Of a stretch of 47,855 nucleotides of DNA, positions 1 to 47,855 are shown piece after piece. How positions within the stretch are numbered: the stretch's first letter is position 1; every line of letters starts with the position of its first letter. The translations under genes and the position numbers were made by a program. Under the pieces are notes generated by a model. It saw only the letters and a list, made by a program, of their open reading frames with translations, searched no databases and was not told the DNA's origin. Source of the DNA: Candidatus Wallbacteria bacterium GWC2_49_35 (GTDB lineage Bacteria > Muiribacteriota > UBA9980); assembly GCA_001791795.1 (NCBI GenBank), contig MGFH01000153.1, positions 1-47,855 on the forward strand, read 5' to 3'.

Positions 1-1
1 C

Positions 2-3000
2 AATGAAAGTGCCGATCACGTGACGGTGTTCAGCGGCGCGACGACCAACGCGAACACCACCTCGCTACTGACCTGCTACCAGTCCAGCGACGCGGCAGGC
101 TCTCTCGTAATCGAAAAAGGCTCCAAAACCGGCGTCGACCTTTCTGGCGCATACAATTTCACCGCAAGTTCGAACGGCGGAGTGATCGGCACCGGAAAAT
201 ATGTACTGTACACACTGACCAACGAAAATAAAAACGTCTCGTCATACACCGTGGACGGAACCATTCCGACCGCCCCGACTCTGCCGGCTGCGGCCTCTCT
301 TATAGCGGCCGGCGACGGCGGCGCTTTCGCGTCGGCGGGCTATGTCAACAGCGCGGGTAAACTCGCCGTCAAAATGCGGCCGGCGCTTGCCCTTTTAACG
401 GGCGAAGCGGTAAGCGTAAAAGTCACTGACGAAGCCGGCACGCCTAATGTAATAAAAATGAGCGCCGGAGCGCTTTCGGGCGTCACGCCCGTATTCGGCG
501 AACAGACCGCCGGGGTTACTTACAGCGGAAGCGGAAATATCACAACCGGCTCGTTCGATTTCACGACGATGTCAACGGCGGACCTTTCTGTCGCTGCCGC
601 GCTAACCAACACTAACGGCAATTCTTCGGCGTGGAGCAGTCCTGCCATAGACATTATCTACGATACCGGAAACGCAGCGCCCGCAATCACTATCGCCGAC
701 TGCCTGGCTACCGACGACGACGGCGACGGCAAACTCAATACACTGGCATTAAAATTCAGCGAAACTATCAAGATAAACGGCACTTTGAGCAATACCGCCG
801 ACGCGGGCAGCTTCCATAACGGAATCACCGTTCACAACGGAACGGCCGACGCGCCCCTGATCGTCACCGGTTACAGCGTCTCAGGCGACAATAACGACAA
901 GCTGATCATCACCTTCGACGACAGCGTTACGGGCACCGGCCGCGTTAAAATCAATATAGTCAACGCCCACGCGTCGAATTTCCTGAGCGATTATTTCGGT
1001 CTGAAACTCGCCGCCATAAACCTGAACGCCTCTGACGCCCCCCATACGATACTCGACATGGTCGCTCCCGCGCCTTCGAAAATAATCGCAGACAATTTGT
1101 TTTATAATAACGCCGTCGGAAGCGTCACTCTTGCGAACTCCGACATCTCATGCGGCGAAACGGCCAAGCTCGAAGTTTACTTCGGAAGCGACCCGACGGA
1201 AGTCACCGTCGCAACGGCCTTCAAGGCAACCGCGGCTTCTCACGTCATCGGAACGCTTATTTCAAGCATCGCCTCGCAAAACAGCGTAGGCGTTTACTAC
1301 AGGCTGGTCGACGATTCGAGCAACAAATCAGCATGGGTGTCCGACGGCAGCGTTCCGACGCCGCCGGCCTCGGCTAATATAAGCTGGTCCGACGAGACCA
1401 GCAAATTCACGGTCGCCAATTTAACCATCGGCGACACGGCTTCTATTTTAAGGATCTACCGCAGAGACGAGAACCCGGCGACGCCGACCTATACATATCT
1501 CGGCCGCGCAGTTACCGACGACACCAACACCGACAAAAAAGGCGTTTACGCCATAGGCGTTCACTGGGCCAAGCAGGACGGCGGTTGGGCCGTAAAGGTT
1601 TACAACGACCCGAAGCATTTCGTAGCCTACACGCTTTATAACGATCACGGCAACGAATCGGCCTACGCGATCGACGCCAACGCCGCTCCCACGGCGCCCG
1701 CCGCCGCCAAGCTCTTCGTCAACGCCCAGGATAAGACCATCAACTATTCGTCGGGCCTCAACGGCTCCGACAATACCGGCTTGCGCCTCTGCCTGAAGGT
1801 CAAGCGCGGCGTTTCGGAAGCGGTCTACAAATCGAAGACCCTTTTCACGAACAACAATTCGTCGGTATTGACCTTCATGGCCGATTTCGACCGCACCACG
1901 ACCACTTCGCTCGACGATTTCCCCGTCGTAGGCGACGCCGTCGAGTACGCCCTCGAAACCGAGACGGGTAAAATTTCGGCCTACACCGCCGACGGAACGA
2001 TCCCCGCCGGAGCGCTTAACGCGGGTAAATTCAACTATAACGCCAGCACGAACCTCGTCGGTTATCTGGCGTCGATAAACGGCACGGCCAACACGTCCTA
2101 CAAATTGTACGTCGAAGCCGTCAAAAGCGCCGACAAGGTAGTTTTCTATTCGAGCGCGGCCCTTGTCGAGGCCACCGCCACACGCAATCTGGGCACCGAT
2201 TTCACGAGAACGGCCACGCCCGCAGGCAACGAAGCCAACGTTTACAGCACGGCCCCGGCGCTTGTGGCCGGCGCTTCCGTCAAATACGCGCTTATCGATA
2301 ATACCAGCGGAAACATTTCGCCGGCGGTAACGGTAGGAACCGTTCCCGCGGCGCCCGACACGACTAAACTCGCTTACTCCCTCGCCGCTAAAACAGTCAC
2401 CACGCAGAGCGCAGTGAGCACCAACACCAACACCGCCTCCGTATTGAAGTGCTATCAGGCCGATAACACCAACGGATTAAATCTCGTTGAAAAAGGCACC
2501 AAAACCGGAATTAACTTTAGTACGACCGGCACCGTCTTCACCGTAGCGGATATCGCGGCCAATAAATACGCGCTTTACACGCTGACCGATGAAAACGGGA
2601 ACACCTCGGCATACGCCGCGGACGGCATGGTTCCCGACCCGCCGCTAGCCGCTAAACTTGCATATTCGGCCATCAACGGCGACGTCAGCGTGACGCTGGG
2701 CGTCACTACCAACACCAGCACGCTATGCATAATAAAATGCTATCAGGCCGACAGCGCGGCCGGCGCCAATTTAACTCCTGAAAAAGGCTCTAAAACAGGT
2801 ATCGATCTCACTTTGAACAACGCGACATTCTCCGCTATCGCCAACGGCGGAATAATTGCGGCGGGCAAATACGTCATATACACTCTCACCAACGAGAACG
2901 GTAACACTTCGAATTACACCGCCGACGGCACCATTCCGCAGGCGCCCGGCACCGCGGCGTTAAGCGATCTCGCGATACGCCAGGGCAGCGCGGGAAAATA

Positions 3001-6000
3001 CAAAATACAGCGCGTGGACGCGACGACGGCAAGCGATATAACCGCTTCCATGGACGTTCTTTTCACCCTCGACAGCGGAACGGTCCTTACCAAATGCGGT
3101 TCGACCGACGCGGCAAGCGCGTACACGTTCGTCGCCGACATAGGCGATGTCAGCGCGCTGCTGGTCGGAATGACCCCGAAGTACGCCTACAGGAACCCCG
3201 CGAGCGACAATATCAGCTCGCTTTCGGCCGCCGACGGCGCGGTCCAGACGCTGAGCTCCGCCTCGCTCGAACCTATGGGAGGCGTTATCACCTTCACCTA
3301 CTCCGCGGCGATCAACGGCCTGCCGACGCAGGAAGACTTCGACACAAGCAAATCAGGCGTCATGGCTCTCGCCGCGAACGCCGCGGGAACGCTTGTCGGC
3401 ACGCCCGCCGAATTCGCCGCCAACTGGACCATCTCGGGCGACGACAACATCACCCAGCGTATTTTCACTATAAAATCAGGCGCGCAAAGAGCGCAGAGCG
3501 TAACCGGTCAGATAATGGTATTCGGCGACGGCACCACCGCCGGCGGAAAACTGTTCAACCTCACCGTGATCGGAACTAAAAACATATTCGAGTCTTCCGG
3601 TGGAAATATGCTCATTCCCGCTTCAGCGGACCGCAAGATATCGTTCAACGTCACAAGCGACCTCACGCCGGTTCTCAACGGCGCGAAGGGCGAAACCAGC
3701 GCGGGCGTGTTCACTCCTCTGGCAAACGGCATATCAATAACAAACGGCGGCAATTTTCATCTTGAATTCAATAAACCCGTCGTAGCCAATCTTACCACTT
3801 TATCCAACTCGACGACCACGGCGTGGGCTTCGGGAACCCCGCCCGTGTTCAACGCGGCCGGCGCGGCCCTGCTCGCGAGCAATTTAGTCACTATGGTCCT
3901 GGACAACACGGCCAACCCCGGCGCGGTAACGACCAACGACTCGATAACGGTCACAAAAACCTCGGTCAAAGACCTTATGGGCAAATCGCCGGACACCGAC
4001 TACAAGTTCACCGTCGCATCCGACGTCTCAAAACCCGTGTACAACACCATCGCCGTGCAGAGCGCGGCCTACAATAACAACGTCGTCGCACTGACATTCT
4101 CCAAGAGCGTATGGTGGGGCATCAACCTGACCGACCCCGCGCACATAACCGCCACGGTCGGCGGCGTCGGCCGAACGGTCAGCGCGATCTCGCCCAGAGC
4201 GAAAGGCTCAGCGGCGACCACTCTCAACATAACTCTGGCCGGTGCGGCTATTACCGACGGCCAGGCCGTTACCGTGACCATAACCGGAACCGGCGCGGCT
4301 AACATCAAAGACAGCACCGCCAACGAAAACACTCTCGATACGGGCGTGCTGATACGAAGCACCAATTACGCCGCCGATACGACCCCGCCGTCGTTCGATA
4401 GCATCTCCGTTCAAAGCGTAGCGCTTGGCGGAAACGTAATAAAACTCACCTTCAACGAACCCGTATGGTGGTCAGGGCTTGGTTCCGGCGATATTACCGT
4501 ATCCATCGGCGGCGAGAACAGAACGCTTTCAAAGATAGACGACGCAGTATTGCCGAACAGCCGCGTAAAAGCCTCCGCGGCGACCACCGTGAACATCACC
4601 GTCGACGGCGCGGCGATAACTAACGGCCAGGCGGTATTCATAGCCATCACACTCGCCGGCTCGGCAAAGATCAAAGACAATTCATATTCGGAAAACGTGA
4701 TGCAGGGCTCGCAAAACAAGACCGTAACCGCGTCCGTAAGCGCCTCGCCCAACCCTAACCACTTCTTCGCCAACGCGCGGACAAAAAACATAACTATAAC
4801 CGGTTCCACGGCCAACGCCACGGCCAGGATCTACGTTAACGGCACTTTCCAGCAGTCGGTAATACTCGGCTCCAACGGCGGCGGCTCATTGACCTTAAGC
4901 TCGCTCGCGGCCGGAAACTCGATGTCATACTCACTCACCGAAACGGGCAAGATCGAATCGGTGGTCGTTCTCGACGGAAGCATTCCCCAGGCAACCATCG
5001 ACGGCGGCGGCAGTACTTCCCTTTCGCTTTGCATGCAGGCTGCCGGCGTTACCGATAAAGTAAAATCAAACGCTTCGATGGTCGGATCCGGATGCTATCT
5101 GCTGGTCAATAACGCAAGTTACACCGGCTATGTCGCATCCGCCAACCTTACCGCCAACACATGGGTGACCCCGAAGTCATCTCGCGGCGGCGTCAACGAT
5201 ATGCCGCTCGACGCCGGAACGGTATCCTATCAGTTCGAGAACGTCGACGGCAACGCGAGCCCGGAAATTTCGGACGGCAGCATTCTAGCTGCGCCTGATT
5301 CCGCTCTCATACATGCAGGCGCAAACGGCATGATAACTTCCAGCTCCGGACTCGCCAGCGCGACCTACACCGTTTACTACACAGTCGGCTCGAATCCGCC
5401 GGTATCGACTTTAAATGAAAACACCAGTAAAATGCTTATAAACAACACGGCATCGGCAACAACCATGGTTCTTCCGGCTGTCAACAGCACGGTCGTCGGC
5501 GATGTTATTCAATGGGCGACCTACGATTCAGGAACCGGCAACTACTCGGAAGGCAGCCTCGGCGAAACACTCGTAGGCGTCGGCAACGAAGCCTCAGCTT
5601 ACAAGAATCAGGAAAAATACGTAACAACTTCCGTAACCGATATATTCGTAAGCCCCAGCAGTGAAGGCGTAAGTTATCTTAAAGTTCTATTCACCGGCGC
5701 CATCGTTGTAACGATTACCGGCGACGAGCTTTCGAAATTGACCGAAATAAGCGGACCGGTCATCGGCGCGACAAATAAGGTAAATTCCACTATAACAGCA
5801 GTAGCCGGAAAAACATCCACCAAGGTAAGCAAAGTGTTGAAGATCGCGAACAAACTCACGCCCCCAACCTTCGGTGTCCATCCTGGAACTACCAAGTTCA
5901 ACCTTACATCGGCCACCATGAAGATCACCGACGCGTTCGGTAACGCCGTATTCCCCGCGACGGCGGGCGCGACGGTGAGCACGACCGGCACAACCGAAAC

Positions 6001-6010
6001 CGACGACTAA
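2..6010 (+). CDS. Large repeat-built secreted/surface (S-layer-like or adhesin) protein, 5'-truncated by the window edge
   Basis: The frame is open from base 2 (N-E-S-A-D-H-V-T...), so the GTG at 20 is not necessarily the start. The protein is Thr/Ala/Ser/Gly/Asn-rich. A recurring module ends in Y-x-L-x-[DN]-x-x-G-N-x-S-x-Y-x-x-D-G-x-[IV]-P-x-x-P. There is a DDDGDGK Ca-binding-like loop near 713-733 and two Ig-like repeats with LTF-x-x-x-VWW at about 4022-4730. Confidence 0.75.
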   Translation, partial: NESADHVTVFSGATTNANTTSLLTCYQSSDAAGSLVIEKGSKTGVDLSGAYNFTASSNGGVIGTGKYVLYTLTNENKNVSSYTVDGTIPTAPTLPAAASLIAAGDGGAFASAGYVNSAGKLAVKMRPALALLTGEAVSVKVTDEAGTPNVIKMSAGALSGVTPVFGEQTAGVTYSGSGNITTGSFDFTTMSTADLSVAAALTNTNGNSSAWSSPAIDIIYDTGNAAPAITIADCLATDDDGDGKLNTLALKFSETIKINGTLSNTADAGSFHNGITVHNGTADAPLIVTGYSVSGDNNDKLIITFDDSVTGTGRVKINIVNAHASNFLSDYFGLKLAAINLNASDAPHTILDMVAPAPSKIIADNLFYNNAVGSVTLANSDISCGETAKLEVYFGSDPTEVTVATAFKATAASHVIGTLISSIASQNSVGVYYRLVDDSSNKSAWVSDGSVPTPPASANISWSDETSKFTVANLTIGDTASILRIYRRDENPATPTYTYLGRAVTDDTNTDKKGVYAIGVHWAKQDGGWAVKVYNDPKHFVAYTLYNDHGNESAYAIDANAAPTAPAAAKLFVNAQDKTINYSSGLNGSDNTGLRLCLKVKRGVSEAVYKSKTLFTNNNSSVLTFMADFDRTTTTSLDDFPVVGDAVEYALETETGKISAYTADGTIPAGALNAGKFNYNASTNLVGYLASINGTANTSYKLYVEAVKSADKVVFYSSAALVEATATRNLGTDFTRTATPAGNEANVYSTAPALVAGASVKYALIDNTSGNISPAVTVGTVPAAPDTTKLAYSLAAKTVTTQSAVSTNTNTASVLKCYQADNTNGLNLVEKGTKTGINFSTTGTVFTVADIAANKYALYTLTDENGNTSAYAADGMVPDPPLAAKLAYSAINGDVSVTLGVTTNTSTLCIIKCYQADSAAGANLTPEKGSKTGIDLTLNNATFSAIANGGIIAAGKYVIYTLTNENGNTSNYTADGTIPQAPGTAALSDLAIRQGSAGKYKIQRVDATTASDITASMDVLFTLDSGTVLTKCGSTDAASAYTFVADIGDVSALLVGMTPKYAYRNPASDNISSLSAADGAVQTLSSASLEPMGGVITFTYSAAINGLPTQEDFDTSKSGVMALAANAAGTLVGTPAEFAANWTISGDDNITQRIFTIKSGAQRAQSVTGQIMVFGDGTTAGGKLFNLTVIGTKNIFESSGGNMLIPASADRKISFNVTSDLTPVLNGAKGETSAGVFTPLANGISITNGGNFHLEFNKPVVANLTTLSNSTTTAWASGTPPVFNAAGAALLASNLVTMVLDNTANPGAVTTNDSITVTKTSVKDLMGKSPDTDYKFTVASDVSKPVYNTIAVQSAAYNNNVVALTFSKSVWWGINLTDPAHITATVGGVGRTVSAISPRAKGSAATTLNITLAGAAITDGQAVTVTITGTGAANIKDSTANENTLDTGVLIRSTNYAADTTPPSFDSISVQSVALGGNVIKLTFNEPVWWSGLGSGDITVSIGGENRTLSKIDDAVLPNSRVKASAATTVNITVDGAAITNGQAVFIAITLAGSAKIKDNSYSENVMQGSQNKTVTASVSASPNPNHFFANARTKNITITGSTANATARIYVNGTFQQSVILGSNGGGSLTLSSLAAGNSMSYSLTETGKIESVVVLDGSIPQATIDGGGSTSLSLCMQAAGVTDKVKSNASMVGSGCYLLVNNASYTGYVASANLTANTWVTPKSSRGGVNDMPLDAGTVSYQFENVDGNASPEISDGSILAAPDSALIHAGANGMITSSSGLASATYTVYYTVGSNPPVSTLNENTSKMLINNTASATTMVLPAVNSTVVGDVIQWATYDSGTGNYSEGSLGETLVGVGNEASAYKNQEKYVTTSVTDIFVSPSSEGVSYLKVLFTGAIVVTITGDELSKLTEISGPVIGATNKVNSTITAVAGKTSTKVSKVLKIANKLTPPTFGVHPGTTKFNLTSATMKITDAFGNAVFPATAGATVSTTGTTETDD

Positions 6011-6037
6011 AATAAAACCTTAAACTAACCATAAACA

Positions 6038-6083
6038 AAAGCGCATCCGGAAATTCAAATTGAGCCGGATGCGCTTTCGTTTT
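6038..6083 (+). terminator. Intrinsic terminator after the large surface protein gene
   Basis: AAAGCGCATCCGG (6038-6050) pairs with CCGGATGCGCTTT (6065-6077), followed by CGTTTT. Confidence 0.8.
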
Positions 6084-6223
6084 GCCCGCACGCAAACTTG
6101 CCGTGTTTAGTAAATAATTCCAGTTATATTCAATCTTTAAAGTTATTTCAATGAGTTTTTTGTGGTTATTTTTTTCATTAGGATTAATAATAAAATAAAT
6201 TATTTTAATTTATCTTCATATTA

Positions 6224-6232
6224 TGCTATAAT
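6224..6232 (+). promoter_or_regulatory. Extended -10 sigma70-type promoter for the giant protein gene
   Basis: TGcTATAAT in an AT-rich intergenic region; SD AAGGAG lies upstream of ATG 6358. Confidence 0.5.
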
Positions 6233-6357
6233 AGATATAGGCGTCCCTTTTCAGACGCCTGTATTTTTTTGTTATTTTCATTATTTTTTATTTTAATTTA
6301 ACAGTAAAATCAAGGCTTTTTAATTTTTTTTAATAGACGCAAGGAGCGTGGTTTATT

Positions 6358-9300
6358 ATGCTGAAAAATCGTAGATTCGCTTATCTTTGTTTATCCGTCC
6401 TTATTTTTTCTTTATCCGTCATCATTTTTTCGCCTGATCCAGGGCGCGCCTTCCAGTACACGGGCGCGAGCACTAACACCGCCCCTTCAGCCAACAGCGT
6501 CAAGATCATAACCCCTAATTCCCTGACGCCCATCACTTTCGCCCAGGCGCCTACGACCTGCGACTGGTTCTGCGCGGGCGGGCGGACGCTGGTTGCGGAT
6601 TTCGACAACGACGGCGTCAACGATGTAATTGTCGCGAGCCCTTACGGCGAATATAACTTCTCCGATCAGCTGGCCGGCATGGTAATGATCTACAAAGGGC
6701 CGGTCGCCTCCGGCGGAACTTATTCATGGGATAGCGGCAACTGGGACGCCGCTCCCAACACGACCGCAACGGGCTATATACTCGGCGCCAACGTCAAAGA
6801 GCACACGGGTTTCGCCATCGCCGCCGGTAATTTCGGCTCCAGAGCGCTGGTGATAGGCCGGCCATACGAAACGGGCACGCCGTCAGAGGTGGCAGTGATA
6901 TTCACTCGCGCGATCGCCAATCTGAACGGCAACGCGACACGCATAAAACCCAATATGATAGACATGAAACAAATGGGAGACGCCACCCAGACGCTCGGCA
7001 AGAACGACATGAAAAACTTCAGCCTGCTGATCAAAAACATTCCTGGCGCAAACGCTCCCGCGGTCGGCGGAATATATCCGCATAACTCCATCGGGGCGGC
7101 TTCCGGCATGAGCCTCGCCTGCGGCGACGTAACGGGCGATTCCGTCGACGATATAATAATAGGCTGCCCTAACGACGGCGGCACCGCGGGCGCGGTTTAT
7201 ATCATAAAGGGCAAAACCAACTGGAAAGACAACGATTCCAACACAGCGCCCCTCGAAATCGACGTAACCACGATGACGGCCGCCGACGGTTATAAAATAA
7301 CCGGCGTCAACGCTGGCGATTTTTTCGGCGCTTCACTGCTGGTCAGTAATATTTACGGCGACAGCAGGGGCGAACTTATCATCGGCGCGACCGGCGCTCA
7401 GGCCAAGGGCGGCGTCGTTATCATTCCCGGCGGCACCATCGACAGCTGGAACGTGCTTACCTACAGCATCGGACTCATAGCCGAAGCCAAGGGCGTTATA
7501 AGCCCCAGCGGCTCCAACGGCCTGCGCATGGGCCACGCTCTCGCGACCGGAAAATTCCACGATTCCGGCGCGGCGAACAACGATCTGATCGTGACCGAGT
7601 TCGCCGATGCGGACAACGCCACGGCGGCTTACGTCATTTTCGGCAACGCAACGCTTCCCGCAGCCAACCCCATCCCTGTCGATGTAACCATTAAATCCAA
7701 CAAGACCACCGAGCGTTTCGGCTTCTCGGTTTCCTGCGGCGACATCAACGGCGACGGTTTTGACGACATAGCCATCGGCGCGCCGAAAGGCGGCATAGAC
7801 GCCACGACCGGACGCGGAAAGGCATATGTAATTCACGGCATGGCTTATATTTCCGGAAGCGAATTGGATCTCGCCAACGCCGCCGGCAGGCCCTTCATGA
7901 ACTCTACATTTCAAACGCAGGGCAACTACGGACGCATAAATACCGGCGACACTAATTATTTCTTCGGTTATGGCGCCGCCATAGGAAACGTGGGCGGCCC
8001 GAACGCCCGCGCCGAGCTGATCGTATCATGTTATTCTGAAACACCTACTACCACTGGTGTTTTCACCAACGCCGGCTATCAGGGATCGACTTACGTTCTT
8101 TTCACCTCCGCCTGCCCCGCAAAGCCTTCCACCAACCAGCTGGCTTCTCCGTCCTCCAACGGCAATCAGACGGTCACCTGGAGCAATTTTTCCGACCCCG
8201 AAGGCGACACCATGAAATACTACCATGTCCAGTTCTCGCGTGACGCGACATTTCAAGATTTCGCCCAGATAGTCGACAGCGGCGTGATATCTGTGGCCGC
8301 AAACACCACGCAGCACACCGAAAACCTTACCATTGACGGAACCTATCACTACAGAGTGCGCGTCGGCGACGACTACTCTTTCTCGCAGTTTTCGGATGTG
8401 AAGCAGGTCGTTATCAATAAAAACCCGCCCAGCGATGTCACGGACATAACCCCGATCAACGGCCAGGACGTGGTCGCGCTCGGCGGACAGCGCCAGATCA
8501 AAATACGGGTCACCGACGACACGATGTGCGAAACACAGGTCACGGCCGAAATCTGGATCAAATCACAGGACGACGCCAACGCCAACGACGTCTGGGACGC
8601 CGGCGAAGGCGGCACGACCATCGCAACGCCTATAACGGTCGTAGGCGCTATCACTGATTACTCGTTCAACGTCACCGAAGGCCTCGCCAAAGACTCCATC
8701 CGCATATTCATCACCGGCTGGGACTCGGCCAAGAACGTGATCCCCGAAGCGGTCGGCGGTTCGCGCGCGAACCCGAAAATAATTTACCAGATACACTCCA
8801 ACAAAGGCCCTATAGTTTCCGCCTGGCGGATCAATCCCCGGACCGGTTTTAAAAAATACACCAACGACAACAACGCGAAATTTGTCAATGACCCTCAGCC
8901 GATCATCACGGCCAATCTGACCGACGACGACTCGGTGGTCACAAATATAAAACTCAAGGTGCAGGGCACCGAATATGGAGTCGGCCCCCAGCTGAACTAC
9001 GTCGACCCGGGACTGACATTCACGCCATCCACCGATCTTGTCAACGGCTCGCTGCCGGTAGAACTCACCTCGGCAGACGACGGATACGGCAACCCTGTGC
9101 AGCCGATCACCACCACTACCGGTTTCGTCATCGACAGGACCGGCCCGTCCGCCGTCGAAGCGAACTGTCAGCCCGTGAACGGCGGCGCCTCCGACAAACC
9201 CAAGCCGACGATAGTTTTCGCTCTTAACGAATTCGCCAGCGGCGTCGTCGGATGCGGCGTTAAAGATTCTCTGGAAATCAAAATATTCAATAACAACAAG

Positions 9301-12300
9301 TGGACCTACTTCACGCTCGAAGGCAACGACTACAGGGAAAACAACGTCCCTAAGTTCCCCGCGGCCATTACCATAGACGCTTCCGGTGCCGGCACGGGAT
9401 TTTATCTGGTCAAAATCGATCTCAACCTGACCGGGTTGACGCTGAGCAACGGCGCTACGCAGGCCGTCATAAAGGCTTTCGACAACCTCGACAACGCCAT
9501 GTCCGGAACCACATACACCATCAACTTCACCGTCGGTCTCAAGGGGCCGCAGGCTGAAAAAAGGGAACCGCAGCCCGACAACGTAAAGGTCAACAGCGCC
9601 AAGATCAAAATAAGGATCTGGAGCGACGACGGACTGGCTATAGACACCCTCAGCGTAGATCTGAAAGTGTCCGGTCCGCCTCCTACGAATAACGTAATCT
9701 ACCAGAAAATCGGCTGCAACCAGACCGAACTGGTTTACGACGTGCCGACGCAAATATTGACCTTCGATCCGACGAAAACCTCTCCGGCTACGACGTTCGA
9801 ACAGGGAACCATCACAGTCCTTCTCAACGACGTAAAAGATTCGGAGGGCAATCAGCTCAGGTCACGCCCGCTGACATGGACCTTCGTCTTCGACAGCGTA
9901 GGGCCGGCCGCCGGCACCGATACGGTCCCCGCCAAAGACGCGTGGACCAACAATAACAAGCAGATAGTAAAAATGAAAGTGTCCGATGTTACCACGAAGG
10001 TTGTCGGCACATCGATAAAGTTCAAGGTCGACGGAAATATTTATACGACCTCCTCGCTCGGAATGAATTACGACCCGACGACGGCATGGATAACTTTCGA
10101 CCCGACCACGCAGGCGGTGACATTCGCCGATAAAGTGATCAACGTCGAGCTTGTCGAGGCGTTCGACGAAGCCGGCAACCCGCTCACCGCCGGCGCCAAC
10201 AACACCTGGTCGTTCAAGGTCGACTCGACGCCCCCAGTGGCCGCGAACTTCGACCCGCCCGACAAAGCCATACGAAACATAAACACCCTGCCGATAAAAT
10301 GCAGGCTGACGGACACTTTTTCAGGTATAGACACAAATTCCGTGACTTTCAAGATCAACGGAACGCAGATAACCACCTATACCATAGCCGGCGACGGAAC
10401 GCTCAGCTATAACGCTACGCTGCCGATCGGCGTGAACACTTGCGAAGTGAGCGTAAAAGACATCGCTACCAACACTCTCGCCGTCACCCCCGCCGTATGG
10501 ACCTTTACAATCGACAACGGAAGAATGCAGGTCATAAACGACGCGACCTCCCCCGATCCGGCTGACAATTCATATACCAACACCGCCAAAAACAATTTTA
10601 CGCTGAAAATGACTAAAACCTCATCCGGCCTCGACACCGCCTCCGTCACCTTCGACGTTCTGCACGGCATTCCCGAAGCCACCATACTGGGTGTCGTCAC
10701 GGCGGAAGAAAAGAGCGACCATTATCTGCTTAAATGGACGTCCAGCGCGGGCGACTTCCTCGAAGGTCCCGTCAAAATAAGCATGACCAAGTGCCAGAAC
10801 CTGGCCGGCTGGAATTTCCTGAACGCTCCTTTCAACTGGAAATTCACTTACGATAAAACCAAACCTTTCGCGACCATCGATGCGCAATCGCCGTCGCCTG
10901 CGCCGAACACCATCCAGACCAACAATAAGGTGCCGATCACTTTAAAACTTGACGACGCGCTGGCCGGGGTAGACCCCGCTTCGATAACGCTTTCCATAGC
11001 TCCCGGAGGCCAGGCGCCCCCTGGTGCGGACTACACGACCGCAGACCCGCAGATGAATTATGACGCGATCAATAAAATATTGACGTTCACCACGACCAAC
11101 GCCTACCCGGACGGCACTCTGACCGTCACATTAAAAACGACCAAAGACAAGGCTACCAATACTTACGACACCGTTCCGGCGAGCTCGATACCATACACAT
11201 GGGCGTTCTCGATAGACACGCAGCTGCCGGTATGCCTTATCACAAGGCCGCCGAACGACAACGACATAGTCCTGATGAACGACGATTACATAACCGCAAC
11301 GCTGGGCGACCCTCAGGGCATCAATACAGGCGAAATAAAAATCACGATAGTGTCTTCAGTGGACAACACACTGGAAAACATGCTCCCCGTGACGCCGCCT
11401 TATTTCACCTTCACGCCAGACAGCTCGACCAGCGGCACTCTCAAATACGATCCCAAACTTAAAACGCCGGCTCTGAAATTCTCGGACGCGGTCATCGACG
11501 TTTACGTTTACGCGAAAGACAACGCCGGCTTCGCGATAGTACCCAACCCCATCCACCGCGTCTATAAGGTCGACACCACCGGCCCCGTCATGATCGACGG
11601 CTCGAAACCGCCGGTCGCCGATTCGCGCGTCCCCGCGCCGGCCACAACCGTCGGCGTAAGCGCGACCAAGCCACTGCAGATAAAATGCCGCCTCGAAGAT
11701 ATGCCGGGCGGCGTAAAAAGCGATTCAATAACCTACAAATTCACGACGACCGACGCCGGCGGAAACGTTCTCACCGACACTCTTACGCCGCTTAACGTCG
11801 TCAATATAAGCCCGACGGTGGTCGAGATCACCTACACCATACCGAACGCCAATCTCACCGCGGGGGCCATACCCGACGTGTGCACATGTGAAATGGAGAT
11901 CCTGACGGCCACCGACCTGACCACCGCGCTGCATCCGCTTCAGGCTAAAACCACCAACAAGTGGTCGTTCTTCATAAATAACAGCAACCCCATCGCCATA
12001 AACCCTTATCCGGCGCACAACTCCGTCATCACCTCGAGCTCCGAAGAAGTAGGCCTCACGGTATTCCACGCATTCGGAATAAACACGACCTCTATCGAAT
12101 TTTATTATAACAACGTCCAGGCGCTCTTCCCGAGCAGCCCCGGAAGTTATATCTTCAATTACGACGACCCGACATCGAAGCTGAGTTTCAAACCGCTCGG
12201 AACCGCGACCTCGCAGTGGGTCGAAGGCACCAACACCGTCGAATTGAGGCACGCCAAAGAGAAGATCAGCGGAAAAGATATCGCCAATCCAGTGATCTGG

Positions 12301-15300
12301 TCGTTCTTATGCGACACCGTGCCGCCGCTGGCGTCTATGAACTATCCAAACACGCAGTACGTAACGACACAGAGCATAGATATTCTGATCAACCTTTCCG
12401 ACGCTACGAGCGGCATAGACCCGGCCACCGTGACGTTTGAAATCAAAAAGCAGGGCGAGACCGATTTTTCGGCGTTCTATCTGACGCCGGGCTCCGCGCT
12501 TACCTACGCCGGCAACGTTCTGAAATATTCAAGCGGCCAGCCTTACCAGGCGGGCACTCACGAGATCAGGCTCGCCCGCGCGAAAGACAGGGCCGGCCAC
12601 AATTACGCGACCGCGCCGTATCCTCCGGGCGGGCCGCTGCCGCTCACCTTCACTTTCAACGTGGTGAAGGACGGCCCCGTCGCGTCCATAATCCAGCCGC
12701 TGCCAAACGCCGTGGTTGATTACAACCTGGTCCCGGGCAGCGACGAAATAGTCATTAAGATCGAACCGCCCGCGGGCTCTCCGGGCGTGGACCCGACGTC
12801 GATCGAACTCGAGCTCACCGAGGGCACCAACCCCGCGCGCCTGGTCAAGGTCATAGCCGGCAGCGGTCTTACCTACAACGCGACCACCAAACTGCTTTCA
12901 TACAGGTACACCAACGTCGTGCCGCCGCTGCCGATCCCCGAAGGAAAGGTCAAGGCCAAACTCAACAAGGCCCTCGATTATCTCGGCAAGCCTTACGCAT
13001 CGAGCCCGAACCCTCTGACGTGGACCTTCATCTTTGACACGGTGGCGCCGAAACTGGTCGAATCGACCATTAACCCGATACCGAACAAGTATGCCCTCAC
13101 CGGCACGCAGGAAATCACCATGCGCCTGGATGACGGCCCCTTCGGCTCGGGCTTCGACACCGCCTCGATCCAGATCGAAGTTAAATACTATCCCGCAACC
13201 AACCCCGCCAATCAGCAAGTCACGGTCGTAAACGTCGGCACGTTCCTGAAATTCGAGAACAAGCCGCTGGCCGGAGTTACCGGTGATTATCTGCTCAGCT
13301 TCATACCGAGCCCGGGATACGCCGAAGGCACGGTCGACGTGAAACTCATCTCAGGCAAAGACCTCGCGGGACATCAGTACGTTTCAGACCCTTCGAATTC
13401 ATTCCCGTACTCATACAGATTCACGGTCGATCTGAATTCGCCCAAACTGCCGGACGATCTTGTCCAGCCAGGGCATATCGCGGTCGTACGCTACACGAAA
13501 AACAATATGCTGCCCATAATAATGCGCCTCGAAGACGGACACGGCTCGCAGGTCGACCCGAGTTCGATACAGCTTACCGTCGGGCCTAAAACATATAAAA
13601 TAGGCACGGACCCCAACCTCACCTACGTCACCGACGCCAACTCGCTGACGCTGACATTCAATCCGGCGACGCCTTACGGCGAAGGGACCGTCGACGTTTC
13701 GCTCGACGTCTGCAAAGATTTCGCCGGCCGCAGCGCGCTCGGCTTCCCGTCGAACGCGGCGACACCCTACAGGTTCGCCTTCGTGTGCGACACGGTAAAA
13801 CCGTCGCCGCAAAATCCAGTTCCGATGAATAATTCTTTCACTTCCGATAACACGAGCTTCATCTCGCTGCAGCTTAAAGACTTTACCAGCGGGGTAAACC
13901 AGTACACCATCACGGTGCGCGACAAGAACAGCAACGTTCTTCCGCTGATGCCGACGGCCACCACTTATAACCCGTCAACCTACGTTTTACGCACCCGCAC
14001 CCAGAACCCTTTGCCGGAAGGCACGGTTTCGGTCGAAGTGTGGTGCCAGGACAGGGCAACCAACGAAATAGAATCGTCGGAAATGCCTGCCCGCTACCGC
14101 TGGAGTTTCCTGGTAAGCATAGGCGGCCCGACGGTCGATATGACGAAGCCGTCGCCGGCGACGAACCCGAAATTCCCGCGCGTGAACGACAATCTGCAGA
14201 AGCTCGAATTCGTTTTCAACGATAACGGCGTCGCGCTCGAAGAGGCCAGCATAGCGCTCACGATACAGTATCCCGACGCGACCATACTGACCTTCAGGCT
14301 CAGCCAGCCGAATTATCTAACATACGACGCGCTCAACAAAAAAGTGACGTTCAATCCGGGCTCTAACAATCCCGCGGCCAATCCGCCCATAATGTACAAG
14401 GAAGGCACCATAAGCGTCAATATAGCAGCGAACAATCTGAGCGGCTTCCCCGTCGCCGGAAACGCCAACTGGCAGTTCCAGGTAGATTCGAAAGGCCCCT
14501 ACGTGATTCCCGGTACGCCCATGCCCGTGCCCAATTCGACCACGGGCAACCCGCAGGCATTGCTCAAATTAAAGATAAAAGACGACCTCGGCGTAATCGA
14601 TCCGGCCGAAATTTTATTCAGGATAGACAACACCGGCCTCACGGGCGGCTTCATAGACAATATAACGCTGTCGACGCTCGGGCCGGGCGGTCTTACACCG
14701 CTGACATTCAATCCCGCCGATGGCGAGATCGTGTTCGACCCCGCGAAAATGAATATCAATTTCGCCAGCGAAGTTACAGCCACGCTGAAACGCGCTAAGG
14801 ACGATCTCGGCAACGGCCTTTCGGGCGGCTCCTTCGCCTGGAAGTTCACCATCAACGCAACGTCGCCATGGGCCGATAATCCGACCATAAATAAAGTAAT
14901 CGGCGGCATCACGGGGCCCTCGATACCCGCAGGCGGCGCAAAGATAAATTCGACGCGCTTTATAACTTCAATGGAAATATACCCGCAGCAGGCCTCCGCG
15001 ACCATAAATAAAAACACGATCAAGATAAAGGTCGGCGGGACCGAATACTCTTATCTCGAGCCGGCCATGATGTTCACGCCGGTCGCCGGGCAGAATTACG
15101 GAATTCTCACTTTCGACACTGGAAAACTTGCGCCCGCGCCTTCAGTGCCTTCGAACGATTCGCTCGAAATATCGCTGACCGCCGTACAGAACAGCCTCGG
15201 CACCAATCTGGCCGCGCCTTATAAGTTCACCATAATCATCGATACGGCCGCTCCCACGATAGGCATCGAAAACCCCGCCGATAAGAGCATAATCACCAAC

Positions 15301-18300
15301 GCCAGGTCCATACTTTCGATAGAGCTGTTAGATCCGCCGGCGCACCGTATCGACACGTCGTCGATAGAATTCACCGTAAACGGCATACTGTTCAATTCGA
15401 CGACAGGCGGGCTCAGTTACAACCCCGTCACGCACAAGGCCGAACTGAACCCTATTACGGTAAACGTGCCGGCTAATTATTCCTACAAGCAGGGCAACAA
15501 TAACGTGTCGCTCACCAACGCGCGCGACGAGGCCGGAAACCCGATCGCCGGGCCGAAATCGTGGTCGTTCTTCGTCGATGACACCGGGCCGGTCGCGTTT
15601 TTAAGCACGGCGACGCCCGCGCCCAACACAGTCACCGGCGATCCCGGAGCGCTCATCGGAATAAAAGTGACCTCGGCCGGCACTAAGATCAATCCGGCCA
15701 CGTTCCTGGTCAATATCGTCAACCATACGACCAATCTTGGCGACATAGCCGGAACGGACGAAGTGCGCGGCATATCTTATAACGAGACCAGCGGCTTCTA
15801 TACCATAAACCCGGCTCTCCATCCTCTGCTGCACTTCAATAACGGCACGATAAGCGTCACGCTGAAAAAGGTCGAGAACCTGGCGGGCAATCAGCTTCAG
15901 AACCCCGTCAACTGGCAGTATTATCTCGACCGCATCGGCCCCGTCGCGCTCCGAAACTCGAAGACCATTGGTCTTCCCGACGGCCTGCCGGCGAGCTCGA
16001 TGACATCGAGCAGGACTCAGAAAGCGATATTCGAGATCGCCGACGACAACAATATATCGCTCATCGACGTCGCTTCGCTTAAAATGCAGCTGGTTTACGG
16101 CGGCTCAACAATCGAGGTCGGCGCATACAGCCCAGGATGCGAATACTCCGTTTCGCTGGGACGTTTCACCTACGATCCGTCGAAGCTCCAGCCGCCCGTT
16201 CAATATCCGGACGGCACGGTCGCCGTCATTCTCTCGCAGGCTAAAGACATACTGGGCAACAATCTCAGGCCGCACCTGCTGAACTCGTTCTTCTTCATAG
16301 TCAACACGCGCGGACCGAACGCCTCGAACCCGGCGCCGCTTCCAAACGAGGTCGTGTCCAGCCAGTATCCGAAGATATCTTTCGACCTGACCGCGGAACC
16401 TCCCGCGAGCATAGTCATGACCAACGAACGCCCAATAGAGCTCAGAGTGAACGGCGTGCTCTATTCAAGCAAGTCCATTCCAACGCCGGTAGTGAAGGCC
16501 GGAAACCGCGTGATCTTCGATCCGGCGCTCATAGGCCTTCAGTTCGGCTCCTCACAGATAACTTTCGAGATAGTCTCCGCGTTCGACTCGCTCGGCAACT
16601 CTCTGAGGCCTTCGACCGACCCGCGCATAGGCTCTTCAAACAGCTGGATCTTCAAAAACGACGTGACGCCGCCTTCGATCAGCGCGCCGACGCCGGCCCA
16701 CCAGAGCGTCGTCGGAAACCCCGCACCCGTAATTTCGGCCACCATTAAAGATAATCTTTCGGCCGTCAATAAAAATACCATAAAACTCAAAATAAACGGA
16801 GGAGCCGAAATAGATTCTTCGAAGATCTCATTCGATTCCTCGAGCGGCAGGATGAGCTGCGACCTTTCGCAGGCCGGCATCGCCGACAGGCTCGCCGCCG
16901 GTGACAACATCATCAGGATAACCGACGTGCGCGACTCTCTCGGTAACGCCATACCCGTTCCTTACGCATGGAACGTTTACCTCGACAGTCAGCCGCCCGA
17001 AGTGACGGCGGGTTCCGAGCGCCCTGTAAACGGCTCGAAGGGCAATATTTTAAGGCCCGTTATCTCATTTTCCGTCGCCGACAACCCTAAAATAGCCTAC
17101 GGCGTCGCCTACTACGGCGACGTTAACCGCAACTCCATAAAGGTCAGGATAACCAACGGCAACACCGACCGCATCGTAAAATACGGCGACATAGGCTTCT
17201 ACTACGCGAAACCGGCGGTCACTATCGATACCGCCCTTCTAGGCTTCAATCTGGTCGACGGGCTCTGCGAAGTGTCCGTGCTCGGTGAGGCGGGTGGAGC
17301 GACAAACGCCATGGCGGATGTTTTCGGCAACAAGATGGTCTCCGATTACACATTCTCGTTCACGGTCGTATCGAGCGGCCCCTATGTCTACGGCGTTCCG
17401 ACGCCGGCTCCTTCGAGCTCGGTGACCAACAACAAACCGCTCATCAAAATTAACCTGCGCTCCGACAAATCTACTATCAGGCCCGTCACGATAAAACTCA
17501 TGGTCGACGGCGTAACGTATACCACCGCGTCACCGGCGATGACCTACGCTGGCGACGAAGTGCGCTTCAACCCCGCCGACGCGGGCATAACGCTGCGCGA
17601 AGGCTCGATCGAAGTTAAACTGGCCGAGGCCGAAGACGAGCTCGGCAACAAGCTCGCCGCCGACACTTCGGGTATAAATCCCTGGACCTTCAGGGTCGAT
17701 ACGGCCGGTCCGACGGCGAAGGTCGGCGCAAACCTCATCAGCGACGATCTTCCGACCACCATGCTGATAACGGCCCAGCCGAGCGAAGCGCTCACGGGCA
17801 CGCCCTCGCTGAAGGCCACCTACGGCGACGGAACCGTCTCCTACCTGAACGTGACGGACACTTACGGCGACCAGAAATACTTCTCGGGAGCGCTCGAGCT
17901 CGCCTCGATCCCGAAATCGCCGGTGACGTTCACTTTCATCGGCACCGACGCAAACGGCGTATATTCCGAAACGCCCATAACCAATTTCAGCCTGTCGAAA
18001 ACATCTATAATGTCGCCGGTAACTTTCAAAAATCAGAAATATTACCTGGTCGGCCTGCCGGTCGCGCCCGACAACACATCAATATCTAACGTATTCACCG
18101 GGCTTCCGTCCGCCGGCTACACCATATGGGAAGGCGCCGATTCCAACAGGCAGATCGCCTATTACATGTTGCCCGGAAAGGCTTACTGGCTGCTCAATTC
18201 GTCCGGAGGCGACTTCAACGTGTCGGCCAACGGCTACGAAATGAGCGTTCCGATGCAGAAATTCGACATCAACCTCAGGGCCGGCTGGAACCTGGTATCA

Positions 18301-20538
18301 TTTCCTTACAACAGCCGCGTCAAGCTCAACCAGTGCACCATCAAGAGCGAGCAGGGCGAGGTTTCGATGTTCGCTTCCGACAACGTGTACACGGAGCGGG
18401 CGATGTGGTCTTACGATTACGATACGAGCGGGTCGCCGACCTTCTCGCTCAACCACTACGACGCGCACATCACCCCGTTCACCGGCTATTACATTTACGC
18501 CTACGCGGAATGCTCGCTGCGCGTGCCGCCGGTGTTCGTGACCAACGACGAGGTCAATAAATATCCTCTTCCGCCTTACGGCATGACGCTCACCGGCTCG
18601 GGGCTCGCGACGGAGCGCAGCCTGTGGTGCCGCCTCGGCGTTTCGTGCGACGGGTACCGCGACGAATATAACTACTTCGGCTTGAAGGACGGCGCGCAGG
18701 ACATAATAGAAAAAGACTGCGACCTGATGGAACCGCCCGTCAATCCAGTCGGCCAGGGGGCTTATCTTTCGGCCTACCTTGGCGAAGGCACCGCCGTCAA
18801 ATACTGCTCCGATTTCAGAAACACCCTCGCTGCACGCAAAAAATGGAACTTCGCCGTCAAAACCAATTTGAGCGGTAAAACCGCCGTCATGACGTGGCAG
18901 ACCCTTCGCGACAGGCTTCCTTACAACTACGACCTTATACTTTACGACCGCCTGAGCGGCGGCACCGTGAACATGCGCACGGCCTCGTCGTACCAGTTCA
19001 GCGCGGCTTCGACCGGCGAACGCCTGTTCTCGATAATCTTCAATCCCATAAACGCCTCGGGCGAAGGCGGCGGAACATCCGACACGACCAGGCCATCCAT
19101 AATATCGCGTTTGCCCTATGAAAATCAGCAGAGCGTGCCGGTTTCAAACTCTGTCTATCTGAGGTTCGACGAAAAACTCAACCCCGCCTCAGTCCAGAAT
19201 TCGATTACGCTCAGCAATTTATCGTCCGGCGGACTGGTTCGCGGCGTCACATATTACGACGAATCCATCAACGAGGTCACTTTCAAACCCGAAAACAATC
19301 TGGATTCGAATACCACCTACAGGGTGAGCGTCAACAACATAACCGACGCAGCCGGCAACTTCATGACGAAATCCGAATGGATGTTCTCCAGCGCAAAAGT
19401 TTCCGCGACCGAGCAAAACGTAAAAATAACTGTCAAAAAAGGCTGGAATCTCATTTCAGTCCCCGTATATCCGAAAGCTAAGAGCATCGGCGAAATCTTC
19501 TCCGGCATGAGCTCGAAGTTCGTTTTATATAACAGGAAGGGCAACCAGCTGTCGGTCTATAACGGCGTAGAGGCGTTCACGCCTTTCGTAATAGGCCCTG
19601 GAAACGGCTACTGGCTCTATTCTCACTCCGATTCCGACGTCGCGCTGAATATAGCCGGATACGCCGTGCCGGTCGACTCGTCGAGCGACACTCACTTCGA
19701 AATACCTCTTACGAAAGGCTTCAACCAGATAGGCGTGCCGTTCAACATCGGCGACGCCGAAACCATAGCCATAGCCGGCTTCGGTTTCAGGCTCAGAAGT
19801 TCCGCTTCGCCCGTCAACGTCACGGCCGCGATCGGTAACGGATATATCAGAAATACCTTATATACTTTCACCAAGCTCGGCATTTCCGGCCAGATAAACC
19901 CGCTTTCGTTCACCGACGTTAGCGCGAAACTGAGAAACGCCGAAGGATTTTTCGTTTACAGCAACCAGGACGACGTCGTGCTCAGGATACCGCGGCCAGG
20001 CGTAACTTCGCCCGCGCCCGCGGACAGAGGCGCGTCTAAAAAGTCGGCCGTGAAATTAAATATCGACCCGCTCAGAAGCTGGAAGGTCAAACTCGGGGTA
20101 ACGAGCCCGAAGATCGGATATCAGGATTCCGCCAACTATTTCGGCGTCGACTACGTGGCAGAGGACGGCCTTGACGCATGCGACGTTCTGAAGCTGATAT
20201 CGCCTGATCCCTGTCTGGCGTTGTATTTCGTTAAAGAAACGCCCGGCGGAAAATACACGCTGGCATCGGACATCAGGGCTTCCTCCACGCCGGTTTCGGC
20301 GGCAGGCGGCGGGCACAACGCTCTCAGATGGCGGTTTACGGTCGCATCCAGAGGCCTCGACTACGCCGACGGAAAGATCGTCTGGGACAGGTCGGCCCTT
20401 CCATCTTCCGGCGGGCTGGTCCTCGTTGACAGGCTGCAAAACACTGAAACCGACATGCGTTCGCGCGACGGCTACCCCGTCATAATCGACGGCGCCGCCC
20501 GCGAATTTGAAATAATATATACTCCGGAGATGAGATAA
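6358..20538 (+). CDS. Giant secreted protein (4726 aa): FG-GAP/integrin-alpha-like beta-propeller, Fn3, about 25 Ig-like repeats, SbsA/Big_5-like domain, duplicated C-terminal cassette
   Basis: Sec signal (MLKNRR + hydrophobic core). Seven FG-GAP-like blades, e.g. DFDNDGVNDVIVASP and FGFSVSCGDINGDGFDDIAIGAP (about 6585-8100). Fn3-like domain (VTWS...YHVQFS...YHYRVRV). Tandem repeats of about 115-125 aa ending D-x-x-G-N...W-x-F-x-[VI]-D (about 8800-17700). Big_5-like DTTRP...FDEKLNPASV...DAAGN at about 19081-19390. Confidence 0.85.
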   Translation: MLKNRRFAYLCLSVLIFSLSVIIFSPDPGRAFQYTGASTNTAPSANSVKIITPNSLTPITFAQAPTTCDWFCAGGRTLVADFDNDGVNDVIVASPYGEYNFSDQLAGMVMIYKGPVASGGTYSWDSGNWDAAPNTTATGYILGANVKEHTGFAIAAGNFGSRALVIGRPYETGTPSEVAVIFTRAIANLNGNATRIKPNMIDMKQMGDATQTLGKNDMKNFSLLIKNIPGANAPAVGGIYPHNSIGAASGMSLACGDVTGDSVDDIIIGCPNDGGTAGAVYIIKGKTNWKDNDSNTAPLEIDVTTMTAADGYKITGVNAGDFFGASLLVSNIYGDSRGELIIGATGAQAKGGVVIIPGGTIDSWNVLTYSIGLIAEAKGVISPSGSNGLRMGHALATGKFHDSGAANNDLIVTEFADADNATAAYVIFGNATLPAANPIPVDVTIKSNKTTERFGFSVSCGDINGDGFDDIAIGAPKGGIDATTGRGKAYVIHGMAYISGSELDLANAAGRPFMNSTFQTQGNYGRINTGDTNYFFGYGAAIGNVGGPNARAELIVSCYSETPTTTGVFTNAGYQGSTYVLFTSACPAKPSTNQLASPSSNGNQTVTWSNFSDPEGDTMKYYHVQFSRDATFQDFAQIVDSGVISVAANTTQHTENLTIDGTYHYRVRVGDDYSFSQFSDVKQVVINKNPPSDVTDITPINGQDVVALGGQRQIKIRVTDDTMCETQVTAEIWIKSQDDANANDVWDAGEGGTTIATPITVVGAITDYSFNVTEGLAKDSIRIFITGWDSAKNVIPEAVGGSRANPKIIYQIHSNKGPIVSAWRINPRTGFKKYTNDNNAKFVNDPQPIITANLTDDDSVVTNIKLKVQGTEYGVGPQLNYVDPGLTFTPSTDLVNGSLPVELTSADDGYGNPVQPITTTTGFVIDRTGPSAVEANCQPVNGGASDKPKPTIVFALNEFASGVVGCGVKDSLEIKIFNNNKWTYFTLEGNDYRENNVPKFPAAITIDASGAGTGFYLVKIDLNLTGLTLSNGATQAVIKAFDNLDNAMSGTTYTINFTVGLKGPQAEKREPQPDNVKVNSAKIKIRIWSDDGLAIDTLSVDLKVSGPPPTNNVIYQKIGCNQTELVYDVPTQILTFDPTKTSPATTFEQGTITVLLNDVKDSEGNQLRSRPLTWTFVFDSVGPAAGTDTVPAKDAWTNNNKQIVKMKVSDVTTKVVGTSIKFKVDGNIYTTSSLGMNYDPTTAWITFDPTTQAVTFADKVINVELVEAFDEAGNPLTAGANNTWSFKVDSTPPVAANFDPPDKAIRNINTLPIKCRLTDTFSGIDTNSVTFKINGTQITTYTIAGDGTLSYNATLPIGVNTCEVSVKDIATNTLAVTPAVWTFTIDNGRMQVINDATSPDPADNSYTNTAKNNFTLKMTKTSSGLDTASVTFDVLHGIPEATILGVVTAEEKSDHYLLKWTSSAGDFLEGPVKISMTKCQNLAGWNFLNAPFNWKFTYDKTKPFATIDAQSPSPAPNTIQTNNKVPITLKLDDALAGVDPASITLSIAPGGQAPPGADYTTADPQMNYDAINKILTFTTTNAYPDGTLTVTLKTTKDKATNTYDTVPASSIPYTWAFSIDTQLPVCLITRPPNDNDIVLMNDDYITATLGDPQGINTGEIKITIVSSVDNTLENMLPVTPPYFTFTPDSSTSGTLKYDPKLKTPALKFSDAVIDVYVYAKDNAGFAIVPNPIHRVYKVDTTGPVMIDGSKPPVADSRVPAPATTVGVSATKPLQIKCRLEDMPGGVKSDSITYKFTTTDAGGNVLTDTLTPLNVVNISPTVVEITYTIPNANLTAGAIPDVCTCEMEILTATDLTTALHPLQAKTTNKWSFFINNSNPIAINPYPAHNSVITSSSEEVGLTVFHAFGINTTSIEFYYNNVQALFPSSPGSYIFNYDDPTSKLSFKPLGTATSQWVEGTNTVELRHAKEKISGKDIANPVIWSFLCDTVPPLASMNYPNTQYVTTQSIDILINLSDATSGIDPATVTFEIKKQGETDFSAFYLTPGSALTYAGNVLKYSSGQPYQAGTHEIRLARAKDRAGHNYATAPYPPGGPLPLTFTFNVVKDGPVASIIQPLPNAVVDYNLVPGSDEIVIKIEPPAGSPGVDPTSIELELTEGTNPARLVKVIAGSGLTYNATTKLLSYRYTNVVPPLPIPEGKVKAKLNKALDYLGKPYASSPNPLTWTFIFDTVAPKLVESTINPIPNKYALTGTQEITMRLDDGPFGSGFDTASIQIEVKYYPATNPANQQVTVVNVGTFLKFENKPLAGVTGDYLLSFIPSPGYAEGTVDVKLISGKDLAGHQYVSDPSNSFPYSYRFTVDLNSPKLPDDLVQPGHIAVVRYTKNNMLPIIMRLEDGHGSQVDPSSIQLTVGPKTYKIGTDPNLTYVTDANSLTLTFNPATPYGEGTVDVSLDVCKDFAGRSALGFPSNAATPYRFAFVCDTVKPSPQNPVPMNNSFTSDNTSFISLQLKDFTSGVNQYTITVRDKNSNVLPLMPTATTYNPSTYVLRTRTQNPLPEGTVSVEVWCQDRATNEIESSEMPARYRWSFLVSIGGPTVDMTKPSPATNPKFPRVNDNLQKLEFVFNDNGVALEEASIALTIQYPDATILTFRLSQPNYLTYDALNKKVTFNPGSNNPAANPPIMYKEGTISVNIAANNLSGFPVAGNANWQFQVDSKGPYVIPGTPMPVPNSTTGNPQALLKLKIKDDLGVIDPAEILFRIDNTGLTGGFIDNITLSTLGPGGLTPLTFNPADGEIVFDPAKMNINFASEVTATLKRAKDDLGNGLSGGSFAWKFTINATSPWADNPTINKVIGGITGPSIPAGGAKINSTRFITSMEIYPQQASATINKNTIKIKVGGTEYSYLEPAMMFTPVAGQNYGILTFDTGKLAPAPSVPSNDSLEISLTAVQNSLGTNLAAPYKFTIIIDTAAPTIGIENPADKSIITNARSILSIELLDPPAHRIDTSSIEFTVNGILFNSTTGGLSYNPVTHKAELNPITVNVPANYSYKQGNNNVSLTNARDEAGNPIAGPKSWSFFVDDTGPVAFLSTATPAPNTVTGDPGALIGIKVTSAGTKINPATFLVNIVNHTTNLGDIAGTDEVRGISYNETSGFYTINPALHPLLHFNNGTISVTLKKVENLAGNQLQNPVNWQYYLDRIGPVALRNSKTIGLPDGLPASSMTSSRTQKAIFEIADDNNISLIDVASLKMQLVYGGSTIEVGAYSPGCEYSVSLGRFTYDPSKLQPPVQYPDGTVAVILSQAKDILGNNLRPHLLNSFFFIVNTRGPNASNPAPLPNEVVSSQYPKISFDLTAEPPASIVMTNERPIELRVNGVLYSSKSIPTPVVKAGNRVIFDPALIGLQFGSSQITFEIVSAFDSLGNSLRPSTDPRIGSSNSWIFKNDVTPPSISAPTPAHQSVVGNPAPVISATIKDNLSAVNKNTIKLKINGGAEIDSSKISFDSSSGRMSCDLSQAGIADRLAAGDNIIRITDVRDSLGNAIPVPYAWNVYLDSQPPEVTAGSERPVNGSKGNILRPVISFSVADNPKIAYGVAYYGDVNRNSIKVRITNGNTDRIVKYGDIGFYYAKPAVTIDTALLGFNLVDGLCEVSVLGEAGGATNAMADVFGNKMVSDYTFSFTVVSSGPYVYGVPTPAPSSSVTNNKPLIKINLRSDKSTIRPVTIKLMVDGVTYTTASPAMTYAGDEVRFNPADAGITLREGSIEVKLAEAEDELGNKLAADTSGINPWTFRVDTAGPTAKVGANLISDDLPTTMLITAQPSEALTGTPSLKATYGDGTVSYLNVTDTYGDQKYFSGALELASIPKSPVTFTFIGTDANGVYSETPITNFSLSKTSIMSPVTFKNQKYYLVGLPVAPDNTSISNVFTGLPSAGYTIWEGADSNRQIAYYMLPGKAYWLLNSSGGDFNVSANGYEMSVPMQKFDINLRAGWNLVSFPYNSRVKLNQCTIKSEQGEVSMFASDNVYTERAMWSYDYDTSGSPTFSLNHYDAHITPFTGYYIYAYAECSLRVPPVFVTNDEVNKYPLPPYGMTLTGSGLATERSLWCRLGVSCDGYRDEYNYFGLKDGAQDIIEKDCDLMEPPVNPVGQGAYLSAYLGEGTAVKYCSDFRNTLAARKKWNFAVKTNLSGKTAVMTWQTLRDRLPYNYDLILYDRLSGGTVNMRTASSYQFSAASTGERLFSIIFNPINASGEGGGTSDTTRPSIISRLPYENQQSVPVSNSVYLRFDEKLNPASVQNSITLSNLSSGGLVRGVTYYDESINEVTFKPENNLDSNTTYRVSVNNITDAAGNFMTKSEWMFSSAKVSATEQNVKITVKKGWNLISVPVYPKAKSIGEIFSGMSSKFVLYNRKGNQLSVYNGVEAFTPFVIGPGNGYWLYSHSDSDVALNIAGYAVPVDSSSDTHFEIPLTKGFNQIGVPFNIGDAETIAIAGFGFRLRSSASPVNVTAAIGNGYIRNTLYTFTKLGISGQINPLSFTDVSAKLRNAEGFFVYSNQDDVVLRIPRPGVTSPAPADRGASKKSAVKLNIDPLRSWKVKLGVTSPKIGYQDSANYFGVDYVAEDGLDACDVLKLISPDPCLALYFVKETPGGKYTLASDIRASSTPVSAAGGGHNALRWRFTVASRGLDYADGKIVWDRSALPSSGGLVLVDRLQNTETDMRSRDGYPVIIDGAAREFEIIYTPEMR

Positions 20539-21459
20539 ATGTTTAAATCAATCAGAAAAAAATCGATAATTTTCATTCTTGCGGCGCTCACGGTCAACCT
20601 CATGTTCGTCCTTTCGGCCTGCGGAGGAGGCGGGGGCGGCGGAGGCGTCACGCCCGTCACTCCTCCTCCGGTGGACCCCGTTTCGGGCCAGCCCGCCGCG
20701 GTCGGTAATTTCAGCGCCGCCTACGGGTCAAAATTCGGAGATATCACGCTCACCTTCAGCGCTCCCGCTCCGGCCGAGGGCTCGGCCGTTCAATCGTACG
20801 ACATCCGTTACGCCAACACCGCCATCACGGCAGCTCAATTTTCATCGTGCAGCCAGATAGTGCAGACCATGGCGCCCAAAAGCGCGGGCTCCACGGAATC
20901 ATTCACTTTCAACATATCGGCTCTCGTTTCCAGTTCCATATTCAAGGGCGCTAATATTTATTTCGCCGTCCAGTCGGCGTCGAATGCCGGCTACGTGTCC
21001 GCGATATCCAATATCGCCGCCATTAAGGCTCCCTGGCAGACTCAGGTAAAGGTCTATTACAAGAACGACGCTTCGAAATTCTCGATACTGGCGTTCGGCA
21101 TCCAGGGAAACGCCTCTTCGGGAACCGATTCCTTCGACGCCATCATGCCGCTCGAGCATGAATTGAACGATTTCTACGCCCACTTCACGACGGCGAGCGA
21201 CAAGCTGGTCGTAAATACCCATCCCGATTTCACCATCGACGACAAATGGACGTTCGACGTGACCGGCGCGCCGCTTTCGATCGTAAAGATAGAGTTCCCG
21301 GCGTTCAGCTCGAACGGCCCCTACCTCAACAACGTCGTGCTGATAGAAAAAACGACCGGCTCGAACCAACGCGAATTTGCCGTGCCGGACGCGGTATCCG
21401 CCGCCGAGTTCACGCTCGACGGTACCGGACGCGGCACCTACGACATTTATATCAATTAG
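20539..21459 (+). CDS. Lipoprotein with poly-Gly tether, Fn3-like domain and C-terminal domain similar to the giant protein's terminal domain
   Basis: Lipobox LSA-C (Cys codon 20620-20622) followed by 8 Gly. Fn3-like ITLTFSAP...YDIRY...YFAVQS...SAISN. The ATG directly follows the giant gene's TAA. Confidence 0.8.
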   Translation: MFKSIRKKSIIFILAALTVNLMFVLSACGGGGGGGGVTPVTPPPVDPVSGQPAAVGNFSAAYGSKFGDITLTFSAPAPAEGSAVQSYDIRYANTAITAAQFSSCSQIVQTMAPKSAGSTESFTFNISALVSSSIFKGANIYFAVQSASNAGYVSAISNIAAIKAPWQTQVKVYYKNDASKFSILAFGIQGNASSGTDSFDAIMPLEHELNDFYAHFTTASDKLVVNTHPDFTIDDKWTFDVTGAPLSIVKIEFPAFSSNGPYLNNVVLIEKTTGSNQREFAVPDAVSAAEFTLDGTGRGTYDIYIN

Positions 21460-21538
21460 AATCTTTATATAAAATCCGGAATGAACTAAAATCAATAATT
21501 TCAAAATTCCGAAAACTGAATATCGTTTATAACACCCG

Positions 21539-21570
21539 ATAATGGCGCGCGGCAGCGTGCCATTATTTTT
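21539..21570 (+). terminator. Intrinsic terminator ending the giant protein/lipoprotein operon
   Basis: ATAATGGCGCGC-GGCA-GCGTGCCATTAT followed by TTTT; 12-bp stem with one G-U pair and a GNRA loop. Confidence 0.7.
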
Positions 21571-21658
21571 ATCCGGAGGTTTTCGCGCGCCCATTTTTTT
21601 TCCGGCAGTCAGGACATTTTACGAGTTTTATGATATAATTTAAACAGGGGGAGTAATT

Positions 21659-22063
21659 ATGAGAATACTCGTAGTGGACGATGATTTCGTCAGCCGCAAA
21701 AAAATGGAGATCATCATGCAGAATTTCGGCGAATGTGATTCGGCGAAAAGCGGCGAAGACGCTGTCGGCATCTTCGTGATGGCCTGCGAGTCACGTTCCC
21801 CCTACGACGTGATAGCCCTCGACATTTCAATGCCCGATGTCGACGGATTCGAAGTTTTATCGAAGATACGCCAGATCGAAGACTCACGCAACATCCAAGC
21901 CGAAAAAAGGGTGAAAGTAATAATGGTTACGGCGAAATCGGATAAGGCTACCGTGGTCGAGTGCTTTCAAAGCGGATGCAACGACTATATCGTCAAGCCC
22001 GCTAACTGGAAGATAGTATTTAATAAACTGGTCAAATTAAAAATACTTAAGTTTTCTCAATAA
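21659..22063 (+). CDS. Single-domain (CheY-like) response regulator
   Basis: ILVVDDD, phosphoacceptor in ALDISMP, MVTA and YIVKP; no output domain. Upstream TGaTATAAT (21631-21639) and SD GGGGAG. Confidence 0.92.
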   Translation: MRILVVDDDFVSRKKMEIIMQNFGECDSAKSGEDAVGIFVMACESRSPYDVIALDISMPDVDGFEVLSKIRQIEDSRNIQAEKRVKVIMVTAKSDKATVVECFQSGCNDYIVKPANWKIVFNKLVKLKILKFSQ

Positions 22064-22076
22064 AACGTTAAAAATT

Positions 22077-25000
22077 ATGAATAAAAATAATCGAAAAAAC
22101 AATGGGATCAATCAGAAAAAATCGATAATTTATTTTTTTATATTATCGCTTTTTTTTTCATATTTATTATTGAACGCCGTCGGCGTTTTTAACGCGAACG
22201 AGGCCTTCGGCCCGTCCGCGGCCGCCGCGCCCCTTGAACTGCGTTTTTTCCTCTTCGTCATCACGGCCATAGTAATTACCGCTTTCGGCCTCACTATTTA
22301 CGGAACGTTTTTCTCTCCGGCGCCGAACGCGGGCCCCGGCCGCCAGGCTTGCGGAGAAGACGGGCCCGCGACGGTCAAAACACCTTTAAATAAAGAAAAA
22401 GCACGAGAGCTGATAGCTGCGTGCTCGAATCTCATAATAACCCATAACAATATCGACGAAGCCGTCAATAAAATCTGCCAGTTGATACTTTCCTCTTTCA
22501 ACATAGACAGAATGCACGTTCTTGAAACGGAAAGCGGCGCGGTCCGCCGCGTCAGAACAGCTGAAAACTCCGGTGCCCGGATTCCAAACTCCGGTTCGTG
22601 CAATATCGCGGCGATGCCGAAAAGCTGGCGCTCATCGCTGGCAGCGGGGATCGTAATAAAAGGGACACCCGGCGGCTTTGAAGGAGACGAGCGAAAATAT
22701 CTTGAAGCGCTGAATATAAAATCGCTGATGCTGGCGCCGTTCAAACGCTCCCGCGAATTCAGCGGCGCGCTGTGTTTCGAAGACCTTACGAATGAGCGCG
22801 TGTGGTCGGAAGAGGAATTTCTGGTTCTGACCGCAGCCGCTGATATCGTCGGAAACGCTATCGAGCACGGACTCGCCGAAGAAGCGCTCGTCGAAAGTGA
22901 ATCTAAATTCAGGAGGATATGCACTCTGACCACGGACGCCGTCATAGCCTGCGACTTCGACGACCGCGTCGTGCTGTGGAACCTTTCGGCCGAGAAAATG
23001 TTCGGATATAAGGCGGACGAGGCTATGGGCAAAAACTTCTACCATCTGGTAGCCTCTCCTAAATACGACGCGGTTTTCCTTCCCGAGGTCGACTTTTTAA
23101 TGTCTTCGGCGATAAATATCGACGAAGGAAGAGCGTTCGAACTCAAGGTCGTCAACAAGAACAAAGAAGAGTTTCCGGTCGAAATGTCAATATCGGCCTT
23201 TAAAATAGGCGGGCGTGACCATACCGTGTGCATAATCCGCGATATAACCGAACGCAAGCGTAACGAAACCGATCTTCGCCAGCGCGACACGCTCCTTGAA
23301 TGCGTAAGCCTCATCTCGGAGCGGCTGTTCAAAGCCGCAAATATCGAAAGCGAACTGGACGGCGTATTAAAAAGCATAGGCGAAGTTTCAGGCGCCGACT
23401 GCGCGTACATACTTAAAAACAGGGCGCTTATCGACGGCAATATCATCGCCAACGCCGATTTCGTGTGGCACTCTGAAAAATGCTTGCTGCACGGCAACTG
23501 CGGCATGCTGAAAAATATCGATTGGGGAAAGGAAGAATACGGCCGCTGGTTCGACTCGCTCACTCATAACCGCATGATCCACGGAAGGGCCGAAAATTTT
23601 AACGAACGCGAAAGGGAAGTTCTCTACAAAAACAAAATCAGCGCGATCATTTTAATGCCGGTATTCGTCATGAAAAACCTGTGGGGCGTGCTGGGGTTGA
23701 ACGAGTGCCACGGAAAAAGGCGCTGGTCGGCCGGCGAGGCCGGCGCGATAAAGCTCGCCGCGAACGTGCTGGGAGCGGCGATCGAGCAACGGCGCAGCGA
23801 GGAACTTCAAAAGGCGAAAGACGCCGCCGAGGCCGCAAGCAGCGCCAAAAGCGAATTTCTGGCTAATATGAGCCATGAAATAAGGACGCCGCTGAACGCG
23901 ATAACGGGCATGACCGAAATATTGATGGACACCGGGCTCGACGAAAGCCAGCGCTGCTTCATGGATATAATCAATAAAGAAGCGGGGTCGCTTCTGAACA
24001 TAATAAACCAGATCCTCGACCTTTCAAGGATAGAAGCGCGCAAATACGAGATCGAAACGCTGGAGTTCGACGTTTTCGACGTCGTGGAAGATATGGCGGC
24101 GGGCTTCGCCCTCAAAGCGGAACGAAAAGGCATACAACTGCTGACGCGCGTCTCGCCTCTTATAAAAAAACGGCTTTGCGGCGATCCTTACAAGATAAGG
24201 CAGATCCTTGTCAATCTGGTCGCAAACGCAGTCAAATTCACCGATACCGGAGAGGTTTTTATATCGGTCGACCTTCTCGAAGAAACCGGCGAAGACGTTT
24301 CGCTTCTGTTCAGCGTCAAAGATACGGGCATCGGCATAGCCCGCGAAAAGCACGCGCTGATATTCGAAAGTTTCACCCAGTCGGACGGCTCGACCACCCG
24401 CAAATACGGCGGAACCGGACTCGGCACCGCCATCTCGAAAAAAATAGTAGAGCTGCTCGGCGGTTCGATAAGCCTCGAAAGCGAGCCGGGGCGAGGAAGC
24501 GCCTTCAGCTTCGACATCCGCCTGACGAAGGCCCCCGGGACTGGCGGGCACGAATTTTGCGGCTTCGATCTTTCGGCCCATAAAATAAGCGCGCTGGTCA
24601 TTTCGAACAACGCCGACTGCGGGGCGATAATAAGCGAATATCTTGAAGCCATGGGTGCCCTGTGCGGCGTCGCCCGAGGCTGGAAAGAAGCCCTGAGCGA
24701 GCTCGACGGCGACGGCCGCCCCGGCGCCGGCATGATTATAATCGACCTGCCCGTGGCCGACTGCGAGCTGTCAGCGATGATCTCCGAGCTGCGCTCGCGC
24801 GAAGCGTATTCTTCGGTACCGGTAATATTGCTGATATCGATCGGCGTCGCCAACTACAGCGCAAATTATAAAGCCGAAGGCGCCGCCGGATGCCTGGTCA
24901 AGCCCGTCAGGCTGAGGGAACTTTATCAGGTCGTATCGGGCGTTTTCAAACCCCGGACGGCGGAGTCCGGAGCGGCGCCTTATGAAAACTCCGGCGAGGT

Positions 25001-25829
25001 CGCCGTCGACGGCCGCAGCCGCCGGATACTGCTTGTCGAAGATTACGAACCTAACCGCCAGGTGGCGCTCATCCATCTCAATAAGGCGGGCTTCGAGGTC
25101 GACTCGGCCGTCGACGGCGGCGAAGCGCTGGAGCTTTTCACTCAGAAAGACTACGACCTGGTCCTGATGGACATTCAAATGCCGGTGATGGACGGATACG
25201 AATCCGCGGCGGCCATGCGGGCTTTCGAGAAGCTCAGAAACGCCCGCGAAAAAAACGGACGGGCCGCCGTCCCAATAATCGCCCTGACGGCGCACGCCAT
25301 AAAAGAGTTCACCGACCGGGCGCTAAAAACCGGAATGGACGATTTTCTTTTGAAGCCGCTGAAAAGAAAAGACCTGTACGCCATGTGCTGCAAGTGGCTG
25401 GAACGGACGGACGAGGCGGGCCGGACGAAAACGTCCCGGGAAGATCCGGATAAAATCGGCGCGAACCGAAGTACCCCCGATAGTTTCGATCTTCGCGGAT
25501 TAATGGAAGATTTTGACGGCGACTTCGAAGCCGTAAGCCGCCTGGTAAAATATTTCATCGAAAACGTAATGGCGCAGTCCGGCGTAATGCGCGGCGCGAT
25601 AGAAGCGGGCGAGCTGAAGACCCTCGAAAGGGAGTCGCATTCGATCAAAGGCGGAGCGTCCAATATTAACGCTCCGCTTGTGTCGAAAGCGGCCGCGGCG
25701 CTCGAGCGCGCCTGTGCGAAGGGCGACATGGAAGAGTGCAGGACGCTTTTGCTCGAATTCGAAAACGAGTTCGGACGTTTCGTAAAGGTAATCCGGTCAT
25801 TAAATCTGGCGGCGGACCTGTCTATTTAA
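22077..25829 (+). CDS. Hybrid sensor histidine kinase (2 TM, GAF, PAS, GAF, HisKA, HATPase, REC, REC, HPt)
   Basis: H-box FLANMSHEIRTPLNAI; N-box NLVANAVKFT; G1 DTGIGI; G2 GGTGLG. PAS WNLSAEKMFGY...RDITERK. Receiver LLVED...LMDIQMP...KP. HPt SHSIKGGASNI. Confidence 0.93.
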   Translation: MNKNNRKNNGINQKKSIIYFFILSLFFSYLLLNAVGVFNANEAFGPSAAAAPLELRFFLFVITAIVITAFGLTIYGTFFSPAPNAGPGRQACGEDGPATVKTPLNKEKARELIAACSNLIITHNNIDEAVNKICQLILSSFNIDRMHVLETESGAVRRVRTAENSGARIPNSGSCNIAAMPKSWRSSLAAGIVIKGTPGGFEGDERKYLEALNIKSLMLAPFKRSREFSGALCFEDLTNERVWSEEEFLVLTAAADIVGNAIEHGLAEEALVESESKFRRICTLTTDAVIACDFDDRVVLWNLSAEKMFGYKADEAMGKNFYHLVASPKYDAVFLPEVDFLMSSAINIDEGRAFELKVVNKNKEEFPVEMSISAFKIGGRDHTVCIIRDITERKRNETDLRQRDTLLECVSLISERLFKAANIESELDGVLKSIGEVSGADCAYILKNRALIDGNIIANADFVWHSEKCLLHGNCGMLKNIDWGKEEYGRWFDSLTHNRMIHGRAENFNEREREVLYKNKISAIILMPVFVMKNLWGVLGLNECHGKRRWSAGEAGAIKLAANVLGAAIEQRRSEELQKAKDAAEAASSAKSEFLANMSHEIRTPLNAITGMTEILMDTGLDESQRCFMDIINKEAGSLLNIINQILDLSRIEARKYEIETLEFDVFDVVEDMAAGFALKAERKGIQLLTRVSPLIKKRLCGDPYKIRQILVNLVANAVKFTDTGEVFISVDLLEETGEDVSLLFSVKDTGIGIAREKHALIFESFTQSDGSTTRKYGGTGLGTAISKKIVELLGGSISLESEPGRGSAFSFDIRLTKAPGTGGHEFCGFDLSAHKISALVISNNADCGAIISEYLEAMGALCGVARGWKEALSELDGDGRPGAGMIIIDLPVADCELSAMISELRSREAYSSVPVILLISIGVANYSANYKAEGAAGCLVKPVRLRELYQVVSGVFKPRTAESGAAPYENSGEVAVDGRSRRILLVEDYEPNRQVALIHLNKAGFEVDSAVDGGEALELFTQKDYDLVLMDIQMPVMDGYESAAAMRAFEKLRNAREKNGRAAVPIIALTAHAIKEFTDRALKTGMDDFLLKPLKRKDLYAMCCKWLERTDEAGRTKTSREDPDKIGANRSTPDSFDLRGLMEDFDGDFEAVSRLVKYFIENVMAQSGVMRGAIEAGELKTLERESHSIKGGASNINAPLVSKAAAALERACAKGDMEECRTLLLEFENEFGRFVKVIRSLNLAADLSI

Positions 25830-25913
25830 AATTCATATTATGTTGGTCCTACAAGGTTTTTCGCAGAACAAACAAGATAAAAAATAAAAAAGATAAAAAA
25901 ATTCAAGAAAAAG

Positions 25914-25942
25914 TTGACAAAGAAAACCTTATGTGTTATAAT
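25914..25942 (+). promoter_or_regulatory. Perfect-consensus sigma70 promoter with extended -10 and A-rich UP element
   Basis: TTGACA (25914-25919), 17-nt spacer, TATAAT (25937-25942) preceded by TG-T; A-tracts at about 25870-25912. Confidence 0.85.
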
Positions 25943-26083
25943 GTTATTACGTTCTTGTCCTGGTACTCACTTTTATTGTTATATTTTAGTATTTTTTTTG
26001 TGGAAAAATATCTATGACAAAATGGGTTTCAAATCAGGCACAAAGAATTCACTATTTTTTTACAATAATTGGGAGGAAGATCC

Positions 26084-26395
26084 ATGGAATTACAAGACAA
26101 AAGTTTAGTTTGCCGCGACTGCTCGAAAGAATTTACGTTCACAGCTTCAGAACAGGAATTCTACAAATCAAAAGGTTTCGAAAACGAACCTACCAGATGC
26201 GCTGATTGTCGCGCAAAACGCAAAAGCGGCTCGATGAGCAATCGTCGCGGCGGCTCAGGCGGCGCTGGCGGCGAAAGACAGCTCTTCACGGTTAACTGCT
26301 CGGACTGCGGAAAAGAAACTCAGGTTCCGTTCAAACCCGTTCAGGAAAAACCCGTTTACTGCCGTGACTGCTATCAGAACAAAAAAAGCAGATAA
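26084..26395 (+). CDS. Double zinc-ribbon protein (zf-trcl-like plus CxxC-x17-CxxC domain)
   Basis: CRDC...CADC, a Gly/Arg linker, then CSDC-x17-CRDC (VPFKPVQEKPVYC). SD GGAGGA at 26072-26077 favours ATG 26084 over TTG 26069. Confidence 0.88.
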   Translation: MELQDKSLVCRDCSKEFTFTASEQEFYKSKGFENEPTRCADCRAKRKSGSMSNRRGGSGGAGGERQLFTVNCSDCGKETQVPFKPVQEKPVYCRDCYQNKKSR

Positions 26396-26423
26396 TTAAC
26401 TTTAAAATATAGACTTATATTTT

Positions 26424-26460
26424 AAACAGGGACGCGATCTATCGCGTTCCTGTTTTTTTT
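26424..26460 (+). terminator. Intrinsic terminator after the zinc-ribbon gene
   Basis: AAACAGGGACGCGA...TCGCGTTCCTGTTT hairpin with a T8 tail. Confidence 0.88.
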
Positions 26461-26538
26461 CGTCCGGCGTTTTGCCGGTTTTATTTTAATTAGTTACCTT
26501 CCATTTATTAATAAATTATTATTTATTTGATTTTAATC

Positions 26539-26567
26539 TTGAAAAATTACGGGATTAATAGTAGAAT
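26539..26567 (+). promoter_or_regulatory. Sigma70-type promoter for the FHA protein/kinase operon
   Basis: TTGAAA-N17-TAGAAT. Confidence 0.55.
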
Positions 26568-26622
26568 ATTGTGGCGGCAGAAAACATACTATTAACGGGC
26601 CGCGGACAGTATTTATTTTTAT

Positions 26623-28866
26623 GTGTGCGGGATCGATGAAATGAGCTCAACTTTTGAAATATCCAGCTCCGAAGTATTTATTTTAAGGCCTTATTCCGAA
26701 TTTGAAATCCGTTTCAAACTCGACGCCGCCAAAGGCGAGCAGCTCAATATTTACTACAAGCTGATAAACTGCAGGGGCTTTAACGCGGACGGAAGCAACG
26801 ACGTCGTGTTTTCCGGAAGCGCCATGATCTCGGCTTCTTCCATGCCTTCGATAACGCTTCAATCACCTGAGATCCCCGGCGATTACAGGCTGTGGGTCTC
26901 CCTCGCCCCCGATTTCGCCGACGCCCGCGCGGCGAGAGTCATCGTGACCGTCACCAAAGTCGAGGTCAGCCCGGAAATATCACTTTTTAAAGACGAATCC
27001 GAACTCATTTCGGGCGTTTTTTTCCTTTACGAAAAAATCACGGTAAAAAAATTATTGTATAACAAGTCCAGCGAATATAAGCTTTTCTTCTGCCAGGCCC
27101 AGCCGTCGTCATCAGTCAGCGCCGGTATCAGCCACCATATCATCAAAGTAGGGTTCCGGCATTTCCTCAAATCGGAACTCATCGGGCTTAACAAGCTCGC
27201 GGCGCGCGGCGCGGAGGGCTTCAGCGAGGCGGCCGATTTCATCTTCAGGGAAGATTTCGGAATAATATTATTCAAGTTCAACGGGGCCGCGTTAAAAACC
27301 GAATGCATTAATCTTATCGATTTCATCGAGTCGAAAAATAAGATCGAAATAATCACCGCGATAAAGAACTTTCTGATCGAAAACCTCACTTCCAACTTCT
27401 ACGGAGAACCTTCGCAAAAAAAAGACGTTCTGATCAACGACTATGAATCGCTTTTTTTCGGCGGCAAGGTGTTCGGCCTCTTTTCATATCCGCCACACGT
27501 GAAGATAGAAGGCGGCGGGCTCGTCAAGCCGATGAAGATCGAAGGAGAGAACCGCAGCACTCTTTTCGAGACGCACAAGTTCAAAGGCACCGTAGAAAAA
27601 GCCTATGACCGCTCCATCGTAGCGCTCGCCAGAAGCGGCGGCAACGTGCTCGAACGCTCTTATTTCATCTATAATCCGGTGATAAAAAAAGAGAGGCTCG
27701 CTAAATTAATAAATTCCACGGAGTACGATTTCGAAATTAAAAGCGCTCCACCGCTTGCTATCGAAGAGTTTTACAACGTCCTTCTGAATAAAACTTTTTC
27801 CGAAAATAAAGACCTGGCCGGATTAATAAAAAAGAACGATATAATAAATTTTCTCAGGGCGGTAAAAAACGAAAAATACTCCTACAAATCGGCATTTTCG
27901 GTCGGCGGCCTCAACCCGCGTGAAATGTATCTATCGGGCGGCGACCAGATATTTATGACCTCGTTCGAAGACGTGGAAACGGACCGGCACATTCTTTATG
28001 ACTTCGCGCTTTTCGAAACATATCTCAAGGTCAACGGCGCTTACAACCTCATGATCAAAAACAGCCTTCCGGCTAAAGCCGCGGATGAGTTCGAGGACGC
28101 GCTCGACGGCGTCCAGACGGTTCAACGGCCGTGCTTCGCGCCTTATCTGGCAGCGATCGAAACGATCCGCGAATGCGCGACGGAGCTTTTTTCAAAACCC
28201 GGAGAAGCCGGAGAATATTACGCGGCGCTCTTTCTGACCGAGATCGGCCTGCTCAAGAATTTTTATATCAACGCTCAGAGCAAAATAGCACAGTTCATCT
28301 TCCGGGCCGCCGATAAGCGCGCGAAGGCTATTTTGAGCGGCTCCATACGGACCTGCAAACTTTTCGGCGGCAATTTCGCGGCGCCCTCAAGGCCGGAGCC
28401 GCCTCAATCCCCGCCGAAGACGGCAGAAGAAAAGAGCGGCGACGAGCCGGATCAAGGTCAAACCGGCGAAGGCCCGAAAAAAAGCGAACCGCCGGCCAGC
28501 CCTATCAAGTCTACTTTCCGCAAGGCGGCACAGAATTTCGTCACTCTCGATAACTACGATCTCTTTCTGGTCTGTCTTTCGCCCCCCTACGCAGGAAAGG
28601 AATTCAAGATCGAACGCGGCGCGACAACCATAGGAAGGTCACGCCAGTCCGACATATGCCTGCGCGAATCCCCTTTCATGTCTGGGCAGCACGCCACCAT
28701 CGAAGTGAGCGAGATCGCCATAAAAATAAAAGATCTGTCGAGCACCAACGGCACGTTCATCAACGGCGACAAAATAGGCGAAAAAGTGGTTCACGAAGAG
28801 TGCGAAGTGCAGTTCGGCGACATATCGTTCAAACTCGAATTCCGTAAAAAAGGACGCAAAAAATAA
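26623..28866 (+). CDS. FHA-domain protein with a central degenerate APH/TCAD9-like kinase-fold region (start may be ATG 26641)
   Basis: C-terminal FHA with TIGRS...SGQHA...DLSSTNGTFING. Central motifs IIKVG...E, VGGLNPREM, MTSFE...HILYDFALFETYLK and EYYAALF. Pro/Glu-rich linker before the FHA. Confidence 0.75.
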   Translation: MCGIDEMSSTFEISSSEVFILRPYSEFEIRFKLDAAKGEQLNIYYKLINCRGFNADGSNDVVFSGSAMISASSMPSITLQSPEIPGDYRLWVSLAPDFADARAARVIVTVTKVEVSPEISLFKDESELISGVFFLYEKITVKKLLYNKSSEYKLFFCQAQPSSSVSAGISHHIIKVGFRHFLKSELIGLNKLAARGAEGFSEAADFIFREDFGIILFKFNGAALKTECINLIDFIESKNKIEIITAIKNFLIENLTSNFYGEPSQKKDVLINDYESLFFGGKVFGLFSYPPHVKIEGGGLVKPMKIEGENRSTLFETHKFKGTVEKAYDRSIVALARSGGNVLERSYFIYNPVIKKERLAKLINSTEYDFEIKSAPPLAIEEFYNVLLNKTFSENKDLAGLIKKNDIINFLRAVKNEKYSYKSAFSVGGLNPREMYLSGGDQIFMTSFEDVETDRHILYDFALFETYLKVNGAYNLMIKNSLPAKAADEFEDALDGVQTVQRPCFAPYLAAIETIRECATELFSKPGEAGEYYAALFLTEIGLLKNFYINAQSKIAQFIFRAADKRAKAILSGSIRTCKLFGGNFAAPSRPEPPQSPPKTAEEKSGDEPDQGQTGEGPKKSEPPASPIKSTFRKAAQNFVTLDNYDLFLVCLSPPYAGKEFKIERGATTIGRSRQSDICLRESPFMSGQHATIEVSEIAIKIKDLSSTNGTFINGDKIGEKVVHEECEVQFGDISFKLEFRKKGRKK

Positions 28867-28876
28867 GGAGCTTTTT

Positions 28877-30313
28877 TTGAAGCACTGTCTGAAATGCCAC
28901 GAACTCAACAATAACAGCGCCGCGGCCTGCGCCGGCTGTTCCGCGCCGCTGGCCGGCGTCGAAAAACTCGAAGACAGTCTGAGGCCCGAAGACCGCCAGC
29001 GTTTTAAATTCGTCGGCTTCGCCGGCGAAGGAAGTTTCGGCAGGGTTTACCGCTGCCAGGACACTAAACTTCAAAAACTCGTGGCCGTCAAACTCATAAA
29101 GTCGGAATGCCTCGGCAACGAGCTTTTTATAGACCTTTTCAAAAGAGAATGTGAATTTTCAAAGAACATAGGCGAGGAACACCTCGTATCGACCCTCGAT
29201 TACTTTGTGGCGGGCGATTACGCATATTCGGTAATGGAATTTATCGAGGGAATAGAACTGAATTTATATTTAAAGAATAAAAAATCGCTCTCGCTCGATG
29301 AATTCAAAAAAATAGCCGTGCAGATCGCCAACGGCCTCCATTTTTTCCATTACCACGGCCTTCTGCACTGCGATCTGAAGCCTTCGAACATTATGATAAA
29401 TCCGGAATCGCTCAAACTCAAACTCGTCGACTTCGGGCTTTCGCACTTTAAATTCGAGGAAAATATACTCGAAAAAGACATGGTCGGCGGAACTCGCGGC
29501 TATATGTCGCCGGAGCAGGAAGCGGGAGGAAAGGCCCTGACGGCCGCGAGCGACATATATTCGGTCGGAGTGATATACTACGAAATGCTCACCGGCATAC
29601 GCCCGGAATTTAACGAAATGGGCGAACCGGTTGCGCCTTCGGCATTCTGCGACGTTCTTCTTTCTTCCGCCGACGAAAATTATTTCAGCGACGAAAGCCT
29701 CGACGTCGAGCAGATCAGCAGAGAAGTGGTCAACGTGATCGATTATCTCGACCTGATCGTCCTTCGCTGCCTTCAGAAAGAGCCGCGGAGCCGGTTCAAG
29801 TCGATCGAAGAGCTCAGGGCCGTCGTCGAAAAAGCCGGACACGACTTCAAACTCGATATTATAATTGAAAAATCCGCCGCGGCCGCGGCTTTCGCCGAGA
29901 CAAGCGCGGCGGGAACGCCGGATAAGGAGACAGCGCCGGCACCCACTCCAGTCAAGGAAGGCAGCGCCGTGAAAAAGATAAAGCAGAGTACGCTCGTGAC
30001 CAGGGTGCTCTCCGCCGGACCGCCGCCCGAAGAACCGAAAACATCTAAAACGCTGCTTTTAAAATATAATAAACCCAGGCCCCAGGCCGCCCCTGAAACC
30101 AAAGCCGCCGAGCCGTCTAAATCCGGCGGAACGGCCGGATATACAAAACCGGCTCTAAAACCGCAGCTGGAAGACAGGCCGCGAAAAAGAGGGACCGTTT
30201 ACAAAGGCGAAAACAACGCCGATATGCCTATCGCGCAATACGCAGTCACGGCCGTTATCGTCATAGCCGCCGCGGCCGCCGCCTTTATGATCTATTCGAA
30301 ATATTTCAGCTGA
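28877..30313 (+). CDS. Hanks-type Ser/Thr protein kinase with N-terminal zinc ribbon and C-terminal membrane anchor
   Basis: GEGSFGRVY, VAVK, HCDLKPSN, DFG, GTRGYMSPE and SDIYSVG. CLKC...CAGC at the N-terminus; hydrophobic AVTAVIVIAAAAAAFMIY at the C-terminus. TTG start with SD AAGGAG. Confidence 0.92.
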   Translation: MKHCLKCHELNNNSAAACAGCSAPLAGVEKLEDSLRPEDRQRFKFVGFAGEGSFGRVYRCQDTKLQKLVAVKLIKSECLGNELFIDLFKRECEFSKNIGEEHLVSTLDYFVAGDYAYSVMEFIEGIELNLYLKNKKSLSLDEFKKIAVQIANGLHFFHYHGLLHCDLKPSNIMINPESLKLKLVDFGLSHFKFEENILEKDMVGGTRGYMSPEQEAGGKALTAASDIYSVGVIYYEMLTGIRPEFNEMGEPVAPSAFCDVLLSSADENYFSDESLDVEQISREVVNVIDYLDLIVLRCLQKEPRSRFKSIEELRAVVEKAGHDFKLDIIIEKSAAAAAFAETSAAGTPDKETAPAPTPVKEGSAVKKIKQSTLVTRVLSAGPPPEEPKTSKTLLLKYNKPRPQAAPETKAAEPSKSGGTAGYTKPALKPQLEDRPRKRGTVYKGENNADMPIAQYAVTAVIVIAAAAAAFMIYSKYFS

Positions 30314-30739
30314 TTAATTTAAATTAGACCTGATTATGGTGACCTGATTTCCGTTGTCGTTGTAGGCGACGCTGGTCATCATATTGTTGATCATGAACAG
30401 GCCGCGCCCGCACAGCTCGTAACCGGTGAAATCGTCCCCGCCCCTGAGCCTGGTGCTTCCGCGCCAGTCGAAACCGGACCCCTGGTCTTTTATGGTTATT
30501 TCGACGCCGGCCGAGTTGATTTTATAAGTGATCTCTACAAGCAATTTTTTATTGTTCTTGTTGCCGTGCTTGATCGCGTTAGTAAGGCATTCGTCCAAAG
30601 CGACAGCTACGGCCATTTTTGACTCTTCGTCAAAATTATGGCCGGCCATTTCCAGAAGGACCGACTGCCTGACGGCTTGTATTTTCGCGATGTCGGAATT
30701 GATCGACAACCGCTTTTCGATGGTTACCGTTTCTACCAT
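30314..30739 (-). CDS. RsbW/SpoIIAB-like anti-sigma factor kinase (HATPase_c_2)
   Basis: ALDECLTNAIKHGN, IKDQGSGFD, GRGLFMI and YNDNGN. Confidence 0.88.
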   Translation of the reverse strand: MVETVTIEKRLSINSDIAKIQAVRQSVLLEMAGHNFDEESKMAVAVALDECLTNAIKHGNKNNKKLLVEITYKINSAGVEITIKDQGSGFDWRGSTRLRGGDDFTGYELCGRGLFMINNMMTSVAYNDNGNQVTIIRSNLN

Positions 30740-30747
30740 ATCGATAT

Positions 30748-30776
30748 ATTATAATACATAATCCAACGAAAATCAA
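30748..30776 (-). promoter_or_regulatory. Sigma70-type promoter immediately upstream of the RsbW-like start codon
   Basis: Minus strand TTGATT-N17-TATAAT, ending 8 nt before the ATG. Confidence 0.6.
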
Positions 30777-30988
30777 TTTAAATATCTTTTTTATATCTTT
30801 TTTCGCTCAACGGTATTCAATAAATACGCAAAACGATAAACAGATGGTCGTTTGCCATCCAGCACGGTGCTCAATAAAAGCACAGCCGGACGGGGGCCGG
30901 CATTTTTTTCGCTAAAGTAAATGAAAATTTGAACGATAAAATATAGATTTCCGTTTATCGGACGGGCTTAAGAACCTTTTAAGATCTT

Positions 30989-31004
30989 TGGCATACTATA
31001 TGCT
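30989..31004 (+). promoter_or_regulatory. Putative sigma54 (-24/-12) promoter
   Basis: TGGCAT-ACTAT-ATGCT, with exact GG-N10-GC spacing. Confidence 0.55.
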
Positions 31005-31222
31005 TTAATATGCTGACCAACTTTATGTAACCGCGGGCCGGACCGGAAAAAGAAAGCAGAGAATTGAGAATCCATACCGTTCAAAGGCCGCGGTTAAATA
31101 AAAGTTGTTGCTGTTGTAAGGAAACAGGGAAATTCAAAATTACTATAAAATATTGATCAGATTCCATTCTTATAACATAAATTTTACTTTAATTTAAGAG
31201 TTAATTTACAGGAGACTTCACC

Positions 31223-32008
31223 ATGAGATTTTTCGCATTATTTTTAATATTATTCATTATCGTGTTCATTTTTAATTACAATATCGGCTCCGCCTTCGCC
31301 AGCGCTTCCAATTCGCCTGACGCCTGGTCCAACGGCATCACCGACGCCGCCATCGAAAACCTTCCAGACGCCGATTCCCCTTATACCATTGAATGCGGCC
31401 CTTTTAAAAACCGCGAAAGCGCAAGGCCGGTAATCTACTCTCTGGCAGGCGAGCTTCAGACGCCCGGTTATTTCCATCTGATCCGCAAGGCAGAAGAAAC
31501 CCCACAGGACAATATTTTAGCGGTACGAGTCGGCAAATTCTCCAGCCTCGAGGAAGCGCAGGAAAAACTCGGCGGAGTGCAAAAGGCGCAATCTTATCCC
31601 AATCTCAAGATCGTATGCGCCGCGAACGGCAGCGACGAAATTAAAGACCTTGTCATGCTCGACGTTTTATACGAAGAATACGACGAAGGTTCTCGCTATA
31701 CCGGTCGTCTCGTCCTGGCATGCACCCCCGAGATACCTCATTCAGTCAAAAATTTCATAAATTACTCGTCCGAAAAAAACGAAGTGAGAATACCCATACA
31801 CCTCACCAGAATATCTTCCAACGCCAACGCCGCGATCAAACGCATCAGAAATCAGCAGCACCAGCTAATAAAAGACATCGACGTTGAATTCGACGAGCAG
31901 TTCGGCTGCCATGTGCTGATATTCAAAATGAAACGCAGGATCGAAATCGCCAGGATCAGCCAGTACGCGCCGATCATCGCTATCGATTTCGAAAAAATGC
32001 CCAACTGA
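31223..32008 (+). CDS. Secreted protein with SPOR-like domain
   Basis: Signal peptide ending AFA; YTIECGPFKNRESA...VRVGKFSSLEEAQ resembles the two SPOR half-repeats; SD AGGAG. Confidence 0.6.
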   Translation: MRFFALFLILFIIVFIFNYNIGSAFASASNSPDAWSNGITDAAIENLPDADSPYTIECGPFKNRESARPVIYSLAGELQTPGYFHLIRKAEETPQDNILAVRVGKFSSLEEAQEKLGGVQKAQSYPNLKIVCAANGSDEIKDLVMLDVLYEEYDEGSRYTGRLVLACTPEIPHSVKNFINYSSEKNEVRIPIHLTRISSNANAAIKRIRNQQHQLIKDIDVEFDEQFGCHVLIFKMKRRIEIARISQYAPIIAIDFEKMPN

Positions 32009-32012
32009 TAAA

Positions 32013-32045
32013 ACAGTGCATAGTTTACAGTGCATAGTGCATAGT
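32013..32045. repeat. Short direct/tandem repeat (ACAGTGCATAGT x2 plus GCATAGT)
   Basis: Read directly, just after the SPOR gene stop. Confidence 0.7.
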
Positions 32046-32095
32046 AATATACGGACAAACAAAAACAGAAAAAATACAAATACAAATAATAAAAG

Positions 32096-32129
32096 AAAAG
32101 CGGCGCCGTGATATGCGGAGCCGCTTTTT
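32096..32129. terminator. Bidirectional intrinsic terminator between convergent genes
   Basis: AAAAGCGGC-G-CCG...CGG-A-GCCGCTTTTT. Confidence 0.75.
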
Positions 32130-32241
32130 ATTTTAAATTCGGACGGAGTCTATCTAAACCCGAATATATTTATATTGACATAAACTTAAAATTTATAGTT
32201 CCCCGCCGCCGCGGCGGAGATGAAAAAACTATCCGACAAAA

Positions 32242-33504
32242 CTATCTGCTGAAATTCTTTAACTTTTCGAGATATTCCGCGGCCTCTACGACTTTATGCG
32301 TAATTAAACGCCCGAACCAAATGCCCGACTCCGACGGATCTATTTTGACCGGCCCGGCCTCGGCCTGGTTCATCGAAACGAGCTTGCCGGCGTCGCTTAT
32401 CTCTATTATAAGAGATTGGCCGGCGCCAAGGGACCTTCCCGCGGCGATGCCTGATTCGAAGCCCACTTCGGCGCTTCCTTCGTGAGCGCTTAGTTTGATG
32501 ACTGAGCGGTTGGAGGAGTCGGAAGGCTGATTCGACAGCGAAAATAATCCGCTTTTAACTTTAAGCTTCACGAAATTTCCGCCGTATATGGTCGTATCTG
32601 AAGACTGCTGCTCGGCTTTTACAAGTATCTCTCCGCGCTCGAGTTTCAGATTCGCCATATTCAAAAATTCCAATCTGCTTTTCTGATTGACGAAACCGAT
32701 CGTGCCGTCATTGAGTTTGAAGCAGGTTATCCCTTCGTTGGTTTCCAGGACCTGATTATATTTTACGAGAGGGGTTTTGAACAGAGGGGCCTTCTCCCTG
32801 GCATTTTTGACGCCCACTATGCCCGTCGTGGTTTCATAAAGGCTCAGATATTCGCCTATGCAGTCGGCGCCCTTGCCCAGGCTCACGAGACTGTCGTCCA
32901 GAGGCTCCGCAAGTTCGGTTTTGAACATGAAGGTCTTGATGAAAAAATTAATATCGCCTTCGGAATTGGTGAAGTCGGACCTCGTCGGATAATAAAAAAT
33001 TGCCGCGTATATCCGCGCGTCGCGCGCCGCGGTTTTTTTTATGTCCTGCGCCAAAATGACGCGCACGTTCGAAAGATCGTTCCTGTCCTTGTAAATAATG
33101 TCGCGAAACGCGATGTCGTTGTGGCTGAACTCGTTTTTGAGAAACACCGTGTTGGCCTTGTCCATCGTTATTTTTTCTATCATGACCTCGTACGCCCTGC
33201 CGATGTCATCGCCATACATCTTCGCTTCAAGAGGGCTTATGCTCAGAAGCACGTTCTGGCTGTCGTTTTCGATGATCAGCGACATCGCGGGAGTCAGATT
33301 GAAAAATAGCTGCTCGTTCAAGGGATTGTCGAACCAGCCGGCCGATTTGAGCGAAAAATTAAAAAGGCCTTCGGGATGGACGAAATGCATCGCGGCTGAA
33401 GCGGGAGCCGCGAAACACGCCGAAAATGCCACAAGCATTATCAGCAGAGCGGAAAGCGGACCAAAGCCGATCTTAACGGCTGAAAAAAGATTATTACGGA
33501 CCAT
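32242..33504 (-). CDS. Secreted protein with PsbP/DUF1795-like N-terminal part and FecR-like C-terminal domain
   Basis: Signal peptide ending ASA. FecR-like LETNEG...LNDGT...NQKSRLEF...LKLERGEILVK...AHEGSAEV...LGAGQ. The N-terminal fold call is weak. Confidence 0.55.
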   Translation of the reverse strand: MVRNNLFSAVKIGFGPLSALLIMLVAFSACFAAPASAAMHFVHPEGLFNFSLKSAGWFDNPLNEQLFFNLTPAMSLIIENDSQNVLLSISPLEAKMYGDDIGRAYEVMIEKITMDKANTVFLKNEFSHNDIAFRDIIYKDRNDLSNVRVILAQDIKKTAARDARIYAAIFYYPTRSDFTNSEGDINFFIKTFMFKTELAEPLDDSLVSLGKGADCIGEYLSLYETTTGIVGVKNAREKAPLFKTPLVKYNQVLETNEGITCFKLNDGTIGFVNQKSRLEFLNMANLKLERGEILVKAEQQSSDTTIYGGNFVKLKVKSGLFSLSNQPSDSSNRSVIKLSAHEGSAEVGFESGIAAGRSLGAGQSLIIEISDAGKLVSMNQAEAGPVKIDPSESGIWFGRLITHKVVEAAEYLEKLKNFSR

Positions 33505-33576
33505 AAAATCACTCCTGTATAATTAATTTAACTTCATTTTTCATTTCTATTAATTTGATGATAATTTGCCGATATT

Positions 33577-34401
33577 CTATTTTCTCCCCGTGAGAAAAAA
33601 ATATATTATTGCGAAAGCGCCGAATATGAAGCGGTACACGGCGAACGCCTTAAACCCTCTGGTCTGTATGAATTTCAGCATGAAACTTATCGCGAGGTAT
33701 CCGACAACCGCCGCGCTTAAAACCCCCGCGCCGAACTGGGCGGCCGAAACGCCTTCGAGTCCGGTTTTGGCGATCTTCACGCCCTTTAAAACGCCTGCGC
33801 CCGTTATTATCGGAATCGAAAGCAGGAATGAAAAACGCGCGGCCGCGTCGCTGGTAAAGCCGAGCAGAAGCGCGGCCGTTATGGTCGTGCCGGAACGCGA
33901 AAAACCCGGCACCAGGGCGAGCGCCTGGGCGAGCCCTATCAGGATGGAGCTTTTCAGCGTGATACCCTCCAGGCCCAGCGTTTTTTTGCCGTACTTATCG
34001 GAGACCAGAAGCACGAAGCCCATTAAGATGAGCAGCAGCGATATCAGATTGACCGAATCGCGAACCGAGTTCTCTATGACGTCTTCGAAAGCTTTGCCGG
34101 CGATGGCCCCCGGGATGGTGGCCAGTATTATGTAATAACACAGGCGCGACTCGAATGAGACCGAAAACGAGCGTTTGCGGACCGACTCAACGAAAGCGCG
34201 CAGGAGCTTGATAATATCTTCGCGGAAATACACCGTCACGGCCGCGAGCGTACCCAGATGAAGGGAAACGTCGAACGCCTGACCGAAATCATCCCAGTTC
34301 AAAATTTTAGGAACCAGGATCAGGTGCGCAGAGCTGGATATGGGAAGAAATTCCCCCAGCCCCTGTATTATGCCGAGCGTTATGGACTGAATGAACTGCA
34401 T
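33577..34401 (-). CDS. uppP: Undecaprenyl-diphosphate phosphatase
   Basis: GIIQGLGEFLPISSSAHL, HLGT, QALALVPGFSRSGTTI and AARFSFLLSIP. Confidence 0.96.
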   Translation of the reverse strand: MQFIQSITLGIIQGLGEFLPISSSAHLILVPKILNWDDFGQAFDVSLHLGTLAAVTVYFREDIIKLLRAFVESVRKRSFSVSFESRLCYYIILATIPGAIAGKAFEDVIENSVRDSVNLISLLLILMGFVLLVSDKYGKKTLGLEGITLKSSILIGLAQALALVPGFSRSGTTITAALLLGFTSDAAARFSFLLSIPIITGAGVLKGVKIAKTGLEGVSAAQFGAGVLSAAVVGYLAISFMLKFIQTRGFKAFAVYRFIFGAFAIIYFFLTGRK

Positions 34402-34491
34402 GAGACCTCCGATTTTTAAAAACTCGCTCCGAAAGCGCGCCGGCCCAAAGCAGCCGCTTCAACGGGAGTTTAGTTAGTTTTTTATTTTCAC

Positions 34492-36687
34492 TTAAATATT
34501 GTTTTTGTTATTAAAAGCGTTGTACGAGTTAAAAAACAAATAGGCCGCGCGCTCCTCCTGTGAATCGTTGGAAATGGATTTCAGCGAAACGCCGTAAACG
34601 TGCTTCAGGGCGTTATGCACCACGCGGACGTCGACCGCCCTGGCTATGGCCTGGTAAGCCTCGCAGTCGGATTCCGGGCACGCGTCGTCGCGGCCGCCGT
34701 CCGTTCCGAACGCCGGCTCGATGAAGCACTTCAAAAAATCAAGAACGCGTTTTTCCTTTCCCTCGAAAGTGCCGGCTACGTATTTTGACGTTTCCTCGCG
34801 AGATTCGCGGTGGGCCCAGAAATGAAGAAGCCGCTGGGCGTCTTCAGGGAAACTGATATAAAGCGGAGCTTTATGGGCCTCGCGCTTTATCCTCTCGAGA
34901 AGGAGCTCGGCCAGCTCGTGTTCGTCTTCTATCGGCAGGATGCGGTTCAGCTCGCCCTTCTCGTCGGTCGTTTTGAACCATTTGAAGCATTCGAGCGAGA
35001 ACGGAAGGGGATCGGCCTCCGATATTATCGCGCGGGCCGTTTCGTTCCTCAGGCTTATCGACGAGATATTGCGGACGAACTGGCCGATGAGTATGCCTGC
35101 CTGCGAGAACGCCGTGGTGAATGAAAAAGCTGTCCTGGGACGGCTGAACGAACCTCCGAGCTTCGAGACGGCTATCGCGAGATTTATATTCAGCGCTTCC
35201 GATATCTTCTTCTCTTTTTTCATGAGTTTTAAAATAAGGTTTTCGGCGCTTTTACGGGCGAGCATTTTTTCGAGCTCGCGGGCGATATCGTCTACAGTGC
35301 CGTGGCGGGCGCGCTCGAGAAGCGTTTCGATCTCCGCGTCGTTGACGGAGTCTTCCGAGACCGTATATGTGAAGTAGCGTGAAAAATGCTCCTCGGAGCA
35401 GATCCGGCGCTCGCGGCCCCACTTTTCCTCCCATTCGCTGCCGTAGTGAAAATTGTCGAGTATTCCGCACAGCTTGGGAAACAATATCTTCAAAAGATAT
35501 TTGGCGGCCTCGCTTTCGTCGGTCGTGAGGCCCTCCAGGCCTTTATTTATAACGTCGAGCGTTTTCTGGCGTATGACCTGCTCGTAGTTCAGATATAAAT
35601 TCAGTTTTCCACCCAGGAATATTTCGGCGTTGTCGCGTATAACATCGTATAGCATAGGATAAAATACCCTTATGCCCTCAATGAGCATGAGGTCGGACAG
35701 GTTGACGCGGCCCTTGAGTATCGGCATCGAAAAGCCCAGAACGTTGCGGTAGCACTTCGCGATGCGCGGAGTCTGCAGTTTTATTTCAATACCGTAAACG
35801 AAGTGGACGACGAAGGCCTGCGCCTCGTCCTCGCTGAGCCTGATGCAGGTCTCCCTGAGAACCTCGTCGACGCAGTCGAAAAAGAACTTTCTGAGCGAGA
35901 GTTTATCGGCGGTCGGAAGATAAAGCGGCACCTGGACGATCTTTTCAAGAAAGCTCCGCCCCGCGTCACGGATGCCTCCGGTGCCGTATTTTTCGCCCAG
36001 CGCGGCGGAAACCATTTCTTCGTCGAAGGCCAGAACGTATGCCGTATGGTTGAAATCGGCGGAAAGTTTTACCAGCTTGAAGATGTTTTGTATCTCGCAG
36101 CGGTCGAGACGGTCAATGTCGTCCATAAGAATGACTATGCGCTTGTTTTCTTCGTTCAAAAAATTTTCTATGCGCTTGCGCACGTCCTCGAGCTCGACCG
36201 AGGAGAGGACCTTGGCGATATTTTTCATCCCTTCGCCCGGCGACAGCTCGAATACGAAAGGCATCGACACAGAAAGAGGCGCCAGAATGCCCGCGTAATG
36301 GGCGAACCACTGGCCTATTTTCTCCTTGTAGGAAACCGCCGACCGACCGAGCGCGTCGGCTATGGTTTTAAAGAAATTCTGCAGCAGGTGGACCTCGTCG
36401 CTGAAACGCCAGGGGTTGAACCGGACGCATATAATGCCGGGGTCGGCGTTGAGCTCTTTTTCTATGAAATTCAGCACGGTGGTCTTTCCCTCACCCCACG
36501 CGCCATAAATGGCCACTACAAGACTTCCCGGATCGCGGCGCGAACAGATCGTGCCGGCGACGCGGCGGGCGAAATTCCACCGTTTGAACCTGTCTTCGGA
36601 AGGATCGTCAATAGGGACGTCCGAAGCGAAAACGTTAGTTCCGCCCGGGCTGAACTTTTTACCTGTTTTGATTTTATCTTTTGACAT
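34492..36687 (-). CDS. KAP-family P-loop NTPase with long helical C-terminal domain
   Basis: N-terminal SDVPI...EDRFKR; Walker A GAWGEGKTT; FNPW; Walker B ILMDDIDR; FLEKIVQVP; TPR-x-x-K. Confidence 0.9.
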   Translation of the reverse strand: MSKDKIKTGKKFSPGGTNVFASDVPIDDPSEDRFKRWNFARRVAGTICSRRDPGSLVVAIYGAWGEGKTTVLNFIEKELNADPGIICVRFNPWRFSDEVHLLQNFFKTIADALGRSAVSYKEKIGQWFAHYAGILAPLSVSMPFVFELSPGEGMKNIAKVLSSVELEDVRKRIENFLNEENKRIVILMDDIDRLDRCEIQNIFKLVKLSADFNHTAYVLAFDEEMVSAALGEKYGTGGIRDAGRSFLEKIVQVPLYLPTADKLSLRKFFFDCVDEVLRETCIRLSEDEAQAFVVHFVYGIEIKLQTPRIAKCYRNVLGFSMPILKGRVNLSDLMLIEGIRVFYPMLYDVIRDNAEIFLGGKLNLYLNYEQVIRQKTLDVINKGLEGLTTDESEAAKYLLKILFPKLCGILDNFHYGSEWEEKWGRERRICSEEHFSRYFTYTVSEDSVNDAEIETLLERARHGTVDDIARELEKMLARKSAENLILKLMKKEKKISEALNINLAIAVSKLGGSFSRPRTAFSFTTAFSQAGILIGQFVRNISSISLRNETARAIISEADPLPFSLECFKWFKTTDEKGELNRILPIEDEHELAELLLERIKREAHKAPLYISFPEDAQRLLHFWAHRESREETSKYVAGTFEGKEKRVLDFLKCFIEPAFGTDGGRDDACPESDCEAYQAIARAVDVRVVHNALKHVYGVSLKSISNDSQEERAAYLFFNSYNAFNNKNNI

Positions 36688-36760
36688 TTAATACACTCTG
36701 CTGATATACATATCGGTTTATCATAATATTTTAATTTAACAACGGGCGTCGAGCGCGGCG

Positions 36761-37762
36761 CTAAAATTCCGCCGAAGCGGCGGCCGTCGGAACGCCTCCA
36801 GCCTTCTCGAGCGACGATTTAAGAGAGCGGAACATTTCCGGCGCGTCAAAGCCCGCGGCGGCGTTAATGACCCCGCCGGCCATATTGTGGTGGCCGCCGC
36901 CGAATCCCCTGCCGTTGAGCAGCTCCTGGATTATGTTAGCGGCGTTCCAGCATTTATTCTCGCTCCTGAGCGAAAATATTACCTTGCCTTCGTATTCGGC
37001 GCACAGCATGACGAAGACGACCTCTTCGAGCGCGAGGAAAAAATCGGCCATTATTCCCAGCAGGTTCTGCGAACAGCCGGTTTTAAGAAAGCAGAAGGCC
37101 GCGCCGTCTGCTATTTTGATGTTTTCGATAGCGTATTTAAAATAGCGCAGATCCGCAGTCTCTATGCAGTTTCTGACCATGCTCTGCACGAACTCGTTAT
37201 CGGCTATGGAAAAAAGAGAAAAGTAGGCCTTGACGTCGTCTTCGGTTATGTTTCGCATAAGGATGGCGGTGTCGACGCATAGGCCTATCATCAGGGCGGT
37301 CGCGGTAACGCGGTCGATCGGCACGGCGAGCGCTTCGAAATATGTATAAATGATGGTCGAGCACGAGCCGCAGGCGGGACGGATATCGATAAATGGAATA
37401 TCTTCGACGCGGCTCGTATCGTGGTGGTCTACCACGCCTATCAGAACCGAGTTTTTAAGTTCCTTCATGTTCTTGTTGCCGCGGCATCCGTCGACCATTA
37501 TCACGGCCGCGCCGGCCGCGTCGTCGATTTCGCGAACTTTGTGAGCGGCTATATCGAGCTTTTTAACCATATTCGCCAGGGAGGCCCGCGTTATATCGCC
37601 GTCGTAGATTATATATGATTCGACGCCGAAGTACTCGAGCAGCGTTTTCATGCCAAAGGCGGCAGCGAGCGCGTCATGGTCGGGGAAATTATGGGTCTGT
37701 ATGTAAACGCTTTTATATTTTTTTGCGCAGTTTATCAGATCGGTTATTGCGGCCATTGCCAC
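36761..37762 (-). CDS. DHH/DHHA1 phosphoesterase (NrnA-like)
   Basis: THNFPDHDA, VDG, DHH, GLCVDT, SLRS and GGGHHNMAGG. Promoter-like TTGATT-N17-TAAAAT at 37815-37787. Confidence 0.9.
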   Translation of the reverse strand: MAMAAITDLINCAKKYKSVYIQTHNFPDHDALAAAFGMKTLLEYFGVESYIIYDGDITRASLANMVKKLDIAAHKVREIDDAAGAAVIMVDGCRGNKNMKELKNSVLIGVVDHHDTSRVEDIPFIDIRPACGSCSTIIYTYFEALAVPIDRVTATALMIGLCVDTAILMRNITEDDVKAYFSLFSIADNEFVQSMVRNCIETADLRYFKYAIENIKIADGAAFCFLKTGCSQNLLGIMADFFLALEEVVFVMLCAEYEGKVIFSLRSENKCWNAANIIQELLNGRGFGGGHHNMAGGVINAAAGFDAPEMFRSLKSSLEKAGGVPTAAASAEF

Positions 37763-37833
37763 CTCGCACGATATTTACTGTGATTTATTTTATCAGATAA
37801 TCGCAAATAAATCAACACTTTTAAATCAAGTAA

Positions 37834-37863
37834 GAAGCAGGCGCCCCCGGGGGCGCCTGCTTC
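37834..37863 (-). terminator. Perfect 30-bp palindrome, probably the terminator of the arginine decarboxylase gene
   Basis: GAAGCAGGCGCCCCC|GGGGGCGCCTGCTTC; minus-strand tail TTACTTGATTT. Confidence 0.6.
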
Positions 37864-37933
37864 GTGATCCGGCAAGCCGGAATTTATTTTTTGCTGAAGT
37901 TCTGGTAAAATTAAAAAGGCGCGCGATCCGCGG

Positions 37934-38485
37934 CTACATTAGAAGCACGGCGGCAGCGACGACGGTGGTCCAGAGGCCGTTTTTATCGCCGATGGCCGAT
38001 TGGGTAAGGTTTCTGGTGCGGACCTTTATGTTGTTGATCTTCCATATTTCGGATTTTTCATCGTATTTGACGTCGCTGTCCATATCGAAACCATAAGTAG
38101 AAGCGAGCATGGCGGCAGCGAGGTCTTCCGCGTAGTCGCCGACGGCCTTGTCGGTAGCGCCGAAACAGTGGTGCTCGGAAAGGTATCCGTATCTTTTTTT
38201 ATCGTCAGGCTGCGCGATGCCTATCGAGGCGGCTATGAGACGGTTAGGCTCGTTGGTCGCGATGTCCGCCAGAACTACGAAGGTTATCTGGCCCGACTTT
38301 AACTTCGGAGATGCTACTTTTTCTGTTAATATCTTCGCGCCTGGCGGAAATATGGATGAAACGCGGACCAGATTGTACTGGGCTATCTTCGCGTTCCTCA
38401 ACGCCATTTCAAACGACTGCAGTTTTTCCTTAGATTTTCCGACGCCTTTTGTTAAAAAAAGCCCTTTGGGTACGAAATCCATCAA
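37934..38485 (-). CDS. pdaD: Pyruvoyl-dependent arginine decarboxylase
   Basis: SFEMALRNAKIAQYNLVRVSSIFPP (Ser-Ser self-cleavage site), GYLSEHH, YAEDLAA and WTTVVAAAV. Promoter TTGCAT-N17-TATAAT at 38565-38537. Confidence 0.92.
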   Translation of the reverse strand: MMDFVPKGLFLTKGVGKSKEKLQSFEMALRNAKIAQYNLVRVSSIFPPGAKILTEKVASPKLKSGQITFVVLADIATNEPNRLIAASIGIAQPDDKKRYGYLSEHHCFGATDKAVGDYAEDLAAAMLASTYGFDMDSDVKYDEKSEIWKINNIKVRTRNLTQSAIGDKNGLWTTVVAAAVLLM

Positions 38486-38740
38486 TTATATTATCTCCTT
38501 CTTTTTCCAGGTTAAAGCGCTAACTTTTAATTTTTTATTATATCACTATAAAAATTCAAATGCAATATATTTTTATAATTTTTTTCGATTTATCGCGTTA
38601 CTCACTTGAAATAAAATCGAAAATATAATAAAATTACTTCCGACGCCGTATTCCGGCCCCGAGCTCTTCCGGCGGCAATAATATCACGAAATCATTATAT
38701 GCCGGATATCCCATAGATTTATAGTTATACGGAGATGCAC

Positions 38741-40825
38741 ATGCCCGACGACACCATGGATTTCAATTTCAACGGCGGCGCCGCCTCCGCGGCGTCTGAG
38801 CGCATAAGGTCGCTGACCGAATTCATCACGAGGTGCGACCACGAATATTACCTGCTCAACAGGCCTTCCGCGAGCGACATTGAATACGACCGCGCCATGG
38901 CCGAACTGGAGAAACTCGAAAAAGAACACCCCGGGCTGAAAATGCCGGGCTCTCCGACCGGACGCGTTTCCGGCTCGCCCGCGAAGGAGTTCCGCCAGAT
39001 AACCCACGAAACGCCAATGCTCTCGCTCGCCAACTCCTACGGCATCGAAGATCTCCGCGACTTTGAAACGCGAATATTAAAAGATCTGAATATAGGCAGG
39101 GCGCCTTCCGATTTCATAAAACCTGAAGATATACAATATTGCGTCGAGCTGAAATTCGACGGCGCATCGATCTCGCTCACTTACGAGCGCGGCGTTCTAA
39201 AAAGCGCCGCCACGCGCGGCGACGGGCGCACCGGCGAGGACGTGACGGCGAACGTCGCCACCATAAAACAGGTTCCGCTCCGGCTCGCGCTCGACTGCGA
39301 CGCGGTAGTTCGCGGCGAGATCTTCATGCCCCGAAGCGTCTTCGCCGCTCTCAACACCGCGCGCGAAGATGCGGGAGAGGCGGTCTTCGCCAATCCGCGA
39401 AACGCCGCCGCCGGAGCGCTCAGGCAGCTCGACGCGAAGGTTACGGCCGGACGCGGCCTGAATATTTTTCTGTACAACCTCGCGAAATCCCCTGTGGTCT
39501 ATGAGAAAGGCAAAGGGCGCGAAACGGCCTTCGAAACGCATTCAGCTTCGCTCGAGTTCCTCGCGGCCCTCGGCATGCGCGTTTCTGAAAACTTTTCGGT
39601 CCTTCGCGGCATGGACGCCGTCATCGCGCATATCGAAAAGTGGGAAACGATGCGCCGCTCGCTCGACTACGACACCGACGGCATGGTCGTGAAGGTCGAC
39701 AACCTCGCATGGCAGGCTTCCCTCGGCTTCACCGCGAAATCGCCGCGCTTCGCTATGGCTTATAAGTACGCGCCCGAGCGCGCCGAAACCGTCATCGAAA
39801 GCATCCAGATCCAGGTCGGAAAAACCGGCACGCTCACGCCCGTCGCGAACTTCACGCCCGTGACGCTTTCTGGCACGCGCATAGCCCGCGCGTCGCTTCA
39901 CAACGCCGACGAGATCGAGGCGAAGGACATCCGCGAAAACGACCATGTCATAATAGAAAAAGCCGGCGAGATCATCCCGCAGGTCGTCGAGGTCATAGTT
40001 TCCCGCCGCGGCCCCGATTCGAAGAAATTCACGATGCCCTCCGAATGCCCCGCCTGCGGCTCGCCGGCCGTCCGCAACGAAGGAGAGGCCGCCTGGCGAT
40101 GCGTTTCGCTGTCCTGCCCGGCCCAGTTCATCAGAAAAGCCGAATATTTCGCTTCCAAACGCGCTCTCGACTTCGAAGGCTTCGGCGAAAAAGTTATCGA
40201 AACGCTCGTCGAACACGGACTTATCGGCGACATGGCCGACATACTCAAACTCAGATACGAAGACTTCCTCAAACTTCCGCGTTTCAAGGAAAAACTGGCG
40301 TCGAAGCTCGCGCTCGAGATCGAAAAGAAAAAGAACACCACGCTCAACCGCTTCATCACGGCTCTTCAGATACCCTTCGTCGGCGAAACCACCGCGGCTT
40401 CCCTGGCGGGCCATTTCAAATCGTTCGAAAAGATCGCCGCCGCGTCGCCCGAAGATTTCCTGGCCGTGGGAGAGATAGGCGAAAAGATCGCCGCGTCGCT
40501 CGCGCGCTTTTTTTCCAACGCAAAGAACGCCGGGATAATAAATAAAATTTTTGAAGCGGGCCTCAGGATCGAGGCGATATCCTCCGTCAGAGCCGAATCG
40601 GATCGTCTCGCGAACAGATCCTTCGTGATAACCGGAACGCTTTCGGTCCCGCGCGATTCAGTTGAAGAACTTATCGAGGCCCACGGCGGCTCGAACGCCT
40701 CGAGCGTGTCGAAAAAGACGTCCTTCGTCGTCGCGGGCGACTCGCCCGGCTCGAAATTCGACAAGGCCGTCAAACTCGGCGTATCAGTGATAACTTACGA
40801 GCAGCTTCTTAAAATGATAGAATAA
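38741..40825 (+). CDS. ligA: NAD-dependent DNA ligase
   Basis: PMLSL; adenylation motif ELKFDG; ATRGDG; FANPRNAAAG; DGMVVK; C4 zinc finger; HhH repeats; BRCT (GDSPGSKFDKA). SD GGAG favours ATG 38741. Confidence 0.97.
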   Translation: MPDDTMDFNFNGGAASAASERIRSLTEFITRCDHEYYLLNRPSASDIEYDRAMAELEKLEKEHPGLKMPGSPTGRVSGSPAKEFRQITHETPMLSLANSYGIEDLRDFETRILKDLNIGRAPSDFIKPEDIQYCVELKFDGASISLTYERGVLKSAATRGDGRTGEDVTANVATIKQVPLRLALDCDAVVRGEIFMPRSVFAALNTAREDAGEAVFANPRNAAAGALRQLDAKVTAGRGLNIFLYNLAKSPVVYEKGKGRETAFETHSASLEFLAALGMRVSENFSVLRGMDAVIAHIEKWETMRRSLDYDTDGMVVKVDNLAWQASLGFTAKSPRFAMAYKYAPERAETVIESIQIQVGKTGTLTPVANFTPVTLSGTRIARASLHNADEIEAKDIRENDHVIIEKAGEIIPQVVEVIVSRRGPDSKKFTMPSECPACGSPAVRNEGEAAWRCVSLSCPAQFIRKAEYFASKRALDFEGFGEKVIETLVEHGLIGDMADILKLRYEDFLKLPRFKEKLASKLALEIEKKKNTTLNRFITALQIPFVGETTAASLAGHFKSFEKIAAASPEDFLAVGEIGEKIAASLARFFSNAKNAGIINKIFEAGLRIEAISSVRAESDRLANRSFVITGTLSVPRDSVEELIEAHGGSNASSVSKKTSFVVAGDSPGSKFDKAVKLGVSVITYEQLLKMIE

Positions 40826-40874
40826 GCGCGAAATAAAACGCCGCCGAAAAAGCGCACGCGCACTAAAATCATAC

Positions 40875-40913
40875 AAAAAAGGGCCTTACCCTGAGAGGGG
40901 CGGCCCTTTTTTT
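40875..40913. terminator. Bidirectional terminator between ligA and the PPIase gene
   Basis: A6-GGGCC...GGCCC-T7. Confidence 0.8.
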
Positions 40914-41019
40914 GTGCTGAATAAAATATATTCGATAAAGTCTGAGTTTATAAAACAATACTTTATTATAAAATTATTTTAATTAATTAAAAAATTAAAT
41001 ATTAAATATTAAATATTGT

Positions 41020-42507
41020 TTATTTTATTTTTTCATTGAACAGCTGCGGTTTGTATTTGTCTCTGAGATATTTCTGGAAAGCGTCGCGCGCCGCCATCTG
41101 TTTTTCCCGCTTCAGCGAGTTCTCTATTTTCGGCGTTTCTTCGGCGAGTTCGCGCTGTTTGCCTTCTATCTTGTCGGTGACCTTTATTATGTGGAAGCCG
41201 AACTGCGTCTTGACTACAGGTGTCATTTCGCCTTTTTTGGCCGCGAAGGCCGCGGTCTCGAATTCCTTCACCATCATGCCGCGCCCGAAAAGTCCGAGAT
41301 CGCCGCCTTTTTCCTTCGAAGGACAGCTTGATTCGGCTTTTGCGAGTTCTTCGAAGTTAGCGCCTTCCTTGAGTTTCTTTTCGATCTCCTTCGCCTTTTC
41401 TTCGCTCGCTACGAGTATATGCGAAGCCTTAACCTGGTCGTCACGGAAGCTGGCCTTGTTATCCTCGTAATATTTCTTAACGGCGTCGGGGCTGACCTCG
41501 ATATTTTTAAATACTTCGCTGTCGATAAAAAGTCTTTTTTTCTGCATATTTTTGATCTTTTCGAGCTCGTTTTTGACCTTTTCGTTCTTGTCGGGAGCGT
41601 ATCCGTTCTTGACCGCGTAATCTGAAAGCAAGTGGGCCTTGAGGAGGTTATCGGCTATCATGGCGCAGTATTCGGGGCTTTCGAGATTATGAACCGACTT
41701 GTTCTGGCTGACTATCTTGTCGGTGTCGAACGCTTTTTTCAGATCGCCGAGCGTGATGCTCGCGAATTTGGTGTCGTAAATCGAAATCGCGAGTTCGCTC
41801 GAATCGAGCTTCGCTATGTCTTTTATCTTCGCAAGGCCCGCTTCGTTGGTCTTCACTTCATATTCTTTAGCGGTGTCGAGCCAGTATTTCATGAGGTATT
41901 CCTCGAGTCTTTTATTTTTCAGTTCTTCGTTTATAGCCTGCTTGACGTTGTCGAATTCGGCCGTTTTGAACTGAGTTTCTTTGTTCTTATCGTAAAAATC
42001 TTTAATTTCCTGCTCGCTTACTTCGACTTTGTGGTTCTGTATCTTTTCGGTCATATAAAAGTGAAGTATGACGCGCTTTTCGATCTCGGACATGACCTGT
42101 TTGAACTGCTCGTTGTCGTCGAATTTCTTCTCGGCGATCTCCATTTCGAGCATTTTATCGTCGACCATCTGTTCTAAAAATCTTTCTTTGTCGGCTTTTT
42201 TTATAGTATTGCGCGGAACGTAAGGCGGTATCTGCTCGTCGAGCTTCGCGTTGAAATCTTTGCCTTTGATCTCGTCAGTTCCTACCTTCGCGAGAACTTC
42301 TTCGGGGGCGATCGTGACTATTTCGGCCGTAGAGGCCATTGCGGGACCTTCGGCGTCGGTCACGTTGAATTTCATGTTATCGACGTTGACCTCCTGTGAA
42401 GCGCCGACTTCGGTCGTCGAGCCGTCAGCGGCCTCCGAGCGGGCCGGAAGGGACATCGATATAAGTACCATTGAAGCGATTAAAAGGCTTAATTTTACAA
42501 GATCCAT
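41020..42507 (-). CDS. Secreted parvulin-type peptidyl-prolyl isomerase/foldase (PrsA/SurA-like)
   Basis: Signal peptide; [28 protein letters not shown] and [10 protein letters not shown]. Promoter TTGACT-N17-TATAAT at 42568-42540. Confidence 0.92.
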
Positions 42508-42713
42508 AAAAACTCCTTAATTTATTTGATGACCGCTTGATTATATTTGTAAACATCTTAAAAGTCAAGATATTTATTTGGGCGGCGCCATGAAATCCGG
42601 CCGGTTTGAGGGGCTCGACCGAACCTTCCGGCGAACGCGCGCAAAAAAATAAAAAAGGGCATTAAAAAAATGCCCCTCAGCTCAGAAACGTTTATAGTAC
42701 GATTTTTCGCGCT

Positions 42714-43178
42714 TTATTTAACTTTGTTTTCAACCGTGCCCGCCGGGACTTTATCCGGCGCGTTTTTTAAAGCGTTTTCGGCAGTCGCCGGATCGCCGGC
42801 ATTTACAGGCGGCGTTGCCGGCTGTTTATAAATTTCGAAACCGCTCATTAAAATGCCCTTTTTCCTGTCTTCTTTACTGAGCCGGAGCTGTCCGGCTACG
42901 GTAAACTTAAGCGCGCCGTAATCTTTAACCGCCAGTATCTGGTCCACAATGGCCTTCGGGCCTATCAACTTATATTTTTCCCCTTTTTCGTCGACAAGTT
43001 CATAAACGGGCCGCGATTCTTTTTTAACGGTTTTTACCTGGCGCACCGCGCCGACCGCGGTAAATAAAACTTTTCCGTCCGCTACACCGCCGGAAGGCTC
43101 GGCGTAAACATGCGTCAGCGGCACCTGAGCCGCGAACAGTATGAATATTAAAAACGCATGAAAAATTTTAGAGATCAT
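42714..43178 (-). CDS. Small secreted hypothetical protein, paralog of the adjacent gene (possible OB-fold)
   Basis: Signal peptide ending VYA; SD GGAGG; core similar to 43273..43842; Pro/Ala tail. Confidence 0.65.
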   Translation of the reverse strand: MISKIFHAFLIFILFAAQVPLTHVYAEPSGGVADGKVLFTAVGAVRQVKTVKKESRPVYELVDEKGEKYKLIGPKAIVDQILAVKDYGALKFTVAGQLRLSKEDRKKGILMSGFEIYKQPATPPVNAGDPATAENALKNAPDKVPAGTVENKVK

Positions 43179-43272
43179 TTTGCCTTCCTCCCCTTGTCCA
43201 GGGTTTTTAGCCTGACCGGCGCCCGCTCCGCTTTAAGCGGAACGGGGACCGGCGAAAAGAGATTTAAATTAA

Positions 43273-43842
43273 TTATTTGCCGGTTTCAGCGGGTTTTTCT
43301 TCGGCTTTAGGAGCTTCGACAGCGGGCGTTGCCGGTACTGCCGGCGTCGCGGAAACCGCGGGAGCTTCGGGGGCCTTTACTTCAGCTTTAGGAGCTTCAG
43401 CCGCGGGCGTTGCAGGCGTTGCGGGAGCTTCGGGAGCCTTTACTTCAGCGGGAATGGCGGGCGTGCCGACTTCGCTGAATTCATCTATCTTTAAAGAAGG
43501 ATAGTAGTCTTTTTTGTCTTTGTCTTTCTCAGATACGGGTTTCGAAGTGCCTTTCACTTTGAAGGTTTTGTTAGCGTAATCAGCAACTGCGAATATGCCG
43601 GCTTTTTTGCCTTTACCTTTGATTATGAAATATTTCTGGCCGTCTTCGGCTACGAATAAATGTTTCTCTCTACCTTTTGTGTCTTTTTCGCTGAGGATCT
43701 TGCCGGTGAGTTCTACTGTAACGAAAGCGCCTTTTTTGTCTTTGCCTTTTTCTTCTTTTTTCGCTTCTTCAGCCGCTATAGCAGTAGCAGCGAAATAAAC
43801 CGTGACTAATAACATGAACAATACCGCTAAAATTTTTTTCAT
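43273..43842 (-). CDS. Small Lys-rich secreted protein with Pro/Ala/Glu repeat tail (possible OB-fold)
   Basis: SD AGGAGGTG overlaps the GTG at 43854, so ATG 43842 (MKKILAV...AIA) is the likelier start. Tail repeats AEVKAPEAPA x2 and ATPA. Confidence 0.7.
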   Translation of the reverse strand: MKKILAVLFMLLVTVYFAATAIAAEEAKKEEKGKDKKGAFVTVELTGKILSEKDTKGREKHLFVAEDGQKYFIIKGKGKKAGIFAVADYANKTFKVKGTSKPVSEKDKDKKDYYPSLKIDEFSEVGTPAIPAEVKAPEAPATPATPAAEAPKAEVKAPEAPAVSATPAVPATPAVEAPKAEEKPAETGK

Positions 43843-43894
43843 TATGGGATACACCTCCTAAAAATTAGCCGCGATGAGCGGCAATAATCAGCAA

Positions 43895-43910
43895 AGCAAT
43901 TTGCGTGCCA
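43895..43910 (-). promoter_or_regulatory. Sigma54 (-24/-12) promoter
   Basis: Minus strand TGGCAC-GCAAA-TTGCT, a full match to the TGGCAC-N5-TTGC consensus, about 50 nt upstream of the ATG. Confidence 0.8.
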
Positions 43911-44056
43911 TGTAACGCGAAAATTCGCCCGGTCCGCGGATACACAAAAGCCGCCAGCCGTAAAGTTAAAACGTCTGATCGTTTCAGCTCCGCAAAATTT
44001 ATGCAATAAAAATATCGCTAAGTGATAAAAAATTATCACTTATATCATGCCGGTCA

Positions 44057-45163
44057 TCACATGATTTTTGAAAGGTTGACGCGCGCATCGGCAAACCCGG
44101 GATCGACGGCAAGCGCCTTTTTAAAAAGCTCTGCCGCCAGGCCGCTGTCGTTCAATTTTAAATGGAGGATGGCGCAATTGTTTAAAAAAGCCGCGCTGGC
44201 CGAAAATTTTTCGTTTTTTTCATCGGCGTATTTTTTCGCCCGCTCGTATTGTTTGAGGCTCAAAAGACATGAAATAAGGTTAATGGCAGTGTCGGCGTCG
44301 CCGTCGTCGTGCTTTTCGGCCAGCGAATAAAATTCGACGGCCCTTTCATAATTTTTAACGGCCTGATGACTGAACGCGATCTGAAAATATGCCAGATGCT
44401 TCTTTTCATCGTCGCCCGCGGCTTCCAGGGCGGCGTTAAGACACTTCTCCCGCTTTTCGAATTCGGAAAGCGGGACGAGACGGGCATGATAATAAACGGC
44501 CTCCCACGGCGCGGTCTTTTCATTCGGTTTACCTGCGATGAAAAGTTTTTCGAACTCGTCCGCGGCCTCCCGCATCGCGGAATCGCCTGCCGCGGCCGCT
44601 GACGATGCGGCAGCCCTGCTTTTGAAAATTGAATAGGCCGTCTGATAATAACGCCGGAAATGCTTTTTGTCGGGAGTGAAAGCCGCCAGCAGCGACGCCG
44701 CTGCATTATAGTTTTTTGCCGCGATATTTTTAACCGCTTCGTCCATCGCCATCGAATTCGCGCCCAGGACCGCCTCGCTTTCGGCGTCCTCTTCCAGCTT
44801 CAGTATTTTATTCAGGCCTATCAGCAGATCGTTTTCGCCTTCGGTTATCTTTCCGTTCAAAAGCATCCGGTAGTATGCTTCGCGGTAGATGGATATCTTG
44901 TATTCGCGGCCGTTCTCGTCGAGGTTACAGCCGCCGGCGAATATATTGCCTTTTTCTTTGATCTCCGCGACGGTTTCGGCGAGGACCTCGGAATATTTAG
45001 CGTCGCTTATCCCGAATTCTACCTTGAACCCTGCAAACAGGGTTTTTTCGGCGCCGTCGATCTTATTATCGCAAAGAAGTTTTTCGAACAATATCTTAAG
45101 CAGGTCTATCCTGTCGATGTCCTTCGTCGTATGTGGCGTAGTCTGTTCGATGGAATTCGTCAT
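44057..45163 (-). CDS. TPR-containing protein with N-terminal TerB-like helical repeats
   Basis: DNKIDGAEKTLF and NGKITEGENDLL motifs; C-terminal TPRs (AYFQIA...YERAVEFY, FLNNCA...FKKALAVDPGFADARVNL). Confidence 0.7.
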   Translation of the reverse strand: MTNSIEQTTPHTTKDIDRIDLLKILFEKLLCDNKIDGAEKTLFAGFKVEFGISDAKYSEVLAETVAEIKEKGNIFAGGCNLDENGREYKISIYREAYYRMLLNGKITEGENDLLIGLNKILKLEEDAESEAVLGANSMAMDEAVKNIAAKNYNAAASLLAAFTPDKKHFRRYYQTAYSIFKSRAAASSAAAAGDSAMREAADEFEKLFIAGKPNEKTAPWEAVYYHARLVPLSEFEKREKCLNAALEAAGDDEKKHLAYFQIAFSHQAVKNYERAVEFYSLAEKHDDGDADTAINLISCLLSLKQYERAKKYADEKNEKFSASAAFLNNCAILHLKLNDSGLAAELFKKALAVDPGFADARVNLSKIM

Positions 45164-45164
45164 A

Positions 45165-47645
45165 TTACAGCGGCTCCTTTACCCAGTAAGTGAATTTTTT
45201 CGAAACGCTTACGAAAAAATCGTCCTCGGTTTTCATCTCATGAAAAAGCGGATCGTATTCTATGACCGTGTTTTTCGGGAAAGCGGCCAGATTGAGGTGG
45301 TCCGCCGCGAGATTGCCTTTTATCTTCAGGCTGTTCGCGCCGCCGGACCCCGAAGCGGGGCCGCTCACGAACGAAATGAGGTTTTTATCGGGATTATAGA
45401 ACGGATGCAGCGCGACGAGCGAAGCGTTTATTTCGAGATTGTCGCCGGTTATGGCGATGGTGCCCCAGCTCGAATAAAGGCAGAGCAGGTCGGTCGGGCC
45501 GGCCTTGGCGATGCGCGTGCCGATGTATATGTGACGCGGCAGCGGAACCATGCCCGAAGTGTCAGGCGCGACCGTTATGGTGCCGCAGCCTTTATAGACG
45601 AAAGGCGCCCCCATGAGATGAAGGTCGCTTTTGACGATAACGTTTCCGTGCAGATTCAAAAAATTCACGGTCGTTCCGCCTATGATAGCCTTCGAGACGC
45701 TCTTTTTAAAAAATTCAGTCTCGTTGTCGTATATGACGGCGTTTTTACTTGATATTACCGGCGTGAGCTCCTCGTAGCCGCGCGGCGGCGGAATGAGCGT
45801 CTGAACGGCCTCGGGCGCCGCGAGAGGCACTTTCACGGCCGCCGGCACGCCCATATTGTAGGGCCTGACAACGACCTCCGAGTTGTAGTCGATGTTAGAG
45901 CTGCCGGCCGCCGTCTGGAACGGTCTTCCAATGGTCTTTCCACCTTCCTCGCGAATGACGGTGGCGCCGGTTATGTATATCGCCGAAAGCTGCGCATCGG
46001 TGTACATGGTGTCTAAAAACAGCAGGAACGCCTTGAAATCGACCGCGGGAAGGTTTTTTTGCACGGTGTCCTTCGGAACTGTTTTAAACATGGCCGGTAT
46101 AACGAAATTGATGTTATAGGTCTTGCTGGCCGGCGCCGGCAGAACGATCTCCATCGCGAGCGTCGAAAGGCTGGAATACCTCTGCCAGACATTGCCTTCG
46201 ACCAGGCCGAACTGGCGCGCGCCGGGCGCGCCGAAAATGTCGATCCCTCGCCTTGCGGTGTCGGTGCTGTGATTGTAATGGATGAACGTCTTCCGGGCGA
46301 TCTTCGCGGACGAAGAAACATCGGTGGCGGGCGCGTCCTGGTCGTTGAGCTGGTCGCAATTTACCCATTTATAGGCGCTCGACGGCTTCATTACAGTGTC
46401 GGCGAAAAGGAGCATCGAGCCGAGATAATTCGACGTGTGCGCGCCGAAGACCCACTCTTCCTTTGCCAGCTCGTCGAGGTCGGACATGTTCTTAAGCGAC
46501 GTCTTCGGCTCGGCGTCGGCATTCGCCGGCTTGGATTTCGCGTAAGGCGCAGAGGTGTTCTTGCCGTATATATATTGCGGATTGAAGCCGCAGTTCTTCT
46601 TCTTGAATAAAAAGACGGTGTTATTGGTGAGTTCGGTCCACGCCGCATCGGTCAGCGGGTTGCTCGTGTCGTAAAACAGGCTGCGGTAAAGCGCCTCGAG
46701 CTCCTTCGCGGGCATCTTCGGATCGCTTCCGGCCTTGGTGGCCGATTTCGAGTTCGGGCCCCATATCTTGTTAACGGCGCCGGCGGCAGGCCATACTTCG
46801 TCCATCATGTCGGTGTCTTTATCGGAAAGGTTGATTATCATCTTTTTGTCCGAATCCATCGGGCCGCCGAAAAGCACCCGCCCCGCCGGCAGGCTGGCTT
46901 CCGGCTGCGAATTGATCTTAAGGTAGCGGTCTTTCGGGTTATATCCTTCGTGCGAGCCGGGAAGGCTTTTATACGCCGAAGGGTAGCCGGCGTTACCCGC
47001 CGACGAATATTCTCCCCAGGCGTCTTTTATGAACAGGGCGTAGTTATTCAGGAACGGGTTCCTGGCGTGAACCACTTTGAAGTCTCTGCGGGCCCTCAGC
47101 GATGCGCCCGTTTCCATGAATTCGGATATACATTTGAACTCGATCGAGCCGCACTTTTCAATATCGCGGAACGATTCGGCGTTTCCGCCCAGATCGTAAA
47201 ATTTATCGACGGCTGATAAAGTGGCCCTCAGTTCCTTTATTTTGGCGCCACGGTCCTTGAACTGCAGCAGCAGAGACTTCACGCCCGGAAGGTCGCGCAG
47301 GTCCTGCGTCAGTCCCTCCGAAGCGCCCACGCCCTTGCGCAGGCTGGAATACCAGAAGTTCTTGCCAGCGTTGTAATTCACGTCGTTCATTTCGTTGTTC
47401 ACGTGCAGAATAGCCAGCTGCATTGCCGCTTCGGCCAGGTTCATGGCGGAGCTTGCGAAGAATAGTTTGTGCGCCTGGCGCGAGCGCGTCTGGGCGTTGT
47501 AGATATGCTGGAAGGCGTAAAAAGCGACCAGGAAAAGCACTATCAAAACCAGCAGCAGTATCGAAAACCCGCGCCGGTTTTCAAAATATTGAAAAATACG
47601 GGACGGCAAGCCGCTTCTTTTGCCGCTGGTCTTTAAAATTTTCAT
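45165..47645 (-). CDS. Large PilX/GspK-like minor pilin or pseudopilin protein
   Basis: Basic leader, then RRG|FSILLLVLIVLFLV (class III signal, no Glu+5); AMNLAEAAMQLA motif; C-terminal beta-helix-like strands ending IEYDP. Promoter TTGAAA-N17-TAGAAT at 47771-47743. Confidence 0.65.
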   Translation of the reverse strand: MKILKTSGKRSGLPSRIFQYFENRRGFSILLLVLIVLFLVAFYAFQHIYNAQTRSRQAHKLFFASSAMNLAEAAMQLAILHVNNEMNDVNYNAGKNFWYSSLRKGVGASEGLTQDLRDLPGVKSLLLQFKDRGAKIKELRATLSAVDKFYDLGGNAESFRDIEKCGSIEFKCISEFMETGASLRARRDFKVVHARNPFLNNYALFIKDAWGEYSSAGNAGYPSAYKSLPGSHEGYNPKDRYLKINSQPEASLPAGRVLFGGPMDSDKKMIINLSDKDTDMMDEVWPAAGAVNKIWGPNSKSATKAGSDPKMPAKELEALYRSLFYDTSNPLTDAAWTELTNNTVFLFKKKNCGFNPQYIYGKNTSAPYAKSKPANADAEPKTSLKNMSDLDELAKEEWVFGAHTSNYLGSMLLFADTVMKPSSAYKWVNCDQLNDQDAPATDVSSSAKIARKTFIHYNHSTDTARRGIDIFGAPGARQFGLVEGNVWQRYSSLSTLAMEIVLPAPASKTYNINFVIPAMFKTVPKDTVQKNLPAVDFKAFLLFLDTMYTDAQLSAIYITGATVIREEGGKTIGRPFQTAAGSSNIDYNSEVVVRPYNMGVPAAVKVPLAAPEAVQTLIPPPRGYEELTPVISSKNAVIYDNETEFFKKSVSKAIIGGTTVNFLNLHGNVIVKSDLHLMGAPFVYKGCGTITVAPDTSGMVPLPRHIYIGTRIAKAGPTDLLCLYSSWGTIAITGDNLEINASLVALHPFYNPDKNLISFVSGPASGSGGANSLKIKGNLAADHLNLAAFPKNTVIEYDPLFHEMKTEDDFFVSVSKKFTYWVKEPL

Positions 47646-47855
47646 ATCGTTTACCGCCGTTTGTGAAGTTATTTTCGTTAGACGTTTTTCGTTATTATAA
47701 AATCATTTTATTTTTGGTTTATTCCTCGCGTTACCTTATTTAATTCTAACACAAACCCGGCAAGTTTTCAACAACATATAAATTTTGCCGATAAAATTTA
47801 TTCCGGATAAAAAAAAATCCCGCTGCGCGCTGCGCTGCGGAACGGTTTCCTGCTT

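Follow-up and report, generated by a model that had tools for sequence, protein, structure and literature searches.

The window studied here, which is the whole 47,855-nucleotide stretch of contig MGFH01000153.1 from Candidatus Wallbacteria bacterium GWC2_49_35, carries the gene of a giant exported protein and, directly 3′ of it, the gene of a small putative lipoprotein. The question is whether the small protein holds the giant at the cell. The first-pass annotation had proposed that the lipoprotein docks the giant through B-B or A-B domain pairing. Overall, our results partly support this docking interpretation: the lipoprotein may grip the giant's tail as a likely tether to the cell envelope, a reading to which we give a probability of about one half.

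Gene pair and domain architecture

From its N-terminus, the giant includes a signal peptide, FG-GAP repeats, a long run of Ig-like repeats and a terminal A1-B1-Big_5-A2-B2 region (Table 1), so that it holds one B per A. No C-terminal sorting domain (T9SS-type or FlgD_ig tail) was detected in it. A1 belongs to an uncatalogued A family, and B1 and B2 are related to each other (BLASTP, E 9e-11). In addition, the model of B2 is a 10-strand beta sandwich (pLDDT 91.5), and its terminal conserved sequence is YTPEMR.

The lipoprotein begins with the signal MFKSIRKKSIIFILAALTVNLMFVLSAC, followed by G8. The lipobox and the poly-Gly run are preserved across a 9-member lipoprotein family, with LS[AG]C in 8 of the 9 members and LSASGC in P0011. 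The FN3 domain was found by fold match (Z 11.3, rmsd 2.5, 94 aligned), and the same region matches the NCBIfam hCaCC C-terminal region (E 1.1e-7). The lipoprotein had been described as carrying a B but no A, and this description stood: its B-like domain (B′) was found by profile, and the A profile detected no module A across the lipoprotein family at E <= 10. No sorting domain was found in the lipoprotein.

The giant's stop codon TAA (20536-20538) is followed by the lipoprotein ATG at 20539, and the zero-nucleotide gap claimed earlier was borne out. The claim that a single terminator closes both genes also held, as one terminator-like hairpin with a T-run lies 3′ of the lipoprotein gene, and the weak terminator-like matches within the giant gene (22 seen vs 22.9 expected from shuffles) showed no excess. 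Meanwhile, the hairpin 5′ of the giant gene ends the upstream gene and marks the 5′ limit of the unit, and a promoter-like site (21611-21639, 10/12 matches) is present 5′ of the next gene. The giant and the lipoprotein probably form a translationally coupled two-gene unit. The genes 3′ of the pair encode a response regulator, a hybrid kinase, an FHA protein and a Ser/Thr kinase, and no export genes were found within the window.

Table 1. Features of the giant-lipoprotein locus, in positions of the window
Feature	Position	Strand	Evidence or remark
Terminator-like hairpin, 13 pairs + T-run	6233..6276 (hairpin 6233-6266)	+	5′ of giant gene
Giant exported protein, 4726 aa	6358..20538	+	signal peptide, FG-GAP repeats, Ig-like repeats, A1-B1-Big_5-A2-B2
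Module A1, motifs GWNLVSFP and GYYIY	18031..18612	+	iterated A profile, 100.8 bits; phmmer A1 vs A2
Module B1, giant residues 4086-4232	18613..19053	+	118.5 bits vs diverse B profile
Big_5 bacterial Ig-like domain between the two A-B units	19081..19389	+	Pfam PF13205, E 3.8e-17
Module A2, motifs KKGWNLISVP, GNGYWLY and KGFNQIGVP	19393..20067	+	phmmer, A profile, co-fold
Module B2, C-terminal domain of giant	20068..20535	+	B profile; structure model
GGAG Shine-Dalgarno-like motif	20526..20529	+	within giant's last codons, 9 nt 5′ of lipoprotein ATG
Lipoprotein gene, 306 aa + stop	20539..21459	+	sequence, 9-member family
Signal peptide, lipobox LSAC, then Gly8	20539..20646	+	Cys28 codon at 20620-20622
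FN3 domain, lipoprotein residues 49-165	20683..21033	+	fold match; NCBIfam
B-like domain (B′), lipoprotein residues 165-306	21031..21456	+	B profile, hhalign, subtype model, co-fold
Terminator-like hairpin + T-run	21541..21575 (core 21547-21560; outer pairs read from sequence)	+	3′ of lipoprotein gene

Distribution of the B family

The B domain, a beta sandwich of about 145 aa, is absent from Pfam and NCBIfam and is widespread, with 972 representative proteins. It usually occurs in an A-B or B-A-B arrangement immediately N-terminal to a T9SS-type C-terminal sorting domain. For instance, the last B sits 60-160 residues from the C-terminus in 123 of 150 representatives, among which B-A-B followed by a tail was found in 64 and A-B followed by a tail in 47; a T9SS-type or FlgD_ig tail was present in 13 of 20 representatives scanned. 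The giant and the lipoprotein do share a terminal domain, as had been claimed, but this domain is not special to the locus. Because the B family is so widespread, domain sharing is weaker evidence for docking than first assumed.

The breadth of the family bears on another explanation, in which A-B units and orphan B domains are general modules of the region next to the cell envelope. The giant and the lipoprotein would not hold each other but would attach separately to some third partner, for example an outer-membrane protein or an envelope glycan. The two proteins would then be co-expressed members of one surface layer. The cargo proteins that carry B are highly diverse (VWA, PKD, dockerin, propeller or peptidase domains are found in them), and the aromatic A motifs would also suit glycan binding. 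In addition, orphan B domains are found in lipoproteins elsewhere that have no known neighbour: P0134 (PKD + B, with the B C-terminal) and a putative lipoprotein of genome G008 (frame L064:8977-10278), which does not adjoin the B-A-B protein of that genome. Against this explanation, the tight coupling and the strict co-occurrence of the two genes exceed what shared regulation needs, and in the co-fold described below the pair passed while each of the three controls scored 0.00. We regard such parallel anchoring as possible, at clearly longer odds than the tether.

Structural neighbours of B2 were also searched. The closest ones were weak, namely the chaperone-usher class 5 pilins CfaB and CS17 and the PorA N-terminal domain (PDB 8ehs, 3f85, 6kjk; Z 4.9-5.2, rmsd 3.1-3.6, 91-93 aligned), and Foldseek gave no match at E <= 0.001. 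Z values below 8 lie in the common beta-sandwich range, and B2 has no sequence relation to these proteins.

Relationship of the lipoprotein to the B family

The likeness between the C-terminal half of the lipoprotein and module B, which had been noticed at first pass, was not significant in pairwise comparison with B1 and B2 (E 0.17; the other pairing gave no alignment), and comparison with a B profile built from 9 sequences gave only a weak match (hhalign probability 4.7%, P 0.0086). A profile of 223 diverse B domains, in contrast, matched lipoprotein residues 165-276 (hmmsearch E 2.1e-6, 28 bits), and when run over all 23,302 ORFs of a six-frame genome translation it matched the giant and the lipoprotein only. 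The hhalign check suggested at first pass gave 95% probability against this profile (E 4e-8, 106 columns), in a register that agrees with the one proposed then. The real lipoprotein sequence scored 28.9 bits, compared with 14.7 for the best of 2000 shuffles and 4.3 for the reversed sequence. On this profile evidence, the C-terminal half of the lipoprotein belongs to the B family. Furthermore, all 9 lipoproteins scored higher with the model of the after-A B subtype; this model separated held-out sets 24/24 and 38/38.

In the reverse search from B′, the neighbour's B1 and B2 ranked 184 and 201 of the 223 B domains. Judged by sequence, B′ is not specially like the B domains of the neighbouring giant when compared with unrelated ones, which also speaks for parallel anchoring.

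All 5 related loci in which upstream DNA is retained have the two genes side by side, with 2-nt gaps and one 4-nt overlap in those with listed ORF coordinates. Of 87 genomes from the phylum, 5 encode the full-length lipoprotein; B modules of the giant are present in these 5 and in one further genome. The expected adjacency is conserved, but the adjacent pairs are all orthologues from one bacterial family and represent a single evolutionary event, not an independently recurrent one. Fusions of the giant with the lipoprotein were not found, a result that counts only weakly against docking.

These results also concern the simplest alternative, that an unrelated small surface protein lies 3′ of the giant and that the likeness reflects a common beta-sandwich family. 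The non-significant pairwise similarity and the generic B2 fold matches (best Z 5.3) would fit it. The profile evidence for B′, the abutting or overlapping genes conserved at family-level divergence, the co-occurrence of both genes and the passing co-fold make it very improbable.

Predicted complex

The lipoprotein was co-folded with the terminal A2-B2 unit of the giant, and the pair passed with ipSAE 0.71 (runs 0.75, 0.69 and 0.71), while the best of 3 controls was 0.00. Of 157 solved complexes, 116 scored this high, as did 2 of 215 mismatched pairs. Between runs, 97% or more of the contacts recur, and the partner pLDDT is 84 or higher. A search for solved sequence relatives of A2-B2 gave none at E <= 10, so that the predictor is unlikely to have passed the pair by recalling a known complex.

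The predicted contact places the B′ loop of the lipoprotein on module A, so that of the two pairings proposed earlier it is A-to-B′ rather than mainly B-to-B. A2 carries most of the interface (chain residues 18-112, 157, 168 and 187), and the conserved loop D197-F212 of B′ sits at it. The A2 interface residues are more conserved than the rest of A2 (0.81 vs 0.68, one-sided p 0.004, 5 orthologues), whereas the lipoprotein interface is less conserved than its remainder (0.71 vs 0.84). Among the interface residues are the two A-family positions of highest conservation, together with D197 and D200 of the lipoprotein; for family-conserved positions overall, neither side was enriched (p 0.38 and 0.55). 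The co-fold contained A2-B2 but neither A1 nor B1, so that in the native protein a domain of the giant itself may occupy, in cis, the place that B′ takes on A2. It is also possible that the model simply reuses the packing of A against B inside one chain for an orphan B that is homologous. Actual binding, and which A module serves for it, are inferred. None of the three tests run against the docking reading (profile similarity, gene adjacency and co-folding) refuted it.

Binding could also serve another role, in which the lipoprotein occupies the A face as an assembly factor, a cap or a chaperone, either in the periplasm or at the surface. It would then block self-association or premature folding of the tail, or pass the tail to an export machine. 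The co-fold applies equally to this role, and a third B could be a competitor or placeholder in a giant that already has one B per A. Moreover, loop 191-210 is disordered in the lipoprotein monomer model (pLDDT below 50), which would fit folding on binding. Nevertheless, a Gly8/Pro linker and an FN3 domain behind a lipid anchor would resemble an outward-reaching stalk rather than a chaperone, and export genes are absent from the window. We consider this role unlikely.

Proposed tether

In the tether reading, the pair would build a cell-attached fibre. The giant would be exported through its Sec signal peptide, with the A1-B1-Big_5-A2-B2 region as the cell-proximal end. This placement would parallel other phyla, in which A-B or B-A-B comes directly before the cargo-fixing T9SS sorting domain. 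The lipoprotein would carry its lipid anchor on Cys28, with the Gly8/Pro-rich linker and FN3 as the spacer between the membrane and the rest of the protein. Its B′, as an orphan after-A B-type domain in a protein without its own A, would dock in trans on the aromatic face that one of the giant's A modules presents (GWN, GYW and GFNQ motifs), mainly via the conserved DSFDAxMPxE loop, and would thereby tether the giant's tail to the membrane. Membrane anchoring and the leaflet of the lipid anchor, surface exposure, the secretion route and the giant's outer-membrane crossing are steps that we infer.

Comparison with known systems

The same A and B modules occur at the cell-proximal end of large exported T9SS cargo proteins of the FCB group and candidate phyla (Por_Secre_tail PF18962 or FlgD_ig-like). 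Unlike these, neither the giant nor the lipoprotein has a sorting domain, and the giant's last B ends the protein and is followed by the lipoprotein gene. T9SS machinery was not clearly found in the 77%-complete genome, and no route that would take the giant through the outer membrane was found.

Type V pili (Fim/Mfa) of Bacteroidota are similar in that a small lipid-anchored subunit with fibre-related domains holds the base. All subunits of these pili are lipoprotein precursors and polymerise by strand exchange after proteolysis, whereas the fibre here would consist of a single polypeptide of 4726 aa that bears a Sec signal. Neither the Pfam scans nor the fold lists contained a Fim/Mfa family or fold. 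Cohesin-dockerin (PF00963/PF00404) is likewise a modular beta-sandwich docking pair, through which an anchored protein retains a large assembly outside the cell. Neither protein matched cohesin or dockerin, and the predicted contact is a B-sandwich loop on an aromatic A face, not an EF-hand dockerin.

The giant RTX adhesins of Proteobacteria (LapA/LapG/LapD; SiiE with SiiA/B) resemble the pair in the co-encoded retention of a giant repetitive adhesin. Adhesins of the LapA/SiiE type use type 1 secretion, lack an N-terminal signal peptide and stay lodged in the outer-membrane channel, whereas the giant here carries a Sec signal and is paired with a lipoprotein. If the tether is true, the giant-lipoprotein pair would be a variant of anchor-plus-fibre systems.

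Organization of the giant-lipoprotein gene pair

The table lists the features of a gene pair that codes for an exported protein of 4726 aa (hereafter the giant) and a lipoprotein of 306 aa. The first-pass annotation had described the two genes as having no gap between them and one terminator for both, and both points were borne out. The TAA of the giant gene (20536-20538) abuts the ATG of the lipoprotein gene (20539), a terminator-like hairpin follows the pair, and weak terminator-like matches within the giant gene stay at the level of shuffled sequences (22 observed vs 22.9 expected). Because of the abutting codons, the internal GGAG, the flanking terminator-like sites and the lack of enrichment of such sites inside the giant gene, the two genes look like a single transcription unit with translational coupling. 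In addition, the conserved last residues of the giant, YTPEMR (window 20520-20541), overlap the bases that hold the GGAG of the lipoprotein start, and the E and M of this motif are invariant in five orthologues. This conservation may reflect a dual constraint, on the C-terminus of the giant and on the GGAG.

Features of the gene pair, of the tail of the giant and of related proteins in the source genome
Feature	Position	Strand	Remarks
Terminator-like hairpin	6233-6266		13 pairs, strong; before the giant gene, after the upstream large gene
Giant ORF	6358-20538	+	14,181 nt, 4726 aa
GGAG	20526-20529	+	within the last codons of the giant gene
Lipoprotein ORF	20539-21459	+	921 nt, 306 aa; directly after the giant ORF
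Terminator-like hairpin core and T-run	21547-21560		after the lipoprotein gene
Module A1	giant residues about 3892-4085
Module B1	giant residues 4086-4232
Module A2	giant residues 4346-4570
Module B2	giant residues 4571-4726
A-like half-module proteins	contigs C173, C64, C86, C52 (two), C13, C231, C119, C148 and C233 of the source genome		29-41 bits, iterated A profile

Several other genes of the window were also recorded. Upstream of the pair, a second very large exported-looking protein (2-6010, +; at least 2002 aa) runs past the 5′ end of the window; it has Thr/Ser/Ala-rich repeats and no Pfam family at E ≤ 0.01. Downstream (21659-25829, +) lie a response regulator of 134 aa, preceded by its own promoter-like site (10 of 12 matches), and a hybrid kinase of 1250 aa with GAF, PAS, HisKA, HATPase, two receiver stretches and Hpt. 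At two related loci (L003 and L014), ORFs of similar size follow the lipoprotein gene, a comparison made on sizes only. Furthermore, the genes at 26069-30739 form a signalling cluster. They code for a treble-clef zinc-finger protein, a protein of 747 aa that ends in an FHA domain and a Ser/Thr protein kinase; an anti-sigma-type HATPase_c_2 protein is encoded on the opposite strand. A KAP-family P-loop NTPase of 731 aa (34492-36687, -) lies between the housekeeping genes BacA and DHH/DHHA1 phosphoesterase.

Domain structure of the two proteins

In the giant, Pfam recognised FG-GAP repeats close to the N-terminus and, apart from these, a single Big_5 Ig-like domain (residues 4242-4344), which separates two A-B units in the tail (A1-B1-Big_5-A2-B2). 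B1 is related to B2 (BLASTP E 9e-11), and phmmer likewise relates A1 to A2 (domain E 0.00095 to 0.04). A C-terminal sorting domain (Por_Secre_tail, CHU_C or FlgD_ig-like) is absent from the giant in Pfam at E ≤ 0.01, and likewise from its last 845 aa and from the lipoprotein at E ≤ 10. The identical scan detected such tails, placed after B, in 13 of 20 other B-domain proteins.

The lipoprotein begins with MFKSIRKKSIIFILAALTVNLMFVLSAC, followed by eight glycines and a proline-rich stretch. Its n-region KSIRKK, hydrophobic core and lipobox LSAC (fitting [LVI][ASTVI][GAS]C) are kept across the lipoprotein family, and this N-terminus has the form of a standard lipoprotein signal, a predicted substrate of signal peptidase II. 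A search of 5.8 billion clusters gave just eight full-length relatives (52-96% identity); remoter matches align over the FN3 part alone, and distant homologues carry PF00041. In the lipoprotein model (pLDDT 65.7), residues 49-165 form an FN3 domain, and the beta domain behind it has nine strands. The FN3 assignment agrees with structural matches (Z 11.3, rmsd 2.5, 94 aligned; dozens of FN3 chains with Z above 9.3), and this region also matches the C-terminal region of TIGR00868 (E 1.1e-7). The strands of the beta domain appear to follow the order of the ten strands of B2, in a model with pLDDT below 50 at residues 191-210 and 220-234.

The C-terminal half of the lipoprotein as a B domain

The C-terminal half (residues 165-306) had earlier been read as parallel to B1 and B2 of the giant. 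By pairwise comparison this did not hold: BLASTP of the lipoprotein against the giant and against B1 and B2 gave nothing significant. A local B profile of nine sequences gave a marginal match (hhalign probability 4.7%, P 0.0086), in the register proposed before. The likeness emerged with a diverse B profile, built from 223 near-full-length B domains of the 150 best of 972 representative proteins. When run over the six-frame ORFs of the genome (3.67 Mb; 23,302 ORFs), this profile matched two proteins and no others: the giant (118.5 and 110.3 bits) and the lipoprotein (28.3 bits, E 2.1e-6, residues 165-276). All nine members of the lipoprotein family scored 22-31 bits, and hhalign of the family against the diverse profile gave a probability of 95% (E 4e-8, 106 columns). 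As controls, 2000 shuffles of the C-terminal half reached at most 14.7 bits and its reversed sequence 4.3 bits, compared with 28.9 bits for the half itself. Given the profile E value, the hhalign probability, the family-wide scores and these controls, the homology to the B family is real.

The hallmarks of B are also found in the C-terminal half, namely the N-terminal W, the FG...A.G.D..D...P loop, the W.F.V strand and the L.L.[DE] strand; the positions that carry most information in the profile are matched by W166, G187, A192, D197, D200, P204, W237, F239, V241, L268 and E270. The proposed register stood over the aligned columns, but the pairing of YDIYIN with FEIIYT falls outside them: the profile alignments end at residue 276-282 of 306, with the last ~25 residues outside. 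As had been claimed, the lipoprotein has a module B and no module A (none at E ≤ 10). Searching with phmmer over the genome with B1, B2 and the C-terminal half returned no additional copies.

In the reverse search, a profile of the C-terminal half matched best the B domain of another representative protein, P0096 (22.3 bits, E 1.2e-6), and B1 and B2 of the giant ranked merely 184 and 201 of 223. Since unrelated B domains match best and those of the neighbour rank low, the two proteins have a domain family in common and not a recent copy; the B of the neighbour is not specially close.

A and B as domain families

An exhaustive search with the nine-sequence profile showed the B family to be large: 972 representative proteins matched at E ≤ 0.001, of which 85 reached ≤ 1e-10 and 4 reached ≤ 1e-30. 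No scoring model of Pfam-A or NCBIfam covers A or B (B1, B2, the C-terminal half and canonical B-only proteins), and a PDB search found no sequence relative of either among solved structures. Of the PDB searches made with profiles of A, the A3 profile gave matches confined to FlgD/T9SS-tail columns (T9SS, type IX secretion) introduced by short proteins, and these were rejected, as was the linker or FN3 noise that alone was returned with A1; A4 gave no match. The model of B2 (pLDDT 91.5, pTM 0.87) is a beta sandwich of ten strands in which one loop is long and ordered. The solved folds nearest to it are generic and score weakly, with Z of 5.3 at best and of 4.9-5.2 for class 5 pilins and the PorA N-domain. 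With Foldseek, nothing in the PDB matched at E ≤ 0.001, and A2-B2 matched only unnamed clusters in the ESM Atlas.

Among the 150 best B representatives, 137 have a module A (iterated profile). The last B lies 60-160 residues from the C-terminus in 123 of the 150 and is protein-terminal in 10. The commonest layouts are B-A-B then tail (64/150) and A-B then tail (47/150), and the cargo otherwise varies widely in its domains, among them VWA, PKD, dockerin and propellers. Given the position of B near the C-terminus, the sorting tails after it, the frequency of A and the recurrent layouts, A-B is a foot module of T9SS-type cargo, widespread and placed at the end nearest the cell. In addition, the B domains before and after A are separable subtypes, and the held-out sets were classified without error (24/24 and 38/38). 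B1, B2 and all nine lipoprotein copies belong to the after-A subtype. The lipoprotein as supplier of a missing before-A B for A1 was rejected on this score.

In at least ten other exported proteins of the source genome, an A-like half module comes immediately after the signal peptide. Its motif is LKxGFNFVSFT ... GKGYIVK ... LKxGFNLVGFSK, and module A looks like an internal duplication of it.

Conservation and distribution of the pair

The lipoprotein gene stands directly after a gene ending A-B-...-A-B in all five related loci with upstream DNA (L001, L003, L013, L014 and L049, the last from a sister-genus genome, G086, with a giant frame of at least 4995 aa). Two more loci (L002 and L015) begin inside the lipoprotein gene and stand outside this count. 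Where ORF coordinates are at hand, the two genes are 2 nt apart (L003) or overlap by 4 nt (L014). Of 87 genomes from the phylum, five encode the full-length lipoprotein (the source genome, G086, G087, G089 and G090), and the B modules of the giant occur in these five and in G008; four more genomes of the same bacterial family have neither. As all pairs are orthologues of one bacterial family, the adjacency is one retained evolutionary event and not an independent recurrence. The check suggested earlier, whether B lipoproteins stand consistently beside B-ended giants, thus came out positive at the five loci of this family that have upstream DNA.

Lipoproteins that end in an orphan B do appear to recur, judging from two cases. 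G008 has a 434-aa frame (L064:8977-10278) with a signal peptide, QIGC and a C-terminal orphan B (67 bits); its B-A-B protein, which ends on B (L065:7123-11361), is on another contig, and the two are not adjacent. P0134, a representative protein of 306 aa, is lipoprotein-like (signal LLASGC) with a PKD and a terminal orphan B. In five genomes of other phyla, only large B-bearing frames were found where orphan-B genes beside A-B proteins were sought. Fused forms of the C-terminal half were absent from proteins of 537-2000 aa, which is weak evidence.

Predicted contact between giant and lipoprotein

A co-fold of the lipoprotein with the end of the giant had been suggested in the first-pass annotation. 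The single co-fold made took A2-B2 (381 aa, 5-row alignment) and lipoprotein residues 48-306 (9-row alignment), with A1 and B1 left out. It gave an ipSAE of 0.71 (runs 0.75, 0.69 and 0.71), and the best of three controls gave 0.00. In the calibration, 116 of 157 solved complexes attained the ipSAE mark, as did 2 of 215 mismatched pairs; these counts are rough with user alignments. The runs agreed in at least 97% of contacts, with partner pLDDT of at least 84. This pass favours binding of giant and lipoprotein without demonstrating it. The co-fold may simply transfer the within-chain packing of A and B to a homologous orphan B.

On the giant side, the predicted interface consists mainly of A2 (chain residues 18-112, 157, 168 and 187) with B2 loop residues 268, 270 and 271. 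It contains W18 and W74, the Trp of GWN and GYW; no other positions of the A family are as conserved as these two. The lipoprotein contributes residues 167-227 of its B-like half, above all 197-212 and 224-227, and FN3 loops 64-68 and 125-127; among its contact residues are D197, D200 and P204 of the D..D..P loop of the B family. Conservation among orthologues is higher in the A2 interface than in the rest of A2 (0.81 vs 0.68, p 0.004) and lower in the lipoprotein interface than in the rest of the lipoprotein (0.71 vs 0.84); for family-conserved positions overall, neither side is enriched (p 0.38 and 0.55).

A caveat to docking is that the giant already holds one B per A. Furthermore, since A1 and B1 were left out of the co-fold, the A2 face bound by the lipoprotein may be filled in cis in the native giant.

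Interpretation and comparison with known systems

In the best-supported reading, a trans A-B contact joins the lipoprotein to the tail of the giant, which it would tether or at least bind. Such a contact would stand in, in this lineage, for the attachment by sorting domain that A-B feet have elsewhere. Less probable rivals are that A-B and the lipoprotein are anchored in parallel to a third component, that the lipoprotein is an assembly or capping factor, and that the two proteins have no link at all. A far broader proposal, to which we give roughly one chance in five, is that A and B, both uncatalogued, form a receptor-ligand pair of wide distribution, which makes up the cell-proximal B-A-B foot of secreted proteins in many phyla. 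By this proposal, the foot would be split here over two genes, with a lipid-anchored orphan B plugging into the A of a 500-kDa fibre, a docking for diderm envelopes of the cohesin-dockerin kind. Perhaps the lipoprotein would then serve a whole family of surface proteins as a common docking post, because at least ten other exported proteins start with an A-like half module.

Wallbacteria are placed among diderm Terrabacteria in one preprint (10.1101/2021.05.31.446380). No clear sign of T9SS machinery emerged from this genome, which is 76.8% complete: SprA_N had no match, control genomes also being silent, and PorV reached 24 bits vs a cut-off of 250. PorU matched through its tail region alone, and four T9SS-tail-like domains occur in other proteins.

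If the reading is true, the locus is a natural split of the foot into two polypeptides, and therefore the A-B contact can be tested with simple recombinant proteins. It would also be a possible way for a diderm outside Bacteroidota to hold a giant adhesin without a known sorting signal. With A and B named and their ligands found, thousands of 'hypothetical' surface proteins in candidate phyla would receive an annotation. The analysis is of value mainly because it brings to light two large domain families absent from the catalogues, together with a simple two-protein test of their role.

Compared with known systems, T9SS cargo has a sorting tail after A-B, whereas giant and lipoprotein have no such tail. 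The cohesin-dockerin pair differs in that neither domain was found in giant or lipoprotein by Pfam scans. For the type V pilus (Fim/Mfa), no family was found in Pfam and none among the fold matches listed, a list that is not exclusionary. A literature search of titles and abstracts gave no description of the A and B domains or of the giant-lipoprotein pairing. An anchor subunit with its fibre is a known kind of system; what the libraries searched did not yet contain are the A and B domains, the A-B contact in its split form and the lineage.
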